A stretch of 52,406 bases of DNA from an uncultured candidate division WWE3 bacterium (lineage in GTDB: Bacteria; Patescibacteriota; WWE3; UBA101185; UBA10185), in assembly GCA_903879985.1 (NCBI GenBank), contig CAIRNR010000007.1, positions 531,519 to 583,924 of the forward strand, written 5' to 3'. This document shows, one piece after another, positions 1-52,406 of this stretch. The notes beneath the pieces were generated by a model, which did not search any database, was not told where the DNA came from, and worked only from the letters and a program-made list of their open reading frames with translations. Position 1 is the first letter of the stretch, and each line of letters begins with the position of its first letter. The position numbers were made by a program, and so were the translations under genes.

Positions 1-391
<391 letters not shown>

Positions 392-565
392 CCTTAAACG
401 AGTTTTCACAAGACTTGGGTATCGCGCAAGCGGTACAAAACACTTTCTGTTCAGTTCTTAAGATTCACTTTGGATCGCGGGCATACCTGCGATATAAGGT
501 TTGAGCTTGCTCATACTTTGTTTAAAGTGTATTTTGAAAATTGAAAATAATTACTTACACCTGGA

Positions 566-682
<117 letters not shown>

Positions 683-717
683 CTCGGGTGTAAGTTTTCT
701 ATTTTTTAGTTTTCTTC

Positions 718-1035
718 TTAGGAGTTTTTAGGGCTAGATACGGGCAAATTCATAGAACCCGTTTCTTTTATTTGTTCATAAGCTGCTTTTAAGTCTTCCA
801 ACTCTGTTTTTTTACCTAATATTGTTGCGACCTTATCAAAACTTTCTGCTTTCAGTTTATATTCCTCAAATTTATTTAATATTTTCATTAAGTTAAGCTC
901 GAATATTTCGAATTCCATTCCATTTGTTCCATCGTAGCTTTCGATAAAATTTGTTGTGGCTTCTACGAAATCTTTACTACTACTAAATGTTTGTAAATCT
1001 TCTATATATGTATCTTTAGTTATTTTATCCATCAT
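718..1035 (-). CDS. hypothetical protein, 105 aa, acidic, predicted helical; last gene of a three-gene ORFan operon
   Basis: ORF track. Its start overlaps the upstream stop as ATGA (1032-1035). No signal peptide or TM and no recognisable motif. Confidence 0.7.
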   Translation of the reverse strand: MMDKITKDTYIEDLQTFSSSKDFVEATTNFIESYDGTNGMEFEIFELNLMKILNKFEEYKLKAESFDKVATILGKKTELEDLKAAYEQIKETGSMNLPVSSPKNS

Positions 1036-2951
1036 GGGTTTGGTGTTGCCTTTGGAGGTCTGTTATTTACTGTTTTAGTAACGGGATTAGCTTTCATGTG
1101 TTCTATTGAAGCTAACATTCCCTCCATTGAATTTTCTACAAAATGCTTTTTTACCCTTCTTAGTCTTTCTACTATTTTTTGTTTTCTATCCTCGGAAAAA
1201 TTATCTCCTAGTTCTATTATCAATTTATCAATGTAATCGTCGCAGTACTCTTCAAACGTCGCTTTATCTGGGGGTGTACCCGCTTCAGCTAATTCTTTAA
1301 ATTTTCCATGTATAATTCCAGCAAATTTTATGGGTTTATCCCAAGTAGCCTCGCGATATCTTGATTCTTCTAAACTTTCTTTTACAGCTTGTTTTTGTCT
1401 CTCAATTTCCGCTTGTGCTTCTTCGGCTTGTTTATATTTCTCCGGATCGTATCTTCTATCCAAATCTTGTATAGTTCTCTCTAAGTCGGACATAATTTCT
1501 ACCTGAGCTTGTTTGTGGCCAAGGCTTTTTTCAAGTTGTTTGTCTCTTCTTTTATTATACCTATCACAGCCAAAATCATCTGCCGTTTTTTCCAATGATA
1601 ATTGATTCTCACCTAAAAGGTCTTTTACCCAATTATCCTTTTTAGAATTTAGTGACTTGTTAAATTTGTCCTCTTCAAGCATTGCAGTAATTCTAAATCC
1701 GCGATCTAAACTTATTTGTCCTATGTGTACGTCAATTCCGTGATCAGTTGGTGCGGCTTTTTTACCAGCTCCATTTTCCAGGCCGTTAAACTGGCTTACG
1801 TGTGCTCCCATTAATGCAATGGTACCGTCGGGAAGTCTGCAAACAATAACTGCTTCATCAGTGACTTCTTTTCTTTTATTTATCCAGCCAACTTCTTTTT
1901 GAATATTTGTTATGTAGATTTGTGGTTTATCCGGAGGAGCAATTCCTACAAAGCCATTTTCTGGAACTTTTTGTATGTTTTTACTGTAGGCATTCATTTC
2001 TTCTACGCCTAAATCTTTCATAAGCGCCTGGATAAGTTTGAATTGTTCTGTCGATTGAAGATTCTCGTAGTTTTGTAATAGTTCTGAGCCTGTGGGTATT
2101 TCCGTACCTTGCGGTGTCTCTTGTTGTTCCTCGTGGGTTTTCTTCTTCCCTAGTTGTTGAAATGCTTCTTTTGCTGTGGCTAATGGATGTCTAATTGCAT
2201 TTATAGCTCGTTCTCCAAGACTTCTAATTTCTTTGGAATCTTCAGGATCGGCTTCAGAATTCAGTTGTTTTACTGCTGCCTCTCCGGCCGCAAGAATTCC
2301 TGCCTCTAGGTCTCCCTCTCCATTTTCGAGCATTCCGCTAAAATCATTGGAAGGTGCTTCGGGAGCTTCAAATCTCTCACCGCGAGCTCTGGCTTCAACA
2401 CGTCCCATATACCATGTGTCACGACCTACACCTGTGGGGTAAATGTATTTTCTCCAATATTCATCGTCCTCGTTGTAGTGAGGAGGTTTATCATTACCAC
2501 CTGCGTACAAGCTTAAGCCTAATGCTTGTGTTGTTGAGTCTTCGCGGTTAAACCTATCTAGCAAATTGACAAATATTGGAGCTTCCGCATTTGGTTCGTT
2601 TTCTTGGAATGACGTATTTTCAAATACCAGTCCCTGTTCCCTTGCATTAAAGCGTTCGGTATACCAATCTATAAAAGGTCTGGCACCAGGTTCATTCTCT
2701 TTAGCCTGCCATTCATAAAAGTCGTCAGCAAAATGCGGAACACCCCCATGGAATTCATTTTGTCTTGTAATGAAATTAACTAAATCTGATTTAATTCCAC
2801 CAGTAGTTTCACGATCATATTGCTGATGTAGTTCTTCAAACCTTGCCATTTCCTCAGCTTTTTGTTTTTCCTCAGGAGTTTTTTCTACATGGGCAGGAGT
2901 ATTCCAATTCCACTCAGGTAAAACATCAGAATTCTCGAAAGGACCCGTCAT
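1032..2951 (-). CDS. hypothetical protein, 639 aa, soluble, charged, with a coiled-coil-like C-terminal third
   Basis: Long uninterrupted ORF with ATGA overlaps to both neighbours. No catalytic motif, signal peptide or TM that I can recognise. Confidence 0.85.
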   Translation of the reverse strand: MTGPFENSDVLPEWNWNTPAHVEKTPEEKQKAEEMARFEELHQQYDRETTGGIKSDLVNFITRQNEFHGGVPHFADDFYEWQAKENEPGARPFIDWYTERFNAREQGLVFENTSFQENEPNAEAPIFVNLLDRFNREDSTTQALGLSLYAGGNDKPPHYNEDDEYWRKYIYPTGVGRDTWYMGRVEARARGERFEAPEAPSNDFSGMLENGEGDLEAGILAAGEAAVKQLNSEADPEDSKEIRSLGERAINAIRHPLATAKEAFQQLGKKKTHEEQQETPQGTEIPTGSELLQNYENLQSTEQFKLIQALMKDLGVEEMNAYSKNIQKVPENGFVGIAPPDKPQIYITNIQKEVGWINKRKEVTDEAVIVCRLPDGTIALMGAHVSQFNGLENGAGKKAAPTDHGIDVHIGQISLDRGFRITAMLEEDKFNKSLNSKKDNWVKDLLGENQLSLEKTADDFGCDRYNKRRDKQLEKSLGHKQAQVEIMSDLERTIQDLDRRYDPEKYKQAEEAQAEIERQKQAVKESLEESRYREATWDKPIKFAGIIHGKFKELAEAGTPPDKATFEEYCDDYIDKLIIELGDNFSEDRKQKIVERLRRVKKHFVENSMEGMLASIEHMKANPVTKTVNNRPPKATPNP

Positions 2952-3112
2952 TTCTCCCTCGCTTTCGCTTCCTTAACAACTTGTCCCAACTTATCTAAAT
3001 AACTTTCGTAAATAGAGTTCATTTCAGTTACAGCTTTTGCATATATTTCACGGGCTTTTTTCTCGTCTTCCACGCTCCACGTAGGGGAGATTGGCGCAGT
3101 ATTATTAACCAT
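2948..3112 (-). CDS. small hypothetical protein, 54 aa (below the ORF-track cutoff), first gene of the operon
   Basis: Translated by hand: MVNNTAPISPTWSVEDEKKAREIYAKAVTEMNSIYESYLDKLGQVVKEAKAREK. Its TGA overlaps the ATG of the 639-aa gene (ATGA at 2948-2951). Confidence 0.5.
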   Translation of the reverse strand: MVNNTAPISPTWSVEDEKKAREIYAKAVTEMNSIYESYLDKLGQVVKEAKAREK

Positions 3113-3179
3113 ACATAAATGGTATCAAATCCACGCTTGTCTAGCTACTATTACCCGCAAAAGCAACCCCAACATAATC

Positions 3180-3208
3180 TTGTCCTCATACCTATATTTC
3201 GTTATAAT
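3180..3208 (+). promoter_or_regulatory. sigma-70-type promoter for rpsA, followed by a ~95-nt structured leader
   Basis: TTGTCC (3180-3185), 17-nt spacer, TATAAT (3203-3208). The leader contains the hairpin CGTTCC-N11-GGAACG. There is no Shine-Dalgarno before the ATG at 3310. Confidence 0.5.
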
Positions 3209-3309
3209 CACCACGTTCCAGCAAAAAGCAGGAACGGAAAGGAGTTTAAGCAAGGTTATTGTTTCATAGGGTGAAAGCCCAAAAGAAGCTTTAACAGCCT
3301 AAACTATTA

Positions 3310-4416
3310 ATGTCTAAATCTAAAAAAGTTCATAGAGCGTCGTCAGTAATGGCCAAACTTTTGACCGAAAAAGACCTTCGCATGAAGGAATTGATCCCCG
3401 GAGAACTCATTGAGGGGGTAGTTGTAAGTGTTTCCCACGGAGAGGTTTTAGTTGATGTGGGAGCCAAATCGGAGGGAATTGTTACAGGATCCGAGTTAGA
3501 GGATGCTGACAGTTCTTATAAAAACTTTAAGCCGGGCGATACCGTCATGGCAAAAGTTGTTCAAGCCGAAAACGCACAAGGTTATATAGTTTTATCTTTG
3601 CGTAAAGCCGAAAAAGATAAAAAGTGGAAAGATGCAGAAGATGCATTTAAAACCGGTTCCGTATTGGAGGCCACTGTTATTGAATATAACAAAGGTGGTT
3701 TACTCTGTGATTGCTTAGGTTTGAGAGGATTTATTCCTTTATCTCACCTTGATAGATCACACTTTGCTAACGATATTGCCAAGTTTGCAGCAGGAAGTGA
3801 AGCTGAACTTAAGGAATCGTTAAAAGTGTTATCCGGTAAAGTCTTAAAGGTAAAAGTCATCGAATTTGATATTGAAAAGAACCGTTTTGTATTGTCTGAA
3901 AAGGACGCAATGGTTTCCTACAGTGAAGAATCTCGAGAAAAACGACTTTCAGAAATTAAGTCCGGTACAACCTTAGAAGGTATCGTTACAGGTATCATGC
4001 CTTTTGGAGTATTTGTTGATTTAGAAGGTGTTGAAGGCTTAGTCCATATTAGTGAAATAGCTTGGGAAAAAGTCAGCAATCCTTCCTCATACTTTACCGT
4101 TGGACAAACTATTTCAGTTTTGGTCTTAGGTATTGATGATCAATCAAAGAAATTGGCCCTTAGTGTTAAGCGTTTATCCAAGAATCCTTGGGAAACTGTA
4201 GAAGCTAAGTATCCTGTTGGAACAAAGGTAACTGGCAAAGTCAGTAAAATTGTACCTTTTGGCGCTTTTGTAACACTTGAAAAAGGTCTCGATGGTTTAA
4301 TCCACGTTTCCGAAGCTTCAGGTCCTTTAAAAGAGGGCGAAGAAGTAGAAGCAGTTGTTATACAGGTCGACGGTGCAGGTCAAAAGCTTGCTTTGAGTAC
4401 AAGACAACTTGCCTAA
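3310..4416 (+). CDS. rpsA: 30S ribosomal protein S1 (four S1 domains)
   Basis: Four repeats of the S1 OB-fold signature, e.g. GTTLEGIVTGIMPFGVFVDLEGVEGLVHISE and GTKVTGKVSKIVPFGAFVTLEKGLDGLIHVSE. Confidence 0.9.
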   Translation: MSKSKKVHRASSVMAKLLTEKDLRMKELIPGELIEGVVVSVSHGEVLVDVGAKSEGIVTGSELEDADSSYKNFKPGDTVMAKVVQAENAQGYIVLSLRKAEKDKKWKDAEDAFKTGSVLEATVIEYNKGGLLCDCLGLRGFIPLSHLDRSHFANDIAKFAAGSEAELKESLKVLSGKVLKVKVIEFDIEKNRFVLSEKDAMVSYSEESREKRLSEIKSGTTLEGIVTGIMPFGVFVDLEGVEGLVHISEIAWEKVSNPSSYFTVGQTISVLVLGIDDQSKKLALSVKRLSKNPWETVEAKYPVGTKVTGKVSKIVPFGAFVTLEKGLDGLIHVSEASGPLKEGEEVEAVVIQVDGAGQKLALSTRQLA

Positions 4417-4442
4417 ATTATTTAGTATAAGTTAATTTCACG

Positions 4443-4470
4443 TCCCCTACCCAAAAGGTAGGGGATTTGT
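4443..4470 (+). terminator. rho-independent terminator after rpsA
   Basis: TCCCCTACC (4443-4451) pairs with GGTAGGGGA (4457-4465) around the loop CAAAA, followed by TTTGT. Confidence 0.6.
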
Positions 4471-4479
4471 AAATCAATT

Positions 4480-6777
4480 ATGATTCTTGAACGTTTAACA
4501 CAAAGAGCAAAATCAGCACTTTTGGAACTTCCTCAGAAAAATAAGGTTTCAGGTGCGTCAATTGCCAGTGCCATAATAAAAGTTGATGGTATGGGTAAGA
4601 TGTTACTTCAAACAGTTCACGGACTCAGTATTCCCAAGAAGAATATGATATCTACCGACGATTTACTAAAGGAAGCTTATTACCAGTCCGTAAAGTTTGA
4701 ACACATGTACGTTGGTACCGAGCACTTACTCTTAGCTCTTTTTAAACTTTCAGACTCCCCAGATTATCAGCGCATAAAGCTTGAGTTAATAAAGCTAAGC
4801 GTTTTCCCAAATACCATTAAACAAATAGATAAAACACGTAAAACGCCAATTTTGGACGCTTTTGGTGAGAACTTAAACCAGAAGACAATTAAAAATATTG
4901 ATAAACCTTTGATTTATCGAGATGCCTATGACTCTTTAGTTGCATCACTTCTTTTAAAAAACACCTCTAATGTTTTGTTGCTTGGCGAACCGGGCGTAGG
5001 CAAGAGAACATTAGTCGAGCTTTTAGCGCGCAACATAACTTCTTTGGATGTTCCTCCGGCTTTAGCAGGCTATCAGGTAATTTCCTTTGATATGTTGGCA
5101 TTTATGACCAGTCTTTTTAACAAAGGTGGCGTCGAAGTTGGGCTTGCACAGTTGGCAGATGAGCTTAGAAGCCTAAATAGAGTAATACTGTTTATCAAAA
5201 ACTTTCAAAATGCTTTCTTTGCAACAGCGATGGGCATTTCTGTGCCTGTTTTCTATAGCATGTTCAAATCTACACTTGCGGCAACCGACGTGAAAATTAT
5301 AGCTACTATGAGTACCAATCTTTACGATCGACTTATCGCTGAAAATGAACATGTGGTTGAGGATTTTGGCACTATCGAGATCACAGAACCGGACGAAGAC
5401 GAAATAAAAAAGATTTTAGAATCAACGGCAATGTATTTAAGTGAGTTTCATAACGTTGAAATCTCAAAAGCAATCACGCGATTAATCTACAAAAAGGCTA
5501 AGGAAATGGACAATACAGATAAATTCCCACAAAAAGGCGTGGATTTAATGGACCATTGCTGTACTTTCGTTATCTTGAGAAAGAGCACTATACCAAAAGC
5601 TTATAAAAACATGGTTGATCAAAGCTTTGATCTTTTAAGCGAATTAGACGCTAAAATCGGTGATGGTCGTTACGATAAAGCCTTAAAGTTACGAACACAG
5701 CTTAGAAAATATGATGCAAAACTTACTCAAAAAGAGGAACAGATCTTTGTATCCCAAAAACGCTTAAAACTTACTCCGGAGGATATTAAAGAAGCTGTAT
5801 CGGTGTTTAAGGAAGATCGAAACATTGAGGATACTTCAACAAGTATCACAAAACTTACAAATCTTGCCACTAAAGTAAAAACAAAGATAGTCGGTCAAGA
5901 TGAAGCTGTTGATACTGTAGCAAAGTCTTTAATCCGTGCCAGTCTAGGCTTACGTTCACGCAAAAGACCATTGGGTAACTTTTTGTTCCTTGGTCCTACC
6001 GGCGTTGGTAAAACAGAGTTAGCTAAGGTATTGGCCGAAACATACTACGGAGATAAAGCTCTAATACGCTTAGACATGAGTGATTTTGCTGAAAAACACA
6101 ATGTTGCACGTTTAGTTGGCGCGCCTCCAGGATATGTTGGCTTTGGCGAAGGCGGCGAACTAACAACTAAGATAGAAAATAAACCTGATAGCGTTGTTTT
6201 ATTCGACGAAATTGAAAAAGCTCACCCTGACGTTTTAAACATATTACTTCAGATAATGGAGGAAGGTGAATTGGTTGATGCAAAGGGTGCGACATTTGAC
6301 TTTTCACGCGCTGTAGTAATACTTACAAGTAACTTGGGTACCGAAATACTTCATAATCAAGAGATAGGCTTCGGAGAAGCCCAATTAACCGAAAAATCTG
6401 TTGAAGGACGCTTACGAAATAATTTAAAGAAAATTTTAAAACCAGAACTAATAAATCGTTTTGACGAAGTCTTAATTTTTAAAAGATTAACAAAAGAAGA
6501 TCAAACAAAAATTTTAGATATTTTAATTAAAGAAGTTTTAATAGTTTTAAAGCAACAGCGCGTCGCTGTAACAATAACGCGAGAAGTAAAAGACGAAGTG
6601 TTACAACTAGGTCACTCACAAGAATATGGTGCCCGCGCCCTGCGAAGAACATTGGAAAAGGAATTACTCGATAAAATAGCAGAATTTTTACTCAATCATC
6701 CAAAACGTCCTTTAAATCTGCATATTTCTATTGTGGATGGAAAAATATTCGTGGAAAACCAACGCGTTACCAAGTAA
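4480..6777 (+). CDS. clpC: Clp/Hsp100 family AAA+ ATPase (ClpC-like) with a degenerate first nucleotide-binding domain
   Basis: Clp_N-like segment (YVGTEHLLLALF). D2 is canonical: GPTGVGKTELAK, VVLFDEIEKAHPDV, EYGARALRR. D1 has GEPGVGKRT and VILFIKNFQ in place of GK[ST] and hhhhDE. Confidence 0.85.
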   Translation: MILERLTQRAKSALLELPQKNKVSGASIASAIIKVDGMGKMLLQTVHGLSIPKKNMISTDDLLKEAYYQSVKFEHMYVGTEHLLLALFKLSDSPDYQRIKLELIKLSVFPNTIKQIDKTRKTPILDAFGENLNQKTIKNIDKPLIYRDAYDSLVASLLLKNTSNVLLLGEPGVGKRTLVELLARNITSLDVPPALAGYQVISFDMLAFMTSLFNKGGVEVGLAQLADELRSLNRVILFIKNFQNAFFATAMGISVPVFYSMFKSTLAATDVKIIATMSTNLYDRLIAENEHVVEDFGTIEITEPDEDEIKKILESTAMYLSEFHNVEISKAITRLIYKKAKEMDNTDKFPQKGVDLMDHCCTFVILRKSTIPKAYKNMVDQSFDLLSELDAKIGDGRYDKALKLRTQLRKYDAKLTQKEEQIFVSQKRLKLTPEDIKEAVSVFKEDRNIEDTSTSITKLTNLATKVKTKIVGQDEAVDTVAKSLIRASLGLRSRKRPLGNFLFLGPTGVGKTELAKVLAETYYGDKALIRLDMSDFAEKHNVARLVGAPPGYVGFGEGGELTTKIENKPDSVVLFDEIEKAHPDVLNILLQIMEEGELVDAKGATFDFSRAVVILTSNLGTEILHNQEIGFGEAQLTEKSVEGRLRNNLKKILKPELINRFDEVLIFKRLTKEDQTKILDILIKEVLIVLKQQRVAVTITREVKDEVLQLGHSQEYGARALRRTLEKELLDKIAEFLLNHPKRPLNLHISIVDGKIFVENQRVTK

Positions 6778-6813
6778 AATCTTGTTGCTTTAGCGTTATA
6801 CTACATTTACATT

Positions 6814-8160
6814 ATGCCAAAAATTCGAACCGTTTATACTTGTCAAAATTGTGCTTATCAAACATCTAATTGGGTTGGACAGTGTCCCAGTTGTAAAGAA
6901 TGGAACACGTTTATAGAAGATGTTGTAATGGATTCTCCAAAAACAAAAACGGGACATCGCGCAGGTTCGGGAAGCGGCATGTCTTCGATAACTCCAATTA
7001 AACTTGCAGACGTAATATCAGTACCAACGCAAAGACTTTCAACAAGTATTGCGGAGTTCGATCGCGTGCTCGGTGGCGGATTTGTTCCCGGACAAGTTGT
7101 TTTGCTCGCAGGCGAACCAGGTATTGGTAAAAGTACCTTGCTAACAGAAATTTCACGCAGCCTTGGTGATAACAATCTTTTGTATATAGCCGGTGAAGAA
7201 AGTGTTGAGCAAATAAAGATTCGCGCGCAGCGCATGGGATACGACGCAAAAAACTTATACATGCTTGCCGAAACAAATGTTGAGTCAATTGTTAGTGCAA
7301 TTGAAACCGAGGTAAATGCTGAATCAAACATTAAACTCGTAATCATTGATTCTGTTCAAACAATTTATATGGATGAGGTCACAGGCGTTGCAGGTTCACT
7401 CACACAAGTTAGGGGAGGAACACAAATTTTAACGGCTGTGGCCAAGCGTTTAGGAATTCCGTTAGTTTTAGTGGGTCACGTTACAAAAGAAGGTGTTGTT
7501 GCCGGTCCAAAAGTTTTAGAGCACATTGTTGATACAGTTTTATATTTAGAAGGTGACTCTCAACATATGTATCGTTTGTTACGCACAAGTAAAAATAGAT
7601 TTGGCCCGGTTTCAGAAGTTGGAATATTTGAAATGGCGGAACAGGGAATGAAAGAAATAACAAATCCTTCTGAATTATTTTTAGAACAGCGCATGGAAGG
7701 TGCATCTGGTTCATGTGTAACAATCGTTATGGAAGGTTATCGTCCAATTTTATTTGAAGTCCAAGCACTTACAGTAAAAACATCATTTGGTTACCCACGA
7801 CGAACAGCCAGCGGTTTTAATGCAAACAGGTTACAGGTTCTCATCGCCACACTAGAAAAACGAGCTGGACTCAATTTGAGCGGTCACGATGTGTATCTAA
7901 ACATCGCAGGTGGTTTTAAAGTTTCAGAATACGCAGCTGATCTTGCAGTTTGTTTAGCAATTGTTTCAGCATTAAAAGATATTCCAATAAAAAAGCGTAC
8001 TGCAGTGTTTGGTGAAGTAGGTTTAAATGGCGAAATACGAAATGTTACTCATCAATCTAAGCGCATTGCCGAAGCAAAAAAGCTTGGTTATACAAATGTT
8101 ATAAGTCCGGATAAATATCGTGACCTTGTAGCTGTTGTTAAAACGGCGCTAGAAAAGTAG
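6814..8160 (+). CDS. radA: DNA repair protein RadA/Sms
   Basis: N-terminal zinc ribbon CQNCAYQ...CPSCKEWNTF, Walker A GEPGIGKSTL, the RadA motif KNRFG, and a Lon-protease-like C-terminal domain. Confidence 0.93.
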   Translation: MPKIRTVYTCQNCAYQTSNWVGQCPSCKEWNTFIEDVVMDSPKTKTGHRAGSGSGMSSITPIKLADVISVPTQRLSTSIAEFDRVLGGGFVPGQVVLLAGEPGIGKSTLLTEISRSLGDNNLLYIAGEESVEQIKIRAQRMGYDAKNLYMLAETNVESIVSAIETEVNAESNIKLVIIDSVQTIYMDEVTGVAGSLTQVRGGTQILTAVAKRLGIPLVLVGHVTKEGVVAGPKVLEHIVDTVLYLEGDSQHMYRLLRTSKNRFGPVSEVGIFEMAEQGMKEITNPSELFLEQRMEGASGSCVTIVMEGYRPILFEVQALTVKTSFGYPRRTASGFNANRLQVLIATLEKRAGLNLSGHDVYLNIAGGFKVSEYAADLAVCLAIVSALKDIPIKKRTAVFGEVGLNGEIRNVTHQSKRIAEAKKLGYTNVISPDKYRDLVAVVKTALEK

Positions 8161-8205
8161 GTTCTGTGGCGCTACACTTCGATCGTTGGTACAATTAAAT
8201 AAGTC

Positions 8206-9198
8206 GTGAAGCAAAAAAACTATGTGCGCACAGATACAAAAGCCCCAAACAATAAAAAGCCTTCTCTAAGCGAGGTGAAGTTATTTTTGCGCGCAATTTT
8301 CGCTATCCTCTTTTTTATCCTTGGATTTAACCTTTCACGTTCAACATTTTTTATGGAATTGCCCTTTTTTGGTATTCACACAATACTCGAAGTATTAATG
8401 TCTTCCGCGGCAGCTTTTATAGGTTTCTATCTCTTTCCACTTTTCTTAGTTCGTTCCCGCCATTGGATAGAAGGTGTTATTTATAAAACGGTCTCTGATA
8501 TTGTTACCAACTTTTGGGAGCAGCAATCTAAAAAACTACAGGAAGCACGCCGCGAGAAGCAAGAACGTAAGTCACAGGTAGAAGCTGAAAAAGTTAAAAC
8601 TAATTTGCAAAGTTCCATTGTTGTAGATACTTCTGTTTTAGTTGATGGTCGTATTCTCGATATTGTTAAAACAGGTTTTTTAGATAAGGTTTTAATTATT
8701 CCTCAAAATGTTATTGAAGAACTGCAATTAATTTCCGATAACAAAGATAAAATAAAAAGACAACGCGGTCGCAGGGGATTGGATACAGTTCACGAGTTAA
8801 AGAAAATAGCTCAGTTAGCTATGCCTGAAATAAAAACAAAAGGAAAAGGTGTTGATGGTGACTTAGTAGAATATTCCAAGATAAATAAAATTCCGTTAAT
8901 TACCTTAGATTTTAATTTAAACAAAGTCGCTGTAGTTGCAGGTGTAAAAGTTTTAAATATTAATGACTTAGTTAATTGTTTGAAAACAGTTATGTTGCCC
9001 GGAGAAGAAGTAAAAGTAAAAATTATTCAGGCTGGTAAAGAAAAAGAACAGGGAATTGGTTACTTAGCTGACGGCACCATGATCGTTGTGGATGGGGCAA
9101 AGGATTTAGTGGGACAAGAAGCCGACGCTAAAGTTCATAAAGTTATTCAATCTTCCGCAGGAAGAATTATTTTCTGCGATATCGTTACTCAAGCATAA
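8206..9198 (+). CDS. PIN/TRAM-domain membrane protein (YacL-like)
   Basis: GTG start. N-terminal TM helices, a PIN-like block (IVVDTSVLVDGRI...LIIPQNVIEEL) and a C-terminal TRAM-like beta domain (GEEVKVKIIQAGKEKEQGIGYLADGTMIVV). Its position after clpC-radA matches the Bacillus yacL context. Confidence 0.7.
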   Translation: MKQKNYVRTDTKAPNNKKPSLSEVKLFLRAIFAILFFILGFNLSRSTFFMELPFFGIHTILEVLMSSAAAFIGFYLFPLFLVRSRHWIEGVIYKTVSDIVTNFWEQQSKKLQEARREKQERKSQVEAEKVKTNLQSSIVVDTSVLVDGRILDIVKTGFLDKVLIIPQNVIEELQLISDNKDKIKRQRGRRGLDTVHELKKIAQLAMPEIKTKGKGVDGDLVEYSKINKIPLITLDFNLNKVAVVAGVKVLNINDLVNCLKTVMLPGEEVKVKIIQAGKEKEQGIGYLADGTMIVVDGAKDLVGQEADAKVHKVIQSSAGRIIFCDIVTQA

Positions 9199-9575
9199 AT
9201 TATTCAGCAATAATTCAGAATCAGAAATTATATTAATAGATGGTTGAGATGAAAATAAATTCATGGGCAGGCTGCTTATGCGGGGCTCAATAGATTTTCT
9301 CGGTTTCTTTACCGTTACTAAGAAAAAAAAACGCCCCGCATGGAGCGACATACAAAGCGGCAGCCACAGAGCGTTTTTTTTATTAAAAGCGTTTCCCCTT
9401 AGCAAGTGCTAAGAGAATGAGACCATGCTTTCAAGCAGGCAAAGCATGAATAAGTAAACTTTAATACTTTTGAAAAAGTTAACAAGCGACGTGCATTATC
9501 CATTTCACATGCAAAATCATACACACCGCTCATAAATATTTTATATTCTAATGTACATTGTATTTGTGTACATAT

Positions 9576-9604
9576 TTACATATATACATTTGTATGGTTA
9601 TAAT
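9576..9604 (+). promoter_or_regulatory. candidate promoter of the RHH gene, embedded in a TGTACA/TACA-N-TGTA palindrome array
   Basis: TTACAT (9576-9581), 17-nt spacer, TATAAT (9599-9604). Palindromes: ATGTACAT 9551-9558, TGTACAT 9567-9573, TACATTGTA 9553-9561, ATACATTTGTAT ~9584-9595. Confidence 0.4.
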
Positions 9605-9705
9605 CGTTGTAATATGTTTCACATGATTTTGTGAGACAACCTATAAGTTGAAATATCCTTGTGGATAACTTTTAACTTTGTGGAGAACTTTTTAATACCA
9701 CTACT

Positions 9706-9894
9706 ATGTCAACTAAATCGGCCACTAATGGCGCAAAGATAAAAACTACTATTCTATTAGATAAAACATTAAAAAAACTTGCACAAGTTTATGCTATTCA
9801 AAACGATATGGGACTTGGGGAACTAATAGAGGAGGCTTTGTCAGGTGTGTTGTTAGGGGATCATGAACCTAATAATGGTAAAAATAAGGCTTAA
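9706..9894 (+). CDS. ribbon-helix-helix (CopG/Arc-like) small DNA-binding protein, 62 aa
   Basis: A strand-helix-helix pattern is read in KTTILLDKTLKKLAQVYAIQNDMGLGELIEEALSGVL. No partner toxin gene is adjacent. Confidence 0.55.
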   Translation: MSTKSATNGAKIKTTILLDKTLKKLAQVYAIQNDMGLGELIEEALSGVLLGDHEPNNGKNKA

Positions 9895-9943
9895 TTTGCG
9901 CTGTTATTTTAGCTTGATTTGACGCTGCAAAGGACCCATAGTG

Positions 9944-9972
9944 TTGACAAAAGTATGCGAATATAGTAATAT
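9944..9972 (+). promoter_or_regulatory. near-consensus sigma-70 promoter
   Basis: TTGACA (9944-9949), exactly 17 nt, TAATAT (9967-9972). The next start codon is 10306, which implies a ~330-nt leader or a separate RNA. Confidence 0.6.
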
Positions 9973-10305
9973 CTTCCCATAAACCAGAGAGAGGTAATCA
10001 AATACTAATTAACCTCTAACACTTAAATTTAATCTGCCGACGCAATTTGAATACCAATTTATGCCTTCAAGCAATTGATGGTGCTAACTGGTAGTCAAAA
10101 AGACTATCACAGTACTTTTAAAACTTGTTGTGAGAAACGTAGCCAAGTCTTCTTTGACTTGTCGAATATGTTATTTCCTGGTCTGCATTAAGAATATAGA
10201 AGGCTATTTAAGCTTTGTGTGTTTTTGGTGCAGGTTGGGAATTGAAAGGGTGATACATCCCAAAATCATATTCGTTATATATATATTCAAAAGGAGAGTA
10301 ATACA

Positions 10306-11136
10306 ATGGCTAAATTTGTACCCACTACTGAAGACGTCAATCGAAAAGAATTCCAAGGTCTCCTGGCACAATTAAGGGACTCGGAAACGATGGAAAAGTT
10401 GTTGAAAGCAGGGAAAGCTTCTTTCACTACAATTGCCAACGTTGCTGAAACCGAAAAAGTTCTGGCCGACCACGAAAACGTTATCGCTGATGTGCAGGAC
10501 AAGTTTACACTTGTGATGCAGGCCGCCCTGGCGATTGTGGAATTCAAAGAAGCGATGCTCAATAAAGTCAACGGAATTTCCGCAGTCTTAACAGATTTGC
10601 AGATGGCCCGCGCGCAGGAAGACCTTGAAATCCAGCGTGTTTATGCGGCACGCCAGGAATTCCAGGCTGCAATGGCACCTGCCAGTGGTAATGCTCCCAG
10701 GCTTCAAGAAGCTATTGCAAGGTTTGATCCTTCAGCTTCTTTTGTTGCCTCGCCAAAGATGGCTACTGTCGAGCAGATTTTGGCAAGTATTGCGCCGATG
10801 CTCCCGGGAATTGTTCCGACTGTTACGTTGGAAGATCCGGAAGAGTTCGATGTTTTGGCCTTCATCCCGGACGAGTTGCTTCGCATTATCACCGCAGCTG
10901 ACCAGGATGAAATCGCTAAACTTCAAACTGCCATGAAAAATGCCAGCAACGAATTCTGGAATGCCCAGTTCGCCCGCGATACCCAGGCTGCCCAGGAAAA
11001 AGCCGCGATTCAGACCCAGCTCAACGAAACCCTGGCACATGCTGAAGATTTTGTTAAGACCGCATTGCAGTATATGGATTCCAAACAGCAGGCGGCATAT
11101 ATGGCAAATTTGCGTGCAAAGGGGCATAAGATCTAG
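10306..11136 (+). CDS. hypothetical protein, 276 aa, Ala/Gln/Glu-rich, predicted helical, GC-rich gene
   Basis: ORF preceded by AAAGGAGAG with 9-nt spacing. GC is about 50% by hand count. No family recognised. Confidence 0.8.
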   Translation: MAKFVPTTEDVNRKEFQGLLAQLRDSETMEKLLKAGKASFTTIANVAETEKVLADHENVIADVQDKFTLVMQAALAIVEFKEAMLNKVNGISAVLTDLQMARAQEDLEIQRVYAARQEFQAAMAPASGNAPRLQEAIARFDPSASFVASPKMATVEQILASIAPMLPGIVPTVTLEDPEEFDVLAFIPDELLRIITAADQDEIAKLQTAMKNASNEFWNAQFARDTQAAQEKAAIQTQLNETLAHAEDFVKTALQYMDSKQQAAYMANLRAKGHKI

Positions 11137-11155
11137 TTCTCACAACAGTAACACA

Positions 11156-11189
11156 GTGCCAAAAGAAAAATAAAACATTCTTTTGGCAC
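11156..11189 (+). terminator. perfect 12-bp hairpin after the 276-aa gene
   Basis: GTGCCAAAAGAA (11156-11167) pairs with TTCTTTTGGCAC (11178-11189) around a 10-nt loop. There is no clear U-tract, so its terminator function is uncertain. Confidence 0.45.
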
Positions 11190-11408
11190 CTATCTTAAGT
11201 GCTTAAAATAATTTTTGAGCCTTTAAGATTCTTACATTATGCAGTTTGACAATTGGTGGATTTATTAAGCATTCGTCATAACTTCTTCGACGATTATCAA
11301 CCTGGTACCCTCACAGTTTATATATTTGTATGTATGCTGTGTGGGTAAGCAGGTTGGATTGGAAATCGCTGTAATCAATGTTCAAGAATCAATAAATGGA
11401 GGTTTGAA

Positions 11409-12263
11409 ATGGATTTAAGTCACTTAGTACCCGAAGAAGAAGTTGAAGTTGAAGAACCGCAAGACGCCCCTCGCCGCCGAGGATATTTTGACACCCCGAT
11501 CTGGCGCTACGCGTTGATCGGACTGGGCGTGCTCGTGATTTTGGGCCTGTTATTTTTGGTCATAAATGCCGCACAGCGCGCAATGTTGCCGAAGTCAAGC
11601 ACTCCTAACAGCGCCGCTTTGGTAGCTCCAGTTCAGGCCAATACCCCGACCGAGGATGCTCCCGCGCAGAACACCGCGATTCCGCAGGCAACGATGACAC
11701 CGTTTGTCGATGCTAACGCCAAGAAGACTGAAGTTGTTCCCGCTGCCGCCGCTCCCGCCGTGGACCCGCCCGCTGGTATGTTACCCCTGGACGCAATTCA
11801 CAATGTGGGGACTGGCGCGGACATTATTACTGGGTTCGCAGATACTAAGTTGGCAAACCCGCAGATCGTGATTTACGACACGGTGAAAAGCAATCCCTTT
11901 GACGGAGCAGACCCATCTTCAGCTGAAGATACCCGGGTTTTGTACTGTCATTCGGAGAAAGCTGCTGTAAGTCTGAAGGATGCCGCCGGCAAAGAAGTAT
12001 ACGCGGCAAACCTGTCGGACAAGAAACAGAGTTTCATCCTGGTTGCCCTTTTCGGACCTGGATACACTCTGACTATCAATGGTGTACCGTACAATGCGGC
12101 TACAAACCACAAAAATTCGTGGTGTGAAATGTTCGCGGCGCCTAAAGGATCTGATCTTCTCAAGGCAGCTCGCGACGAATTTAACCATTTCATGGTTGCT
12201 GATCCGACAAAATATGGCATCATCGTCGATCAGACCGGAAAAATGGTATTCGAACAGAAATAA
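11409..12263 (+). CDS. hypothetical single-pass membrane protein, 284 aa, with a Pro/Ala-rich linker and an extracytoplasmic C-terminal domain; very GC-rich gene
   Basis: SD is GGAGG, 6 nt upstream. TM helix YALIGLGVLVILGLLFLVI, then a linker rich in P/A/T. Local GC reaches ~60% by hand count. Confidence 0.8.
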   Translation: MDLSHLVPEEEVEVEEPQDAPRRRGYFDTPIWRYALIGLGVLVILGLLFLVINAAQRAMLPKSSTPNSAALVAPVQANTPTEDAPAQNTAIPQATMTPFVDANAKKTEVVPAAAAPAVDPPAGMLPLDAIHNVGTGADIITGFADTKLANPQIVIYDTVKSNPFDGADPSSAEDTRVLYCHSEKAAVSLKDAAGKEVYAANLSDKKQSFILVALFGPGYTLTINGVPYNAATNHKNSWCEMFAAPKGSDLLKAARDEFNHFMVADPTKYGIIVDQTGKMVFEQK

Positions 12264-12334
12264 TCCACCAATCTGCAAGCACTAAATGTAAGGCCTGAAA
12301 ACGACTCACCCACCGTTTAAGGCAAAAAAACAAA

Positions 12335-12378
12335 AAGCCCGCGAAAATCTAAACAATTTCCGCGGGCTTCTCTTTTCT
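12335..12378 (+). terminator. rho-independent terminator
   Basis: AAGCCCGCG (12335-12343) pairs with CGCGGGCTT (12361-12369), followed by CTCTTTTCT. Confidence 0.7.
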
Positions 12379-12418
12379 ATAACTCTATAACCATTTCTGC
12401 TATCATTTAACTACCTAT

Positions 12419-14728
12419 ATGAACAAATCAAAAACATTTCCAGCATTTTCACCAATCGTACTTTTGATACTAATAATATTGTTTCATTTGGCCCTCAACT
12501 CTATATGGCAGGACGTCAATAAAGCTCCACCAACATGGGATAGTGCAGGTCATTTAACTACAGCCTATATATTTGCTCACAAGATTCCTGAACTCTTTAC
12601 AGGCCGCATGACTCTTGAAAACTTCTATAAGGTTTCCACTTACTATCCACCACTTGTTCAAATGTTAGGCGGTGCAACTTTTATGCTTTTTGGGTTCGAT
12701 TACCAATGGGCGTTTTTGCTTGAAACATTGTTTCTTATACTCGCCATTATTTATCTCTATAAAATTGTTCTTCATTATTTTAAAGATGCAAATTTAGCTG
12801 TTTTAACGGTTTTTATATTTTCTTTTTTTCCGCAAGTATGGCAGCAGAGTAGAGAGTTTCACCTAGATGTTCCGCTAGTGGCGTTGTTGTTAGTTTCTTA
12901 TTACTACCTAATACTTTCCAATTCTTTGAGAAATGTTAAATACGCTGTTCTGTTTTTTATTTTCTTTACGTTGGGTCAGTTAACTAAATGGTATGGTTTT
13001 GTATTTTTAGTTGTTCCATTTATTTACGAGGTAATTGTCAAAATGATTCAGGCACGTGATTTTGATAATAAAGAGCGTATTCGAAATACACTAATAGGTT
13101 CGGTGATTGTGATCGCTGGAGCCTTTCCTTGGTATATATTGAATTTCACCAATTTGGTAAACATTGTGGGAATAACAGCGCAAGGTGATGCAGGTGATCC
13201 AACTAATATTTGGAGTTTAGAAAGTATTTTCCATTATTTGGAAATGATGATGTCGCACCAACTCACTTTTGTTGCTGTTTTAATGCTTCTCGGCGCGATG
13301 TATTTGTTTAACAAACACAAAGTTCCTTGCAGAAATTACGTTTTCCATTTAATCGCATTTCCTTATGTTGTTTTCACATTGATTCAGAATAAAGATCTTA
13401 GATACATTTTGCCTTTAACTCCAATGTTTGCATTTTATATTGCCTATGCCTTGCTGAAAATAAACTTTATGGCGAATAAAGTTGTGTTGGCAATATTTTC
13501 TGTTTATTTAATGATGATGTTCTTCTTTTTGTCGTTTAACCAGCTAAGTCCGCTTCCGGTTTGGTTGCAGCCGATAACAGTTACGATGGCCGGACCTTAT
13601 TACACGGCATGGTTGGCGGATCCTTTAAATTATTCTTACAATTCACACGATTGGCAAAATGATACGGTTTTACAGGCAATAGAAAATGACACCAACAGAT
13701 TTGGTACTAAACCTGCAAACCCCTACAAAGTTTTATCTCTTTCAGAGAATCAGTTTTTTTCTGTGGCTTCGCTTGAGATGCACCGTTGGAAAAATGAAGA
13801 TTTTAACATTGATATCGTAACGCCTTTTTATCAACTAAGCCCTTTTAATACAGAAGCGCAACAAAATTATTTGGATCAAATGGAGTACGCGGTTGTTCCG
13901 GATAGTCCAGGTCCCGCTGGTTTGCGCAATTACGCTGTTTTAACACAACTAATCAATTTCTTTAAGTCTGACCAAAACAAAGACTTTGTTGTTATAAATA
14001 AAGTTACATTGCCAGACACCAACGTTATTTCTTTATACAAAAGAGTTAGTTCTTCTGCAGTAAACACACCAAACCTACGGGAAGATAGTTTAAAGATTAG
14101 TATAGGTAATGTTCTCTTTTTGGACCGTGAAAAAACGCAAGGTTTGCCGTTTAATGTTTATTTGTACGACGCTGACGGCAAGGAATCCATTGTGGATGTT
14201 TCCGGTGGTGGCGCTCAGCGTAGAATCCCACTTGATGGTTACTCTAAAGTTCGTATTGATCTGCCTGTAAACCAGCAAAATGTACTGGAGATGCGCGGTT
14301 GGGACTTTTTCACCTTTTTAAATGGCACGTTTGTTCGTGATGCTTCGTACGCTACTGTAGTAACGGACTCGGGTAATGAGTTTATTTATGATGGTTTAAA
14401 CATTACGCCACGTTCAAAGTATCCAAATGATGTTGCATATAAACCCAATATTATTGTTACCTATGCTGACGATGGCATAAAGTTGTCCCTGGCCGCTGAA
14501 GATACTGCAGAAAAAGTATATGTAGCGTACGCTTCTATCGGTTGGCAATGGAACACATTGTGGCTTGATCAAAACCAACGCGAGGTAACTATACCTACAA
14601 CAGGTTTATTACAACTTGAAATTACCCAACGAAGCCAATTGATTGTAGGATTTCCAACCACTTGGGGTTTCTTTAAGTGCTATGACGGGCGCGCGGTTTG
14701 TTTTTATCCGTCGGCCGCTAACTTATGA
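12419..14728 (+). CDS. polytopic membrane glycosyltransferase-like protein (GT39/GT83, ArnT/PMT-like) with a large C-terminal extracytoplasmic domain, 769 aa
   Basis: About 12 predicted TM helices in the first ~400 aa, with an early periplasmic-loop motif PPTWDSAGHL, then a ~350-aa soluble domain. The family call comes from architecture and is not verified. Confidence 0.6.
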   Translation: MNKSKTFPAFSPIVLLILIILFHLALNSIWQDVNKAPPTWDSAGHLTTAYIFAHKIPELFTGRMTLENFYKVSTYYPPLVQMLGGATFMLFGFDYQWAFLLETLFLILAIIYLYKIVLHYFKDANLAVLTVFIFSFFPQVWQQSREFHLDVPLVALLLVSYYYLILSNSLRNVKYAVLFFIFFTLGQLTKWYGFVFLVVPFIYEVIVKMIQARDFDNKERIRNTLIGSVIVIAGAFPWYILNFTNLVNIVGITAQGDAGDPTNIWSLESIFHYLEMMMSHQLTFVAVLMLLGAMYLFNKHKVPCRNYVFHLIAFPYVVFTLIQNKDLRYILPLTPMFAFYIAYALLKINFMANKVVLAIFSVYLMMMFFFLSFNQLSPLPVWLQPITVTMAGPYYTAWLADPLNYSYNSHDWQNDTVLQAIENDTNRFGTKPANPYKVLSLSENQFFSVASLEMHRWKNEDFNIDIVTPFYQLSPFNTEAQQNYLDQMEYAVVPDSPGPAGLRNYAVLTQLINFFKSDQNKDFVVINKVTLPDTNVISLYKRVSSSAVNTPNLREDSLKISIGNVLFLDREKTQGLPFNVYLYDADGKESIVDVSGGGAQRRIPLDGYSKVRIDLPVNQQNVLEMRGWDFFTFLNGTFVRDASYATVVTDSGNEFIYDGLNITPRSKYPNDVAYKPNIIVTYADDGIKLSLAAEDTAEKVYVAYASIGWQWNTLWLDQNQREVTIPTTGLLQLEITQRSQLIVGFPTTWGFFKCYDGRAVCFYPSAANL

Positions 14729-17700
14729 TGCTAAAAAAGTTCTTTCAATTTATTGGATCTAATATTCCTGTAGTTGTGTTAATTTGTATTTCCTTAGTGG
14801 TTTGTTACGTTAATTACACTCCAAATACATTTTTAACAGGTTGGGATACTTTGCATCCTGAGTTTAATTTTTCGGAATATTGGTGGCGAATAATAGATGG
14901 CGTTTGGCAAGAACACCAAGGTTTAGGTGCCGTGGCATCGCAGGCACACGCTTCGGAAATTCCACGAATAATCATATTAGAGTTATTAAGTCTGGTTTTT
15001 AAGTTAAATCAGTTGCGCTATTCTTACGCATTCTTAATGTTGGTTCTTGGACCTATTGGTGTTTACTACTTTATACAACAATTGGCATTACGTCGTTGCA
15101 CCGGTTGGGCACGCAATCTTGGAGGTTTTGCCGGTGGATTAATTTATCTCCTTAATCTTGGCACCATGCAGCAGTTTTACGTTCCTCTGGAAATGTTTTT
15201 AACTCATTACGGGCTTTTAGGTTGGAACCTCTTGTTTTTGGCTAAATTCTTTGAAACAGGTAAGCGCAAACATTTATTTTTATATTTGCTCGTTGCCTTT
15301 TTTATATTATCTCAGGCACATACTGCGACCCTTTTTTACGCCTATTTCCTAGGTTTAAATGTATTTTTATTTATTTTGGGACTTGTTAGTTGGTCAACCA
15401 AAGAGCTTGGTTTTAAAACCGTTGCGCAACGTTACGCGCAGTTAATCTTTCTCACTTTAATGCTGAATTCATTTTGGTTTTTACCCAACGTTTATTTCAC
15501 ATTAGTCCACGGTAAAGAAGTAAGTGATGCAAAAATAACATTTCTTTTTTCAGAAGAAGCATTTTTAGCAAACAAACGTTATGGAGATATAAAAGACATC
15601 GCAATAATAAAAGGTTATTTGTTTAGTTGGGGAGAACATGTTGGTAATGGGCACTTTGGTGATTTGTTAAATGAATGGGAACTGCACTTAAAAGATAAGA
15701 ATGTTTTAATTTTCGGTTATGCCTTTTTCTTTATGTCACTTTTTGGTTTGATAATAGCTTTTTGGCGTAGAGAAAAATATGCATATCCAGTGGCGTGCGT
15801 TTTGTTTATGGCAATGTTCTTTTTAATGAGTGATAATCCACCATTTGGTTTTGTGTTTGTATTTCTGCAAAACAGTGTGCCTATGTTTAAGGAAGCACTT
15901 AGATTTCCATTTACTAAGTTTTCTGTTTTATACATGTTTTCTTTTTCGGTGTTTTTCGGTTATTTCTATGGATTCTTTGGCGAGCTACTTGCCAAACTTC
16001 TCAAAAAAGAAGGTTATATTCTTTTAACTCACTTTATTGTTTATGTGTTTGTTGTTATAACGCTTTGTGACTTTATGTCTCCAGTGTTTCGAGGTTACAT
16101 GATAAGTCCCTCGATGCGCGTAAACATTCCCGATAGATATTTTGAGATGTTTAAATACTTTAATTCTCAAAATGATTACGGCCGTGTAGCGCACTTTCCG
16201 GTGCATTCTTTTTGGGGTTGGGTATATTACAATTGGGATTCGTCTACAAAGCTTGGTTATCAAGGTGCAGGCTTTTTATGGTTTGGTATAAAGCAGCCAC
16301 TTCTCGATAGGGAATTCGATCGTTGGAATTTGTTAAACGAACAATATTATAACGAGGTTGCCTACGCGGTTTATTCACAAGATCCCGTAATGTTGAAAAA
16401 TGTTTTTGATAAGTATAAAGTTCGTTGGGTATTGCTAGACGAAAGTGAGCAAGTAATTGATGATAATCCAAAGCAACTTTTTTATCCTGAGATAGAAGCA
16501 TTGTTAAGCAAAACCCAAGGTTTTGTTTTGGAAAAAGATTTCGGTAATGGTTTAAAGGTTTATAAAGATCTAAGTGCCACATACGCTAACGAAGAAACTA
16601 GCAACACTTACTACGAAGCCGGAAATTCTTATTACAAAGAAAATCTTGATCCAATATATTCGTTGTATAAACCTTATGTAGCAACTAACAACGTGGTTTT
16701 CCCGTTCATTGGCTTAACTAATACAGATGGTTCACTTAACAACGCATATGTAAGTTCTACAGATACTGCTATAACTCTTAAATCCCACGAAGCTACTCCT
16801 GTACAAGGAACTACTACTGCTGATAGCGGTGTATTAAGTGTTTATGCAACCAAAACTGACTCCGGTGTTGATATAAGTATTGAAAGTAAATATAAGCCGG
16901 GTAATGTTGTTAAAACTTACAGTGTTCCTGTTACACCAGATACACAAAAAGGAATTATCGTAGAACTAGAAAACCAGCGAATGTTTGTTGATGTAACCGC
17001 TTTAACCGATAAAGCTTATGTAGACGACGTTTATGTTCCTTTAAATATAGATATAGCAGTTAATATATATTTACCAACAGAAACTTTGCCTGTAACAGCG
17101 TCATCTAATTTGGAAGCGTGCAGTGATACCGGGAAAGGCGCGGCGTATTCTATTGAAACTTCGGATAACGGTTTAACGCTTACAGGGAGAAATGTAAAAG
17201 CTTGTGCCACTCTCAAACTTAATGAAATAGTTCCTGATGTAACTAATGAAGTTCTTAGAATATCTTATCAACCTTCGGATAATGCCTCGGATATTTGTGT
17301 ATTAGATGATTCGTTGGGTTTGTGTGTAAATCAGTTCCTTGCCGATAAAACCAGTTTGGTAAAGATTAATAATAATGTTAATTTATTAAATCTTAGATTC
17401 TATTCCAATGCTTCTGGCTTTTTAATTGATAAAAGTGTTTCATACAACAATATTCAAATAGAGAAGTATGCTTTAAATTCTTCCGACACATTAAATTTGG
17501 ATAAAAGCTTTGGTGAAGTTTCACTGCCTAGTGAAGTAACTTTAAATAAGACAATTGTTTACGATCCAAGTAAGTTGATGGCGGAGGCTGATCCTTATAA
17601 TTGTGCTACCGGTTCTTTTGATTTTGAGGTTTCCTCTGTGCAAAGAGATATAACAGGTATTACGTATACGGCAAAGAAGCAATCTGTTTGTGATTCGTAC

Positions 17701-18279
17701 CCATTTCCAACGCTAAGTCATAGCCTTGGCTATATTTTGGAGGTTAAGACCAAGAATATTGTAGGCGTTCCGCTTAGATTTTGTTTAACTAATGAGCTTT
17801 ACAAAAAATGTGATGTCTATGTTTCGGTTCCGCAAAGCCACGAAATGAAATCATATTTTTATTTTGTACCAACAAGCGGTGCAGGAATGGGTTATACACT
17901 TAATCTTTCAAATTTAACTTTTGGTAATGACCCAGGGGAAAATGAATTAGGTTATATCGCAATATCCCCGGTAGACGACAAATTACTTAAAAGTACGCAT
18001 GTAAATGTGCTGGTAAGTTCAAATTCCACATTGCTTATGTACAATCAGGCCTATGAGAAAGGTTGGACAGCCCTATGTGGCTTTGGGATTTGTTCAGCGG
18101 AGCATGTAAAAGTGGATAACTGGACCAATGGTTGGATATTCAAAAGTCCTATAGATTTGAGCACGGTAAAAATCGTGTTTTTGCCACAAGCCCTTGAATA
18201 TTTCGGTTTTATCCTTGTACCTCTAGCAGTCGTTTTTGGGCTGATTTTCACCAAATTTAAGAACAAACCTAAACACTAA
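14725..18279 (+). CDS. very large membrane protein, 1184 aa, with a GT-C-like polytopic N-terminal half (YfhO/AftD-like), a large outside domain and a C-terminal TM anchor
   Basis: ATGA overlap with the upstream gene. Many TM helices up to ~aa 470, a Ser/Thr/Asn-rich beta-like region, and a final TM YFGFILVPLAVVFGLIF. The function call is tentative. Confidence 0.55.
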   Translation: MMLKKFFQFIGSNIPVVVLICISLVVCYVNYTPNTFLTGWDTLHPEFNFSEYWWRIIDGVWQEHQGLGAVASQAHASEIPRIIILELLSLVFKLNQLRYSYAFLMLVLGPIGVYYFIQQLALRRCTGWARNLGGFAGGLIYLLNLGTMQQFYVPLEMFLTHYGLLGWNLLFLAKFFETGKRKHLFLYLLVAFFILSQAHTATLFYAYFLGLNVFLFILGLVSWSTKELGFKTVAQRYAQLIFLTLMLNSFWFLPNVYFTLVHGKEVSDAKITFLFSEEAFLANKRYGDIKDIAIIKGYLFSWGEHVGNGHFGDLLNEWELHLKDKNVLIFGYAFFFMSLFGLIIAFWRREKYAYPVACVLFMAMFFLMSDNPPFGFVFVFLQNSVPMFKEALRFPFTKFSVLYMFSFSVFFGYFYGFFGELLAKLLKKEGYILLTHFIVYVFVVITLCDFMSPVFRGYMISPSMRVNIPDRYFEMFKYFNSQNDYGRVAHFPVHSFWGWVYYNWDSSTKLGYQGAGFLWFGIKQPLLDREFDRWNLLNEQYYNEVAYAVYSQDPVMLKNVFDKYKVRWVLLDESEQVIDDNPKQLFYPEIEALLSKTQGFVLEKDFGNGLKVYKDLSATYANEETSNTYYEAGNSYYKENLDPIYSLYKPYVATNNVVFPFIGLTNTDGSLNNAYVSSTDTAITLKSHEATPVQGTTTADSGVLSVYATKTDSGVDISIESKYKPGNVVKTYSVPVTPDTQKGIIVELENQRMFVDVTALTDKAYVDDVYVPLNIDIAVNIYLPTETLPVTASSNLEACSDTGKGAAYSIETSDNGLTLTGRNVKACATLKLNEIVPDVTNEVLRISYQPSDNASDICVLDDSLGLCVNQFLADKTSLVKINNNVNLLNLRFYSNASGFLIDKSVSYNNIQIEKYALNSSDTLNLDKSFGEVSLPSEVTLNKTIVYDPSKLMAEADPYNCATGSFDFEVSSVQRDITGITYTAKKQSVCDSYPFPTLSHSLGYILEVKTKNIVGVPLRFCLTNELYKKCDVYVSVPQSHEMKSYFYFVPTSGAGMGYTLNLSNLTFGNDPGENELGYIAISPVDDKLLKSTHVNVLVSSNSTLLMYNQAYEKGWTALCGFGICSAEHVKVDNWTNGWIFKSPIDLSTVKIVFLPQALEYFGFILVPLAVVFGLIFTKFKNKPKH

Positions 18280-18327
18280 ATACGGTTATAGGCTGTCATA
18301 GCAACAAATACCCCTAACCCCATAGTC

Positions 18328-18356
18328 TTGACAAGATATATGCTATAAGGTATAAT
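18328..18356 (+). promoter_or_regulatory. perfect-consensus sigma-70 promoter for the LPXTG protein/sortase unit
   Basis: TTGACA (18328-18333), 17 nt, TATAAT (18351-18356). The ~95-nt leader has two small hairpins. Confidence 0.65.
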
Positions 18357-18455
18357 CTCAACATAAATTGATTGGCTGGTATTAAAAGCCAAGTTTAGAG
18401 TTATCACTAATTTAGCTGATAACTAATATTTATTTTCTGCCGAAAAACTAAAACT

Positions 18456-19091
18456 ATGAAAAAAACTATTTTATACAACTTAATAGCTGTTATGTTCTTT
18501 GTTGTTGCTGCAGTTGCTTTAAAGACTACTGTCTACGCTGATAACTGTGAATCTAACTATGGAGGTGGAGAAACCTGCTTAGTTAACAAAAGATTCAAGA
18601 TTGAAAAATCTGTAAAAGTTGAAGGCGACGACAACTGGAAAGATAAAGTAACTTTAGATAAAGGCGATAAAGATAAAACAATATTATTCAAAGTTAAAAT
18701 CACAAACATGAGTGATAATACCGGTGATGTAACTTTCGATAACATGAAGATGGAAGACTTTTTACCTAAAGAATTACATAAAGTAGGTGGCGATGGTTTA
18801 ACCGAGGAATGGGATAACTTCAAACCTGGTCAAACTAAGACCTTCGAAATTGAAGCTAAAATCGACTCTGATGAATTTGACCGTAAAGAAAGCTTTGAGA
18901 AATGTGTTGTTAACAAAGCTGAAGTAAGATGGGAAGGCGAATTTGAAGGTGCCGATACAGCTACTGTATGTTTCGGTCATGATAAGAGTGGTCCTAAAGA
19001 ATTACCAAAAACCGGTGGTTTCCCAATCGAAGCTGCTACAGGATTTGGTTTAGTATCTGTCGGATTAGTCTTAAAGAAATTTAAACGTTAA
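18456..19091 (+). CDS. secreted cell-wall-anchored surface protein with an LPXTG-type sorting signal, 211 aa
   Basis: Signal peptide MKKTILYNLIAVMFFVVAAVALKTTVYA. C-terminal LPKTG, a hydrophobic stretch and a KKFKR tail. The core is DUF11/CARDB-like (KVKITNMSDNTGDVTFDN). Two Cys pairs. Confidence 0.85.
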   Translation: MKKTILYNLIAVMFFVVAAVALKTTVYADNCESNYGGGETCLVNKRFKIEKSVKVEGDDNWKDKVTLDKGDKDKTILFKVKITNMSDNTGDVTFDNMKMEDFLPKELHKVGGDGLTEEWDNFKPGQTKTFEIEAKIDSDEFDRKESFEKCVVNKAEVRWEGEFEGADTATVCFGHDKSGPKELPKTGGFPIEAATGFGLVSVGLVLKKFKR

Positions 19092-19108
19092 TTAGTTATT
19101 TAACAAGT

Positions 19109-19174
19109 TTGGGCACGATGCAGAATGGCTGGGTTTAGCTTAATCTTTACGCGGCCATTCTGTCTCGTGCCCAA
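19109..19174 (+). terminator. long imperfect hairpin between the LPXTG gene and the sortase gene (possible partial terminator or processing site)
   Basis: TTGGGCACGATGCAGAATGGC (19109-19129) pairs with GCCATTCTGTCTCGTGCCCAA (19154-19174). That is 21 bp with a 2-nt internal mismatch and a 24-nt loop. No U-tract follows. Confidence 0.4.
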
Positions 19175-19189
19175 CTGAATTGTACCACT

Positions 19190-19843
19190 ATGTTTTCACT
19201 TTTTAAATCTCCAAAATCACATTTTATTATCTATGTACCCGTACTTTTAATAGTTGTGGACGGTTTTATATTTTCAGTAATTTCAATCCGCAATTTAAAT
19301 AAAAAGCCTGTGGAAATTAAAGTGGAGCAGGTTGTTTCAAGTCCAACTGAGTCTCCTTTTGCAAAAAAACTTTTGCCAATATATTCAGATCCTACATCTT
19401 TAGTAATTGAAAATACAAATATAAAAGCTGTATTTATTCCATTAGGTTTAGATTTAAATGGTGCGTTAGAAACTCCAAAGGATTGGAGCGTAATTGGTTG
19501 GTATAGTGAAAGTGCAAAACCAGGTGAGCAAGGAAATATTATTATCGATGGTCATTATGATGATAGCCGTGGGCGTCCCGCTGCATTTTGGCAGTTGAAA
19601 AATGTAAAAGTAGGTGATAAAGTGTCAGTTAAGGATACCTTTGGAAAGGTGTATAACTATAAGGTGACAGATACTTTCTTTATAAGTATTAACGATCCCA
19701 AGCGCTTAGAGATTTTCGATAGTCCCACCGACGGTACTGCTATTATGACTTTGATTACTTGCGGTGGAGTTTGGATTCCCGGTAAGTCAACTTATGCTGA
19801 ACGATTGGTAGTAAAGGCTGAACTTATCAATACTAACAATTGA
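19190..19843 (+). CDS. sortase family transpeptidase
   Basis: N-terminal TM, catalytic His context IIIDGHYD, the TLxTC motif MTLITCGG, and a downstream Arg (ERLVVKA). Confidence 0.85.
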   Translation: MFSLFKSPKSHFIIYVPVLLIVVDGFIFSVISIRNLNKKPVEIKVEQVVSSPTESPFAKKLLPIYSDPTSLVIENTNIKAVFIPLGLDLNGALETPKDWSVIGWYSESAKPGEQGNIIIDGHYDDSRGRPAAFWQLKNVKVGDKVSVKDTFGKVYNYKVTDTFFISINDPKRLEIFDSPTDGTAIMTLITCGGVWIPGKSTYAERLVVKAELINTNN

Positions 19844-19958
19844 TGAGACTTAAAGCTGGGAGGTGGCCCAGGGGCAGTGGCTATCTCCCGACTTTAGGTG
19901 GCGCAATTAAACCTATCCATCTACACATGTACATAATTTCAGAATTAACAAAATAAAT

Positions 19959-21506
19959 ATGCCAGTAAAAAAACAAATAACTGAAGATAGTTCTAATAAA
20001 GTTAAGAGCGTAACAAAAGACGCTGAAAAGGTAGTTGATAAGGTAGTCGCGCCAGTCGTAACTGCACCAACTGTTACCGCACAAGTACAGCCAGAGCAGC
20101 CTGTTGTAGAGCCTGTGGTTGCCCCGGTTGAGGTTCCTGTTAATAATAACGTTGTTAACGCGCAAGTAGCTAAAGCTTCGTCAGCAACCCCTCCAATGCG
20201 CTCACAGTCGTCACAACGTTCAACATCTTCCTATCAAAACAATAGAAGACCTTACCAAAATAACAATTCGTATCAGAACAATAACTCTTACCAGAATAAT
20301 AATTCATACCAAAATAAAGATTCCTATCAGAACAATACAAATTCTTATCAAAACAATAGTTCGTACGAAAATTACGAGCCGGTTGTAACAGGTGATGCAA
20401 TTACCATAACGGGAATGCTTGAAATATTAACTGATTACGGTGTTATAAGACAAAAAGAAAAAGTTGAGTCCGATTTACCAAGAGATGTTTACATAAGTAA
20501 TTCTCAAATAAAAAGATTTAACCTCAGAAAAGGTGATGCTATAAAAGGATTAGCTAGACCTCCAAAGGAAGGCGAAAGATATTTATCATTACTTAAAATA
20601 GAAACAGTCGAAGGAATGGATCCAGAGAAGGCCCGCAAAAGACCTAGATTTTCTGAACTTACTCCAATTTTCCCAACTGAATGGATGAAACTCGAAACTA
20701 CATCTTCTGTTATTTCCACAAGACTTATGGATTTGGTAGCACCAATTGGAAAAGGCCAAAGAGCCATGATTGTTGCTCCTCCAAAAGCTGGTAAAACATT
20801 TTTACTTTTAGATATTGCCAACGGTATTACTGAAAACTTTAAAGATTCCGTTTTACTTGTTGCATTAATTGGAGAAAGACCAGAAGAGGTCACTCAGTTT
20901 ACAAGAAGTGTTAAAGGTGAAGTTTATTCCAGTAACTTTGACGATATGGCCGAGGAACAAACTCGTGTTTCAGAACTTTGCTTAGAGCGTGCTAAACGTT
21001 TAGCCGAGCAAGGAAAAGATGTTGTTATATTAATGGACTCAATCACACGATTAGCCCGTGCTTATAATATGGTAGCTCCTCCATCAGGTAGAACTTTAAC
21101 AGGTGGTTTTGACCCAGCAGCTTTATACCCAACCAAACACTTTTTTGGTGCAGCCAGAAACTTAGAAGAAGGTGGAAGTTTAACGATCATAGCCACTGCA
21201 TTAGTTGATACCGGTTCAAGAATGGATGACGTAATCTTTGAAGAGTTCAAGGGAACAGGTAACATGGAACTTCGTTTGGATCGTACATTGGCCGAAAGAA
21301 GAATATTCCCATCAATAGACATAAAAGCCAGTAGCACACGTCATGAGGAAGTTTTGTTTGGTGAAAAAACACTTGAACAAATTTATCGCTTAAGACGTAT
21401 GGTCGACTTATTAGACGATCGTGATGCAACAGAGCTTGTTATTGAAAGACTCAAGAAATCAAAGAGCAATGCTGAGTTCTTGGAAAACTTACATAAAGCC
21501 CAGTAA
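19959..21506 (+). CDS. rho: transcription termination factor Rho with a ~140-aa low-complexity N-terminal extension
   Basis: Rho core: GMLEILTDYGVIR (CSD-like RNA-binding domain), Walker A APPKAGKT, and LIGERPEEV. The N-terminus carries a Val/Pro-rich tract followed by eight Tyr-centred S-Y-Q-N-N-type units. Confidence 0.93.
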   Translation: MPVKKQITEDSSNKVKSVTKDAEKVVDKVVAPVVTAPTVTAQVQPEQPVVEPVVAPVEVPVNNNVVNAQVAKASSATPPMRSQSSQRSTSSYQNNRRPYQNNNSYQNNNSYQNNNSYQNKDSYQNNTNSYQNNSSYENYEPVVTGDAITITGMLEILTDYGVIRQKEKVESDLPRDVYISNSQIKRFNLRKGDAIKGLARPPKEGERYLSLLKIETVEGMDPEKARKRPRFSELTPIFPTEWMKLETTSSVISTRLMDLVAPIGKGQRAMIVAPPKAGKTFLLLDIANGITENFKDSVLLVALIGERPEEVTQFTRSVKGEVYSSNFDDMAEEQTRVSELCLERAKRLAEQGKDVVILMDSITRLARAYNMVAPPSGRTLTGGFDPAALYPTKHFFGAARNLEEGGSLTIIATALVDTGSRMDDVIFEEFKGTGNMELRLDRTLAERRIFPSIDIKASSTRHEEVLFGEKTLEQIYRLRRMVDLLDDRDATELVIERLKKSKSNAEFLENLHKAQ

Positions 21507-21569
21507 GGAGTAAGTTAAAAGCCCAAAATGTTGATACAATATATTAGGACTATTTTATAGTGCTTACAT

Positions 21570-22772
21570 ATGGCATTTACCATTAAAAGTCCTACCTCAA
21601 AGCGATTTTTTCAATTGAGTTTTGAAGGTTTCCGGCCAAAAGGTAGGAATAAGTTTGAACAGTTTATTAATACGTGGCTGGAGTTTTTCCGGTCTATTTT
21701 TGGATATATTCTATTAAAAATAGGAGATTTTCTATCGTTTGTCGGAAATTGTGTCATTTTTATTGTTAGATTACCAAACACAATCAAGGTATTTTTGATT
21801 CGAAAGCTTATTTGGTCTCGCGGCAGACTTGGAAGACCTATAGCTACAGGTATCGTTATGGGCGCGGCTTTTAGTGTGTTTTTGTTAGGGGAAGTTTTTG
21901 TAAACTCCGGTTTTGTTGTTAATCCTCCTATTAATCCGGATTACCTCGTCACAACTTCTGATATTATTCCAAGAAAAGAGCTGGCAGTCACGACTTTGCC
22001 CGAAATGCGCCAACGTACTGAACCTTTGGCTTACAACGTTGAAGTAGGAGATACTTTATATTCTATTGGTAGTAAGTTTAAAGTTTCTGTTGACGCTTTA
22101 AAGTATGTAAACAATCTAACTGATTATTCGGTGCTTAGAGTGGGGCAAACGTTGTCAGTACCACCTGTAGCGGGTTTAATTCATAAAGTTGAATCTGGGG
22201 ATACACTAAACTCTATCGCTGCAAAATACGACATTCCTGCGCAGGCTATTGCGGATTTTAACTATATACTGGATACTACGCACTTGAAGCTTGGAGCAGA
22301 GTTGGTTATTCCAGGTGGAAAAGTTCCTAAGGTTGTTGTACCTGCGATCATTAATGAGGGTGCCCCTTCCGTAGGGAGACCTTCAACGGTGACTGCAAAC
22401 AAGAGCTTTTGTACGTGGCCAACAACGGTTAGGATCATTACACAGAACTTTTCTTGGTACCACAATGGTATTGATATAGCTACACCACACGGAATTGGCA
22501 TGCCTCCACTAATGGCATGTACCGGTGGAACTGTTATCAGAGCAGGTTGGGATCCATGGGGTTTGGGATTACATGTTAGAATAGACCACGGAAATGGCTA
22601 TGTAACTATATATGGTCATATGAGTCGTCTTGATGTAAGCTATGGGCAGAAGGTTGGCCGAGGCGAAATCCTTGGATTGATGGGTAGTACAGGAAATTCT
22701 ACAGGTCCACATGTACACTTTATGGTTGAGTACAATGGTGTACCTCAGAATCCGTTGGATTTTGCTCAGTAA
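21570..22772 (+). CDS. membrane-anchored LysM-domain M23 family metallopeptidase
   Basis: Two LysM repeats (YNVEVGDTLYSIGSKF..., HKVESGDTLNSIAAKY...). M23 motifs HNGIDIA, GHMS and GSTGNSTGPHVHF. Confidence 0.88.
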   Translation: MAFTIKSPTSKRFFQLSFEGFRPKGRNKFEQFINTWLEFFRSIFGYILLKIGDFLSFVGNCVIFIVRLPNTIKVFLIRKLIWSRGRLGRPIATGIVMGAAFSVFLLGEVFVNSGFVVNPPINPDYLVTTSDIIPRKELAVTTLPEMRQRTEPLAYNVEVGDTLYSIGSKFKVSVDALKYVNNLTDYSVLRVGQTLSVPPVAGLIHKVESGDTLNSIAAKYDIPAQAIADFNYILDTTHLKLGAELVIPGGKVPKVVVPAIINEGAPSVGRPSTVTANKSFCTWPTTVRIITQNFSWYHNGIDIATPHGIGMPPLMACTGGTVIRAGWDPWGLGLHVRIDHGNGYVTIYGHMSRLDVSYGQKVGRGEILGLMGSTGNSTGPHVHFMVEYNGVPQNPLDFAQ

Positions 22773-22783
22773 GGTCTCAGATT

Positions 22784-23968
22784 ATGATTGATATTGCACA
22801 AATAAAAGTTAGAGCTGGTAACGGAGGCGATGGAAACGTCTCGTTTAGGCGCGAAAAGTTTATACCCCGCGGAGGTCCCGATGGAGGCGATGGAGGTGAT
22901 GGTGGAAGTGTTTTCTTTGTATCTTCTACTAACCTTGTGACTCTTAGAGACTTTAGACAAAAAGATCTATTTAAAGCTGAAGATGGTGGTCATGGCGGTA
23001 AAAAGAAAATGTTTGGAGCTAACGGCAAGGATTTATACATCGCCGTTCCTGTTGGAACATTGGTTTACGAAACACGAAATGGAACTGAAGTTTTGATTGG
23101 CGATATGTTTGAAGATGGTCAAAAGCTTATGATTGCTCAAGGTGGTCGTGGCGGAAAAGGTAACTTTAAATTTAGAAGTTCAACAAATCAAACACCTATT
23201 CAATTTGTTCCGGGCGTACGTGGTGAAGAAAAGATTATACGTTTAGAAATCAAACTTGTTGCCGATATTGGCTTAATTGGTGCACCAAACGCAGGTAAAA
23301 GTACTTTAATCAATCGTGTTACAAACGCTAACGCTAAAGTTGCAAACTATCCATTCACAACACTAGAACCAAACCTTGGTATTTTAACCTTTAGAGAAGG
23401 CGACACAGTCATCTTGTCTGATATTCCAGGCATAGTTGAAGGTGCTGCCGAAGGTAAAGGTTTAGGTGACGAATTTTTAAGACACGTTGAACGCACACGC
23501 TTTTTACTTCACCTAATTGATCCATTGAGTTTTGTTGACCAAACAATGCCTGATAATCTTGATGCAAAGGTTTTAACTACCAATGCTGTTAATAACTACA
23601 AAATGATACGTGAAGAATTAGTTAAATATGGCCATGGTTTAAGTGAAAAGCCCGAAATAATAGTTGTTAATAAGATTGATATTACTGAGGTTGCTTTGGC
23701 ATTGGAAGATATAAAGAAGGGGCTTAAAAAGGCAGCTGGACTTAAAAAAGGCGTTGAAATCTGTGGTATATCTGCAGTATCCGGAGAAGGGTTGCCCAAA
23801 CTTATGCAGACTATTGAAAAGCTTTTACTCGAAAATCCTAAAAAAGTTGTGTTTGAAACAGTTAAGCCTACAAAGATTTATACACTCGAGAACTTACCAA
23901 ATAAACGTATGGTTTTTGGAGATGGTGGCCAGGGGTCAGTTCAAAACGATACTACAAAAAGGATTTAG
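22784..23968 (+). CDS. obg: GTPase ObgE/CgtA
   Basis: Gly-rich Obg fold (AGNGGDGNVSFRREKF..GGPDGGDGGDGGSV). G1 is GAPNAGKST, G3 is DIPG, G4 is NKID. Confidence 0.93.
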   Translation: MIDIAQIKVRAGNGGDGNVSFRREKFIPRGGPDGGDGGDGGSVFFVSSTNLVTLRDFRQKDLFKAEDGGHGGKKKMFGANGKDLYIAVPVGTLVYETRNGTEVLIGDMFEDGQKLMIAQGGRGGKGNFKFRSSTNQTPIQFVPGVRGEEKIIRLEIKLVADIGLIGAPNAGKSTLINRVTNANAKVANYPFTTLEPNLGILTFREGDTVILSDIPGIVEGAAEGKGLGDEFLRHVERTRFLLHLIDPLSFVDQTMPDNLDAKVLTTNAVNNYKMIREELVKYGHGLSEKPEIIVVNKIDITEVALALEDIKKGLKKAAGLKKGVEICGISAVSGEGLPKLMQTIEKLLLENPKKVVFETVKPTKIYTLENLPNKRMVFGDGGQGSVQNDTTKRI

Positions 23969-24019
23969 TTCTTTGTGATGTGTCGCTTTTCGCGATATAA
24001 TCACTAGGCATTTTGTACA

Positions 24020-24124
24020 TGGTTAATCTGTTTGCATGGGCCGTTAGCTTTTAACGAGCTTCGCGAGTTCGAAGCTAACTTGTTAAAGTAACGTGGTTAA
24101 TCTGTTTGCATGGGCCGTTAGCTT
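24020..24124 (+). repeat. 31-nt perfect direct repeat duplicating the tRNA-Ala leader plus its first 13 nt
   Basis: TGGTTAATCTGTTTGCATGGGCCGTTAGCTT occurs at 24020-24050 and 24094-24124 (offset 74 nt). The intervening 43 nt contain the hairpin AGCTTCG-CGAGTT-CGAAGCT and a TTCGAA T-loop-like string. Confidence 0.85.
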
Positions 24125-24187
24125 AGTTGGTAGAGCGCTTCCATGGCATGGAAGAGGTCAGCGGTTCGACTCCGCTACGGTCCACCA
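24112..24187 (+). tRNA. tRNA-Ala (anticodon GGC), CCA encoded
   Basis: Cloverleaf folded by hand. Acceptor GGGCCGT/ACGGTCC with the G3:U70 Ala identity pair, anticodon loop ATGGCAT, and T-arm AGCGG-TTCGACT-CCGCT. Confidence 0.9.
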
Positions 24188-24226
24188 GTATTTTTCTTTA
24201 TTTACACTTCCTTTTAAAACATCAAA

Positions 24227-24254
24227 AAGCCCCCGGTTTTTAACCCGAGGGCTT
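24227..24254. terminator. bidirectional hairpin terminator between tRNA-Ala and the convergent membrane-protein gene
   Basis: AAGCCCCCGG (24227-24236) pairs with CCCGAGGGCTT (24244-24254) with one mismatch. An A-run lies upstream and a T-rich tract downstream. Confidence 0.55.
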
Positions 24255-24285
24255 TCTCGTTTCCGTTACTTAATCCTGTCCAACC

Positions 24286-26577
24286 TTATTTCTTCTTTGT
24301 TGTTGGAACTGGAGTAGGTGTTGGTGTTGGTTGAGCTACTTGCTGATCTTTTGGCAAGGAACTTGTTCCAAGGTTTTGTACAGGAATTTGTTGACCTTGT
24401 GCCGCACTATTCAATGGTTCTTGGTTTTGTGCTGTGGTCTTAACATTATTGCCTGTTATTTGCTCAACAGTTTTCTTTCCATCGGCTGTGGTTCCGGTTG
24501 TACCCTGAGCTGGAATTGCTGCTATTTCTGCGGCTACTTTTTTGTAGTCATCAGAGTTTGCTGGTACTAAGGATTGTGCCATTTGCAAAGCTTTTACTGC
24601 ATTTGCAGGATCGTTTAACTTTAACAATGCTTGTGCAAAGTTATAGTAAGCGTTGGCGTAGTCTGCTTTTAAGACTGTAGCTTGTCTAAATTGGTTAGCT
24701 GCAGAAAGGTAATCTGCTTTAGCAAAGTAGAGTCCCCCAAGATCTAATCTTAATCTAGCGTTGGTTGGATCTAATTGGATAGCATTGTTATATGCGGAAA
24801 TCGACCAATCAGAAGCGTTGTTAGCTACGTTGGTTAAACTTCTATAAATAACAGCTCTTGTTTCCCAGTTATCAGCACTTAAAGGATTTAATACCTCGGT
24901 TGTGACCTGAGTTGTTTTTATAGCTTGAGATAACAGCCCTTGAATCGTTGTTTTGTCGGCATCGGTCAAGTTTTGTTTAGAAGCTAAGACGTTGGCTAAG
25001 GCAAGATTTGTTTGAGCGTATGAATTTTGATATACGTCTTGTCTTGGGTTAGCGTTAATAGCTCTTCTTTGGAATTCATATGTGCCTGAACCGTCATTGT
25101 TCTTAGCAGCAATGATTGCTTTTCTCATATAGAACTCACCTTCATAGGTCATGAAGAAGAAGTAACTTACATAAGCTGCTAAAAAGAGAGCTGGAATTGC
25201 AACGATGTATCTGACGTAATTTTTACCGATTGCACTTGTGTCACCAAGAGAGGTAACAGCTGCAATGTTTTCAGTTCCTAGTTCCATTTTTTCAGAAACT
25301 TTTATATGGCCTGTTGTAGTTGTGAAACCTGCAACAAGCATTCCTAAGAATGAAAAGAACATGAAAGCGGTGGTAATACTTGCATATGTGAACAAGAACG
25401 AAGCTAAAATTCCTAATACAACTGAACTTAATATTACGGTTGTACCATTATCATCTGTTACATATTTTGAGACTTTGGTTAATTTAACAACCTTGGCTAC
25501 GAAGAAGAGCATTGCGATTAAGCCTAAGAGTCCCAAAGTTGATAATACGTTAAAGAATTCATTTGATGGTTTATCAAATCTTACATTCCAATATGGACCT
25601 GTATTTAAACTTAATGGTCTATATCTTGTGAAGTTTAGTAAGAATGTTGCTGGTCCTGTTGCCATCAATGGATAATTCTGAACGATTGAAGAGGCTACTA
25701 GCCAACTTTCCGTTACGGGAAGGTTAACTTCTTGGGTGTAACTCTTACTTATTATCACACTTCGTGTAGCGGGTAAGATTAGTAACAATACTACAGCCAC
25801 GGTTAATCCAGCGAGTATTGTGTAATAAAATCTTTGGTTAACAATTTCTCTCATGTCGGCGTATAACACAAAAGCTATGACTCCAACAATGAGGATAGCC
25901 CATGCTGCCCAAACGTTTACAAGCATCAAGAAGAATAAACTGACGACGATATTACCAATTAAGACACTCTTAATTTGTGGCAATTTTTCGTATGTTAAAA
26001 ATCCTAATGAAAGGACTATAGCAATGGCAGCTAACATAGCTGAGTCAGTTGTTGATCCTGATAGTGAAAAACCTTGAACCTTCATGTAGTCAGCATTTCC
26101 TACAAAGATTTTATAGTAGCTGAGCAGTGACATTAAGGTAGATATGAATGTTGAGGCGGTAAAGGCATAGATTGCCAATTTAATGGTCTTCAAGTCGCTT
26201 AATAGAGGTGTGGCTAAGTAAAAATAGCCGATCAGTATTAAGAGAGCGAAGAGGCCCATCCAGCTTCCTTCACTTCCATAAATACTCAACGTCTTGTTTA
26301 GAGAGAAGATCGTTGATAGTACAACAACTAGTGTGAAGGCAATCAGTGGTAAATCTATTACTGATTTTATGAACTCCATTTTTTGACCGGTCATGATTTT
26401 CACTGTCCATAACACAACCAAAAGCACTGTCGCCAACGTTATCAATGCCAGTTTATTAAAGGCAAAGAACTCCGTTGTTGTAGTTAGGTAAAAAATTGGT
26501 ACGAGGAAGGCAAGACAAACAGGTATTAGTTTTAATACCTTGTTTAGTATTAGGGAGAAATTTGGTTCTTGTTTCAT
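24286..26577 (-). CDS. O-antigen-ligase/Wzy-like polytopic membrane protein fused to C-terminal TPR repeats, 763 aa
   Basis: About 12 or more TM helices followed by TPR-like repeats (AYNNAIQLDPTNARLRLDLGGLYFAKADYLSAANQFRQATVLKADYANAYYNFAQALLKLND) and a Pro/Thr tail. The family is inferred from architecture. Confidence 0.6.
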   Translation of the reverse strand: MKQEPNFSLILNKVLKLIPVCLAFLVPIFYLTTTTEFFAFNKLALITLATVLLVVLWTVKIMTGQKMEFIKSVIDLPLIAFTLVVVLSTIFSLNKTLSIYGSEGSWMGLFALLILIGYFYLATPLLSDLKTIKLAIYAFTASTFISTLMSLLSYYKIFVGNADYMKVQGFSLSGSTTDSAMLAAIAIVLSLGFLTYEKLPQIKSVLIGNIVVSLFFLMLVNVWAAWAILIVGVIAFVLYADMREIVNQRFYYTILAGLTVAVVLLLILPATRSVIISKSYTQEVNLPVTESWLVASSIVQNYPLMATGPATFLLNFTRYRPLSLNTGPYWNVRFDKPSNEFFNVLSTLGLLGLIAMLFFVAKVVKLTKVSKYVTDDNGTTVILSSVVLGILASFLFTYASITTAFMFFSFLGMLVAGFTTTTGHIKVSEKMELGTENIAAVTSLGDTSAIGKNYVRYIVAIPALFLAAYVSYFFFMTYEGEFYMRKAIIAAKNNDGSGTYEFQRRAINANPRQDVYQNSYAQTNLALANVLASKQNLTDADKTTIQGLLSQAIKTTQVTTEVLNPLSADNWETRAVIYRSLTNVANNASDWSISAYNNAIQLDPTNARLRLDLGGLYFAKADYLSAANQFRQATVLKADYANAYYNFAQALLKLNDPANAVKALQMAQSLVPANSDDYKKVAAEIAAIPAQGTTGTTADGKKTVEQITGNNVKTTAQNQEPLNSAAQGQQIPVQNLGTSSLPKDQQVAQPTPTPTPVPTTKKK

Positions 26578-26662
26578 AACTAAAGTGTAGATGTATTAGT
26601 TATTATGTGTCAATAGAATGTTTCTCGTAACGGGAAATGGGTTTGATTTGTTGTTACTAAAG

Positions 26663-27334
26663 CTAATTTGTAAACCACCAATTAAACTCGGCGTTGCTTG
26701 CTACCGGGGCGTCTGTTTCAACTAAAAAACCTTCTTGGTCCTTAATTTGGGATACCCAATAACGTGTAGCAGGTGAATAATCTTGATTAAAAGTTATATA
26801 TACTTTGGAATTTGCTTTTATATTGTCGGATTTTATAAAAATACTTCTTTGGTTATTTGGAACAAACGCTACACCTTGTGCCACTACTTGATTTGGCATT
26901 TCTACGTTTGTGCTATTAACAGAGTTTCTAAGATTGTCTTTTGATTTGCCTAGGTTAATAATTCCCATTTCGCTACTTACTATTAAAATAAGTAGTACTA
27001 ACATTGTGTATAAAAGTATTTGATTTCTAAGTTCTTTTGAAGTAATTCCTGAAATAATAGTTTGAAGTTTGTTTTTAGTGTTAATTTTTCCTTCGATTTC
27101 GTCGTTAGTAAGTCCCTGAGTCTTTAAATCTTCTATCAAAACTATTTGGTCCACGACTGTAGAAGGGTAGTGTCCTTTTATATTTCCTTCGGCATCTCTT
27201 TGTCGTGACATGTGTGGGAGCCATCCTATCTTTGTGTAATATCGAAGTCTGTTATATGGATCGCCTTTTCCAAAATCAACACCCTTTTGTTTTGCTTCCT
27301 TTATAACGTTGTCTATGCTTAGTAGAGTAGTCAT
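26663..27334 (-). CDS. MerR-type HTH domain protein with a TM helix and an extracytoplasmic C-terminal domain, 223 aa
   Basis: MerR-like pattern LRYYTKIGWLPHMSRQRDAEGNIKGHYPSTVVDQIVLIEDLKTQGLTNDEI, then the TM helix ILLYTMLVLLILIVSS, then a ~90-aa domain. Confidence 0.6.
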   Translation of the reverse strand: MTTLLSIDNVIKEAKQKGVDFGKGDPYNRLRYYTKIGWLPHMSRQRDAEGNIKGHYPSTVVDQIVLIEDLKTQGLTNDEIEGKINTKNKLQTIISGITSKELRNQILLYTMLVLLILIVSSEMGIINLGKSKDNLRNSVNSTNVEMPNQVVAQGVAFVPNNQRSIFIKSDNIKANSKVYITFNQDYSPATRYWVSQIKDQEGFLVETDAPVASNAEFNWWFTN

Positions 27335-27436
27335 TGGTGTAATTATTTCGTTTATTATAGCAGAGTTGTCAATTTCTAATTATACTAGAGGCCCGAATGT
27401 AGAAATTACTATTGTAAGCTGTTAGTCTTTCTTCAA

Positions 27437-28324
27437 ATGCCTGCAACAAATTCAATAGAAGACACGTTTGTAGCTATCACCGATGATACTTATCCTAAAC
27501 TTTTGAAGGAAATTCCAAATCCACCTAAACTTTTATATTACAAAGGTAACTATAATAGTATGAATTTCGAAAATTGTTTAGGAATTGTGGGAAGTAGAAA
27601 AATGACTGAGTATGGTCGTGAGGTAATTAAGTATGTTTTGCAAACTCTAACTCATAGAAAAATTACTGTGGTTTCGGGCTTCACTTTTGGGGTAGACGCG
27701 TGTGTACACAGAACATGTTTGGAATTAGATATACCTACTATAGGGGTTTTTCCGGGCGGTTTGGATATTTGCCCCCACAGTAGCCTGTGCGATGTGTATG
27801 AACAATTAGTATACTCTGGCGGATTGGCGGTTTCGGAATTTGCTTGTGGTTTTCAACCACGGATTTGGAGTTTTCCTCGAAGAAATCGTATAGTTGCAGG
27901 CCTTTGTAAGGCACTATTGGTTGTAGAAGCAGCAAAAGACAGTGGCTCTTTAATTACATCCGGTTTTTCTCGTAAATTCGGACGAAAAGTGTTCGCAGTG
28001 CCTGGAAATATCTTTAGTGACACCTCTGTCGGCTGTAACGAGATATTGTCTACTTATGCGCAAGCAATGTACTCGAATATTACGATAAATCGCTTTTTTG
28101 AAATTTCGGGTGGTTTGGAAAAGTCAAAAGATACTTCTAAAAAAGTACGGGATCCCATTGAAAATAAAATTGTAAAATTACTTAGAGCCAGCCGCATGCC
28201 AATAGATGACATTTCTAAAATACTTGAATATGACATTGTGACTACTTCAAAATTACTAACGCTACTTACATTAAACGGAGAAATTACGGAAGAAGGAGGT
28301 TACTATTATGCTAGTAATCATTGA
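27437..28324 (+). CDS. dprA: DNA processing protein DprA (Smf)
   Basis: Rossmann-like DprA core GIVGSRKMTEYGR...VVSGFTFGVDACVHR...RNRIVAGL, plus a C-terminal winged-helix-like tail. Confidence 0.88.
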   Translation: MPATNSIEDTFVAITDDTYPKLLKEIPNPPKLLYYKGNYNSMNFENCLGIVGSRKMTEYGREVIKYVLQTLTHRKITVVSGFTFGVDACVHRTCLELDIPTIGVFPGGLDICPHSSLCDVYEQLVYSGGLAVSEFACGFQPRIWSFPRRNRIVAGLCKALLVVEAAKDSGSLITSGFSRKFGRKVFAVPGNIFSDTSVGCNEILSTYAQAMYSNITINRFFEISGGLEKSKDTSKKVRDPIENKIVKLLRASRMPIDDISKILEYDIVTTSKLLTLLTLNGEITEEGGYYYASNH

Positions 28325-29846
28325 TTCCGTGGCATTTGTTGGGCTTGATGTTGTAAAGGTACACGTTGAGGTAAATGTTTCTACCAGAGGACTTCCTAGT
28401 TTTGATATTGTTGGTCTGCCTGATAAGTCCGTAGGGGAAAGTAAGCATCGTATAAAGGCGGCTTTTCAAAATTCTAAATTAGATTTTCCCAATAAACGCA
28501 TAACTGTGAACTTGGCTCCTGCGGATATTCATAAAGAAGGTTCTTTCTATGATTTTCCTATTGCCGCAGGAATACTTTGTGCGTGTAAGGGTTTGCAACC
28601 TCCGGATAACAGCCTTTTTTTCGGTGAACTTTCCTTAAATGGTTCGTTAAATTCCACTCGTGGCGCATTTCTTTTATCTTTGTTCGCAAAAGAGAATAAT
28701 ATTAGCTGCATATTTTTACCTTCTAAGAATTGTCAGGAGGCGTGTTCTGTAGCAGACGTAAGAATATTCGGGATCGATTCAATAAATGCATTGGCGAGTC
28801 ATTTAGAGGGTCGGTTTAAAGTTGAACCTTATATAAAAAATCAAATTTCAGTAAACATCCAAAATTCTGTGCAGAATCAACCCACAGACTTTAAAGATAT
28901 TCTTGGCCAAGAATTTGCAAAGCGTGCTCTTCAGATTTGTGCGACAGGTGGGCATAATATATTACTATGCGGTCCTCCGGGGGCAGGAAAAAGTCTACTA
29001 GCCAATGCACTTATGTCTATAATGCCTCCACTTTCGGCAGATGAAAGTGTTGAAGTGACAAAAATATATTCATTGTTAGGATCTACTGCTAAAAGCAATT
29101 ATCTTATAACTGACAGGCCTTTTAGAAATCCCCATCACACAACATCTTATGGGGGTATGCTTGGTGGTGGTAATAGGTTATTGCCCGGTGAAATAACTTT
29201 GGCGCATAGAGGAATTCTTTTTTTAGACGAGTTGCTGGAATTCAATAAAAACGTACTAGAGGCTTTAAGAACGCCACTTGAGACAGGAAATATTACGCTA
29301 ATTCGCTGTAGAGGCAGCATAACTTTTCCTGCAAGTTTTATGCTTGTTGCGGCGTGCAATCCCTGTCCTTGTGGTTTTTACGGTGCGTTTAATAAAAAAT
29401 GCGTCTGTAGTTTAAGTCAGGTGCAAAATTATCAGCGTAGACTTTCAGGACCATTATTAGATAGAATTGACCTGTATGTAAACGTAAAGCCCGTTGAGCA
29501 GCAGAGGTTACTTGAGTTTGCTAACAACAATGAAAAGAATTCTGATTGTTATAAACAGCAAGTTATGTCTGCCAGAAATGTGCAAGAAAAACGATTTCAA
29601 GATTTATCCTTTAAAACTAATTCTCAAATGAAGGGAAAAGATGTTGCACAGTGGTGTAAACTTAGTAATTCTGTACAAGGTCTAATGAAAATGGCAGTTA
29701 TGCACTTTGGACTTTCTGCGCGAGGATATTTTAAAGTGATAAAAGTTGCTAGAACAATAGCCGACTTAGACTGTAAGGACGCCATTCTCGAAGAACACGT
29801 AGCCGAAGCGTTGCAGTACAGAATCAAAACACTTGAATTGAAATAA
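28308..29846 (+). CDS. comM: ComM/YifB Mg-chelatase-like AAA+ ATPase
   Basis: N-terminal Lon-like domain (ITVNLAPADIHKEGSFYDFPIA), Walker A GPPGAGKS, Walker B ILFLDEL, and a Cys-rich insert CNPCPCG. It overlaps dprA by 17 nt and is preceded by AGGAGG. Confidence 0.9.
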   Translation: MLVIIDSVAFVGLDVVKVHVEVNVSTRGLPSFDIVGLPDKSVGESKHRIKAAFQNSKLDFPNKRITVNLAPADIHKEGSFYDFPIAAGILCACKGLQPPDNSLFFGELSLNGSLNSTRGAFLLSLFAKENNISCIFLPSKNCQEACSVADVRIFGIDSINALASHLEGRFKVEPYIKNQISVNIQNSVQNQPTDFKDILGQEFAKRALQICATGGHNILLCGPPGAGKSLLANALMSIMPPLSADESVEVTKIYSLLGSTAKSNYLITDRPFRNPHHTTSYGGMLGGGNRLLPGEITLAHRGILFLDELLEFNKNVLEALRTPLETGNITLIRCRGSITFPASFMLVAACNPCPCGFYGAFNKKCVCSLSQVQNYQRRLSGPLLDRIDLYVNVKPVEQQRLLEFANNNEKNSDCYKQQVMSARNVQEKRFQDLSFKTNSQMKGKDVAQWCKLSNSVQGLMKMAVMHFGLSARGYFKVIKVARTIADLDCKDAILEEHVAEALQYRIKTLELK

Positions 29847-29849
29847 TAA

Positions 29850-30167
29850 ATGTTGTATAGTCCAAACGTTATGATGCTAGAGAAAGTTTCCAAAGCTTTA
29901 TCCGATAAAAATAGATTAAAAATTATCCAGTTCTTGAGTTCTGGTCAGAAAAATGTCAGTGAAGTTGCTGATAGATTAAATGTTGAAGAAAACTTAGCCT
30001 CGCATCATCTTAGAGTTTTAGCATCACTTGGTTTTTTGAAGAATGATAAAAAAGGAAGAGAAGTATTCTACAAAATAAACGAGACAAAACTTATCGCTTT
30101 AATAAAAGATATAAGTAAAAATGCTGTTTTCAAGGATTTGTTACTTAAGGCTATGGAAGAAGAATAA
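29850..30167 (+). CDS. ArsR/SmtB family winged-helix transcriptional regulator
   Basis: LSDKNRLKIIQFLSSGQKNVSEVADRLNVEENLASHHLRVLASLGFL is the classic ArsR HTH pattern. The gene starts 3 nt after the comM stop. Confidence 0.85.
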   Translation: MLYSPNVMMLEKVSKALSDKNRLKIIQFLSSGQKNVSEVADRLNVEENLASHHLRVLASLGFLKNDKKGREVFYKINETKLIALIKDISKNAVFKDLLLKAMEEE

Positions 30168-30347
30168 TATTGGTAGTGTATTTTTTTTAGCTTCTTGTTT
30201 GCGTTTATTGTGCGGTAATTAAATATACAATGTTGTTTAAGCAACAAATAGTGGTTGAATTCTTGCGGTAATTGTTGCCAATACGTTTTCTACTTTACAT
30301 AGATAAATTTCCCTAGAAAAAAGTTGAAATAACAAATATAAGTAACT

Positions 30348-31031
30348 GTGCTTATTTTTCAGTCGGAAGAATTTAAAGAACTTCTCTTAAAAAACTTAGT
30401 GTACATCTTAGCCGCTTGCTTGGTTCTTGGCGGGGGACTTGGATTTATATTGACTAAGCAGTATTTAAACACAAATTGTAATCTTTCATTACCAACAAAA
30501 ACAGCCGAGGAACCTGTTAAAAATATTAAAATAGATTTATCCGGTGCTGTTAAAAAACCGGGTGTTTATGAAGTACAAAGTAATTCCAGAGTAGGCGATG
30601 TAATTATTTTAGGCGGCGGTTTTACAAGTGATGCCAGTTCAGAGTGGGTATCGAAAAATATTAATCTGTCTAAAACATTGGTTGATTCAGCAAAAATATA
30701 TATTCCTTTTGAATGGGAGATTTTTGAGAACTTTACATATGAATTAATTCCTTTAATAGGTGACAAAGTTTTACAATCCAGTTCGAGTTCTACAACCCAG
30801 GCCACTAATAGTGCAAATACTTCTGGTACAACAACTAATAATGATTCTGTTATCACGGTAAATGTAAACACTGCCAGTCTAAGTGATTTGGACGCACTTT
30901 CAGGAATAGGGCCTGCATATGCACAAAAAATAATTGATAACAGACCTTACTCAAATTTCGACGAATTCAAAACTAATTCCAAAATACCCCAGACTACTGC
31001 AGATAATTTAAAAGATAAAATATCTTTTTGA
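30348..31031 (+). CDS. comEA: ComEA DNA receptor (TM anchor, SLBB-like domain, helix-hairpin-helix)
   Basis: GTG start and an N-terminal TM. C-terminal HhH motif VNVNTASLSDLDALSGIGPAYAQKIIDNRPY. Confidence 0.85.
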   Translation: MLIFQSEEFKELLLKNLVYILAACLVLGGGLGFILTKQYLNTNCNLSLPTKTAEEPVKNIKIDLSGAVKKPGVYEVQSNSRVGDVIILGGGFTSDASSEWVSKNINLSKTLVDSAKIYIPFEWEIFENFTYELIPLIGDKVLQSSSSSTTQATNSANTSGTTTNNDSVITVNVNTASLSDLDALSGIGPAYAQKIIDNRPYSNFDEFKTNSKIPQTTADNLKDKISF

Positions 31032-31032
31032 C

Positions 31033-32034
31033 ATGAAATATTATGGTTTTTTAATTTTACTTAGCTTGCTGGCCTTTTATAGAATTTATACTTTCTGTGG
31101 CCTAAGTGCTAGCCATAGTGTATGTCTAGAACCTCAGTATTCAAGCAAAGAACCCGATATTTTTACAGGTATTCGTGAGCGTTTTAAAAATATTGTTGAG
31201 GAATCTTTGCCAAGCCCTTCCAGCGAACTTTTGTTGGGAATGACAATTGGTATGGATGAACTTGCGCAGTTACCTCTATTTAAGCAAGCATTGAAAACCA
31301 CAGGTACCATTCATGTAGTTGTTGTTTCCGGATTTAATATAAGTTTGGTTTTTGGCATGGTTACAGGACTTTTGGGTTCTAAATATAAGCTGAAAAACCT
31401 GCTTATTGCTCAAGTTGTCACATTGTTTTATGCGCTACTTAGCGGATTCAATCCTCCCGTGATACGTGCATGGATAATGGGTTCTACGGCGGCTTGGGGT
31501 AAGTACTATGGCCGTATGATCGACGGATTACGTCTACTATTTTTTAGTGGTTTGGTTATGGTTATAATTAGTCCTCTTCAGTTGTTCAGTCTAAGTTTTC
31601 AGTTGAGTTTTTTGGCGACACTCAGCCTAATTTTGTACGGGGGATTTTTTTCAAAGATATTTCCTCGTTTTTCAGACTTAGCGTCTACGTTGTCTGCGCA
31701 GGTTCTAGTTTGGCCCTTGATTTCATATAGCTTTGGTACGGTAAGTTTGATCAGTCCTTTAGTTAACATGCTAATTCTTTGGACTGTGCCTATTAGCACG
31801 GTCTTTGGTGGTATTTTACTTTTGGCAGGATTAATCAATATTTGGTTGAGTAGGTTAGTAGGTATTTTTTTATTCCCGTTTTTGGATTTTTTTGCCCAAA
31901 TAGTTATTTATTTTTCTCGATTAGATTTTTCTTTGGTTAACTTTGAAATCAGTCTAAGGTTTTTAGCTGTTTACTACGTAGTGATGCTATTACTTGGGTT
32001 TAAATTTGAGAAATTTTTTAGCGCACATAAATGA
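31033..32034 (+). CDS. comEC: ComEC/Rec2 competence-channel membrane domain (N-terminal part of a split ComEC)
   Basis: Polytopic protein with the competence-domain pattern (TGTIHVVVVSGFNISLV...). It ends in an ATGA overlap with the next ORF. Confidence 0.8.
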   Translation: MKYYGFLILLSLLAFYRIYTFCGLSASHSVCLEPQYSSKEPDIFTGIRERFKNIVEESLPSPSSELLLGMTIGMDELAQLPLFKQALKTTGTIHVVVVSGFNISLVFGMVTGLLGSKYKLKNLLIAQVVTLFYALLSGFNPPVIRAWIMGSTAAWGKYYGRMIDGLRLLFFSGLVMVIISPLQLFSLSFQLSFLATLSLILYGGFFSKIFPRFSDLASTLSAQVLVWPLISYSFGTVSLISPLVNMLILWTVPISTVFGGILLLAGLINIWLSRLVGIFLFPFLDFFAQIVIYFSRLDFSLVNFEISLRFLAVYYVVMLLLGFKFEKFFSAHK

Positions 32035-32855
32035 CCAAGTTCAGATTTTTAGCTTTTATAGTTTGTTACTATTTGATGCGGTTTATATTGCAAGGTGGTA
32101 CTTCTAACGGACGTGATTATTTTATAGACTTTCTTAATGTAGGGCAGGGGGATGCACTTTTAGTTAGGACGCCGCACAATAAAGTATTAATAGACGCCGG
32201 TCCGGATAATTCGCTTAGTTATGAATTATCAAATTATTTTTGGAATCCTTTTTGTAGTTTTGATTTTGGTTTTGTCACGCATGCTCATGCGGATCACTAC
32301 TACGGATTTACCAGAATTGCCAAACTATGTCAGCCAAAATTGATTACGTTTAACGACGTTGACCAACTCCAAACTAGCTCGCAGGTATTTAACCAATTAC
32401 TGCAGGAAAATAAAATTAATAAAACTTTTTTAGGCGACGAATATTTTTTTGATGGTGTAAGGATAAAAATTTTGTATCCAAGAAGTCCACAAGATTTAAA
32501 TTTGCATCATAATGATTTGAATTTTAACTCTGTTGTGATGTTGCTGGAATATGGGGATTTTGAAGCATTGCTTTTAGGCGACGCTCAAAAAGAGACTTTA
32601 GCTACAATAAATTGGGATGATATCAAGTCGCAAATCAAGCTACCATTGGAGGTTATAAAGGTAGCGCATCACGGGGCAATCAACGGGTTCTACTTGCCAA
32701 TGTATGACACACTTAAGCCCCTTTATTGTGTAATTTCGGTAGGGAAGGACAATACTTTTGGGCACCCAAACCCTGATGTGGTGCAACAGCTGGAGAGTAG
32801 TGGTTGTACAGTGTTACGTACGGATGTTAAGGGAACCATTGAGATGAAGCTCTAG
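32031..32855 (+). CDS. comEC: ComEC C-terminal metallo-beta-lactamase domain encoded as a separate ORF
   Basis: One TM, then DFLNVGQGDALLV, HAHADHYYG and VAHHG, the MBL motifs of the ComEC nuclease domain. Confidence 0.8.
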   Translation: MTKFRFLAFIVCYYLMRFILQGGTSNGRDYFIDFLNVGQGDALLVRTPHNKVLIDAGPDNSLSYELSNYFWNPFCSFDFGFVTHAHADHYYGFTRIAKLCQPKLITFNDVDQLQTSSQVFNQLLQENKINKTFLGDEYFFDGVRIKILYPRSPQDLNLHHNDLNFNSVVMLLEYGDFEALLLGDAQKETLATINWDDIKSQIKLPLEVIKVAHHGAINGFYLPMYDTLKPLYCVISVGKDNTFGHPNPDVVQQLESSGCTVLRTDVKGTIEMKL

Positions 32856-32950
32856 CGGCGTGGCATGAGAGGTGTTTAATCGCCCTAGTGGCGTGGCACG
32901 GGAGGTGTTTAATCGCCCTAGCGACGCAACACCGTAGGTGTTATCATAAC
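32852..32950 (+). repeat. 33-nt tandem repeat, two near-identical units plus one degenerate unit, in the comEC-argS spacer
   Basis: Unit 1 is CTAGCGGCGTGGCATGAGAGGTGTTTAATCGCC (32852-32884). Unit 2 is CTAGTGGCGTGGCACGGGAGGTGTTTAATCGCC (32885-32917), with 3 mismatches. Unit 3 is CTAGCGACGCAACACCGTAGGTGTT... (32918-). A related GGCGTGGNATGAGA recurs at 37724-37738. Confidence 0.85.
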
Positions 32951-32958
32951 GTTAAATT

Positions 32959-34683
32959 ATGGATACCACTACCCTACTTTCGCAGAAAATTAAAGAGGCC
33001 GTGGAAAAGCTTTATAACGTAAAGCTAGAAACCGTAGTTATTGAGGTACCTGAAAACGAACAATTTGGAGATTTTTCTACAAACGTAGCACTTACAATTA
33101 CCAAGCAATTAAAAAAAGTTCCATTTGATATTGCATCAGAACTTGCGATGGAACTTTCAAGTTATGATATGAAATCTTTTGCTAAGGTAGAAGCCATAAG
33201 ACCTGGGTTTATTAACTTTAAGCTCTCAAAAAACTACCTACTCTCTAATATGTGCACTATTTTGCAGGAAAAGGATTCCTATGGTTCAAGCAAGATTGGT
33301 GGGGGGAGAAATGTCATAGTGGAGTATTCACAACCTAACCCAAACAAACCCATGCATATCGGTCATTCTTTAAATAACTTTTTAGGCAGTTCCTTGGCGC
33401 AAATAATGGAATTTATGGGCTATAAAGTCTTAAAAGCAAATTATATGAATGATTGGGGCACACACATTGTTAAATCCATGTTGATGTACAAAAAATATGG
33501 TAACGGCGCGGAACCAAATGAAAAATCTGATCACTTTGTGGGTAAATTTTATGTTATGTACGAGCAAGAACTTGAAAAGAACAAGGAATTAGCCGACGAA
33601 CTAGCCGATATGTTTAGAAAAATGGAGAGTTTGGATCCAGAGGTTTTGGAATTGTGGAAAAAGATCACTAATTGGGTTTATACAGGTTGGGAACAAACTT
33701 ACAGAGACGAAAACGTAAAATTTGATACCTGGTTTTATCAACATGATTATCGTGAAAGTGGAAAAGAAGTTGTGGCTGCTGCATTGGAGAAGGGTATTGC
33801 TGAAAAAGATCCTACCGGTGCCGTTATAGCGCGTTTAGAAAAATATGGAATTCCAGATAAGGTTTTGCTCAGAAGTGATGGCACTTCTATCTACTCTACA
33901 CAGGATTTACAACTGGCAAAAGATAATTACGAAAAATATCACTTTGATAAAAGATTGTACGTTGTAGATGCGCGACAATCAGATTATTTTAAACAAATCT
34001 TTAAAATTACTGAAATATTGGGATTTGAATTTGCAAATAAATTGCACCATGTAGCGTACGGTTTTGTTTCATTGCCTGAAGGAAAAGTTTCATCACGAAA
34101 GGGTACAACTGTAAATGCTGATGAAGTTTTTAGAAGGCTATGTGAGCTTGAGCGCGGTGAAATTACCGGAAGTGTAAAAGGTGCCGCTGGTAGTGACGAA
34201 ACAATAAGGCGAGTGGCTTTAGCAGCTTACAGGTATGCATTATTAAAGGTAGATCCTGCACAAGATATTATTTTTAACTACGAAAAGGTGACAAAGTTTG
34301 ATGGAAACACAGGACCATATATTTTATATACATATGCGCGTGCCAATTCTGTTATGGAAAAGGCTGGCTATATGGATGAGACCCTTGAAGAATTCAAATG
34401 GAATAGTGTTGAGCTAGATGCTAAAGAAGAAGCTTTGCTTAGAATTTTAACCAGATTTGGCGCCGTTGTGGAGAATGCCTGTAATAGTTTTTCTCCAAAC
34501 TTTATTGCTAACTACATTTATGATGTTGCCCAAAAATTTAATTCTTTTTATTCTGCTTGCCCAATTTTAGACGCACCAACGCCTGATAAAAAAATGTTGA
34601 GATTAGTTTTAACAAAGGCGGCCTCACAGGTTATAAAGAATGGATTAGCACTCTTGGTTATAGATGTAGTAGAGAAGATGTAA
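32959..34683 (+). CDS. argS: arginine--tRNA ligase
   Basis: Class I HIGH motif in SQPNPNKPMHIGHSLN. ArgRS-type N-terminal domain and C-terminal DALR-like anticodon-binding domain (the last residues are ...VVEKM). Confidence 0.9.
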   Translation: MDTTTLLSQKIKEAVEKLYNVKLETVVIEVPENEQFGDFSTNVALTITKQLKKVPFDIASELAMELSSYDMKSFAKVEAIRPGFINFKLSKNYLLSNMCTILQEKDSYGSSKIGGGRNVIVEYSQPNPNKPMHIGHSLNNFLGSSLAQIMEFMGYKVLKANYMNDWGTHIVKSMLMYKKYGNGAEPNEKSDHFVGKFYVMYEQELEKNKELADELADMFRKMESLDPEVLELWKKITNWVYTGWEQTYRDENVKFDTWFYQHDYRESGKEVVAAALEKGIAEKDPTGAVIARLEKYGIPDKVLLRSDGTSIYSTQDLQLAKDNYEKYHFDKRLYVVDARQSDYFKQIFKITEILGFEFANKLHHVAYGFVSLPEGKVSSRKGTTVNADEVFRRLCELERGEITGSVKGAAGSDETIRRVALAAYRYALLKVDPAQDIIFNYEKVTKFDGNTGPYILYTYARANSVMEKAGYMDETLEEFKWNSVELDAKEEALLRILTRFGAVVENACNSFSPNFIANYIYDVAQKFNSFYSACPILDAPTPDKKMLRLVLTKAASQVIKNGLALLVIDVVEKM

Positions 34684-34736
34684 TTTTGCTTCCTTGCGTA
34701 GCGTCCAGGCATTTAAGCTGATAGAATTATACTGTA

Positions 34737-35813
34737 ATGGCTAAACATAGTTCCTCCTCAAGTAGTAAGTCCCTCTTTGGGCGCGCAATGCGTTCTATAC
34801 TGGGCATCACTGTTTTAAGTGCGCTCGTTTTAGGTATCACACTTGGCATTCGCGCCACATATAATTTAAACACACTTGAAGTTGCACAAATATCTAACTC
34901 AATATTGGGAAAATTGGGCGTACCGGTTAAAGATTCTCGGGTAGGTGAGGTTGCAGGAAAATTTGTTGAAAGAATTTCTCAAACGGATATCGGAATGGGT
35001 GTTTCAACTATCAGAACAGAAGAGGCAAGTGCCAGTGCAAGCGATTCTTCTAGTAAGGACGTTAAATTTAAAGTAGCAGTATTTTCAGATATTCACGAAG
35101 ACACACAAAATCTCTCAAAAGCTTTAGACTTAGCTATCAGCAATAAGGTTGCCGCGATATTCATATTAGGAGATTTAACAAACTTCGGAGATATTCCAAC
35201 TCTTCAAATGATAAAGAAACAACTTGATGCCAGTGGAGTGACTTATTACACTATACCTGGAGATCACGATATAGCTCAGACTTCCAGCTTAGAAAACTTT
35301 TCTCAAGTATTTGGTAGCAATTATCAAAAGGTTGCTTTAGACGGCTATACATTTTTACTTGTAGATAACAGTCCTAATTACACAAAGCTTCCTCCTGTAG
35401 AAATATCTTGGATTGATAACAACATAACTTCTGCCGACTATATTTTTCTTTCGCAACCACTATTTGTTGATGGGTTAAACCCTCCGTTTAATCGTATGTA
35501 CATGGGATCTACACAAAGCGCTCCTGAAACTGACCAGCTAAAACAAAAGCAGCTGGATGTTAGAGATCAAGGTACGTTATTGCTTGGCCTAATCAGAGAT
35601 ACTAAAAATGTAAAAGCTGTAATTGCAGGTGACCAACATATGTCTAGTGAACTGGCTGATTCAAAACGCGCAGATTTAAAACACTACGTAGTTGGTGCAA
35701 TTACAGATAAAGTAGATTCCTATCCTCAAAAGATAATTCAATCCTCACGAATTTCTATCTTGAATATATACACAGACGGCACCTACGACCTCAACGATTT
35801 GCCCTTGAATTAA
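34737..35813 (+). CDS. membrane-anchored calcineurin-like metallophosphoesterase
   Basis: N-terminal TM. Motifs VAVFSDIHED, GDLTNFG, PGDHD and AGDQH. Confidence 0.8.
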   Translation: MAKHSSSSSSKSLFGRAMRSILGITVLSALVLGITLGIRATYNLNTLEVAQISNSILGKLGVPVKDSRVGEVAGKFVERISQTDIGMGVSTIRTEEASASASDSSSKDVKFKVAVFSDIHEDTQNLSKALDLAISNKVAAIFILGDLTNFGDIPTLQMIKKQLDASGVTYYTIPGDHDIAQTSSLENFSQVFGSNYQKVALDGYTFLLVDNSPNYTKLPPVEISWIDNNITSADYIFLSQPLFVDGLNPPFNRMYMGSTQSAPETDQLKQKQLDVRDQGTLLLGLIRDTKNVKAVIAGDQHMSSELADSKRADLKHYVVGAITDKVDSYPQKIIQSSRISILNIYTDGTYDLNDLPLN

Positions 35814-35857
35814 AGTTAAAGCTAGACTTAGAACCCCTAATTTGTTATAAATATTCA

Positions 35858-36439
35858 ATGATTCAAAGATCCTTAGTATTAATGAAACCAGACGCAGTTA
35901 AACGCGGAATAGTTGGTGAAGTCTTACATAGATTTGAACGCTCAGGCCTTAAAATGGTTGCTGTTAAACTTACACAAGCTGACGAAAAGCTTGCTGTAGC
36001 TCATTATCCAAACTCAAATGAATGGAAACAAAAAGTTGGTCAAAGAACAATTGATGACTGCTTAAAATATGGAATTGATTTAATGGCCAATATGGGTACA
36101 ACTGATCCTATTGAGGTAGGGGCAATTGTTAAACAATGGAACGTAGACTTTTTAATGTCAGGTCCTGTCTTAGCCATTGTTTTCGAAGGTGTTAATTCTG
36201 TTGAACGCATAAGAAGTTTAGTTGGTGAAACTATTCCTGTTAAAGCCGCTCCAGGCACAATACGAGGTGATTTTTCTTTAGACTCAGCAATTGCTGCAAA
36301 CAGAAGAAAAAGAACTGTATACAACTTAATTCATGCATCAGGTTCTCCAGAAGAAGCTGTAGAGGAAATCAAACTCTGGTTTAAAGCTGACGAAATTCTC
36401 TCTTACAGAAGAGTTCACGAAGATTTATACTTATACTAA
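35858..36439 (+). CDS. ndk: nucleoside-diphosphate kinase with a ~45-aa internal insertion
   Basis: Motifs RSLVLMKPDAV and TIRGDF, with the catalytic His in NLIHASGS. An extra segment (NSNEWKQKVG...WNVDF) sits between the HY and LMSGPV motifs when compared with E. coli Ndk from memory. Confidence 0.85.
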   Translation: MIQRSLVLMKPDAVKRGIVGEVLHRFERSGLKMVAVKLTQADEKLAVAHYPNSNEWKQKVGQRTIDDCLKYGIDLMANMGTTDPIEVGAIVKQWNVDFLMSGPVLAIVFEGVNSVERIRSLVGETIPVKAAPGTIRGDFSLDSAIAANRRKRTVYNLIHASGSPEEAVEEIKLWFKADEILSYRRVHEDLYLY

Positions 36440-36441
36440 GT

Positions 36442-37533
36442 ATGTCGGATTTTCCTATTTTTAACTCAAAAGCTTTGTCCAAAGGACAGGCTATATATAA
36501 CTTATTGGATCCGGTAGATCGTCAAAAATATTACCACGACAAATTAGGACAGAAAATTGACGAAGTAAAAGAGTACCTTGAGCATGGTAGCTTTGTAGGT
36601 TATATGCTGGCTAAAAAACAGGCTGGTAAAGGTGTTTATTCAAAAATGATTGAAGAAATTCTTGGGCCGGAAAGGTTCGTGCATATATCGGTTGGTGATG
36701 TCGTGCGAAGTGTGCATAATGAGGTTAGCACTCCGGAGGGTGAAAGTGCTTTAAAAAAGTACTTACAGACTACTTATCGGGGATATTTATCTATTGATGA
36801 TGCAATTTCCGCTTTAAAAAATCGTTCTCAGGATAAAGTGAGTATACCAACAGAGTTTTTGCTGGCTATTTTAAAAAGAGAAATAGCTAAAGTTGGTAAA
36901 AAAGCATTATTCATTGACGGGCTTCCTAGAACTTTAGATCAAATTTCTTACTCGTTATATTTTAGAGATCTCATTAACTTTCGGGATGATCCTGATTTTT
37001 TTGTTGTCATCGATGTTCCAATGGCAATTATAGATGCACGCATGAAAAACCGGGTTGTTTGCCCAATTTGTCAGACTTCCCGAAGCTTACTTTTTAGTCC
37101 TACCTCCTTTGTAAAATTAGATATGGAGACAGGGGATTATTATTTTTTGTGTGACAACACCTATTGTAGTGGCTACGGAAAAACACGATACGTGCAAAAA
37201 GACGGAGACCTTGCCGGAACTAATTCTATTGCGGATAGATTACAGCAGGACCAAGACTTAATTGATAAAGCACTCAGTTTACAAGGTATCGACAAGATTT
37301 TACTTAGAAGTGCTACGCCGCTAAGTGTTGCCAAAGATAATCTTGAGGATTATGAAATCCAAAAAATGTGTTCATATAAGGGTGGTGAAGACGGCAAAGA
37401 CGCTGAGGTAATAACTTCTGATTGGGTTTTTAAAGACGACGCTGGTGTGGACTGCTGCACAGCATTTGGCGCAGTATGCGCGATTACTATCTTTTCTCAA
37501 ATTTACGATATTGTTATAGGGAATAAGCTTTAA
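36442..37533 (+). CDS. adenylate-kinase-family protein, atypically long (363 aa), with a divergent P-loop and a Cys4 lid
   Basis: Adk-like FIDGLPRTLDQ, DVPMAIIDARMKNRVVCPICQ...CDNTYC (zinc lid). The P-loop reads AKKQAGKGV instead of GxPGxGKGT. N- and C-terminal extensions are present. Confidence 0.6.
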   Translation: MSDFPIFNSKALSKGQAIYNLLDPVDRQKYYHDKLGQKIDEVKEYLEHGSFVGYMLAKKQAGKGVYSKMIEEILGPERFVHISVGDVVRSVHNEVSTPEGESALKKYLQTTYRGYLSIDDAISALKNRSQDKVSIPTEFLLAILKREIAKVGKKALFIDGLPRTLDQISYSLYFRDLINFRDDPDFFVVIDVPMAIIDARMKNRVVCPICQTSRSLLFSPTSFVKLDMETGDYYFLCDNTYCSGYGKTRYVQKDGDLAGTNSIADRLQQDQDLIDKALSLQGIDKILLRSATPLSVAKDNLEDYEIQKMCSYKGGEDGKDAEVITSDWVFKDDAGVDCCTAFGAVCAITIFSQIYDIVIGNKL

Positions 37534-37584
37534 TTTCTGATATAATCCTTATGTTTTACCCTGTAATGTTTGTTTAGTTGTCGT

Positions 37585-37674
37585 GGAGGGGTCGCATAGT
37601 GGTCTAGTGCGATGGTCTTGAAAACCATTATCGGTGCAAGCTGATCGAGGGTTCGAATCCCTCCCCCTCCGCCA
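37585..37674 (+). tRNA. tRNA-Ser (anticodon TGA), long variable arm, CCA encoded
   Basis: Acceptor GGAGGGG/CCCCTCC, anticodon loop CTTGAAA, an 18-nt variable arm and T-arm GAGGG-TTCGAAT-CCCTC. An upstream TGaTATAAT extended -10 lies at ~37540-37548. Confidence 0.9.
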
Positions 37675-37691
37675 TAAATAAATGTACGTAA

Positions 37692-37717
37692 GTCCGCAGG
37701 AATTGCGGACATTTTTT
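37692..37717 (+). terminator. rho-independent terminator after tRNA-Ser
   Basis: GTCCGCA (37692-37698) pairs with TGCGGAC (37704-37710), followed by ATTTTTT. Confidence 0.75.
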
Positions 37718-37822
37718 ATAGGTGGCGTGGGATGAGAATAGACGGGGTCGAGAAACGTACAGAACCTTTGAGCGTTAGCGAAATAGGTTGTGTAGTTTGG
37801 TGACCGAATCCCTCAACAAAAT

Positions 37823-37854
37823 AGGGAACCCATAAATAAATTTACAGATTCCCT
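37823..37854 (-). terminator. terminator of the minus-strand zinc-ribbon operon
   Basis: On the minus strand, AGGGAATC pairs with GGTTCCCT (8 bp including one G.U) around a 16-nt loop, followed by ATTTTGTT. Confidence 0.5.
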
Positions 37855-37872
37855 TTGCAACTTCCTATAACT

Positions 37873-38079
37873 TTAGAACCGCGCAAACCCGCCGCCAACA
37901 TGTTCAATATGATCATGAGGTTCCGGGTCACACTTTGGGCAGAATGCAATTGTGGGGGTTTCTGTACCTGCATTCACTGTGGTGCCTCGGTACCACTTGT
38001 TAATCGTAATTCTTTTGGCCTTCATTTTGCCGTTGCATTTTTTGCACACTTGATCGATGGTGTACACTTTTCCGCTCAT
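37873..38079 (-). CDS. small zinc-ribbon protein, 68 aa
   Basis: CxxC pairs CKKC (aa 12-15) and CPKC (aa 47-50). SD is AAGGAG, 6 nt upstream. ATGA overlap with the upstream gene. Confidence 0.65.
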   Translation of the reverse strand: MSGKVYTIDQVCKKCNGKMKAKRITINKWYRGTTVNAGTETPTIAFCPKCDPEPHDHIEHVGGGFARF

Positions 38080-38429
38080 TTAATTCTCCTTATCTTTTTG
38101 TTGTTTATTCTTTGCAGTGCCATTGTAATTGCACATTCTGGGCACCATGTTTCTCGTTGCGTTAAGACGTCCAATATTTTGTATACCGGCAGGTGCATTG
38201 TGTTGATAAGCACATGAAATACAACTTCTTTTCCTAAAACTTTGTACTTACGAATTCCTGGTTTTTCCGGATATAGATCAGATAGAAAAACGAATCCTTT
38301 GCGATATAAAAACTTTGGTAAACCCAGGTTCTCACAATCCTTTGCCTTTTGCCTTGCTTCCTGTGCAGTATGTCCGGTATATATATTTCGACATATCCTG
38401 CAAGCATACGCATACTTTTTAACGGGCAT
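38076..38429 (-). CDS. small Cys-rich (CxxC...CxxC) protein, 117 aa; start trimmed from the 150-aa ORF
   Basis: The internal Met (MPVKKYAYACRICRN...) is preceded by AAGGAGGAGAAATACT. CRIC (aa 10-13) and CPEC (aa 98-101). The basic C-terminus is NNKKIRRIK. Confidence 0.65.
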   Translation of the reverse strand: MPVKKYAYACRICRNIYTGHTAQEARQKAKDCENLGLPKFLYRKGFVFLSDLYPEKPGIRKYKVLGKEVVFHVLINTMHLPVYKILDVLTQRETWCPECAITMALQRINNKKIRRIK

Positions 38430-38551
38430 AGTATTTCTCCTCCTTATATTTTGATTGGGTGCATTATAACATTCTGCTTTACAAGATATCTTATAGTAAG
38501 GTATACTGGTTGTAATACTATTTGGCAATACCTAGAAAAGGAGTAGAAAAA
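38430..38551. promoter_or_regulatory. divergent promoter region with a central 10-bp palindrome
   Basis: Plus strand: TTACAA (38479-38484), 17 nt, TATACT (38502-38507). Minus strand: extended -10 TGTTATAAT (38471-38463). The perfect palindrome AAGATATCTT (38483-38492) overlaps the plus -35. Confidence 0.45.
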
Positions 38552-38866
38552 ATGTGTGACATTTACGAGTTAGACGGTTTGGGCAAGAAGGCGAGAAAAG
38601 TTTTTCCGCCTACGGCATTAGCACCTATAATCACCGACAAAGCAACTTTACGGCAGCTGGAGCAACAGTGTGAAATGTTTGCTAATACTGTTGCAGGTGG
38701 CGGAGGTCCCCGTTTTGAGGCTTTTTTTCTTGTCCCCGGATGTAGTGAGGGCATTTTTGCAGGCAAAATGGATATCAAAGATACCGAAAAGAAATACTCG
38801 GATTTGATATCTCTCTGCACTAAAGCACTGCGCCACACTCCGGAGTGGATATGTGTCTACGCCTAA
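38552..38866 (+). CDS. hypothetical protein, 104 aa (start trimmed from the 114-aa ORF)
   Basis: MCDIYELDG... is preceded by AAAGGAG, 8 nt upstream. No recognisable family. Contains five Cys and a GGGG tract. Confidence 0.6.
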   Translation: MCDIYELDGLGKKARKVFPPTALAPIITDKATLRQLEQQCEMFANTVAGGGGPRFEAFFLVPGCSEGIFAGKMDIKDTEKKYSDLISLCTKALRHTPEWICVYA

Positions 38867-38880
38867 GGCTATTTTTTTTG

Positions 38881-38931
38881 ATCCCTCGTGTACGTAACAG
38901 AATATTGTTGCTATGCGAGGGATTCTTTTTT
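38881..38931 (+). terminator. hairpin plus T-run terminator
   Basis: ATCCCTCG (38881-38888) pairs with CGAGGGAT (38916-38923), followed by TCTTTTTTGG. The loop is long at 27 nt. Confidence 0.5.
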
Positions 38932-38946
38932 GGTAAACTGAACATA

Positions 38947-40107
38947 ATGAAGTTTCTGAAAAGTCGCGTGGTTTACATTTTAACTTTACTTTTAGTAGCG
39001 CTGTTTCTGCGCTTTTTTCTACTGTCTCTTTTGGAAGATACATCAGACAAAGTTCTTAGTATATCTATAGCGTCTCTAATCCTGGTTATCGGAGCTGGTT
39101 TCGTATTGATGGGTACTGCAAATGTAATCGAAGAGACCACAGAGGTCTTACAAGAACGCACGCACTTAGCAGGTGGTTTATTGCAATCGCTAGGTACGGC
39201 TTTTCCGGATATGGTTTTAGGTATCGTAGCCGCACTGGTTAGTCTTAAATTACAGGCAACCGACTATACTATGGCCGTAAATTATGCAATCATTGCAGCT
39301 TCTACCACTTTTGGTTCGAATATTTATAACGTAGCCCATGCAACGTGGTGCTTACTTCGTCAAAATCTTGCTAATGCTAAAAATAAAAACTTTTTGATGT
39401 TTCCGTTTCTACCCATGTTTGGCACAGTTAGGCCAATGCAAGATCATCCAACTAAACCTTCTATGCAAGAACTTGATACTGCGATAGCTGTGTCTACTGC
39501 TTTAACTGTACTTACAACAGTTGTGGCACTTAGTATGGTTATATTTGGTCATGTAGCAACGCCGCCAAAGAACTTTGGCACAGATTTATATCAATTGATT
39601 AGACCCGCAGGATTATTTGTATTTGCTTTTGGTGTAGCCATACTATTCCTTTTTAGAAAGACTCAAAAAGTAGAGAATCCGGAAAAAGAAATTGTGGCAG
39701 AAGAACAATATTATAGAAATAAATCCAATCTTGTTATTTGGATTCATTTAGCTTTGTCTGGTGCAGCTATTTTATTTGCCGCTGAAAGTATGGTGCATGC
39801 AATTCAAGTGATTTGTGTAGCGACGAACTTACCTTTTGTAGTGGCAGGTATCTTGGCAGGAGTAATTGGCTGCCTGGGAGAAATGATTGTGGTACACAAC
39901 TACTCGGTAAATCCTGCAGGACGCATTGGCGATGCCGTTGTAGGCGTTGCAATGGACAATATTGTTACTATTATAGGTGCTTCAATTGTGGCTATTATGG
40001 GAGGAATCTTTTTAGGTGGATCTTCATTGATACTGGTATTCGTGATTATTTTGAGTTTTAATACGGTTTTGATAGCCCAAATTTCCAAGTTAAAGAACGC
40101 TCTTTAG
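38947..40107 (+). CDS. CaCA (sodium/calcium exchanger)-like polytopic membrane transporter, 386 aa (start trimmed)
   Basis: Alpha-repeat-like motifs GTAFPDM...FGSNIYNV and GCLGEM...GVAMDNIVTI. About 10 TM helices. Start chosen at MKFLKSRVVYILTLLL. Confidence 0.6.
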   Translation: MKFLKSRVVYILTLLLVALFLRFFLLSLLEDTSDKVLSISIASLILVIGAGFVLMGTANVIEETTEVLQERTHLAGGLLQSLGTAFPDMVLGIVAALVSLKLQATDYTMAVNYAIIAASTTFGSNIYNVAHATWCLLRQNLANAKNKNFLMFPFLPMFGTVRPMQDHPTKPSMQELDTAIAVSTALTVLTTVVALSMVIFGHVATPPKNFGTDLYQLIRPAGLFVFAFGVAILFLFRKTQKVENPEKEIVAEEQYYRNKSNLVIWIHLALSGAAILFAAESMVHAIQVICVATNLPFVVAGILAGVIGCLGEMIVVHNYSVNPAGRIGDAVVGVAMDNIVTIIGASIVAIMGGIFLGGSSLILVFVIILSFNTVLIAQISKLKNAL

Positions 40108-40151
40108 ATTTAATTATCCTATTTTTCCTGTTAGAATGAGCTCAATTGTTT

Positions 40152-40226
40152 GCCTTCGTAGTTCAACGGATAGAACGCGGACCTCCTAAGTCTGAAATGC
40201 AGGTTCAATTCCCGCCGAGGGCACCA
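40152..40226 (+). tRNA. tRNA-Arg (anticodon CCT), CCA encoded
   Basis: Acceptor GCCTTCG/CGAGGGC and anticodon loop CTCCTAA. The T-arm GCAGG-TTCAATT-CCCGC has one A-C mismatch. Confidence 0.8.
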
Positions 40227-40395
40227 GTAGTTTGAGTCGTTTTAGGTTACGGCTTACTAAATGCAAAAGCAATTGCGTGGTGTCCAAACTTTTCAAACAC
40301 ACGCTCACATACGTTCGCGGGGTGTAAGAGCTTGCTCGTACCGCAATATGCGGTACTGCGCTTCCTCATACACGCCCTCAGTCACTTTGTTCCTT

Positions 40396-40471
40396 CGGGG
40401 TGTAGCTCAGTTGGTAGAGTACACGGTTCGGGACCGTGAGGTCGGCGGTTCGAATCCGCTCACCCCGACCA
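40396..40471 (+). tRNA. tRNA-Pro (anticodon CGG), CCA encoded
   Basis: Acceptor CGGGGTG/CACCCCG (C1:G72, typical of bacterial tRNA-Pro), anticodon loop TTCGGGA, and T-arm GGCGG-TTCGAAT-CCGCT. Confidence 0.9.
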
Positions 40472-40549
40472 AAAAAAGCCCTCCAATCCACATTTAGTTT
40501 GTTAACCAAAAGTAGAGTAGAGGGTTTCGGTTCGGCTGACAGCAAAGGA

Positions 40550-40774
40550 TTACTGAGGTTCGCTTCCTTTGTTGTCCAGTACCCAATCGTAGATAATTTG
40601 AAATAGCGCAGAATCAACTGTATTGCACCACAAAATGCTGTCATCAGGATCCATCCTGTAAAAGTCGGGATTCTTTTGTACCAATTTGTGGGCACGGTTG
40701 CGCACTTCATCGCTATATCTTTGATCTGTAGGAACGCCAGATCCTGAAAATTGCAAAGAGTGTAAGGGGGACAT
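40550..40774 (-). CDS. small hypothetical protein, 74 aa (start trimmed)
   Basis: MSPLHSLQFSGSG... is preceded by AAAGGAG, 6 nt upstream. No family recognised. Confidence 0.5.
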   Translation of the reverse strand: MSPLHSLQFSGSGVPTDQRYSDEVRNRAHKLVQKNPDFYRMDPDDSILWCNTVDSALFQIIYDWVLDNKGSEPQ

Positions 40775-40869
40775 TAATAGCTCCTTTTTCAATAAGTTTA
40801 AGTTGTCAATTGGGATGATTATATTACACTATAGGGCAAAGGGCAACTTTACGCCGTTACCCTGGGTAT

Positions 40870-42117
40870 TTAACTAAACATCAAAAGACCGGGTTGAAAA
40901 AGCATTAAAATTCCGATTAACAAAATCACAACACCTCCAATAAGTCTGGAGTAACGCATATATTTGTTTTTTATTCCCACAGCCTCAAAAGTTACCATGG
41001 CGATAACAAATACTATTATATTGTCTAGTAAGTAAAAGAATATGTATAAGAGTAAGTAAGCGTAGTATTCCCATTTTGGCATTGGCGACATACTTAATAT
41101 CTTTGTGTAGAGAGCCGGCAATCCTGCAGAGCAGAGAAGTTCGAATGCGTTTATAACTACAGCTAATGTAATTATTCCACCTAAGGCAAGCCATAAACTT
41201 TGTTTATGAACAATATCTTTAACCGTTTCAAAGATTTTTTGTCTGCGTTCTTCACCAACAGTTGCACACCCACCTTTTCTATGGATCCAATAATCACGTA
41301 AGTAATAGATACCCATGCCGAGTGATAGCAGTCCGATTATGTATCTGATAATTGTGACGTATCCTAGGAACAAAAATGCGTTGAGCCATGCGGCCATGAA
41401 CAAATAATAGATAACTCCCGATGCGATAATAAATGAACTACCTAAAATCCACATTTTCTTTCTTTCATTCATGCCAATTAATAAACTAATTAAGAATAAA
41501 AGTACCCACATTGAGCATGGATTAAATCCGTCTAGCAATCCAACTACAAGAGTGATCAAAGGGAGTGAGAAATTCTTTAAATTTACATTTCCAATTACAG
41601 GAATTTTTAAATTTAAATCTTGAGTTAATCCAGAGGTAGCAGGTTTGTTTGGTTGTGCATTATTTGTTTCTATTGTATTTAGCTTTGGTGTAATTTTTGT
41701 TTCTGTAATTACTTGTGCAACAACATCCTGTGGGTGATTTGCTAGAGCTGCATTAATTTTATCCCCAATCTCCGCTCCGGTTGTGGATTCGTCATTAAAT
41801 CCTACGATGGGCTCGTTACCAATTACCAAAAATGGTACGCCGCCCGAGGTTTGATTTAACTTATTTCCTACAGCCACAAAAAGATTTAAATTATCGGAAC
41901 TTGTGGTTAATTCATATTTTTGAAAGTCTACGGTTGGATATTTTGAAGCAATACTATTTAAAAATGCTATTTCTTTTACGCAGTGAGGACAAATCTTTGA
42001 GTGAAATAGATAAACTTTGAGTGTTTTTGTCTGTTCCTGCGCCCGTGCTGGTACTATTGTAGTCAAAGTTACGCACAGAGTTACTATTATAATGAGATAT
42101 TTAAAGAATGCTTTCAT
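40870..42117 (-). CDS. secreted glutaredoxin/thioredoxin-fold domain fused to a DsbD/CcdA-like membrane thiol-disulfide transporter domain
   Basis: Signal peptide, then a CPHC redox motif (HSKICPHCVKE). The polytopic domain has Cys in TM contexts (DGFNPCSMWVL and ELLCSAGLP). Confidence 0.7.
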   Translation of the reverse strand: MKAFFKYLIIIVTLCVTLTTIVPARAQEQTKTLKVYLFHSKICPHCVKEIAFLNSIASKYPTVDFQKYELTTSSDNLNLFVAVGNKLNQTSGGVPFLVIGNEPIVGFNDESTTGAEIGDKINAALANHPQDVVAQVITETKITPKLNTIETNNAQPNKPATSGLTQDLNLKIPVIGNVNLKNFSLPLITLVVGLLDGFNPCSMWVLLFLISLLIGMNERKKMWILGSSFIIASGVIYYLFMAAWLNAFLFLGYVTIIRYIIGLLSLGMGIYYLRDYWIHRKGGCATVGEERRQKIFETVKDIVHKQSLWLALGGIITLAVVINAFELLCSAGLPALYTKILSMSPMPKWEYYAYLLLYIFFYLLDNIIVFVIAMVTFEAVGIKNKYMRYSRLIGGVVILLIGILMLFQPGLLMFS

Positions 42118-42386
42118 TTATCTTTGTTTTCTAAAACGGCTTTTAATAAATCTTTTTCTTCAACTTCGCCTACAAATCTAGTGATTTCATTATTATCTTT
42201 ATCAAGAAAAATAAATGTTGGGATAACTGCTTTTTCGAGATTGTATTTTATAGCAATATCTTTATTGTCGTCGAATTCGTAATACTCAGTTACTAACCAA
42301 GGATTTTGTGCTTCAATCTTTTTCCAGACGGGTCGCATTACTAAACATTCGGGACACCAAATTGCTCCAATTTTTAAAACTTTCAT
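42114..42386 (-). CDS. thioredoxin-fold protein (WCPEC active site), ~90 aa
   Basis: MKVLKIGAIWCPECLVMRP. ATGA overlap with the downstream DsbD-like gene. The start is ambiguous: the ORF track extends to 42422, which would overlap the divergent sortase gene. Confidence 0.7.
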   Translation of the reverse strand: MKVLKIGAIWCPECLVMRPVWKKIEAQNPWLVTEYYEFDDNKDIAIKYNLEKAVIPTFIFLDKDNNEITRFVGEVEEKDLLKAVLENKDK

Positions 42387-42393
42387 CTGGTTA

Positions 42394-43068
42394 TTGTACA
42401 ATAATAGTGTGTATAAGTTCAAATCGAAACTTAAATTTTCCGCATTGCTAATTATAATAGGAATATTTTTTATTGTTGCCTCGTTTGGTCCGTTAATAAA
42501 GGACGAAGTTTGGTTTTATTTAAAGCAATTTAAGAATCAACAAATGTCTTTAAGTACTTCCGGCGGAGAAAAAGATTCCGCATTTGCTCGATTCTTAACT
42601 TCTACGCCAATTCAAATTACCCCTGTTAACAAAGATTTTTCTTTAGTGATAGAAAAGATTGGTGTTAACGCACCTATTGTCGCTGATGTGCCAGTTGATA
42701 ACGAAGAAGCTTATAAAGAGGCACTTCAGCATGGTATCGCGCAGGCAATAACTTCTGACTATCCTACAAAGTCACCAAGTAACGTTTATCTCTTTGCCCA
42801 TACTTCATTGGGTTTCTGGGATCTTGGCGGTTATGCCACTGTTTTTAATTTATTACATCAATTGAGTATCGGTGATCCTATCCACGTGTTTTATAAAAAT
42901 TCCGACTACGTATATATAGTAGTGAATAAAGAAATTGTTGGCGGGTGGAATACTTTTCCACTAACACGTCCCACGATCGAACCACTGTTGACTCTGCAGA
43001 CATGTGATCCACCGGGAACAACTTTAAATAGATTGATTATCACCGCAAAACTAAAAGAAGTTCTTTAG
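42394..43068 (+). CDS. sortase family transpeptidase (second copy)
   Basis: N-terminal TM, His context YLFAHTS, the TLxTC motif LTLQTCDPPGT, and a downstream Arg (NRLIITA). The TTG start comes from the ORF track, and a GTG five codons later is also possible. Confidence 0.8.
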   Translation: MYNNSVYKFKSKLKFSALLIIIGIFFIVASFGPLIKDEVWFYLKQFKNQQMSLSTSGGEKDSAFARFLTSTPIQITPVNKDFSLVIEKIGVNAPIVADVPVDNEEAYKEALQHGIAQAITSDYPTKSPSNVYLFAHTSLGFWDLGGYATVFNLLHQLSIGDPIHVFYKNSDYVYIVVNKEIVGGWNTFPLTRPTIEPLLTLQTCDPPGTTLNRLIITAKLKEVL

Positions 43069-43087
43069 TAATAGCGCTAGCAATTTA

Positions 43088-44275
43088 TTATCTAATTCCT
43101 ACTGTGTATAGATCGGTTTGATCGCCTGACTTAAATGATGTTAGGATAATCACTTTATCACCACTTGGTGCGCTGTATACACTGTCGGAGTACAACGTGT
43201 TGTTATAGATTTCTACTTTATTTGTGCCATCTATTCTAATCAAGCTGATAGAACCTTTTTTGTCTTTTTCTACATTTCCTTCGACCAAAATAAGATGAAA
43301 GCTATCTGAGTACCAGCTAATTTTTGGTTGAGCGTCGGTTACGTTTGTAGTTAATACTAAGGTGTCGTCTTTTTCACCTACAGGAATTGGTTTTTCAAAA
43401 TCATAAACTCTATATTCCAATTGGTTTCCGTTTTGAATTGTATATAAAAATTTCTTATTATCTGGAGCCCAAATGGATTTAGGTGATGTAGCGAGTTGTT
43501 TAATATTATCTGCAACTTCCATATTGGCTACAAAATCGGTTCTTTTTTTCATTTCGGTGTTGGCCCAGCTGCTTCTGACTAGCTGTGGAGATGATGTTGT
43601 TTGTGCTGTATTTGTTTGTAAATCTACTAAATAATATTGACTTGAAACACCGCTTCCTTGAACTAGTAATTCTTTTTCATCTGGTGCCCATTCAATAGTT
43701 ATGCCTGAGGAATACTTGGTAAACCTTGTGTCTTGTATAGCAATAGTAGGTGTTGATCTAAATAAGTTTATGCCTGTACCGCCGAGGGGGATTACCCAAA
43801 TTCCTGGTTTCTCTTTATCTTGTGAGAAGTAGGCTAATTTATTTAGAGTAGGTGAGATCTTTGGGAATTTTGCCCCTGTATTTGTTAAAGGTTCTAAGCT
43901 TGGACTTTGAGAAACGAGTATAGCTGTGATATCTGTAACTAGGTCTTGGTAGACATCTATATCTTTGGTCCAATCAACAAATCCTTTTCTTACTATTCTT
44001 AGTTTGTGTGTGCCCGGTGTTATACCTGACATAGTGTCGTTTGTAGCAGTTACTAACTTGTCATCTAAATAGACTGAAGCGGAGTCGGGGATAGATTTAA
44101 CGCTAATCATACCTGTCTTATTAAGATCAATTGTACTTTGGCCTGGTTTATTGTTGCTTAAATTCAATCTATATCCTGATGTATGTAGATATAGGACTGT
44201 AGTAGCTCCCAATATTAATACAAGTGTGAGAATTCCTTCTAAGACCCAAAGGCGTGATTTGTGAGTTTGATTCAT
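43088..44275 (-). CDS. membrane-anchored PEGA-domain protein with a beta-propeller-like (TolB/PD40-like) C-terminal region
   Basis: TM helix, then the PEGA pattern ISVKSIPDSASVYLDDKLV...GTHKLRIVRKGFVDW, then repetitive beta-rich sequence. Confidence 0.7.
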   Translation of the reverse strand: MNQTHKSRLWVLEGILTLVLILGATTVLYLHTSGYRLNLSNNKPGQSTIDLNKTGMISVKSIPDSASVYLDDKLVTATNDTMSGITPGTHKLRIVRKGFVDWTKDIDVYQDLVTDITAILVSQSPSLEPLTNTGAKFPKISPTLNKLAYFSQDKEKPGIWVIPLGGTGINLFRSTPTIAIQDTRFTKYSSGITIEWAPDEKELLVQGSGVSSQYYLVDLQTNTAQTTSSPQLVRSSWANTEMKKRTDFVANMEVADNIKQLATSPKSIWAPDNKKFLYTIQNGNQLEYRVYDFEKPIPVGEKDDTLVLTTNVTDAQPKISWYSDSFHLILVEGNVEKDKKGSISLIRIDGTNKVEIYNNTLYSDSVYSAPSGDKVIILTSFKSGDQTDLYTVGIR

Positions 44276-44329
44276 GCGTCTATTTTACTCGAAAACACAG
44301 GATTATCAAAAGGCTAGTATAATCATGTA
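44276..44329. promoter_or_regulatory. 54-bp divergent intergenic region with two -10 boxes, each placed 7 nt from its start codon (leaderless-type)
   Basis: Plus: TATAAT 44318-44323, ATG 44330. Minus: TAAAAT (complement of 44282-44287), ATG at 44275. Neither side has a Shine-Dalgarno. Confidence 0.45.
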
Positions 44330-45223
44330 ATGAATTATTCTGTTAAGGACATATTAGGCGTTAAAGTGGCTTTTGGGCTAACTGTGCCAAACGTACTCTC
44401 TATTATAAAGGATGACTATCTGAAAGATGGTAAGTGTCACTATATATGTACTACAAATCCTGAGTTCATTATGGACGCGCAAAAGGATAGTGCCTTTAAA
44501 GAAATAATTAATGCTGCAGATTTATCAGTTCCTGACGGAAATGGTGTTTTATTTGCTAAGGCATATTTAGAACACGTTAGTAAGTTTCAGAAAAATATTT
44601 TTTTAGGATTTCGTTCATTTATTTATGGCGTGTGGTTAGGTATGTCTTCCATGTTTAGAAATGCACATTTGGGGGATACCATAAGTGGTGTTGAATTAAC
44701 TGATAGATTGTGCGAACTCTCGTCTATGACAAATGCCAGTATATTTTTATTAGGTGGTTGGCCACGTGACAATAAAGGAAATTTTGTAAAGAATCCGGAT
44801 TATGATTTCGCCACTTTGGCAGCTATTAAAATTAAGGAGAAATATCCTAATGTAAATATAATTGGCGCAACGTCGCAATTTACATACGAGGAAAAGTATG
44901 ACGAAGTTACCGTTAATTACATCAAAGAGTGTATGAGTAACAAAGGTGTTCAACGTCTCGATTTTCTCTTTGTGGCATACAACCACATAAAGCAAGAGAA
45001 ATGGATTGTGCGCAATAATTTTAAAGTGTTAGCAAACGTAAGCATCGGCGTTGGAGGCACATTTGATTACATTACCGGTATATATAAGTTAGCACCTGCC
45101 ATGTACCGTAATAGCAGACTCGAGTGGCTATATAAATTTATCATGCAGCCGTGGCGTTATAGAAGAATTATGAACGCATTTCCGCTTTTTCCATTAAAGG
45201 TATTCTTTGCATCTCTCAAATAA
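44330..45223 (+). CDS. WecB/TagA/CpsF family glycosyltransferase
   Basis: Family patterns ICTTNPEFIMDA and DLSVPDGNGVLFAK, with a longer than usual middle region. Confidence 0.75.
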   Translation: MNYSVKDILGVKVAFGLTVPNVLSIIKDDYLKDGKCHYICTTNPEFIMDAQKDSAFKEIINAADLSVPDGNGVLFAKAYLEHVSKFQKNIFLGFRSFIYGVWLGMSSMFRNAHLGDTISGVELTDRLCELSSMTNASIFLLGGWPRDNKGNFVKNPDYDFATLAAIKIKEKYPNVNIIGATSQFTYEEKYDEVTVNYIKECMSNKGVQRLDFLFVAYNHIKQEKWIVRNNFKVLANVSIGVGGTFDYITGIYKLAPAMYRNSRLEWLYKFIMQPWRYRRIMNAFPLFPLKVFFASLK

Positions 45224-45291
45224 TTTAAATTAGTTTTAATCTTCATTCGACATCTATTGACATGCATTGTTACACGTGTTTTCATTTAGTC

Positions 45292-46230
45292 ATGATAAAA
45301 CTTGATGATAAATTATATACGTCTTCCGAAGTCGCAGATATTCTTGGTGTAAGTTTGAGATCTGTTTACAGATATATAGAAGAAAGTAAGTTGGTTCCTG
45401 AGGTAAAGACTGCTACTGGCAGACATCGCTTTACAAAGCAGAACATTATTGACTTTTTATACCCAAATGGCGAGGAGCCTGCTGCGGAAATTTCCCGTAC
45501 GCCAGTACAGAGACCTGTCGTGCAAGAATATGTACAAAGAGAGAAGCCAGTTCAGCCTGTTAGACCTGTATTCGAAGAAAAGGCACGACAACCGGTGAAA
45601 GAAGTTCCTTTTGTGTCGGAGCGTGAAATGGCACCAGAGGCAGAAGCCGAACCAGTTGCTGAACCTATTGATTGGCTAGCAAAATTTCGAGAAGCCGCCC
45701 GTAAATTTGAAGAATCTACTCCCGCACCAATTCCTACGCCAACGCCAGTACGTGAAGTTAGGGAACAAGTGTCTATGCCAAGTGCACCAACTTTTGCTCG
45801 TGAAAGTTTTACAGGATTTTCTGCACCAGTAGCTGCACCTACAGAAGAAAGACTTTACTTTAGAAGTAGATTAGGTGGTTTAAAAGATATTGCCCAAAAC
45901 ATTGACAAAACATCACGTAATTCCGGATTAAGCTATGCTTTCACCTTAAGTGCAGGTTTGTCATTATATAAAGCTATAAAACCATTTAGCATGTTGCATG
46001 TTTACGTGAAAAATAAAGATAAAGATTTCTATGAAAGGGTATTAATGCTCACACCTTCAGACGAAAATAACGCTCAACTTTGCTTGATCGTTGCCGATGA
46101 AAGTTCTATATATGACAACCGCGACGAACTTCATGGCTTATATGTCGTTGCAAAAAACAAGCTAAGTAAAGATATTAAGGCTTCTGCAGACGATTCATTG
46201 ATAGATGAAGCCCAAAGTATTATTGGCTAA
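45292..46230 (+). CDS. HTH (MerR/excisionase-type) domain protein with a Pro-rich linker and an uncharacterised C-terminal domain, 312 aa (start trimmed)
   Basis: YTSSEVADILGVSLRSVYRYIEESKL. The upstream ATG at 45262 lies inside the TTGACA -35 (45257-45262). The -10 is TTTCAT (45280-45285), 7 nt before ATG 45292. Confidence 0.65.
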   Translation: MIKLDDKLYTSSEVADILGVSLRSVYRYIEESKLVPEVKTATGRHRFTKQNIIDFLYPNGEEPAAEISRTPVQRPVVQEYVQREKPVQPVRPVFEEKARQPVKEVPFVSEREMAPEAEAEPVAEPIDWLAKFREAARKFEESTPAPIPTPTPVREVREQVSMPSAPTFARESFTGFSAPVAAPTEERLYFRSRLGGLKDIAQNIDKTSRNSGLSYAFTLSAGLSLYKAIKPFSMLHVYVKNKDKDFYERVLMLTPSDENNAQLCLIVADESSIYDNRDELHGLYVVAKNKLSKDIKASADDSLIDEAQSIIG

Positions 46231-46254
46231 GTTTAGTACAATTGTTGACTTTTT

Positions 46255-46288
46255 AGAGGGCCGCTTAATATGCGGTCCTCTTTTGTGT
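46255..46288 (+). terminator. rho-independent terminator
   Basis: AGAGGGCCGC (46255-46264) pairs with GCGGTCCTCT (46272-46281), 10 bp with one G.U, around a 7-nt loop. TTTGTGTT follows. Confidence 0.7.
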
Positions 46289-46300
46289 TAAAATAGGGCA

Positions 46301-47827
46301 ATGAACTCAGCTAAGAAGTTAAAAGTTCTAATGGTTTCCGCAGAAGCATCACCTTACGCCTCAGTTGGCGGTGCCGGATCCGTTATTGCCAATTTATCCA
46401 AAGCCCTTGTTAAAATAGGTTGTGACGTTCGCGTCTTTATTCCAAAATTTGGACTTATAGATTCCAATGTATATCCTATGGATACAGCATTTGTAGGGTT
46501 ACGTGTTCCTACAGATGATCCCACAACGCCAGAACTTATATGTAATGTTAAGACATTAAAAACTGACAGTGGTGTGACATTTTATTTCTTAGAGAATCAA
46601 GAATATTTTGAAAAAAGAGCTAACGTTTATGGCTATAGCGACGATCCTACTCGCTTTTTATTACTCTCCAGAGGTGCTATAGAATTCATTAAGACAAAGA
46701 TCTTTGTTCCCGATGTCATACATTGTAATGACTGGCATACTGGTGCGCTTCCTTGTTACCTAAAGAGTACCTATAAAGACGATGCCTTGCTCAAGGATAT
46801 TTCTACCATTTATACAATTCATAATTTGGCATTCCAGGGTATTGCTGATCATCGCCATGTATCTGAACTTAACTATGATGATGGTCGTTCTCGCTTTGGT
46901 TCATTTTTCTCTGATAGAACGCTCACATTAAATTTTATGCGCAGAGGTATTTTATATGCGGATGCGGTTAACACAGTTTCCAAAACATATGCCAAAGAAA
47001 TATTAACTCCGGAATTTGGCGAGGGTTTAGATAAATTATTATTAGAACTACGCGGCAAACTTTTTGGAATTGTTAATGGAATTGATTACGATGATTACAA
47101 TCCTTTAACGGATCGGCTTATTGCGAAAAACTATGACGTAAATTCTTTGGCCGCACGCAGTGCTAATAAGACTGCTCTTCAAAAAGAATTTGATTTGCCC
47201 GTAAACCCTGACACTATGGTTTTTGGATATGTTGGGCGTTTAGACTTTATGAAGGGTGTTGATATGCTAATTTCGGTTATGAAACAGGCATTGAAAGAAT
47301 TTGACATACAATTTGTACAAGTTGGCGCTGGTGATTGGAACTTGATAGAGCATTTGCAGAAGCTTAAGCAGGCGTTTCCAAAGAAAGTTGGCATACATAC
47401 TTACCCGAATTTCACATTACCTAAGTTGGTATTTGCAGGTAGTGATTGTATGGTAGTTCCATCTAGATTCGAACCTTGTGGTATCGTTCCTATTGAGGGA
47501 ATGCGCTATGGATCTGTGCCAATCGTTCGTAAAGTTGGAGGATTATCTGACATCGTTACCGACTTTGATGCCGTTAAATTAACCGGTACTGGATTTGTAT
47601 TTAACGACTTCAATGAGCTTTCTTTATATGGACAAATAGCACGTGCGTACGAATTACATAAGCACCCTCATATTTGGAGTAGCCTAGTGATTGCCGATAT
47701 GTACGAAGACTTTAGCTGGGGATTTAGTGCAGGTGAATATGTGAAATTATATGAAAACGCGACGACCTTGAGACTGTCCGGAGGGCTTCGTGACGGCACA
47801 TTAGAGGGTGCATTTGGACTTATTTGA
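46301..47827 (+). CDS. glgA: glycogen/starch synthase (GT5) paralog with a non-canonical KXGGL motif
   Basis: KVLMVSAEASPYASVGGAGSVIANL, where SVGGAG replaces K-x-GGL. Other motifs are HCNDWHTG, NGIDYDDYNP and PSRFEPCG. Confidence 0.85.
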   Translation: MNSAKKLKVLMVSAEASPYASVGGAGSVIANLSKALVKIGCDVRVFIPKFGLIDSNVYPMDTAFVGLRVPTDDPTTPELICNVKTLKTDSGVTFYFLENQEYFEKRANVYGYSDDPTRFLLLSRGAIEFIKTKIFVPDVIHCNDWHTGALPCYLKSTYKDDALLKDISTIYTIHNLAFQGIADHRHVSELNYDDGRSRFGSFFSDRTLTLNFMRRGILYADAVNTVSKTYAKEILTPEFGEGLDKLLLELRGKLFGIVNGIDYDDYNPLTDRLIAKNYDVNSLAARSANKTALQKEFDLPVNPDTMVFGYVGRLDFMKGVDMLISVMKQALKEFDIQFVQVGAGDWNLIEHLQKLKQAFPKKVGIHTYPNFTLPKLVFAGSDCMVVPSRFEPCGIVPIEGMRYGSVPIVRKVGGLSDIVTDFDAVKLTGTGFVFNDFNELSLYGQIARAYELHKHPHIWSSLVIADMYEDFSWGFSAGEYVKLYENATTLRLSGGLRDGTLEGAFGLI

Positions 47828-47858
47828 CAAGCCTATAATTATTTGTTAGTATTTTTGC

Positions 47859-47973
47859 AAGTTGAAGGCTGAGATCCGGAATAGACATTAAAGTTTCTTA
47901 TGATGTGGGCAGGATTATAAGAAGCCGTCTTTTCCGGATCCTATTCTTCAACTTTTGCGTTTCTTTTTTTTTT
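47859..47973 (+). ncRNA. candidate ~115-nt structured RNA (or an unusually long terminator/attenuator) between glgA and the GH57 gene
   Basis: Upstream promoter: TTGACA (47824-47829, overlapping the glgA stop), 17 nt, TAGTAT (47847-47852). The rod-like hairpin has ~31 bp: 47859-47867/47946-47954, 47873-47881/47932-47940, 47883-47886/47927-47930 and 47893-47901/47917-47925. The apical loop is GATGTGGGCAGGATT. TTGCGTTTCTTTTTTTTTT follows. Confidence 0.35.
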
Positions 47974-48026
47974 GCCCAATTTGCCTCCCTTTGACAACAC
48001 CCAGTCTTTACTACATAATATTGAAT

Positions 48027-49286
48027 GTGAAAGTGGCAATTTTACTTCATCTTTATCAACCTATCACACAGGAGGAGACTGTATTCAAACAGGTTTACTC
48101 TGAGTGCTATCTTCCATTACTAAAACTAATAAAAAATAAAAAGAGCGTTCATTTTACTTTAAACGTTCCATTGAGTCTTTTTGAATTAATGGATAAATAT
48201 GGACATGCTGATTGGGTAAGTGACTTAAAAGAGTTACATAATCAAGATCGTGTAGAGCTAACTGGTTGTGCTGCTTATCATTCTTTATTAACAAAGATAC
48301 CTACTGTATATGCTGAAAAACAAATTGTTTTAAACGAGTATGGCCTTGGTTATTATGTTGGAGCACATCGTGGGTTTGAAGGTGAACCTACATTTCTATT
48401 AAAGAATGTTAATGGTTTCTTTCCTCCTGAGCTTGCTGTAAGTAATAACGTTGCAAAGTTAATTGATTCATTTGGTTACAATTGGATTCTTGCCGATGAA
48501 ACTGCGCTTCCATGGGAAGTGAAAATGGATCGTTCTAAGTCGGATGCTTATAATTTAGCTGGTTTGGAAACTAAACTTGTAATCAGAGATCGTGACTTTA
48601 GTAACATTCTTTCATTTAAGCGCGATCTGGAAACACAAGATATTAGTAATTACGTTAGAGGCTTGAAACATAGAGAGTCAGCAGTTGTTGTAGCACTTGA
48701 TGGCGAAACTTTTGGACATCACTACAAAGATGGTATTTATCTTCTAGAATCTGTTTTAGATATTCTTTCTGAAGAAGGTATTGATGTTCTTTCCGTTTCC
48801 GACTCAATGGACTACATGACATTTAAGGATATTTCCGGAGTAGTGGAATCCACCTGGGGAGCCTCTGATGCAGATATCGCTTGTGGAAATATATATCCAT
48901 ATTGGGACATTCAGGACAACGACCTTCAGAAACTATTATGGAATTTAGAGACACTTCTACTTAACACTGTACGACCTGACTATGCTAAGGGCGATTTAAG
49001 TGACTATACAAACACTCCAATATGGAAAGATAGTGCCTTAGCGCCAATTGAAGACAAAAAGATTGTAGCGAGTATTCAAAATACGGTACTCTTACTTAAA
49101 TTCATGAACAGTGATAAATACTGGTGGTCTTCTAGACAAACCCTGCCAAATGGAAAAACACTATATCACCCTGGTATGATTAATAGCTCGTTAGATATTG
49201 CCATGACGTTAGCGCGTTCTCTAGACGATACAAAACTTGGTGATGAGATCGCTGCAAAGCTCCAAGATATAAAAGCCCTATTATAA
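48027..49286 (+). CDS. glycoside hydrolase family 57-like enzyme (alpha-glucan processing)
   Basis: N-terminal LHLYQP, PPELAVS, and the nucleophile region LDGETFGHH. The start is uncertain (in-frame TTG 48021, GTG 48027, GTG 48033). Promoter: TTGACA (47991-47996), 17 nt, CATAAT (48014-48019). Confidence 0.75.
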   Translation: MKVAILLHLYQPITQEETVFKQVYSECYLPLLKLIKNKKSVHFTLNVPLSLFELMDKYGHADWVSDLKELHNQDRVELTGCAAYHSLLTKIPTVYAEKQIVLNEYGLGYYVGAHRGFEGEPTFLLKNVNGFFPPELAVSNNVAKLIDSFGYNWILADETALPWEVKMDRSKSDAYNLAGLETKLVIRDRDFSNILSFKRDLETQDISNYVRGLKHRESAVVVALDGETFGHHYKDGIYLLESVLDILSEEGIDVLSVSDSMDYMTFKDISGVVESTWGASDADIACGNIYPYWDIQDNDLQKLLWNLETLLLNTVRPDYAKGDLSDYTNTPIWKDSALAPIEDKKIVASIQNTVLLLKFMNSDKYWWSSRQTLPNGKTLYHPGMINSSLDIAMTLARSLDDTKLGDEIAAKLQDIKALL

Positions 49287-49311
49287 GCTTATAGGTATAT
49301 AATAGACGCAT

Positions 49312-50811
49312 ATGAAATGGTTAAACTTCTTACACTTCTATCAACCTGCTACTCAACAATTCGATGTTCTTGAGGCTGTGGTAACACAGAGCTATTTACC
49401 CATATTTAAAAAAATTAATGAGACACCAGACGCACAACTAACCATTAACATTTCCGGATCGTTATTAGAGCTTTTCGACAAGTTCAAATATCATAATTTA
49501 ATAGATTTAATTTGCCAGTCTGTTGCCGAGGGTAAAGTAGAATTAACAGGTTCTTGCATGTACCACGCTTTAGTACCACTTATTCCAGCTGACGAATTAA
49601 GCAGACAAATAAAGACAAACACGGAAGCTCTTAAGTTTTATGTGAATAAAGATATCAACCCAAAAGGATTTTTTCCTCCCGAAATGGCATACAGTCCCAC
49701 CGCTAATGCTGTCATAAAAGAATCAGGTTTTTCATGGATTGTACTTGATGAGATAGCTTACGCTGGTGGTAAGTCTTCGCCATCTCCTGCCAAGTTGTAT
49801 GAAACTGCGGATACAGGCTTAAAACTATTCTTTAGAGATCGTCGTGTTAGTAACTTAGTCATGGCTGCTGTTGCTAGAACGCCTGAAACAATAAAGGAAG
49901 CTTTAAAGGAAGAGTTTAAATCACGTGATTATTTGGTCACAGGTATGGATGGAGAAACCTTTGGCCATCATAGACCTGGTCTTGAAACTCTTTTATTTGA
50001 AATAATGCGTAAAGATAATTTTAATACTCAGAAAATTTCTGATTTTCTTGCCGAAAACCAAATGCGTCTCCCGGTAGAAAAGGTAAACATTGTCGCATCT
50101 ACGTGGGCAAGTAGTTACAAAGATATTTCTGATGGGGTTCAATTTTGTTCTTGGCAAGATCCTACAAATGTCATACATAAAAACCAGTGGGAATTTTTAA
50201 ATCTTGCCTTGGGGCTTGTAAAAAGCGTTTCTCCAGACATACAAGGTTATGAAATGTTAAGAAAAAAGATGGATGTTGCTTTGGCTAGCGATCACTTCTG
50301 GTGGGCGTGTGCTAAACCGTGGTGGAGTATCGAGATGATTGAAGATGGCGCATTTAAACTCCTTGATTTGGTAAGAAGTGTTCCAAACGTAGACAAATCT
50401 TCACTAGAAACTGCAAGTAGATATTATGAGACAATTGTGTCCATAGCTTTTGATTGGCAACGCACCGGAAAGATAAGAGAAATGAATCGCCAACGAAATG
50501 AATATCAACGAATTCCATTTAAAGAAAGAACCTTAGAGAAAGGTGGACATCAGGCAGCAGTTTATGAAGCATTTATTTCTATGTTTAAAGATCAAGAGCA
50601 GAAAGCAGTTAAAACACGCGAATATGAAAAAGCCATGATGTGGAGAGATGCGTTATTTAAAATTGAAAATAAATTAGATATTTTTGAAACCATGAATGCT
50701 GTTGATCTCCTTAGAATCGAAATAGGTAATGGTGAAGTAGAAAGAATGTTAGATAAATATACTGAAAAGTTTCACCAAATCCGCGGTGGACAACCCGAAC
50801 AAAGAGATTAA
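49312..50811 (+). CDS. glycoside hydrolase family 57-like enzyme, second paralog
   Basis: LHFYQP, PPEMAYS, MDGETFGHH, and a longer helical C-terminal domain. Confidence 0.8.
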   Translation: MKWLNFLHFYQPATQQFDVLEAVVTQSYLPIFKKINETPDAQLTINISGSLLELFDKFKYHNLIDLICQSVAEGKVELTGSCMYHALVPLIPADELSRQIKTNTEALKFYVNKDINPKGFFPPEMAYSPTANAVIKESGFSWIVLDEIAYAGGKSSPSPAKLYETADTGLKLFFRDRRVSNLVMAAVARTPETIKEALKEEFKSRDYLVTGMDGETFGHHRPGLETLLFEIMRKDNFNTQKISDFLAENQMRLPVEKVNIVASTWASSYKDISDGVQFCSWQDPTNVIHKNQWEFLNLALGLVKSVSPDIQGYEMLRKKMDVALASDHFWWACAKPWWSIEMIEDGAFKLLDLVRSVPNVDKSSLETASRYYETIVSIAFDWQRTGKIREMNRQRNEYQRIPFKERTLEKGGHQAAVYEAFISMFKDQEQKAVKTREYEKAMMWRDALFKIENKLDIFETMNAVDLLRIEIGNGEVERMLDKYTEKFHQIRGGQPEQRD

Positions 50812-50820
50812 AATTACAAT

Positions 50821-52230
50821 ATGAAAATACTTCTCGCTGCCTCAGAAGTTGCTCCAATAATTAAGTTAGGTGGTTTAGGTGATGTCATAGGATCGTTACC
50901 TAAAGCTTTAGAAAAACTGGGCGTAAACGCAGACGTTGTTGTTCCTTACTTTCCTTTAGCAAAAATAGAAAATATAGATATTTATAAAAGTCATGTTATT
51001 GACGTTGAGTTTAATGGCGAAACTATTCCAGTTGATGTTTATAAAGCCAAGCTTCCTGATTCAAATGTTGATGTGTTTATGCTGAAGAATGATAAATATT
51101 TTTCAACTGGTGGTACAAATGCTTACGCTAAAACAATTTCCGAAACTGAAATGTTTTCTTTTTTCGATTCCGCTGTTGTAACTTTTATTGCATCCGAATT
51201 TAACACTTATGACCTAGTACATTGTAATGACTGGCACACCGGTTTAATTACTCATTTGCTTGAAGATGCTATGGGAGATTCACGACCCGCAACTTTATTT
51301 ACAATTCATAATTTAATGTACCAGGGCATCGGTGATGCATCGATTGTACGTGAGGTAGGAATAGTGCCGGGTGAGCACGCATTAATCGATTGGGACATAG
51401 CTGACGGCGATTTAAACATGATTCAACAAGGTGTAACGTCCGCTGATTTTGTTAATGCAGTTTCGCCAAGTTATGCAAAAGAAATATTAACTCCTGAATT
51501 TGGAGGAAAGCTTGTTGATATCTTAAATGATCGTGTCGGGCGTATAACAGGAATAATAAACGGAATTGACTACAAAGCATTTCCAAGATCGTATGACCAA
51601 AATAATTGGCAAACCGAGAAACCAAAAATCAAAAAGCGCTTAATGGAAAAATTAAATTTAACTTACACCGAAGATCGTCCAATTTTTTCATTTATAGGTC
51701 GCGTGGATCCCAATCAAAAAGGATTAGATATATTGCTAGAGGCTGTTCCTGACATTGTAAAAAACGGCGGAGCATTTGTGCTTTTAGGAAGTGGTGACAA
51801 GATTTGGGAAGTTAAGTACCAAGAACTTTGTAACCAGCCAGAACTCAAAGGTAAGGTCTCAATTACAAATAAATTTGATGTAGAACTTGCTGATTTAATT
51901 TACGCAGGAAGTGACTTTTTACTAATTCCATCCAAATATGAACCTTGTGGTTTAATACAAATAATTGCCATGTGGTATGGAACCGTGCCTATTGTTCATG
52001 CCGTAGGCGGTCTTAAAGACACTGTTATAGACCACGTTAATGGCTTGTCATTTGACGAATATTCAGCCGACGCCTTACGTGGTTCACTGAGAAGTGCTAT
52101 GGAGCTTTATAGTTCGCCGGAAGATATGAAGGAAATTATTAATACCACATTAATTCAAGATTTTAGTTGGACGAAAAGTGCTGTTGAATATGCTAAACTT
52201 TATGAAAGGATAATAAAGTCCAGACAATAA
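50821..52230 (+). CDS. glgA: glycogen synthase (GT5), canonical KXGGL motif
   Basis: KILLAASEVAPIIKLGGLGDVIGSLP, HCNDWHTG, NGIDYKAF and PSKYEPCG. Confidence 0.9.
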   Translation: MKILLAASEVAPIIKLGGLGDVIGSLPKALEKLGVNADVVVPYFPLAKIENIDIYKSHVIDVEFNGETIPVDVYKAKLPDSNVDVFMLKNDKYFSTGGTNAYAKTISETEMFSFFDSAVVTFIASEFNTYDLVHCNDWHTGLITHLLEDAMGDSRPATLFTIHNLMYQGIGDASIVREVGIVPGEHALIDWDIADGDLNMIQQGVTSADFVNAVSPSYAKEILTPEFGGKLVDILNDRVGRITGIINGIDYKAFPRSYDQNNWQTEKPKIKKRLMEKLNLTYTEDRPIFSFIGRVDPNQKGLDILLEAVPDIVKNGGAFVLLGSGDKIWEVKYQELCNQPELKGKVSITNKFDVELADLIYAGSDFLLIPSKYEPCGLIQIIAMWYGTVPIVHAVGGLKDTVIDHVNGLSFDEYSADALRGSLRSAMELYSSPEDMKEIINTTLIQDFSWTKSAVEYAKLYERIIKSRQ

Positions 52231-52254
52231 ACACTAAGGACTACCAAACTGCCC

Positions 52255-52406
52255 ATGGGAACATTTATTTTTGATGAATTAACTGGAGTACCAACAATAC
52301 TCGCAACCAATCGTGTTAAACGCACTGATCAAACAGGTGCTGTTGGTGCCTCGCTAGATAAGTCTGTTGCAACTCCCGCCACAGCCACACCACAACCTGC
52401 TACGGC
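52255..52406 (+). CDS. partial CDS (5' end only), possibly a GalT/hexose-1-phosphate nucleotidyltransferase (HIT-like) family protein
   Basis: Hand translation gives MGTFIFDELTGVPTILATNRVKRTDQTG.... The D-x-LTG-x-x-x-I-x-A-x-x-R-x-KR pattern resembles GalT-family N-termini. The ORF runs off the window. Confidence 0.35.
   Translation, partial: MGTFIFDELTGVPTILATNRVKRTDQTGAVGASLDKSVATPATATPQPAT

What the first reader, a model, noticed from the sequence alone, without database searches (positions are those of the whole stretch)
10306..12378. Two-gene high-GC ORFan island embedded in a low-GC genome
Hand counts of 60-nt lines give roughly 47-55% GC across most of 10306-11136 (one line ~40%) and up to ~60% in 11409-12263. 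The flanking RHH gene (9706-9894) and the glycosyltransferase gene (12419-) are mostly ~27-40% GC. This is the only place in the window where long antisense and alternate-frame ORFs pile up on both strands (10287-11173, 11919-12285), which is the usual artefact of GC-rich coding DNA. Both genes carry canonical Shine-Dalgarno sites (GGAG, GGAGG) that most housekeeping genes here lack. Each has its own hairpin terminator, and they share a 5' motif (separate finding). The products are a 276-aa Ala/Gln/Glu-rich, predicted all-helical cytoplasmic protein and a 284-aa protein. The latter has an acidic N-terminus, one TM helix, a Pro/Ala-rich linker and a ~150-aa outside domain with two Cys. I recognise no family for either. 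My inference is a recently acquired foreign two-gene module of unknown function, and it is the best candidate in the window for an undescribed system.
Basis: partly seen in the sequence, partly recalled or inferred. Interest (0 to 1): 0.7.

Follow-up and report, generated by a model that had tools for sequence, protein, structure and literature searches.

The report
Swappable GC-rich surface-protein cassettes in WWE3
The two GC-rich genes are real, but they are this candidate-division WWE3 bacterium's version of a strain-variable cassette slot found at the same place in all its relatives, probably encoding a membrane-anchored surface protein, and not a one-off foreign insertion.

Summary
ORF-A (10306-11136) and ORF-B (11409-12263) have 48.9% and 51.8% GC in a 38% GC window. 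Their GC3 z-scores are 6.6 and 7.6, and the tetranucleotide z-score is 9.2. They carry two of only four Shine-Dalgarno sites among 36 genes, and each has its own terminator. The same arrangement recurs in many independent assemblies, so it is not a chimera.

The window is chromosomal DNA of a CPR bacterium of candidate division WWE3.
- **Same slot in relatives:** every WWE3 relative found carries one or two GC-rich (48-56%), SD-led genes between the PIN-TRAM/RHH genes and a PMT_2 glycosyltransferase. These genes mostly encode single-pass membrane proteins with variable ectodomains.
- **ORF-B:** it is a remote positional orthologue of that family.
- **ORF-A:** it has no relative among 1.84 billion representative proteins.
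- **Leaders:** both genes sit behind long, strand-specific, G·U-rich 5' hairpins. ORF-B's matches a model of the relatives' leaders; ORF-A's does so only weakly.
- **Swapping:** two strains with 99.5-99.7% identical flanks carry unalignable cassettes, so the cassette is exchanged as a unit.
- **Codon usage:** cassette coding regions share a codon dialect unlike any host background, while their non-coding parts track host GC.

The function is unknown. My best guess is a variable surface protein.

The parts
9706..9894 (+). Conserved left-flank gene: 62-aa ribbon-helix-helix (Arc/CopG-like) protein. It is context, not part of the GC-rich unit.
   Evidence: tblastn finds 69-76% identity over 25-26 residues at the same position in L004, L005 and L006. 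It has a weak Arc-like PHROG hit (E 0.004). GC is 34.4%.
10171..10248 (+). Leader hairpin A: a long imperfect stem-loop in the 5' untranslated region of ORF-A. Its 3' arm holds the 'shared motif' GCAGGTTGG.
   Evidence: RNAfold gives -36.2 kcal/mol on the sense strand against -10.6 on the antisense strand, with 33 pairs of which 11 are G·U. The z-score against shuffles is -5.1 for 10165-10310. The covariance model R1, built from relatives only, ranks it 4th in the window at 11 bits, E 0.66, which is not significant on its own.
10292..10296 (+). Shine-Dalgarno site AGGAG, 9 nt before the ORF-A start codon.
   Evidence: Read from the sequence. Only 4 of 36 genes have such a site.
10306..11136 (+). 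ORF-A: 276 aa, no TM segment, Ala/Leu/Glu/Gln-rich, predicted all-helical. It is a sequence ORFan with the cassette codon dialect.
   Evidence: GC is 48.9% and GC3 0.505. RSCU correlates with the background at r = 0.06, and with relatives' cassettes at 0.41-0.59. Its only relative in 5.8e9 and 1.84e9 protein sets is its own truncated variant P0001. The AF2 model has pLDDT 53.8 and is all helix. Foldseek and PDB sequence searches found nothing.
11156..11189 (+). Terminator hairpin after ORF-A (GTGCCAAAAGAA / TTCTTTTGGCAC, 12-bp perfect stem, 10-nt loop).
   Evidence: Inverted repeat I11.
11295..11362 (+). Leader hairpin B in the 5' untranslated region of ORF-B. It is a member of the leader RNA family of the WWE3 cassettes.
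   Evidence: Covariance model R1, built only from seven relatives' leaders, gives its best hit in the whole window here: 20.8 bits, E about 7e-4. RNAfold gives -32.5 kcal/mol on the sense strand against -23.3 on the antisense strand. The z-score is -4.0.
11398..11402 (+). Shine-Dalgarno site GGAGG, 6 nt before the ORF-B start codon.
   Evidence: Read from the sequence. Relatives' cassettes carry the same GGAGG or AGGAG site.
11409..12263 (+). ORF-B: 284 aa. It has an acidic N-terminal tail (residues 1-20), an RRR motif followed by one TM helix (34-52), a Pro/Ala/Thr-rich linker (about 60-125) and a beta-rich C-terminal domain (about 126-284, 2 Cys). The predicted topology is N-in, C-out. It is a remote positional orthologue of the P0003 family.
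   Evidence: GC is 51.8% and GC3 0.537. The maximum Kyte-Doolittle score is 2.88 at residue 34. The family domain HMM scores 14.7 bits, E 1.2e-6 for a single-sequence database; 0 of 2000 shuffles reach it, and the match is collinear over HMM positions 10-147. BLASTP against L004 gives E 6e-4. In the AF2 model the C-terminal domain has block-mean pLDDT 61-86, with nine strands and one helix. Foldseek has no PDB match with E <= 0.001; the best is E 0.047.
12332..12372 (.). Terminator after ORF-B: a GC-rich hairpin (AAGCCCGCG...CGCGGGCTT) with A/T runs on both sides.
   Evidence: Terminator scan and inverted repeat I4.
12419..14728 (+). Conserved right-flank gene: a 769-aa PMT_2-family (ArnT/PMT-like) membrane glycosyltransferase. 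It is context.
   Evidence: Pfam PMT_2 at E 7.7e-13. It is 40-41% identical to the gene directly after the cassette in L004, L005, L088, L089 and L093.

Best explanation
ORF-A and ORF-B are the local contents of a strain-variable cassette locus that is conserved across candidate division WWE3, a CPR lineage. The locus lies between the PIN-TRAM and RHH genes and a PMT_2 glycosyltransferase.

**The cassette unit (shown).** Each cassette is its own transcription unit. It has a long leader that folds into a strand-specific, G·U-rich hairpin of 24-33 bp. It also has a strong Shine-Dalgarno site, in a genome where most genes lack one, then the coding region and a terminator. In relatives the whole unit (leader, coding region and terminator) differs between near-identical strains, with sharp breakpoints.

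**How it is exchanged (inferred).** Cassettes are swapped by homologous recombination in the conserved flanks. The window encodes DprA, ComM, ComEA, ComEC and RadA, so natural transformation is a plausible route.

**ORF-B (partly shown, partly inferred).** ORF-B is a divergent member of the resident protein family. Its predicted topology is N-in, C-out: a short acidic cytoplasmic tail, one TM helix, a flexible Pro/Ala/Thr stalk and a beta-rich ectodomain of about 150 aa. I infer that it is a surface-exposed, rapidly diversifying protein. Candidate roles are attachment or recognition of a host cell, or a phage-receptor or coat component under diversifying selection. The adjacent PMT_2 enzyme may glycosylate it.

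**ORF-A (inferred).** ORF-A occupies a second, tandem cassette with the same expression signals. It encodes a soluble helical protein of unknown role. L095 has a soluble helical protein followed by a TM protein, and L006 has a fused version, so a cytoplasmic partner module may be a recurring theme.

**The composition (shown, cause unknown).** High GC, strong TA depletion and avoidance of ATA, AGA and ACA codons are properties of cassette coding regions in every host. They are not marks of a recent foreign origin.
For: **Identity and synteny.** The PIN-TRAM protein is 62-64% identical to WWE3 genomes, including the complete RAAC2_WWE3_1 genome. The order S1, Clp, RadA, PIN-TRAM, RHH, then a 2-2.5 kb gap, then PMT_2 and a 1100-1200-aa protein is conserved.

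**Contents of the slot.**
- L004 and L005 carry 426- and 282-aa proteins with an acidic tail, TM helix, Pro/Ala linker and a 150-aa domain.
- L087, L088, L089 and L093 carry a TM helix, a coiled-coil stalk and a Cys-containing domain.
- L095 carries a 163-aa soluble helical protein plus a 275-aa TM protein. L006 carries a 370-aa fused form.

**ORF-B homology.** Evidence comes, and weakly. The type-1 and type-2 ectodomains are weakly related to each other (hhalign E 3.3e-4 over 91 columns).

**Cassette swapping.** L087 and L085 have flanks 99.7% and 99.5% identical. The 1.1-kb and 1.6-kb segments between them are unalignable. The left breakpoint falls just after CTTTGACAAGGTrrGTGTGG, about 200 nt upstream of the ATG. 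The right breakpoint falls about 150 nt after the stop codon. L089 and L088 have flanks 88-90% identical and cassettes that cannot be aligned.

**Leader.** Hairpins have z-scores of -4.0 to -5.3 in the window, L005 and L006. They are far more stable on the sense strand. RNAalifold predicts 20 pairs, 8 of them with compensatory changes. Covariance model R1 hits one site per relative locus, and its best window hit is ORF-B's leader.

**Composition.**
- Cassette GC is 48-56% and GC3 is 0.50-0.58, in hosts with GC3 of 0.30-0.50.
- RSCU correlation between cassette and background is -0.15 to 0.21. For rpsA it is 0.52-0.82.
- The RSCU shifts (cassette minus background) correlate between genomes, mostly at 0.3-0.85.
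- TA odds ratios are 0.49-0.64 in cassettes against 0.76-0.82 in backgrounds. ATA makes up 0.06 of Ile codons against 0.41, and AGA 0.04 of Arg codons against 0.37.
- Leaders and terminators track host GC.

**Not a chimera.**

**Shine-Dalgarno sites.** They are rare in this genome: 4 of 36 genes.
Against: - ORF-B's link to the family is statistically modest (14.7 bits; hhalign probability 27%). It leans on synteny and architecture.
- ORF-A has no detectable relative, and its leader matches the model only weakly (E 0.66).
- No alternative cassette has been seen in the window's own species. All recovered contigs are about 100% identical, so swapping is shown only in relatives.
- Surface exposure, glycosylation and the biological role are inferred. 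There are no expression or localisation data.
- The cause of the compositional dialect is unexplained. A pool that circulated only among hosts of 38-45% GC should drift toward host composition unless selection or an outside source maintains it.
Confidence: 0.6

Rival explanations
1. One reading: a recent, one-off horizontal acquisition, from outside the lineage, of a two-gene module that forms an undescribed functional system.
For: The compositional deviation is very strong. Codon usage is unrelated to the host. ORF-A has no relative anywhere. ORF-B has no close relative.
Against: - The same slot holds GC-rich genes in all relatives.
- ORF-B is homologous to the resident family and its leader belongs to the resident leader family.
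- The spacers have host-like GC of 34%.
- There is no integrase, no flanking repeats and no viral, plasmid-like or defence signature.
- The genes have separate leaders and terminators, and they co-occur nowhere else.
Confidence: 0.1
2. The genes are native, vertically inherited and very highly expressed, for example the major envelope or coat protein. Their composition comes from expression-linked selection, either for translationally preferred codons or for mRNA stability through avoidance of AU- and UA-rich cleavage sites. Gene transfer plays no essential role.
For: - The dialect is confined to coding regions while the spacers track the host.
- The pattern resembles classic high-expression bias: ATA, AGA and AGG avoided; TTC, ATC, ACC, CGT and CGC preferred.
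- Strong SD sites occur in a genome that mostly lacks them.
- Long 5' hairpins resemble known mRNA stabilisers, and the terminators are strong.
Against: - rpsA, normally a strongly biased gene, follows the background (r 0.52-0.82).
- In the 45% GC clade rpsA uses more ATA and AGA/AGG than the background, which is the opposite direction. The correlation between the cassette shift and the rpsA shift is -0.34 to 0.24.
- Vertical inheritance alone cannot explain unalignable cassettes between flanks that are 99.6% identical.
Confidence: 0.25
3. The locus is a recombination hot spot, and GC-biased gene conversion raises its GC.
For: Cassette replacement shows frequent recombination at the locus. GC3 is elevated in every host.
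Against: - The elevation stops at the coding boundaries. Leaders, spacers and terminators inside the exchanged unit have host GC.
- The shift is codon-specific. In the window GAA stays at 0.86 and AAA at 0.61, while CAG rises to 0.83.
- TA depletion is not what a plain AT-to-GC fixation bias predicts.
Confidence: 0.07
4. The island is an assembly chimera or contaminating DNA from a GC-richer organism.
For: The composition is atypical. Three 1-kb contigs (L001-L003) join the first 231 codons of ORF-A to unrelated sequence.
Against: The exact ORF-A and ORF-B proteins occur on 17 and 16 contigs, the longest 715 kb, from NCBI, JGI, ENA and Logan. The contigs retrieved show the same neighbours. Five of six loci retrieved with DNA are 100% identical to the window; the sixth differs only at a 10-N scaffold gap. 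The leaders are homologous to those of relatives.
Confidence: 0.01
5. The island is a conflict module, such as a toxin-immunity pair, a polymorphic toxin or an anti-phage defence system, inserted next to the PIN-domain and RHH genes.
For: The locus is variable. In L008 and L096 the region after PIN-TRAM holds VapC-like, AbrB-like and AbiE-like genes. An RHH gene lies upstream.
Against: There are no significant PADLOC, Pfam or PHROG hits. The Cas10 hit scores 18 bits against a cut-off of 79. In most relatives the cassette is a single gene, so no cognate immunity partner exists. The PIN-TRAM gene is a conserved housekeeping-type neighbour.
Confidence: 0.04

Closest known systems
Hypothetical membrane-protein family of candidate division WWE3 (P0003 of RAAC2_WWE3_1, P0004 UV83_C0005G0040, P0005-P0009; uncharacterised, no Pfam)
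   Same: It sits in the same genomic position, directly upstream of the orthologous PMT_2 glycosyltransferase. Its length (282 aa against 284 aa) and architecture are the same: acidic EV-rich tail, TM helix, Pro/Ala linker and a domain of about 150 aa ending G-x-x-F-x-x-K. It has the same type of leader hairpin, GGAGG site and codon dialect.
   Different: Sequence identity is only about 20-25%. The match is significant only in a targeted test (E 1.2e-6 for a single-sequence database), not database-wide. ORF-B has two Cys residues and lacks several residues that are invariant in the family.
Replacement-type flexible genomic islands for cell-surface structures, e.g. the cell-wall-associated island of Haloquadratum walsbyi (PMC4535781, title and abstract seen) and O-antigen/capsule loci (own knowledge)
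   Same: The position is fixed between conserved flanks. Near-identical strains carry unrelated contents. The composition is atypical, the products are envelope-related and glycosyltransferases lie next door.
   Different: This unit is tiny (one or two genes, 1.1-2.3 kb). It has a conserved promoter box and a structured leader. It is GC-richer rather than AT-richer than the host, and its non-coding parts have host composition.
Clostridioides difficile S-layer cassette (slpA, secA2, cwp2, cwp66, cwp2790; 14 cassette types; SlpA acts as a phage receptor) (PMC8809339; PMC10100898, abstract)
   Same: It is a hypervariable surface-protein cassette at a fixed chromosomal locus, and its variants determine surface recognition.
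   Different: There is no sequence or fold relation. SlpA is a large secreted, cleaved, lattice-forming protein with cell-wall-binding domains. ORF-B is a 30-kDa TM-anchored protein. Abundance and lattice formation are untested here.
Hypervariable single-pass surface protein of a Gracilibacterium (BD1-5) (PMC6851277)
   Same: It is a CPR protein with one N-terminal TM helix and an extracellular remainder, and it shows extreme local variability. The authors interpret it as attachment-related.
   Different: There the variability lies within a PTD repeat array, at the nucleotide level inside one gene. Here whole cassettes differ and there are no repeats.
5' stabiliser hairpins of long-lived mRNAs (ompA leader, S-layer gene leaders, Bacillus aprE/cryIIIA stabilisers) (own knowledge, not tested)
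   Same: A long, stable stem-loop in the untranslated leader of a strongly SD-led gene.
   Different: The transcription start is unmapped, so it is not known whether the hairpin lies at the 5' end. Effects on stability are untested. No Rfam family matches.

Membership tests
WWE3 P0003-type membrane-anchored ectodomain family (for ORF-B) | Detectable sequence homology of the C-terminal domain | tested here: met
   The domain HMM, built from 10 domain copies, scores 14.7 bits, E 1.2e-6 for a single-sequence database. None of 2000 shuffles reach it (maximum 8.2), and the match is collinear over HMM positions 10-147. BLASTP against L004 gives E 6e-4 over 109 aa. The hhalign result is weak (probability 27%). 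The feature is met, but modestly.
WWE3 P0003-type membrane-anchored ectodomain family (for ORF-B) | Architecture: short acidic N-tail, one TM helix, low-complexity stalk, ectodomain of about 150 aa | tested here: met
WWE3 P0003-type membrane-anchored ectodomain family (for ORF-B) | Position directly upstream of the orthologous PMT_2 glycosyltransferase, downstream of PIN-TRAM and RHH | tested here: met
WWE3 cassette leader RNA (model R1) | Match to a covariance model built from relatives' leaders | tested here: met
   ORF-B's leader at 11295-11362 scores 20.8 bits, E about 7e-4, and is the best hit in the window. ORF-A's leader at 10171-10248 scores only 11 bits, E 0.66, which is inconclusive for ORF-A.
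Replacement-type flexible genomic island / allelic cassette locus | Different, unalignable contents between conserved flanks in closely related genomes, with sharp breakpoints | tested here: met
   Shown for L087 against L085, whose flanks are 99.5-99.7% identical. It cannot be tested within the window's own species, because all contigs are identical.
Replacement-type flexible genomic island / allelic cassette locus | Composition distinct from the host genome | tested here: met
   This applies to the coding parts only.
S-layer / major coat protein | Very high abundance and self-assembly into a lattice on the cell surface | not testable with these tools
   No expression or imaging data are available. 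The only support is indirect: expression signals and a suggestion in the literature of a glycosylated S-layer in WWE3 (PMC3812714).
S-layer / major coat protein | Similarity to known S-layer domains (SLH, CWB2, etc.) or folds | tested here: not met
   There are no Pfam hits. Foldseek has no PDB match with E <= 0.001; the best is E 0.047, a generic beta sandwich.
Prophage or integrative mobile element | Integrase or recombinase, flanking direct repeats or a tRNA target, relatives in viral contigs | tested here: not met
   The slot has no such genes. There are no significant flanking repeats, no relatives in IMG/VR and no PHROG match. The nearest tRNA is 12 kb away.
Anti-phage defence or toxin-antitoxin system | Match to a known defence or TA protein model | tested here: not met
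   PADLOC gives only an 18-bit Cas10 fragment hit, far below the 79-bit NCBIfam cut-off.

The most novel reading that the evidence does not exclude
WWE3 bacteria may run a distinct expression regime for an exchangeable surface-protein cassette. The regime combines SD-led translation in a largely SD-less (probably leaderless) genome, a G·U-rich 5' hairpin leader, and a cassette-specific codon dialect held at about 50% GC whatever the host composition. The cassette would encode the still unidentified major surface coat, or the host- and phage-recognition determinant, of these ultra-small cells. ORF-A would represent a wholly new cytoplasmic partner born in this slot.
Probability: 0.2. Interest if true: 0.8.

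Novelty: new variant of a known kind. Interest (0 to 1): 0.55.

Why it matters
CPR bacteria are thought to live attached to other cells. Almost nothing is known about which surface proteins mediate recognition or how those proteins vary.

This locus offers a compact, easily recognised marker: conserved flanks, a conserved leader RNA and a hypervariable coding region. With it, strain-level surface diversity, phage pressure and recombination in WWE3 can be tested from metagenomes.

The decoupling of coding composition from host composition is unusual. It occurs inside a unit whose non-coding parts follow the host. It therefore cautions against reading every GC island as recent foreign DNA.

Tried and rejected
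**Family and structure searches**
- Pfam, NCBIfam, PHROGs and PADLOC scans of both proteins gave only noise: DosC_2nd, Cas10 at 18 bits, and GltJ on the low-complexity linker.
- The word-indexed search of 5.8e9 proteins found only the proteins' own variants.
- The full HMMER search of ORF-A against 1.84e9 representatives found only P0001.
- PDB sequence searches found nothing.
- The AF2 models were of low to moderate confidence, and Foldseek had no PDB match with E <= 0.001.

**Other databases**
- IMG/VR scans found no relatives.
- Rfam found nothing in the island.

**Tests for relatives of ORF-A**
- ORF-A against the L006 370-aa protein, the L095 163-aa protein and the type-2 family showed no relation.

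**Mobile-element borders**
- Searches for flanking direct or inverted repeats found only short chance matches.

**The shared 5' motif**
- As a plain sequence motif it is not enriched (5 matches found, 3.4 expected by chance). It made sense only as the 3' arm of the hairpin.

**Other leaders and within-species variation**
- Upstream regions of other GC-rich surface genes in L006 and L095 do not carry the same leader.
- Within-species SNP analysis was impossible because the contigs are identical. The apparent ORF-B frameshift in L168 is a scaffold gap of 10 N.

**Expression-linked codon bias**
- I tested this with rpsA as a proxy. The cassette dialect does not follow rpsA.


Full report
**1.

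The window is 38.0% GC. ORF-A (10306-11136, 276 aa) is 48.9% GC with GC3 0.505. ORF-B (11409-12263, 284 aa) is 51.8% GC with GC3 0.537. The other 34 genes have mean GC3 0.292 (sd 0.032), so the z-scores are 6.6 and 7.6.

The GC-richest 840-nt window in the whole sequence starts at 11401. The tetranucleotide distance of 10306-12263 from the rest is 9.2 sd above other windows of the same size. Overlapping spurious ORFs are densest here, although the region at 37-40 kb comes close.

AGGAG at 10292-10296 and GGAGG at 11398-11402 are two of only four Shine-Dalgarno-like sites among 36 genes. Many other genes have a TATAAT-like box just before the ATG. Terminator hairpins lie at 11156-11189 and 12332-12372. 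ORF-A has no TM segment and is predicted all-helical. ORF-B has one TM helix (residues 34-52), a Pro/Ala-rich linker and two Cys.

The three spacers are 34-39% GC, like the host.

**2. It is not a chimera, and the organism is a WWE3 bacterium**

The exact ORF-A and ORF-B proteins occur on 17 and 16 contigs, the longest 715 kb, in NCBI, JGI, ENA and Logan assemblies. Every place retrieved that extends beyond the two genes has the same neighbours. Five of six loci retrieved with DNA are 100% identical to the window; the sixth differs only at a 10-N scaffold gap.

The window is ordinary chromosomal DNA. It holds the 23S and 5S rRNA ends, rpsA, a Clp ATPase, RadA, Rho, Obg, DprA, ComM, ComEA, ComEC, ArgRS, Ndk, two sortases and a glycogen cluster.

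The PIN-TRAM protein is 62-64% identical to candidate division WWE3 genomes, including the complete RAAC2_WWE3_1 genome. The glycogen cluster and competence genes match what Kantor et al. described for that genome (PMC3812714).

**3. The slot is conserved; its contents are not**

In L004/L085, L005, L088, L089 and L093, the gene order is S1, Clp, RadA, PIN-TRAM, RHH, then a gap of 2-2.5 kb, then a PMT_2 glycosyltransferase and a 1100-1200-aa protein. This is the same order as in the window. L087, a 7.3-kb contig, covers only the part from Clp to the start of the glycosyltransferase, in the same order.

The gap always holds one or two genes of 48-56% GC:
- **Type 1:** L004 and L005 carry 426- and 282-aa proteins with an acidic tail, a TM helix, a Pro/Ala linker and a 150-aa domain. 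The domain is duplicated in L004.
- **Type 2:** L087, L088, L089 and L093 carry a TM helix, a coiled-coil stalk and a Cys-containing domain.
- **Two-gene form:** L095 carries a 163-aa soluble helical protein followed by a 275-aa TM protein.
- **Fused form:** L006 carries a 370-aa protein with a helical domain, a TM helix and an ectodomain.

In another lineage (L008, L096) the region after PIN-TRAM holds toxin-antitoxin and AbiE-like genes instead.

**4. ORF-B is a remote member of the resident family; ORF-A is an ORFan**

ORF-B and the RAAC2 protein P0003 have the same length and architecture, including an EV-rich acidic tail. An HMM of the family's C-terminal domain matches ORF-B collinearly over nearly the whole domain. 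The score is 14.7 bits, E 1.2e-6 for a single-sequence database, and none of 2000 shuffles exceed 8.2 bits. ORF-A scores 0.2 bits as a negative control.

BLASTP against the L004 protein gives E 6e-4 over 109 residues. The hhalign result is weak. Types 1 and 2 are themselves only weakly related.

ORF-A has no relative in 5.8e9 or 1.84e9 proteins other than a truncated copy of itself. It has no relation to the helical proteins of L095 or L006.

The structure predictions are of low to moderate confidence, and Foldseek finds no PDB match with E <= 0.001. The ORF-B ectodomain is predicted to be a beta-rich domain with one helix.

**5. The 'shared 5' motif' is one arm of a conserved leader hairpin**

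Upstream of both genes, the RNA folds into a long imperfect hairpin (10171-10248 and 11295-11362). GCAGGTTGG forms its 3' arm.

The same kind of hairpin precedes the cassettes of L004/L085, L005, L006, L087, L088, L089 and L093. Sequences differ and some changes are compensatory.

The hairpins are much more stable on the sense strand, because they contain many G·U pairs. In the window, hairpin A gives -36.2 kcal/mol on the sense strand against -10.6 on the antisense strand, with 11 G·U among 33 pairs. This points to an RNA-level function.

A covariance model built only from the seven relatives finds ORF-B's leader as the best hit in the entire window (20.8 bits, E about 7e-4). ORF-A's leader ranks fourth (11 bits, not significant). 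In relatives the model hits exactly one site per locus. No Rfam family matches.

**6. The cassette is exchanged as a unit**

L087 and L085 are 99.7% and 99.5% identical in their left and right flanks. Between those flanks, 1.1 kb in L087 and 1.6 kb in L085 cannot be aligned. One encodes a type-2 protein and the other a type-1 protein.

The left breakpoint lies immediately after a conserved box, CTTTGACAAGGTrrGTGTGG, about 200 nt upstream of the start codon. The right breakpoint lies about 150 nt after the stop codon. The unit is therefore leader plus coding region plus terminator.

L089 and L088 have flanks 88-90% identical and cassettes that cannot be aligned. The window holds two such units in tandem.

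**7. The composition belongs to the cassette coding regions, not to a donor**

I compared seven to eight genomes whose background GC3 ranges from 0.30 to 0.50.
- **Against the host:** cassette RSCU is uncorrelated with the host background (r -0.15 to 0.21). For rpsA, r is 0.52-0.82. Background genes truncated to 280 codons give r 0.47-0.88 in the window.
- **Between genomes:** the shifts of cassettes relative to their backgrounds correlate with each other.
- **Dialect:** pooled over the eight cassettes, ATA makes up 0.06 of Ile codons against 0.41 in the backgrounds, AGA 0.04 of Arg against 0.37, and ACA 0.13 of Thr against 0.33. CGC, ATC, TTC and ACC are preferred. TA is depleted more strongly in every cassette (odds ratio 0.49-0.64 against 0.76-0.82).
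- **Non-coding parts:** the leaders and terminators of the same units track the host. They are 34% GC in the window and 40-42% in the 44-45% GC clade.

A block freshly imported from a GC-richer donor should carry donor-like spacers. Regional biased gene conversion should raise the spacers too. Classic translational selection should be visible in rpsA, but rpsA goes the other way in the 45% GC clade.

I conclude that some coding-level constraint maintains the composition. Selection for mRNA stability, a special decoding regime, or continual input from an unsampled source all remain open. Its nature is unexplained.

**8. Mechanism proposed**

- **Shown:** a conserved slot; a unit made of leader hairpin, SD site, coding region and terminator; replacement of the unit between near-identical strains; a shared codon dialect; ORF-B's TM helix and its homology to the resident family.
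- **Inferred:** exchange occurs by homologous recombination in the flanks, possibly after natural transformation, because the competence genes are present. ORF-B is N-in, C-out with a surface-exposed, fast-diversifying ectodomain used in recognition of host cells or targeted by phages. The adjacent PMT_2 enzyme may glycosylate its Pro/Ala/Thr stalk. This last point is weak, because type-2 stalks are coiled coils. The hairpin may stabilise or regulate the mRNA. ORF-A may be a co-expressed cytoplasmic protein, by analogy with L095 and L006.

**9. Comparison with known systems**

The closest known kinds are:
- replacement-type flexible islands for envelope structures (for example Haloquadratum, PMC4535781);
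- the hypervariable S-layer cassette of C. difficile, whose variants decide phage binding (PMC8809339, PMC10100898);
- the hypervariable single-pass surface protein of a Gracilibacterium (PMC6851277).

This locus differs in several ways. It is very small. It carries a conserved structured leader. It is GC-richer than the host only in its coding parts. One of its genes has no relatives at all.

It is not a prophage, a defence system or a toxin-antitoxin module by any test I could run.

**10. Verdict**

The compositional anomaly is confirmed and striking. It does not mark a one-off foreign module. It is a new variant of a known kind, a swappable surface-protein cassette locus. Two features are puzzling: the host-independent codon dialect, and an ORFan sitting in a duplicated slot. 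Interest is moderate (0.55).

Noticed in passing
window, all 36 gene starts: Only 4 of 36 genes have a GGAG or GAGG site upstream. Many have a TATAAT-like box 6-12 nt before the ATG (for example 6814, 26663-27334 on the minus strand, 44330, 46301 and 49312). This suggests that most mRNAs in this WWE3 genome are leaderless.
   Followed up: partly
L001-L003 against window 10022-10999: Three 1-kb contigs from other assemblies are 100% identical to window 10022 (or 10074) to 10999. They then continue with 25-84 nt of unrelated sequence of about 48% GC, which is open on the minus strand. This truncates ORF-A to 238 aa (P0001). The head of L002 contains a Nextera-adapter-like string (CTGTCTCTTA). 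I could not tell whether this is a real rearrangement or chimeric reads.
   Followed up: partly
window 11592-11603 (ORF-B residues 62, 63, 65): The variant P0002, on a 42.6-kb contig from ERZ1426827, differs from the window's ORF-B only by three clustered substitutions (K62Q, S63A, T65N) at the start of the extracellular linker.
   Followed up: no
L165 (GCA_903994745.1) against window 13215-13779: In this MAG the glycosyltransferase gene is split (462 + 419 aa). The cause is a 565-nt duplication joined through a 46-nt inverted piece, which is probably an assembly artefact.
   Followed up: no
L008 and L096, downstream of PIN-TRAM: In a more distant lineage the region after PIN-TRAM holds AbrB-like plus PIN (VapC-like) genes and two AbiEi/AbiEii-like pairs, in place of the RHH gene, cassette and glycosyltransferase. 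The boundary after PIN-TRAM is therefore a general variable point.
   Followed up: partly
L004/L005/L087/L088/L089/L093, between RHH and the cassette: The 44-45% GC clade has a conserved 94-111-aa small membrane protein here (MSGYMVMGFLGALVAGF...). The window lacks it, and ORF-A lies in roughly that position.
   Followed up: no
L006 15689-16573 (-) and L095 16624-17889 (-): These are further GC-rich (48-51%) secreted proteins with internal repeats of a beta-rich module, located near the cassette locus. They do not have the cassette leader.
   Followed up: partly
window 1-390 and 568-681: The window starts with the 3' end of the 23S rRNA gene, followed by a 5S rRNA gene. This accounts for the GC-rich first kilobase.
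   Followed up: yes
window 27437-32855: A competence and DNA-uptake cluster is present: DprA, ComM-like Mg-chelatase, ComEA-like, ComEC, and a metallo-beta-lactamase-fold protein. RadA lies at 6814-8160. This is consistent with uptake of foreign DNA as a route for cassette exchange.
   Followed up: no
window 4430-4481: The second-best hit of the leader model R1 (14.8 bits, E 0.047) is a short GC-rich hairpin between rpsA and the Clp gene. It is probably just the rpsA terminator.
   Followed up: no
window 37534-38844: This 1.3-kb stretch has no confident gene, only tRNA-Ser and overlapping ORFs on both strands. It shows the second-highest ORF pile-up in the window.
   Followed up: no

Follow-up and report, generated by a model that had tools for sequence, protein, structure and literature searches.

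Most transcription units in bacteria are delimited by Rho, so that a tail altering its solubility or RNA capture would change gene expression genome-wide. Extra regions of Rho that are disordered or prion-like have already been described from many phyla, with experimental tests for two of them (PMC6400439, PMC11347177, PMC13269538). In a stretch of 52,406 nucleotides (the window) assigned to the candidate division WWE3, the rho gene encodes an N-terminal tail with a tyrosine- and asparagine-rich repeat, from which heritable, switchable termination read-through had been predicted. Is this tail a prion domain, or does it serve Rho in another way?

The open reading frame at 19959..21506 (all features described here lie on the forward strand) was originally predicted to be Rho, and its 515-aa product exceeded both NCBIfam equivalog cut-offs in profile searches, with 557.5 bits for NF006886 (cut-off 315) and 548.3 for TIGR00767 (cut-off 509.45). 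Alignment with residues 45-419 of E. coli Rho gave 53% identity, and the primary RNA-binding site, Walker A/B, E211/R212 and R366 were conserved. The OB-fold primary RNA-binding domain (20409..20627, residues 151-223) was recognized by Pfam Rho_RNA_bind (PF07497, 6.8e-23); in comparison to E. coli Rho, its primary site is identical at L58, R66, D78, Y80, E108 and Y110 and carries the substitutions F62->Y and F64->V. The RecA-type ATPase/translocase domain (20721..21335, residues 255-459, Pfam ATP-synt_ab, PF00006, 1.2e-29) keeps the Walker A motif PPKAGKT, the catalytic residues E306/R307, D360 and the arginine finger R461; the comparison, which also covered the Q and R loops, showed K283->R and K326->R. 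The hexameric motor and the OB-fold site are canonical. Judged by the source names of homologues, the host is an uncultured freshwater WWE3 (Patescibacteria) bacterium.

The tail joins this core through the junction (V)VTGDAITITG (residues 142-152, 20382..20414), which corresponds to the motif common to the clade, Y(Y)[ST]G[DE]xIxI[SK]G, and forms the first strand into the OB fold. It aligns with E. coli Rho residues 45-53, and the strand was placed at residues 148-156 by AlphaFold2. The canonical Rho sequence had been thought to begin at residue 154; an N-terminal tail does precede it, but homology starts already at residue 144 (GDAITITGMLEIL, corresponding to E. coli residue 45).

As had been proposed, the usual N-terminal helical bundle is missing. 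A Pfam search found no Rho_N (PF07498) in Rho residues 1-157, even at E<=10, while the same model detected Rho_N in the nearest outgroups, Dojkabacteria among them, with the Dojkabacteria locus L003 (44.3 bits) and L031 (32.4 bits) as positive controls. Precomputed Rho_N matches were likewise absent for all of the 120 nearest homologues. A hidden helix bundle was considered and rejected, as three N-termini gave no Pfam match at E<=10 and AlphaFold2, run with a 60-sequence alignment, produced no helices. In the AlphaFold2 model residues 1 to ~143 were without secondary structure at a pLDDT below 50 (37-48 over residues 1-140), no helix was predicted before residue 148, and FoldIndex was negative across the repeat region. 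Because the helix bundle is absent, the protein (here called WWE3 Rho) is atypical and not of the classical three-domain type. It combines a 143-aa extra region and the lack of Rho_N with the presence of the RNA-binding and ATPase domains, which corresponds to the 'Type 2d' Rho of Moreira et al. 2024, defined by no detectable N-terminal domain and more than 25 extra amino acids before the RNA-binding domain (PMC11347177).

Four segments can be distinguished in the tail. Residues 1-30 (19959..20048) start with the basic tip MPVKKQ, which carries the start motif of the clade, and continue as a K/D/E/V-rich stretch that is predicted to be disordered; they contain 7 K and 5 D/E and have a net charge of +2. 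The Val/Pro-rich tract reported to precede the repeat was recovered as an acidic spacer at residues 31-62 (20049..20144), where 11 V and 7 P occur among 32 residues and the pLDDT is below 50. An S/A/Q/N/R-rich linker with a net charge of +3, also predicted to be disordered, follows at residues 63-90 (20145..20228). The fourth segment, at residues 91-141 (20229..20381), is an array of (S/P)YQNN(N) hexapeptides with a prion-like composition.

This array contains 9 Tyr, 18 Asn, 7 Gln and 8 Ser. Over residues 91-139 (nt 20229-20375) the sequence agreed exactly with the one given before, SYQNNRRPYQNNNSYQNNNSYQNNNSYQNKDSYQNNTNSYQNNSSYENY, and the seven YQN units and one YEN unit that had been counted were all present, besides a final YEP. 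Its description as consisting of Asn, Gln, Tyr and Ser only was too strict: 42 of the 49 residues are N, Q, Y or S, but R occurs twice and P, K, D, T and E once each. The tyrosines are located at residues 92, 99, 105, 111, 117, 123, 130, 136 and 139, mostly with a step of 6-7 residues. When the segment was shuffled 200,000 times, at least seven YQN were never obtained, and a Tyr spacing as even as that observed was obtained twice, which places the pattern beyond chance.

On the DNA level the units are far less alike. Synonymous codons vary as had been noted (TAT/TAC 4/5, CAA/CAG 4/3, AAC/AAT 6/12, and TCC, TCG, TCT, TCA and AGT for Ser), exact DNA repeats reach 14 nt at most, and TRF reported a period of 18 with 6.6 copies and 67% matches. 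Differences between units were 0.10, 0.11 and 0.62 at the first, second and third codon position, respectively; these raw values were used because the Nei-Gojobori pS exceeded 1 owing to two-fold degenerate sites. Third positions thus differ six-fold more than first and second positions, which agrees with the earlier argument for selection on the protein rather than recent slippage and indicates long-standing purifying selection on the peptide. The tyrosine/asparagine repeat is real and selected at the protein level. An assembly artefact, which would have undermined the prediction, was ruled out at the contig level, since the array was identical in four independent metagenome assemblies from two studies and the exact Rho protein was present on at least 20 contigs. 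The array was also unchanged between samples taken years apart.

With regard to prion-like composition, Michelitsch and Weissman reportedly set the criterion at 30 or more Q/N per 80-residue window. Residues 59-138 of WWE3 Rho contain 32 Q/N in 80 (P ~2e-14 against the window proteome), and the next-best open reading frame of the window reaches 19 per 80, making Rho the sole Q/N-rich protein among 35. AT-bias was rejected as the cause of the Asn richness, given a GC content of 38% and at most 19 Q/N per 80 in the other open reading frames. Our re-implementation of PAPA, with a propensity table entered independently of the official script, gave 0.060 at window 105 with a FoldIndex of -0.41, a small margin above the threshold of 0.05; the controls scored 0.10 (Sup35) and -0.16 (E. 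coli Rho). A prion-type composition is therefore suggested by both the Q/N count and the re-implemented PAPA score, but the margins are narrow and the PAPA parameters do not come from the official script, so we regard the prion-likeness of the tail as borderline positive by these measures. As N, Q, Y and S dominate the array segment, a positive PLAAC score would be expected for it.

The same plan of the tail was found in the ~190 closest relatives, all of them WWE3-type Patescibacteria, for which the source names were 'candidate division WWE3' and 'Patescibacteria group'. A basic MP[IV]KK tip leads into a spacer that varies from 8 to 191 aa, and polar residues rich in Tyr adjoin the OB fold. 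Of 121 clade members, 104 carry the start motif M-x-x-[KR]-[KRN] in spite of the divergence of their DNA. Aromatics make up 12.3% of the final 30 tail residues versus 1.9% elsewhere in the tail (Wilcoxon p ~1e-18), and polar Q/N/G/S residues 45% versus 28%. In the survey of related Rho proteins that had been suggested, the basic tip and the Tyr tract were clade-wide, but each prion criterion was passed by only 3 of 120 homologues. The nearest relative carries ~3 YQN units instead of the regular array and has not conserved the Val/Pro spacer; in a comparison with a relative whose core is 94% identical, only 28 of 68 alignable tail residues agreed. The conserved feature of the clade is the Tyr-rich polar tract by the OB fold rather than Q/N-richness, and the regular array is specific to this lineage; as the nearest relative does without it, Rho of this clade does not need it for its basic function.

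The closest experimental precedent for a prion is the Rho of Clostridium botulinum (Cb-Rho), whose prion-forming domain was described by Pallares et al. 2016 (PMC4703818) and by Yuan and Hochschild 2017, as recounted in PMC11347177 and PMC6400439, and for which amyloid and heritable read-through have been demonstrated. Both proteins have a disordered Asn-rich region of ~50-80 residues immediately N-terminal of the OB fold, PAPA is positive for Cb-Rho and narrowly so for WWE3 Rho in our re-implementation (0.060), and in both the feature is sporadic among relatives. However, Cb-Rho keeps the helix bundle and its prion domain is an insertion after the bundle. The core of that domain is made up of N/S runs and two Phe (NNNNSNFNNNSNNNSSFNNSN), in contrast to the periodic Tyr hexapeptide of WWE3 Rho. 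The prion of Cb-Rho is proven experimentally, whereas one in WWE3 Rho would be a prediction from sequence. Harrison 2019 considered the sporadic prion-like character of Rho equally compatible with a non-prion role of the disordered region (PMC6400439).

Among Rho proteins with a Q/N-rich domain by the RNA-binding site, the best studied is that of B. thetaiotaomicron (BtRho; Krypotou et al. 2023 and 2026, PMC13269538). A charged subdomain and a 68-aa N/Q-rich domain together control its condensation with RNA, in which the part of the N/Q-rich domain is a modulating one and not that of a prion (PMC13269538). The WWE3 tail has a similar order, with a charged Lys/Glu-type stretch followed by an N/Q-rich prion-like domain abutting the primary RNA-binding site, and here too the composition is kept while length and sequence are poorly conserved. 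The two differ in that BtRho carries a 309-aa insertion behind an intact helix bundle, compared to a 143-aa tail and no bundle in WWE3 Rho, and its charged part is a 176-aa KE-rich driver of condensation versus ~30 aa (residues 1-30). BtRho further has a conserved BCD block and ppGpp dependence, and its condensation was observed both in vitro and in vivo.

In architecture WWE3 Rho equals Type 2d proteins such as that of Microbacterium oleivorans (PMC11347177). Regions of this type are predicted to be disordered and droplet-forming and some are prion-like, with ~14% of their 25-residue windows prion-like by PLAAC (PMC11347177). A text search of that survey of 2730 genomes found no mention of Patescibacteria or candidate phyla, and neither the WWE3-wide MPIKK tip and Tyr tract nor the YQN hexapeptide array is described there (PMC11347177). 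Our literature search for Patescibacteria and Rho found no paper. No new category is opened, since the Type 2d architecture and sporadic prion-like Rho domains are already published; the pattern of disordered or prion-like Rho is extended to the Patescibacteria, where a whole clade has swapped the helix bundle for a tail with a recognisable grammar of basic tip and Tyr tract by the OB fold.

A more distant likeness is found in eukaryotes. The N domain of Sup35 (eRF3) has PQGGYQQYN repeats, and prion-like domains of the FUS/hnRNPA1 type can both phase-separate and form amyloid (Franzmann 2018 and Martin 2020 are cited on this subject in PMC13269538). As in WWE3 Rho, Tyr recurs at even intervals between Q/N/G/S spacers, and the repeats of Sup35 precede the functional domain of a termination factor. 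Unlike WWE3 Rho, Sup35 and the FUS/hnRNPA1-type proteins are eukaryotic and unrelated, with longer repeats and domains of more than 100 residues. The resemblance lies in the mode of action and not in descent.

Taking these observations together, we give about an even chance to the tail being a sticker-and-spacer, prion-like low-complexity domain that tunes termination through RNA capture and weak multivalent self-association. An ancestor of the clade would have lost the N-terminal helix bundle and replaced it by a disordered tail, in which a basic MP[IV]KK tip is followed by a rapidly evolving spacer and, just before the OB fold, by a polar tract rich in Tyr. In this lineage the tract would have expanded into the regular (S)YQNN(N) array. 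With nine evenly spaced Tyr in Asn/Gln/Ser spacers per subunit, the crown of the hexamer, the site of first RNA capture, would bear 54 tyrosines. Aromatic and basic residues of the array may assist RNA capture in place of the lost bundle, and the array may give Rho a weak multivalent self-association, leading to condensation and possibly maturing to amyloid, by which termination would be tuned with concentration or conditions. RNA capture, self-association and any effect on termination are what we infer for the tail. Against this reading stand the lack of the regular array in the nearest relative, the short Q/N-rich block (only ~50 residues) with its narrow margins, and the charged N-terminal stretch, which at 30 aa is much shorter than the 176-aa driver of BtRho. 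As the array is unusually clean, periodic and short (~50 residues), it would be a convenient natural object with which to tell RNA capture, condensation and amyloid formation apart in Rho.

It is rather unlikely, although conceivable, that the tail is purely an RNA-capture substitute for the bundle without higher-order assembly, in which Tyr would stack on bases and Lys/Arg contact the backbone. The basic start and the Tyr tract by the OB fold are kept across the clade whatever the Q/N content, which speaks for such a role. The bundle itself is positively charged and helps RNA to reach the primary binding site, deletion of its first 27 residues in E. coli Rho abolished RNA binding, and B. fragilis Rho owes a higher affinity for RNA to its insertion (PMC11347177). 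However, a strictly periodic N-rich array is left unexplained by RNA capture, when relatives manage on 2-5 tyrosines. Tails as short as 8-40 residues in some members of the clade speak against this reading as well.

Doubtful as well, and somewhat more so, is a true prion, with the YQN array forming a self-propagating amyloid that would inactivate Rho and cause heritable, reversible genome-wide read-through as in Cb-Rho. The disordered N-rich composition, the Q/N count and the re-implemented PAPA score would be consistent with it, and the hexapeptide is similar to GNNQQNY, the zipper peptide of Sup35, and to the repeats of Sup35 with their periodic Tyr; yet the scores are marginal, the Q/N block is short, and prion-like character is sporadic in the clade and not kept in the closest relative. 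A disaggregase was reportedly found by Yuan et al. (2014, in eLife) to be required for prion propagation in yeast and E. coli. An Hsp100/Clp-type two-ring ATPase is encoded in the window at 4480-6777, but it scored below all curated ClpB/ClpA cut-offs. Even spacing of aromatics is reported by Martin et al. (2020, reference CR54 in PMC13269538) to favour liquid condensates over aggregates, which speaks against a prion. The array does sit immediately in front of the OB fold, like the domain of Cb-Rho (PMC4703818), but B. fragilis Rho with a QN motif did not aggregate (PMC11347177). In its full form, with the array working as a prion or as a switchable amyloid or condensate domain, Rho passing between heritable active and inactive states, and a hairpin upstream of the gene possibly feeding back on rho expression, we find the proposal improbable; if true, read-through would be under epigenetic control throughout the genome of an ultra-small Patescibacterium with few regulators. 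Between a proven prion switch and a sticker-and-spacer tail by which RNA capture or self-association would be tuned, the latter is more likely. The original interpretation is partly supported, the support covering the identity as Rho, the missing bundle, the repeat kept at the protein level and, marginally, the prion-type composition, but not prion behaviour itself (amyloid, heritability, switchable read-through).

A low-complexity expansion with little or no function, in which a tolerated linker would have grown by slippage and its prion-like composition would be incidental, is similarly improbable. The fast evolution of the spacer (tail versus core identity in the comparison above), tail lengths from 8 to 191 aa and the missing array in the nearest relative would fit such growth, but the six-fold excess of third-position differences between units, the constancy of the array across samples and the clade-wide Tyr enrichment by the OB fold all speak against it.

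A mis-called start, with translation from Met153 (GMLEIL) or Met80 and the repeat never made, is barely credible and was dropped: ATG 19959 does lack an upstream Shine-Dalgarno sequence and the alignment to an NCBIfam 'short form' model of Rho begins at residue 150, but 27 of the 35 genes in the window lack a Shine-Dalgarno sequence too, most relatives have L, V or I at position 153, in-frame stops were avoided in just 2 of 20,000 shuffles of the 429 nt, the codon-position pattern is that of selection in the annotated frame, and the MP[IV]KK start and the Y(Y)xG[DE]xIxI junction are kept as peptides clade-wide, the retention of M-x-x-[KR]-[KRN] despite diverged DNA fixing the start codon.

Separate from the protein finding, a conserved RNA hairpin that is tightly linked to rho was observed between the sortase gene and rho (19848..19899). 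It is built of an 8-bp P1, one closing pair, a 10-bp P2 and a 12-nt loop with the invariant GGGGCAGUG. No Rfam family matched it, with two sub-threshold chance matches only. It occurs as a single copy in the window and is thus no repeated element, an intrinsic terminator was rejected as a U-tract is absent, and a 6-codon leader peptide from the loop GUG was rejected as its stop codon is not conserved. Pairing was found in 93.5% of cells compared to at most 56% in slid controls, and covariation as strong as that observed occurred in 0 of 500 shuffles; rho may thus have a new regulatory motif in this hairpin.

The open reading frame at 19959-21506 on the forward strand encodes a 515-residue protein that is Rho; it scored 557.5 against a cut-off of 315 for the curated NCBIfam model NF006886 and 548.3 against 509.45 for the curated TIGR00767. 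Pfam matches placed the Rho RNA-binding domain at residues 151-223 and the ATPase domain at residues 255-459, and the alignment to solved Rho structures begins at query residue 144, corresponding to E. coli residue 45. In an alignment to the E. coli sequence that agrees with the structure alignment, identity was 53% across E. coli Rho residues 45-419. The primary RNA-binding site residues L58, R66, D78, Y80, E108 and Y110 were kept, and conservation extends to Walker A/B, to E211/R212 and to the arginine finger.

Ahead of this core, the peptide originally predicted for residues 91-139 (nt 20229-20375) was found exactly on re-reading, with seven (S/P)YQN units followed by YEN, plus a terminal YEP, and Tyr at positions 92, 99, 105, 111, 117, 123, 130, 136 and 139. 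The mixed use of synonymous codons was also confirmed (TAT/TAC 4/5, CAA/CAG 4/3, AAC/AAT 6/12 and five different codons for Ser), and Tandem Repeats Finder reported a period of 18 with 6.6 copies and only 67% matches. The array is far beyond chance: at least seven YQN occurred in none of 200,000 shuffles of the segment, and a Tyr spacing as even as this in only 2 of 200,000. With the window's own proteome as background, the binomial probability of 32 Q/N in 80 residues is ~2e-14, and the runner-up among the 35 ORFs of the window had 19.

The original prediction held that this N terminus replaces the usual helical bundle, and profile searches together with a structure prediction show the bundle to be really missing. 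Rho_N, the Pfam model of the bundle, gave no match at E≤0.01 in the whole protein, and relaxing the limit to E≤10 brought up nothing in residues 1-157 or in the N-termini of two homologues. Sensitivity was sufficient, since the model detected the bundle above cut-off in the nearest outgroup Rho proteins recovered, from a Dojkabacteria MAG (44.3 bits) and from locus L031 (32.4 bits). AlphaFold2, run with a 60-sequence alignment, modelled the core confidently and residues 1 to ~143 at pLDDT 37-48 without secondary structure, the first predicted strand being residues 148-156.

The proposed survey of related Rho proteins gave the same picture, as none of the best 120 protein matches, of which the named ones were 'candidate division WWE3' or 'Patescibacteria group', had a precomputed Rho_N match. 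Tail length in the clade ranges from 8 to 191 aa with a median of 79, and the residues S, N, K, P, G, T, Q and Y are abundant. The shared plan starts with a basic tip, continues through a variable spacer and ends in a polar tract, rich in Tyr, that adjoins the OB fold, the primary RNA-binding domain. Aromatic content is 12.3% in the last 30 tail residues compared to 1.9% elsewhere (p ~1e-18), and Q/N/G/S content 45% compared to 28%, with tract variants such as GYGNGYGNGYG, YSYSGS, NYNNYNN and YQNNYQNGYQQN. P0001, the nearest relative, shows synteny and a core identity of 93.8%, with 47.6% of third codon positions different. Its tail of 86 aa matches at 28 of 68 alignable residues and has only about three Tyr units (PY--RRTYQNN--SYDNGYEP), so the regular YQN array is lineage-specific; the Tyr tract is clade-wide.

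The prion-type composition that had been proposed is positive by these measures but borderline. The best 80-residue window (59-138) exceeds the classical threshold of 30 Q/N, and a re-implementation of PAPA, used in place of the official script, gave 0.060 against a threshold of 0.05 in a region of negative FoldIndex (controls Sup35 0.10 and E. coli Rho -0.16). Of the 121 clade members examined, this Rho scored highest in PAPA. The margin is narrow and the distribution sporadic, with only three of the other 120 members passing PAPA and only three passing the Q/N criterion.

The conserved features of the tail lie at the crown of OB folds, the site of first contact between RNA and Rho. As the Rho helix bundle has been characterised as positively charged and as helping to load RNA (PMC11347177), the basic tip and aromatic tract could plausibly replace it. 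The nine Tyr are strictly evenly spaced within N/Q/S stretches, giving 54 per hexamer, which is the pattern of sticker-and-spacer prion-like domains. In Bacteroides thetaiotaomicron Rho (BtRho), a disordered region made up of a charged subdomain and, next to the RNA-binding site, an N/Q-rich domain of 68 aa governs RNA-dependent condensation, which raises termination activity (PMC13269538). Based on the tail location, the Tyr pattern and the BtRho precedent, we consider the most likely explanation to be that the tail both captures RNA and self-associates in a tunable way, with about an even chance of being right. A tail purely for RNA capture ranks second and is clearly less probable, and a true heritable prion, though possible, is less probable still.

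Neutral expansion of the array is slightly more doubtful again and is disfavoured by the codons. Pairwise differences among seven aligned hexapeptide units were 9.5%, 11.1% and 61.9% at codon positions 1, 2 and 3, so synonymous sites are essentially randomised with the peptide held, and the repeat is under protein-level selection, as predicted. With a mean DNA identity of 72.5% between units and a longest exact repeated word of 14 nt, the array retains little substrate for replication slippage. An assembly artefact was not borne out either: across four metagenome assemblies, drawn from a freshwater (2017) and a lake-water (2020) study, the 1-kb region had 0 differences and 0 gaps, and the exact 515-aa Rho was called on at least 20 contigs. 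The comparison used assembled contigs, in which rare length variants could escape detection. A wrong start codon leaving the repeat outside the protein is highly improbable and the tail is evidently translated, given that 104 of the 121 relatives begin with M-P-[IV]-K-[KR], that the junction Y(Y)xG[DE]xIxI lies ahead of the OB fold throughout, that residue 153 is mostly L, V or I in relatives, so that Met153 cannot be a general start, and that the 429 nt kept an open frame in only 2 of 20,000 shuffles. No Shine-Dalgarno sequence precedes the rho start, but this carries no information, since 27 of the 35 window ORFs have none.

Atypical and prion-like Rho proteins are already known as a kind, and what is noteworthy here is the clade-wide loss of the bundle together with the clean periodic array. 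Moreira et al. predicted disorder, droplet formation and partly prion-like character for the extra regions of such atypical (2d) Rho proteins, in a text that does not mention Patescibacteria (PMC11347177). Harrison (2019) found Rho prion-like domains sporadically in at least eight phyla, with relatives often having a disordered region of another composition in the corresponding place (PMC6400439), a pattern that the WWE3 tails repeat. Of the experimentally tested precedents, both Clostridium botulinum Rho (PMC4703818) and BtRho (PMC13269538) keep the helix bundle, whereas the Rho of the window is without it.

In the sortase-rho spacer we additionally found a conserved RNA hairpin at 19848-19899 (+). 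Its outer stem of 8 bp covaries, its inner stem of 10 bp (GGGAGGUAGC/GCUAUCUCCC) is nearly invariant, and the loop (GGGGCAGUG) does not vary. Compared to P0001 the hairpin has 2 changes in ~62 nt, both between G-U and G-C, with the adjacent coding DNA scrambled, and it is kept also where Rho is only 64-82% identical. Scanning metagenome contigs for an exact 19-mer matched 84 contigs, and of the 66 loci whose downstream sequence was long enough, 64 had a WWE3-type rho as the next gene. Besides the window, the hairpin occurs in L083, L085-L087, L001, L002, L031 and L088-L167. Across 44 distinct sequences pairing held in 93.5% of cells compared to at most 56% with partners slid, double changes occurred at eight pairs, and the observed covariation was reached by 0 of 500 shuffles. 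Invariance of the 19-mer in loci found with it is by ascertainment; the structure is backed by three independently found loci, with the hairpin essentially unchanged in L001, and the GGGGCAGU loop kept and P2 stem changes compensated in L002 and L031. Covariance-model scores (69 compared to 24 bits) and the G-U pairs indicate the rho strand. A second copy was not found within the window, and no Rfam family matches the hairpin.

The median distance from the sortase stop codon to the hairpin is 12 nt, and the rho start codon follows the hairpin by 19-221 nt. The hairpin may be a rho leader, an insulator or a processing element. One WWE3 subclade (L092, L094, L095, L100, L101, L105, L125, L132 and L143) has a conserved promoter-like TTGAT(G/A)-17-TATTAT with 9-10 of 12 matches ~15 nt 3' of the hairpin, absent from the window, which leaves a rho 5' leader of ~120-135 nt. 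There the rho promoter probably lies downstream of the hairpin, so the hairpin may end or insulate the upstream transcript instead of forming the rho leader. A weaker copy (23.5 bits) was seen in L031 (JAJTYH010000003.1) at 2207-2275, upstream of rho at 2351, with a compensated alteration of the inner stem. The Rho of L031 retains the Rho_N bundle, so the RNA element is older or more widespread than the bundle loss.

The window, with a 23S rRNA end, 5S rRNA, four tRNAs and a GC content of 38%, is an ordinary piece of bacterial chromosome. A disaggregase is required for prion propagation in model systems, and only for this reason is a two-ring Hsp100/Clp ATPase of 765 aa at 4480-6777 (+) (AAA_2, ClpB_D2-small, AAA_lid_9) relevant to the Rho tail; it scored far below all curated ClpB, ClpA, ClpV and ClpG cut-offs. 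The WWE3-type loci examined share a gene order of a 211-aa hypothetical protein, sortase, rho, LysM/M23 peptidase and Obg GTPase (18456-19091, 19190-19843, 19959-21506, 21570-22772 and 22784-23968, all +). The 211-aa protein is probably a sortase substrate, as it ends in an LPxTG-like LPKTGG and a membrane anchor. The ORFs at 14725-18279 (+; 1184 aa) and 1032-2951 (-; 639 aa) had no Pfam match at E≤1e-5, and relatives, too, have the 1184-aa protein ahead of the sortase cluster. A competence/DNA-uptake cluster at 27437-32855 (+) comprises DprA (DNA_processg_A), a Mg-chelatase/ComM-like ATPase, a ComEA-like protein (SLBB + HHH_3), ComEC (Competence) and a metallo-beta-lactamase-fold protein.
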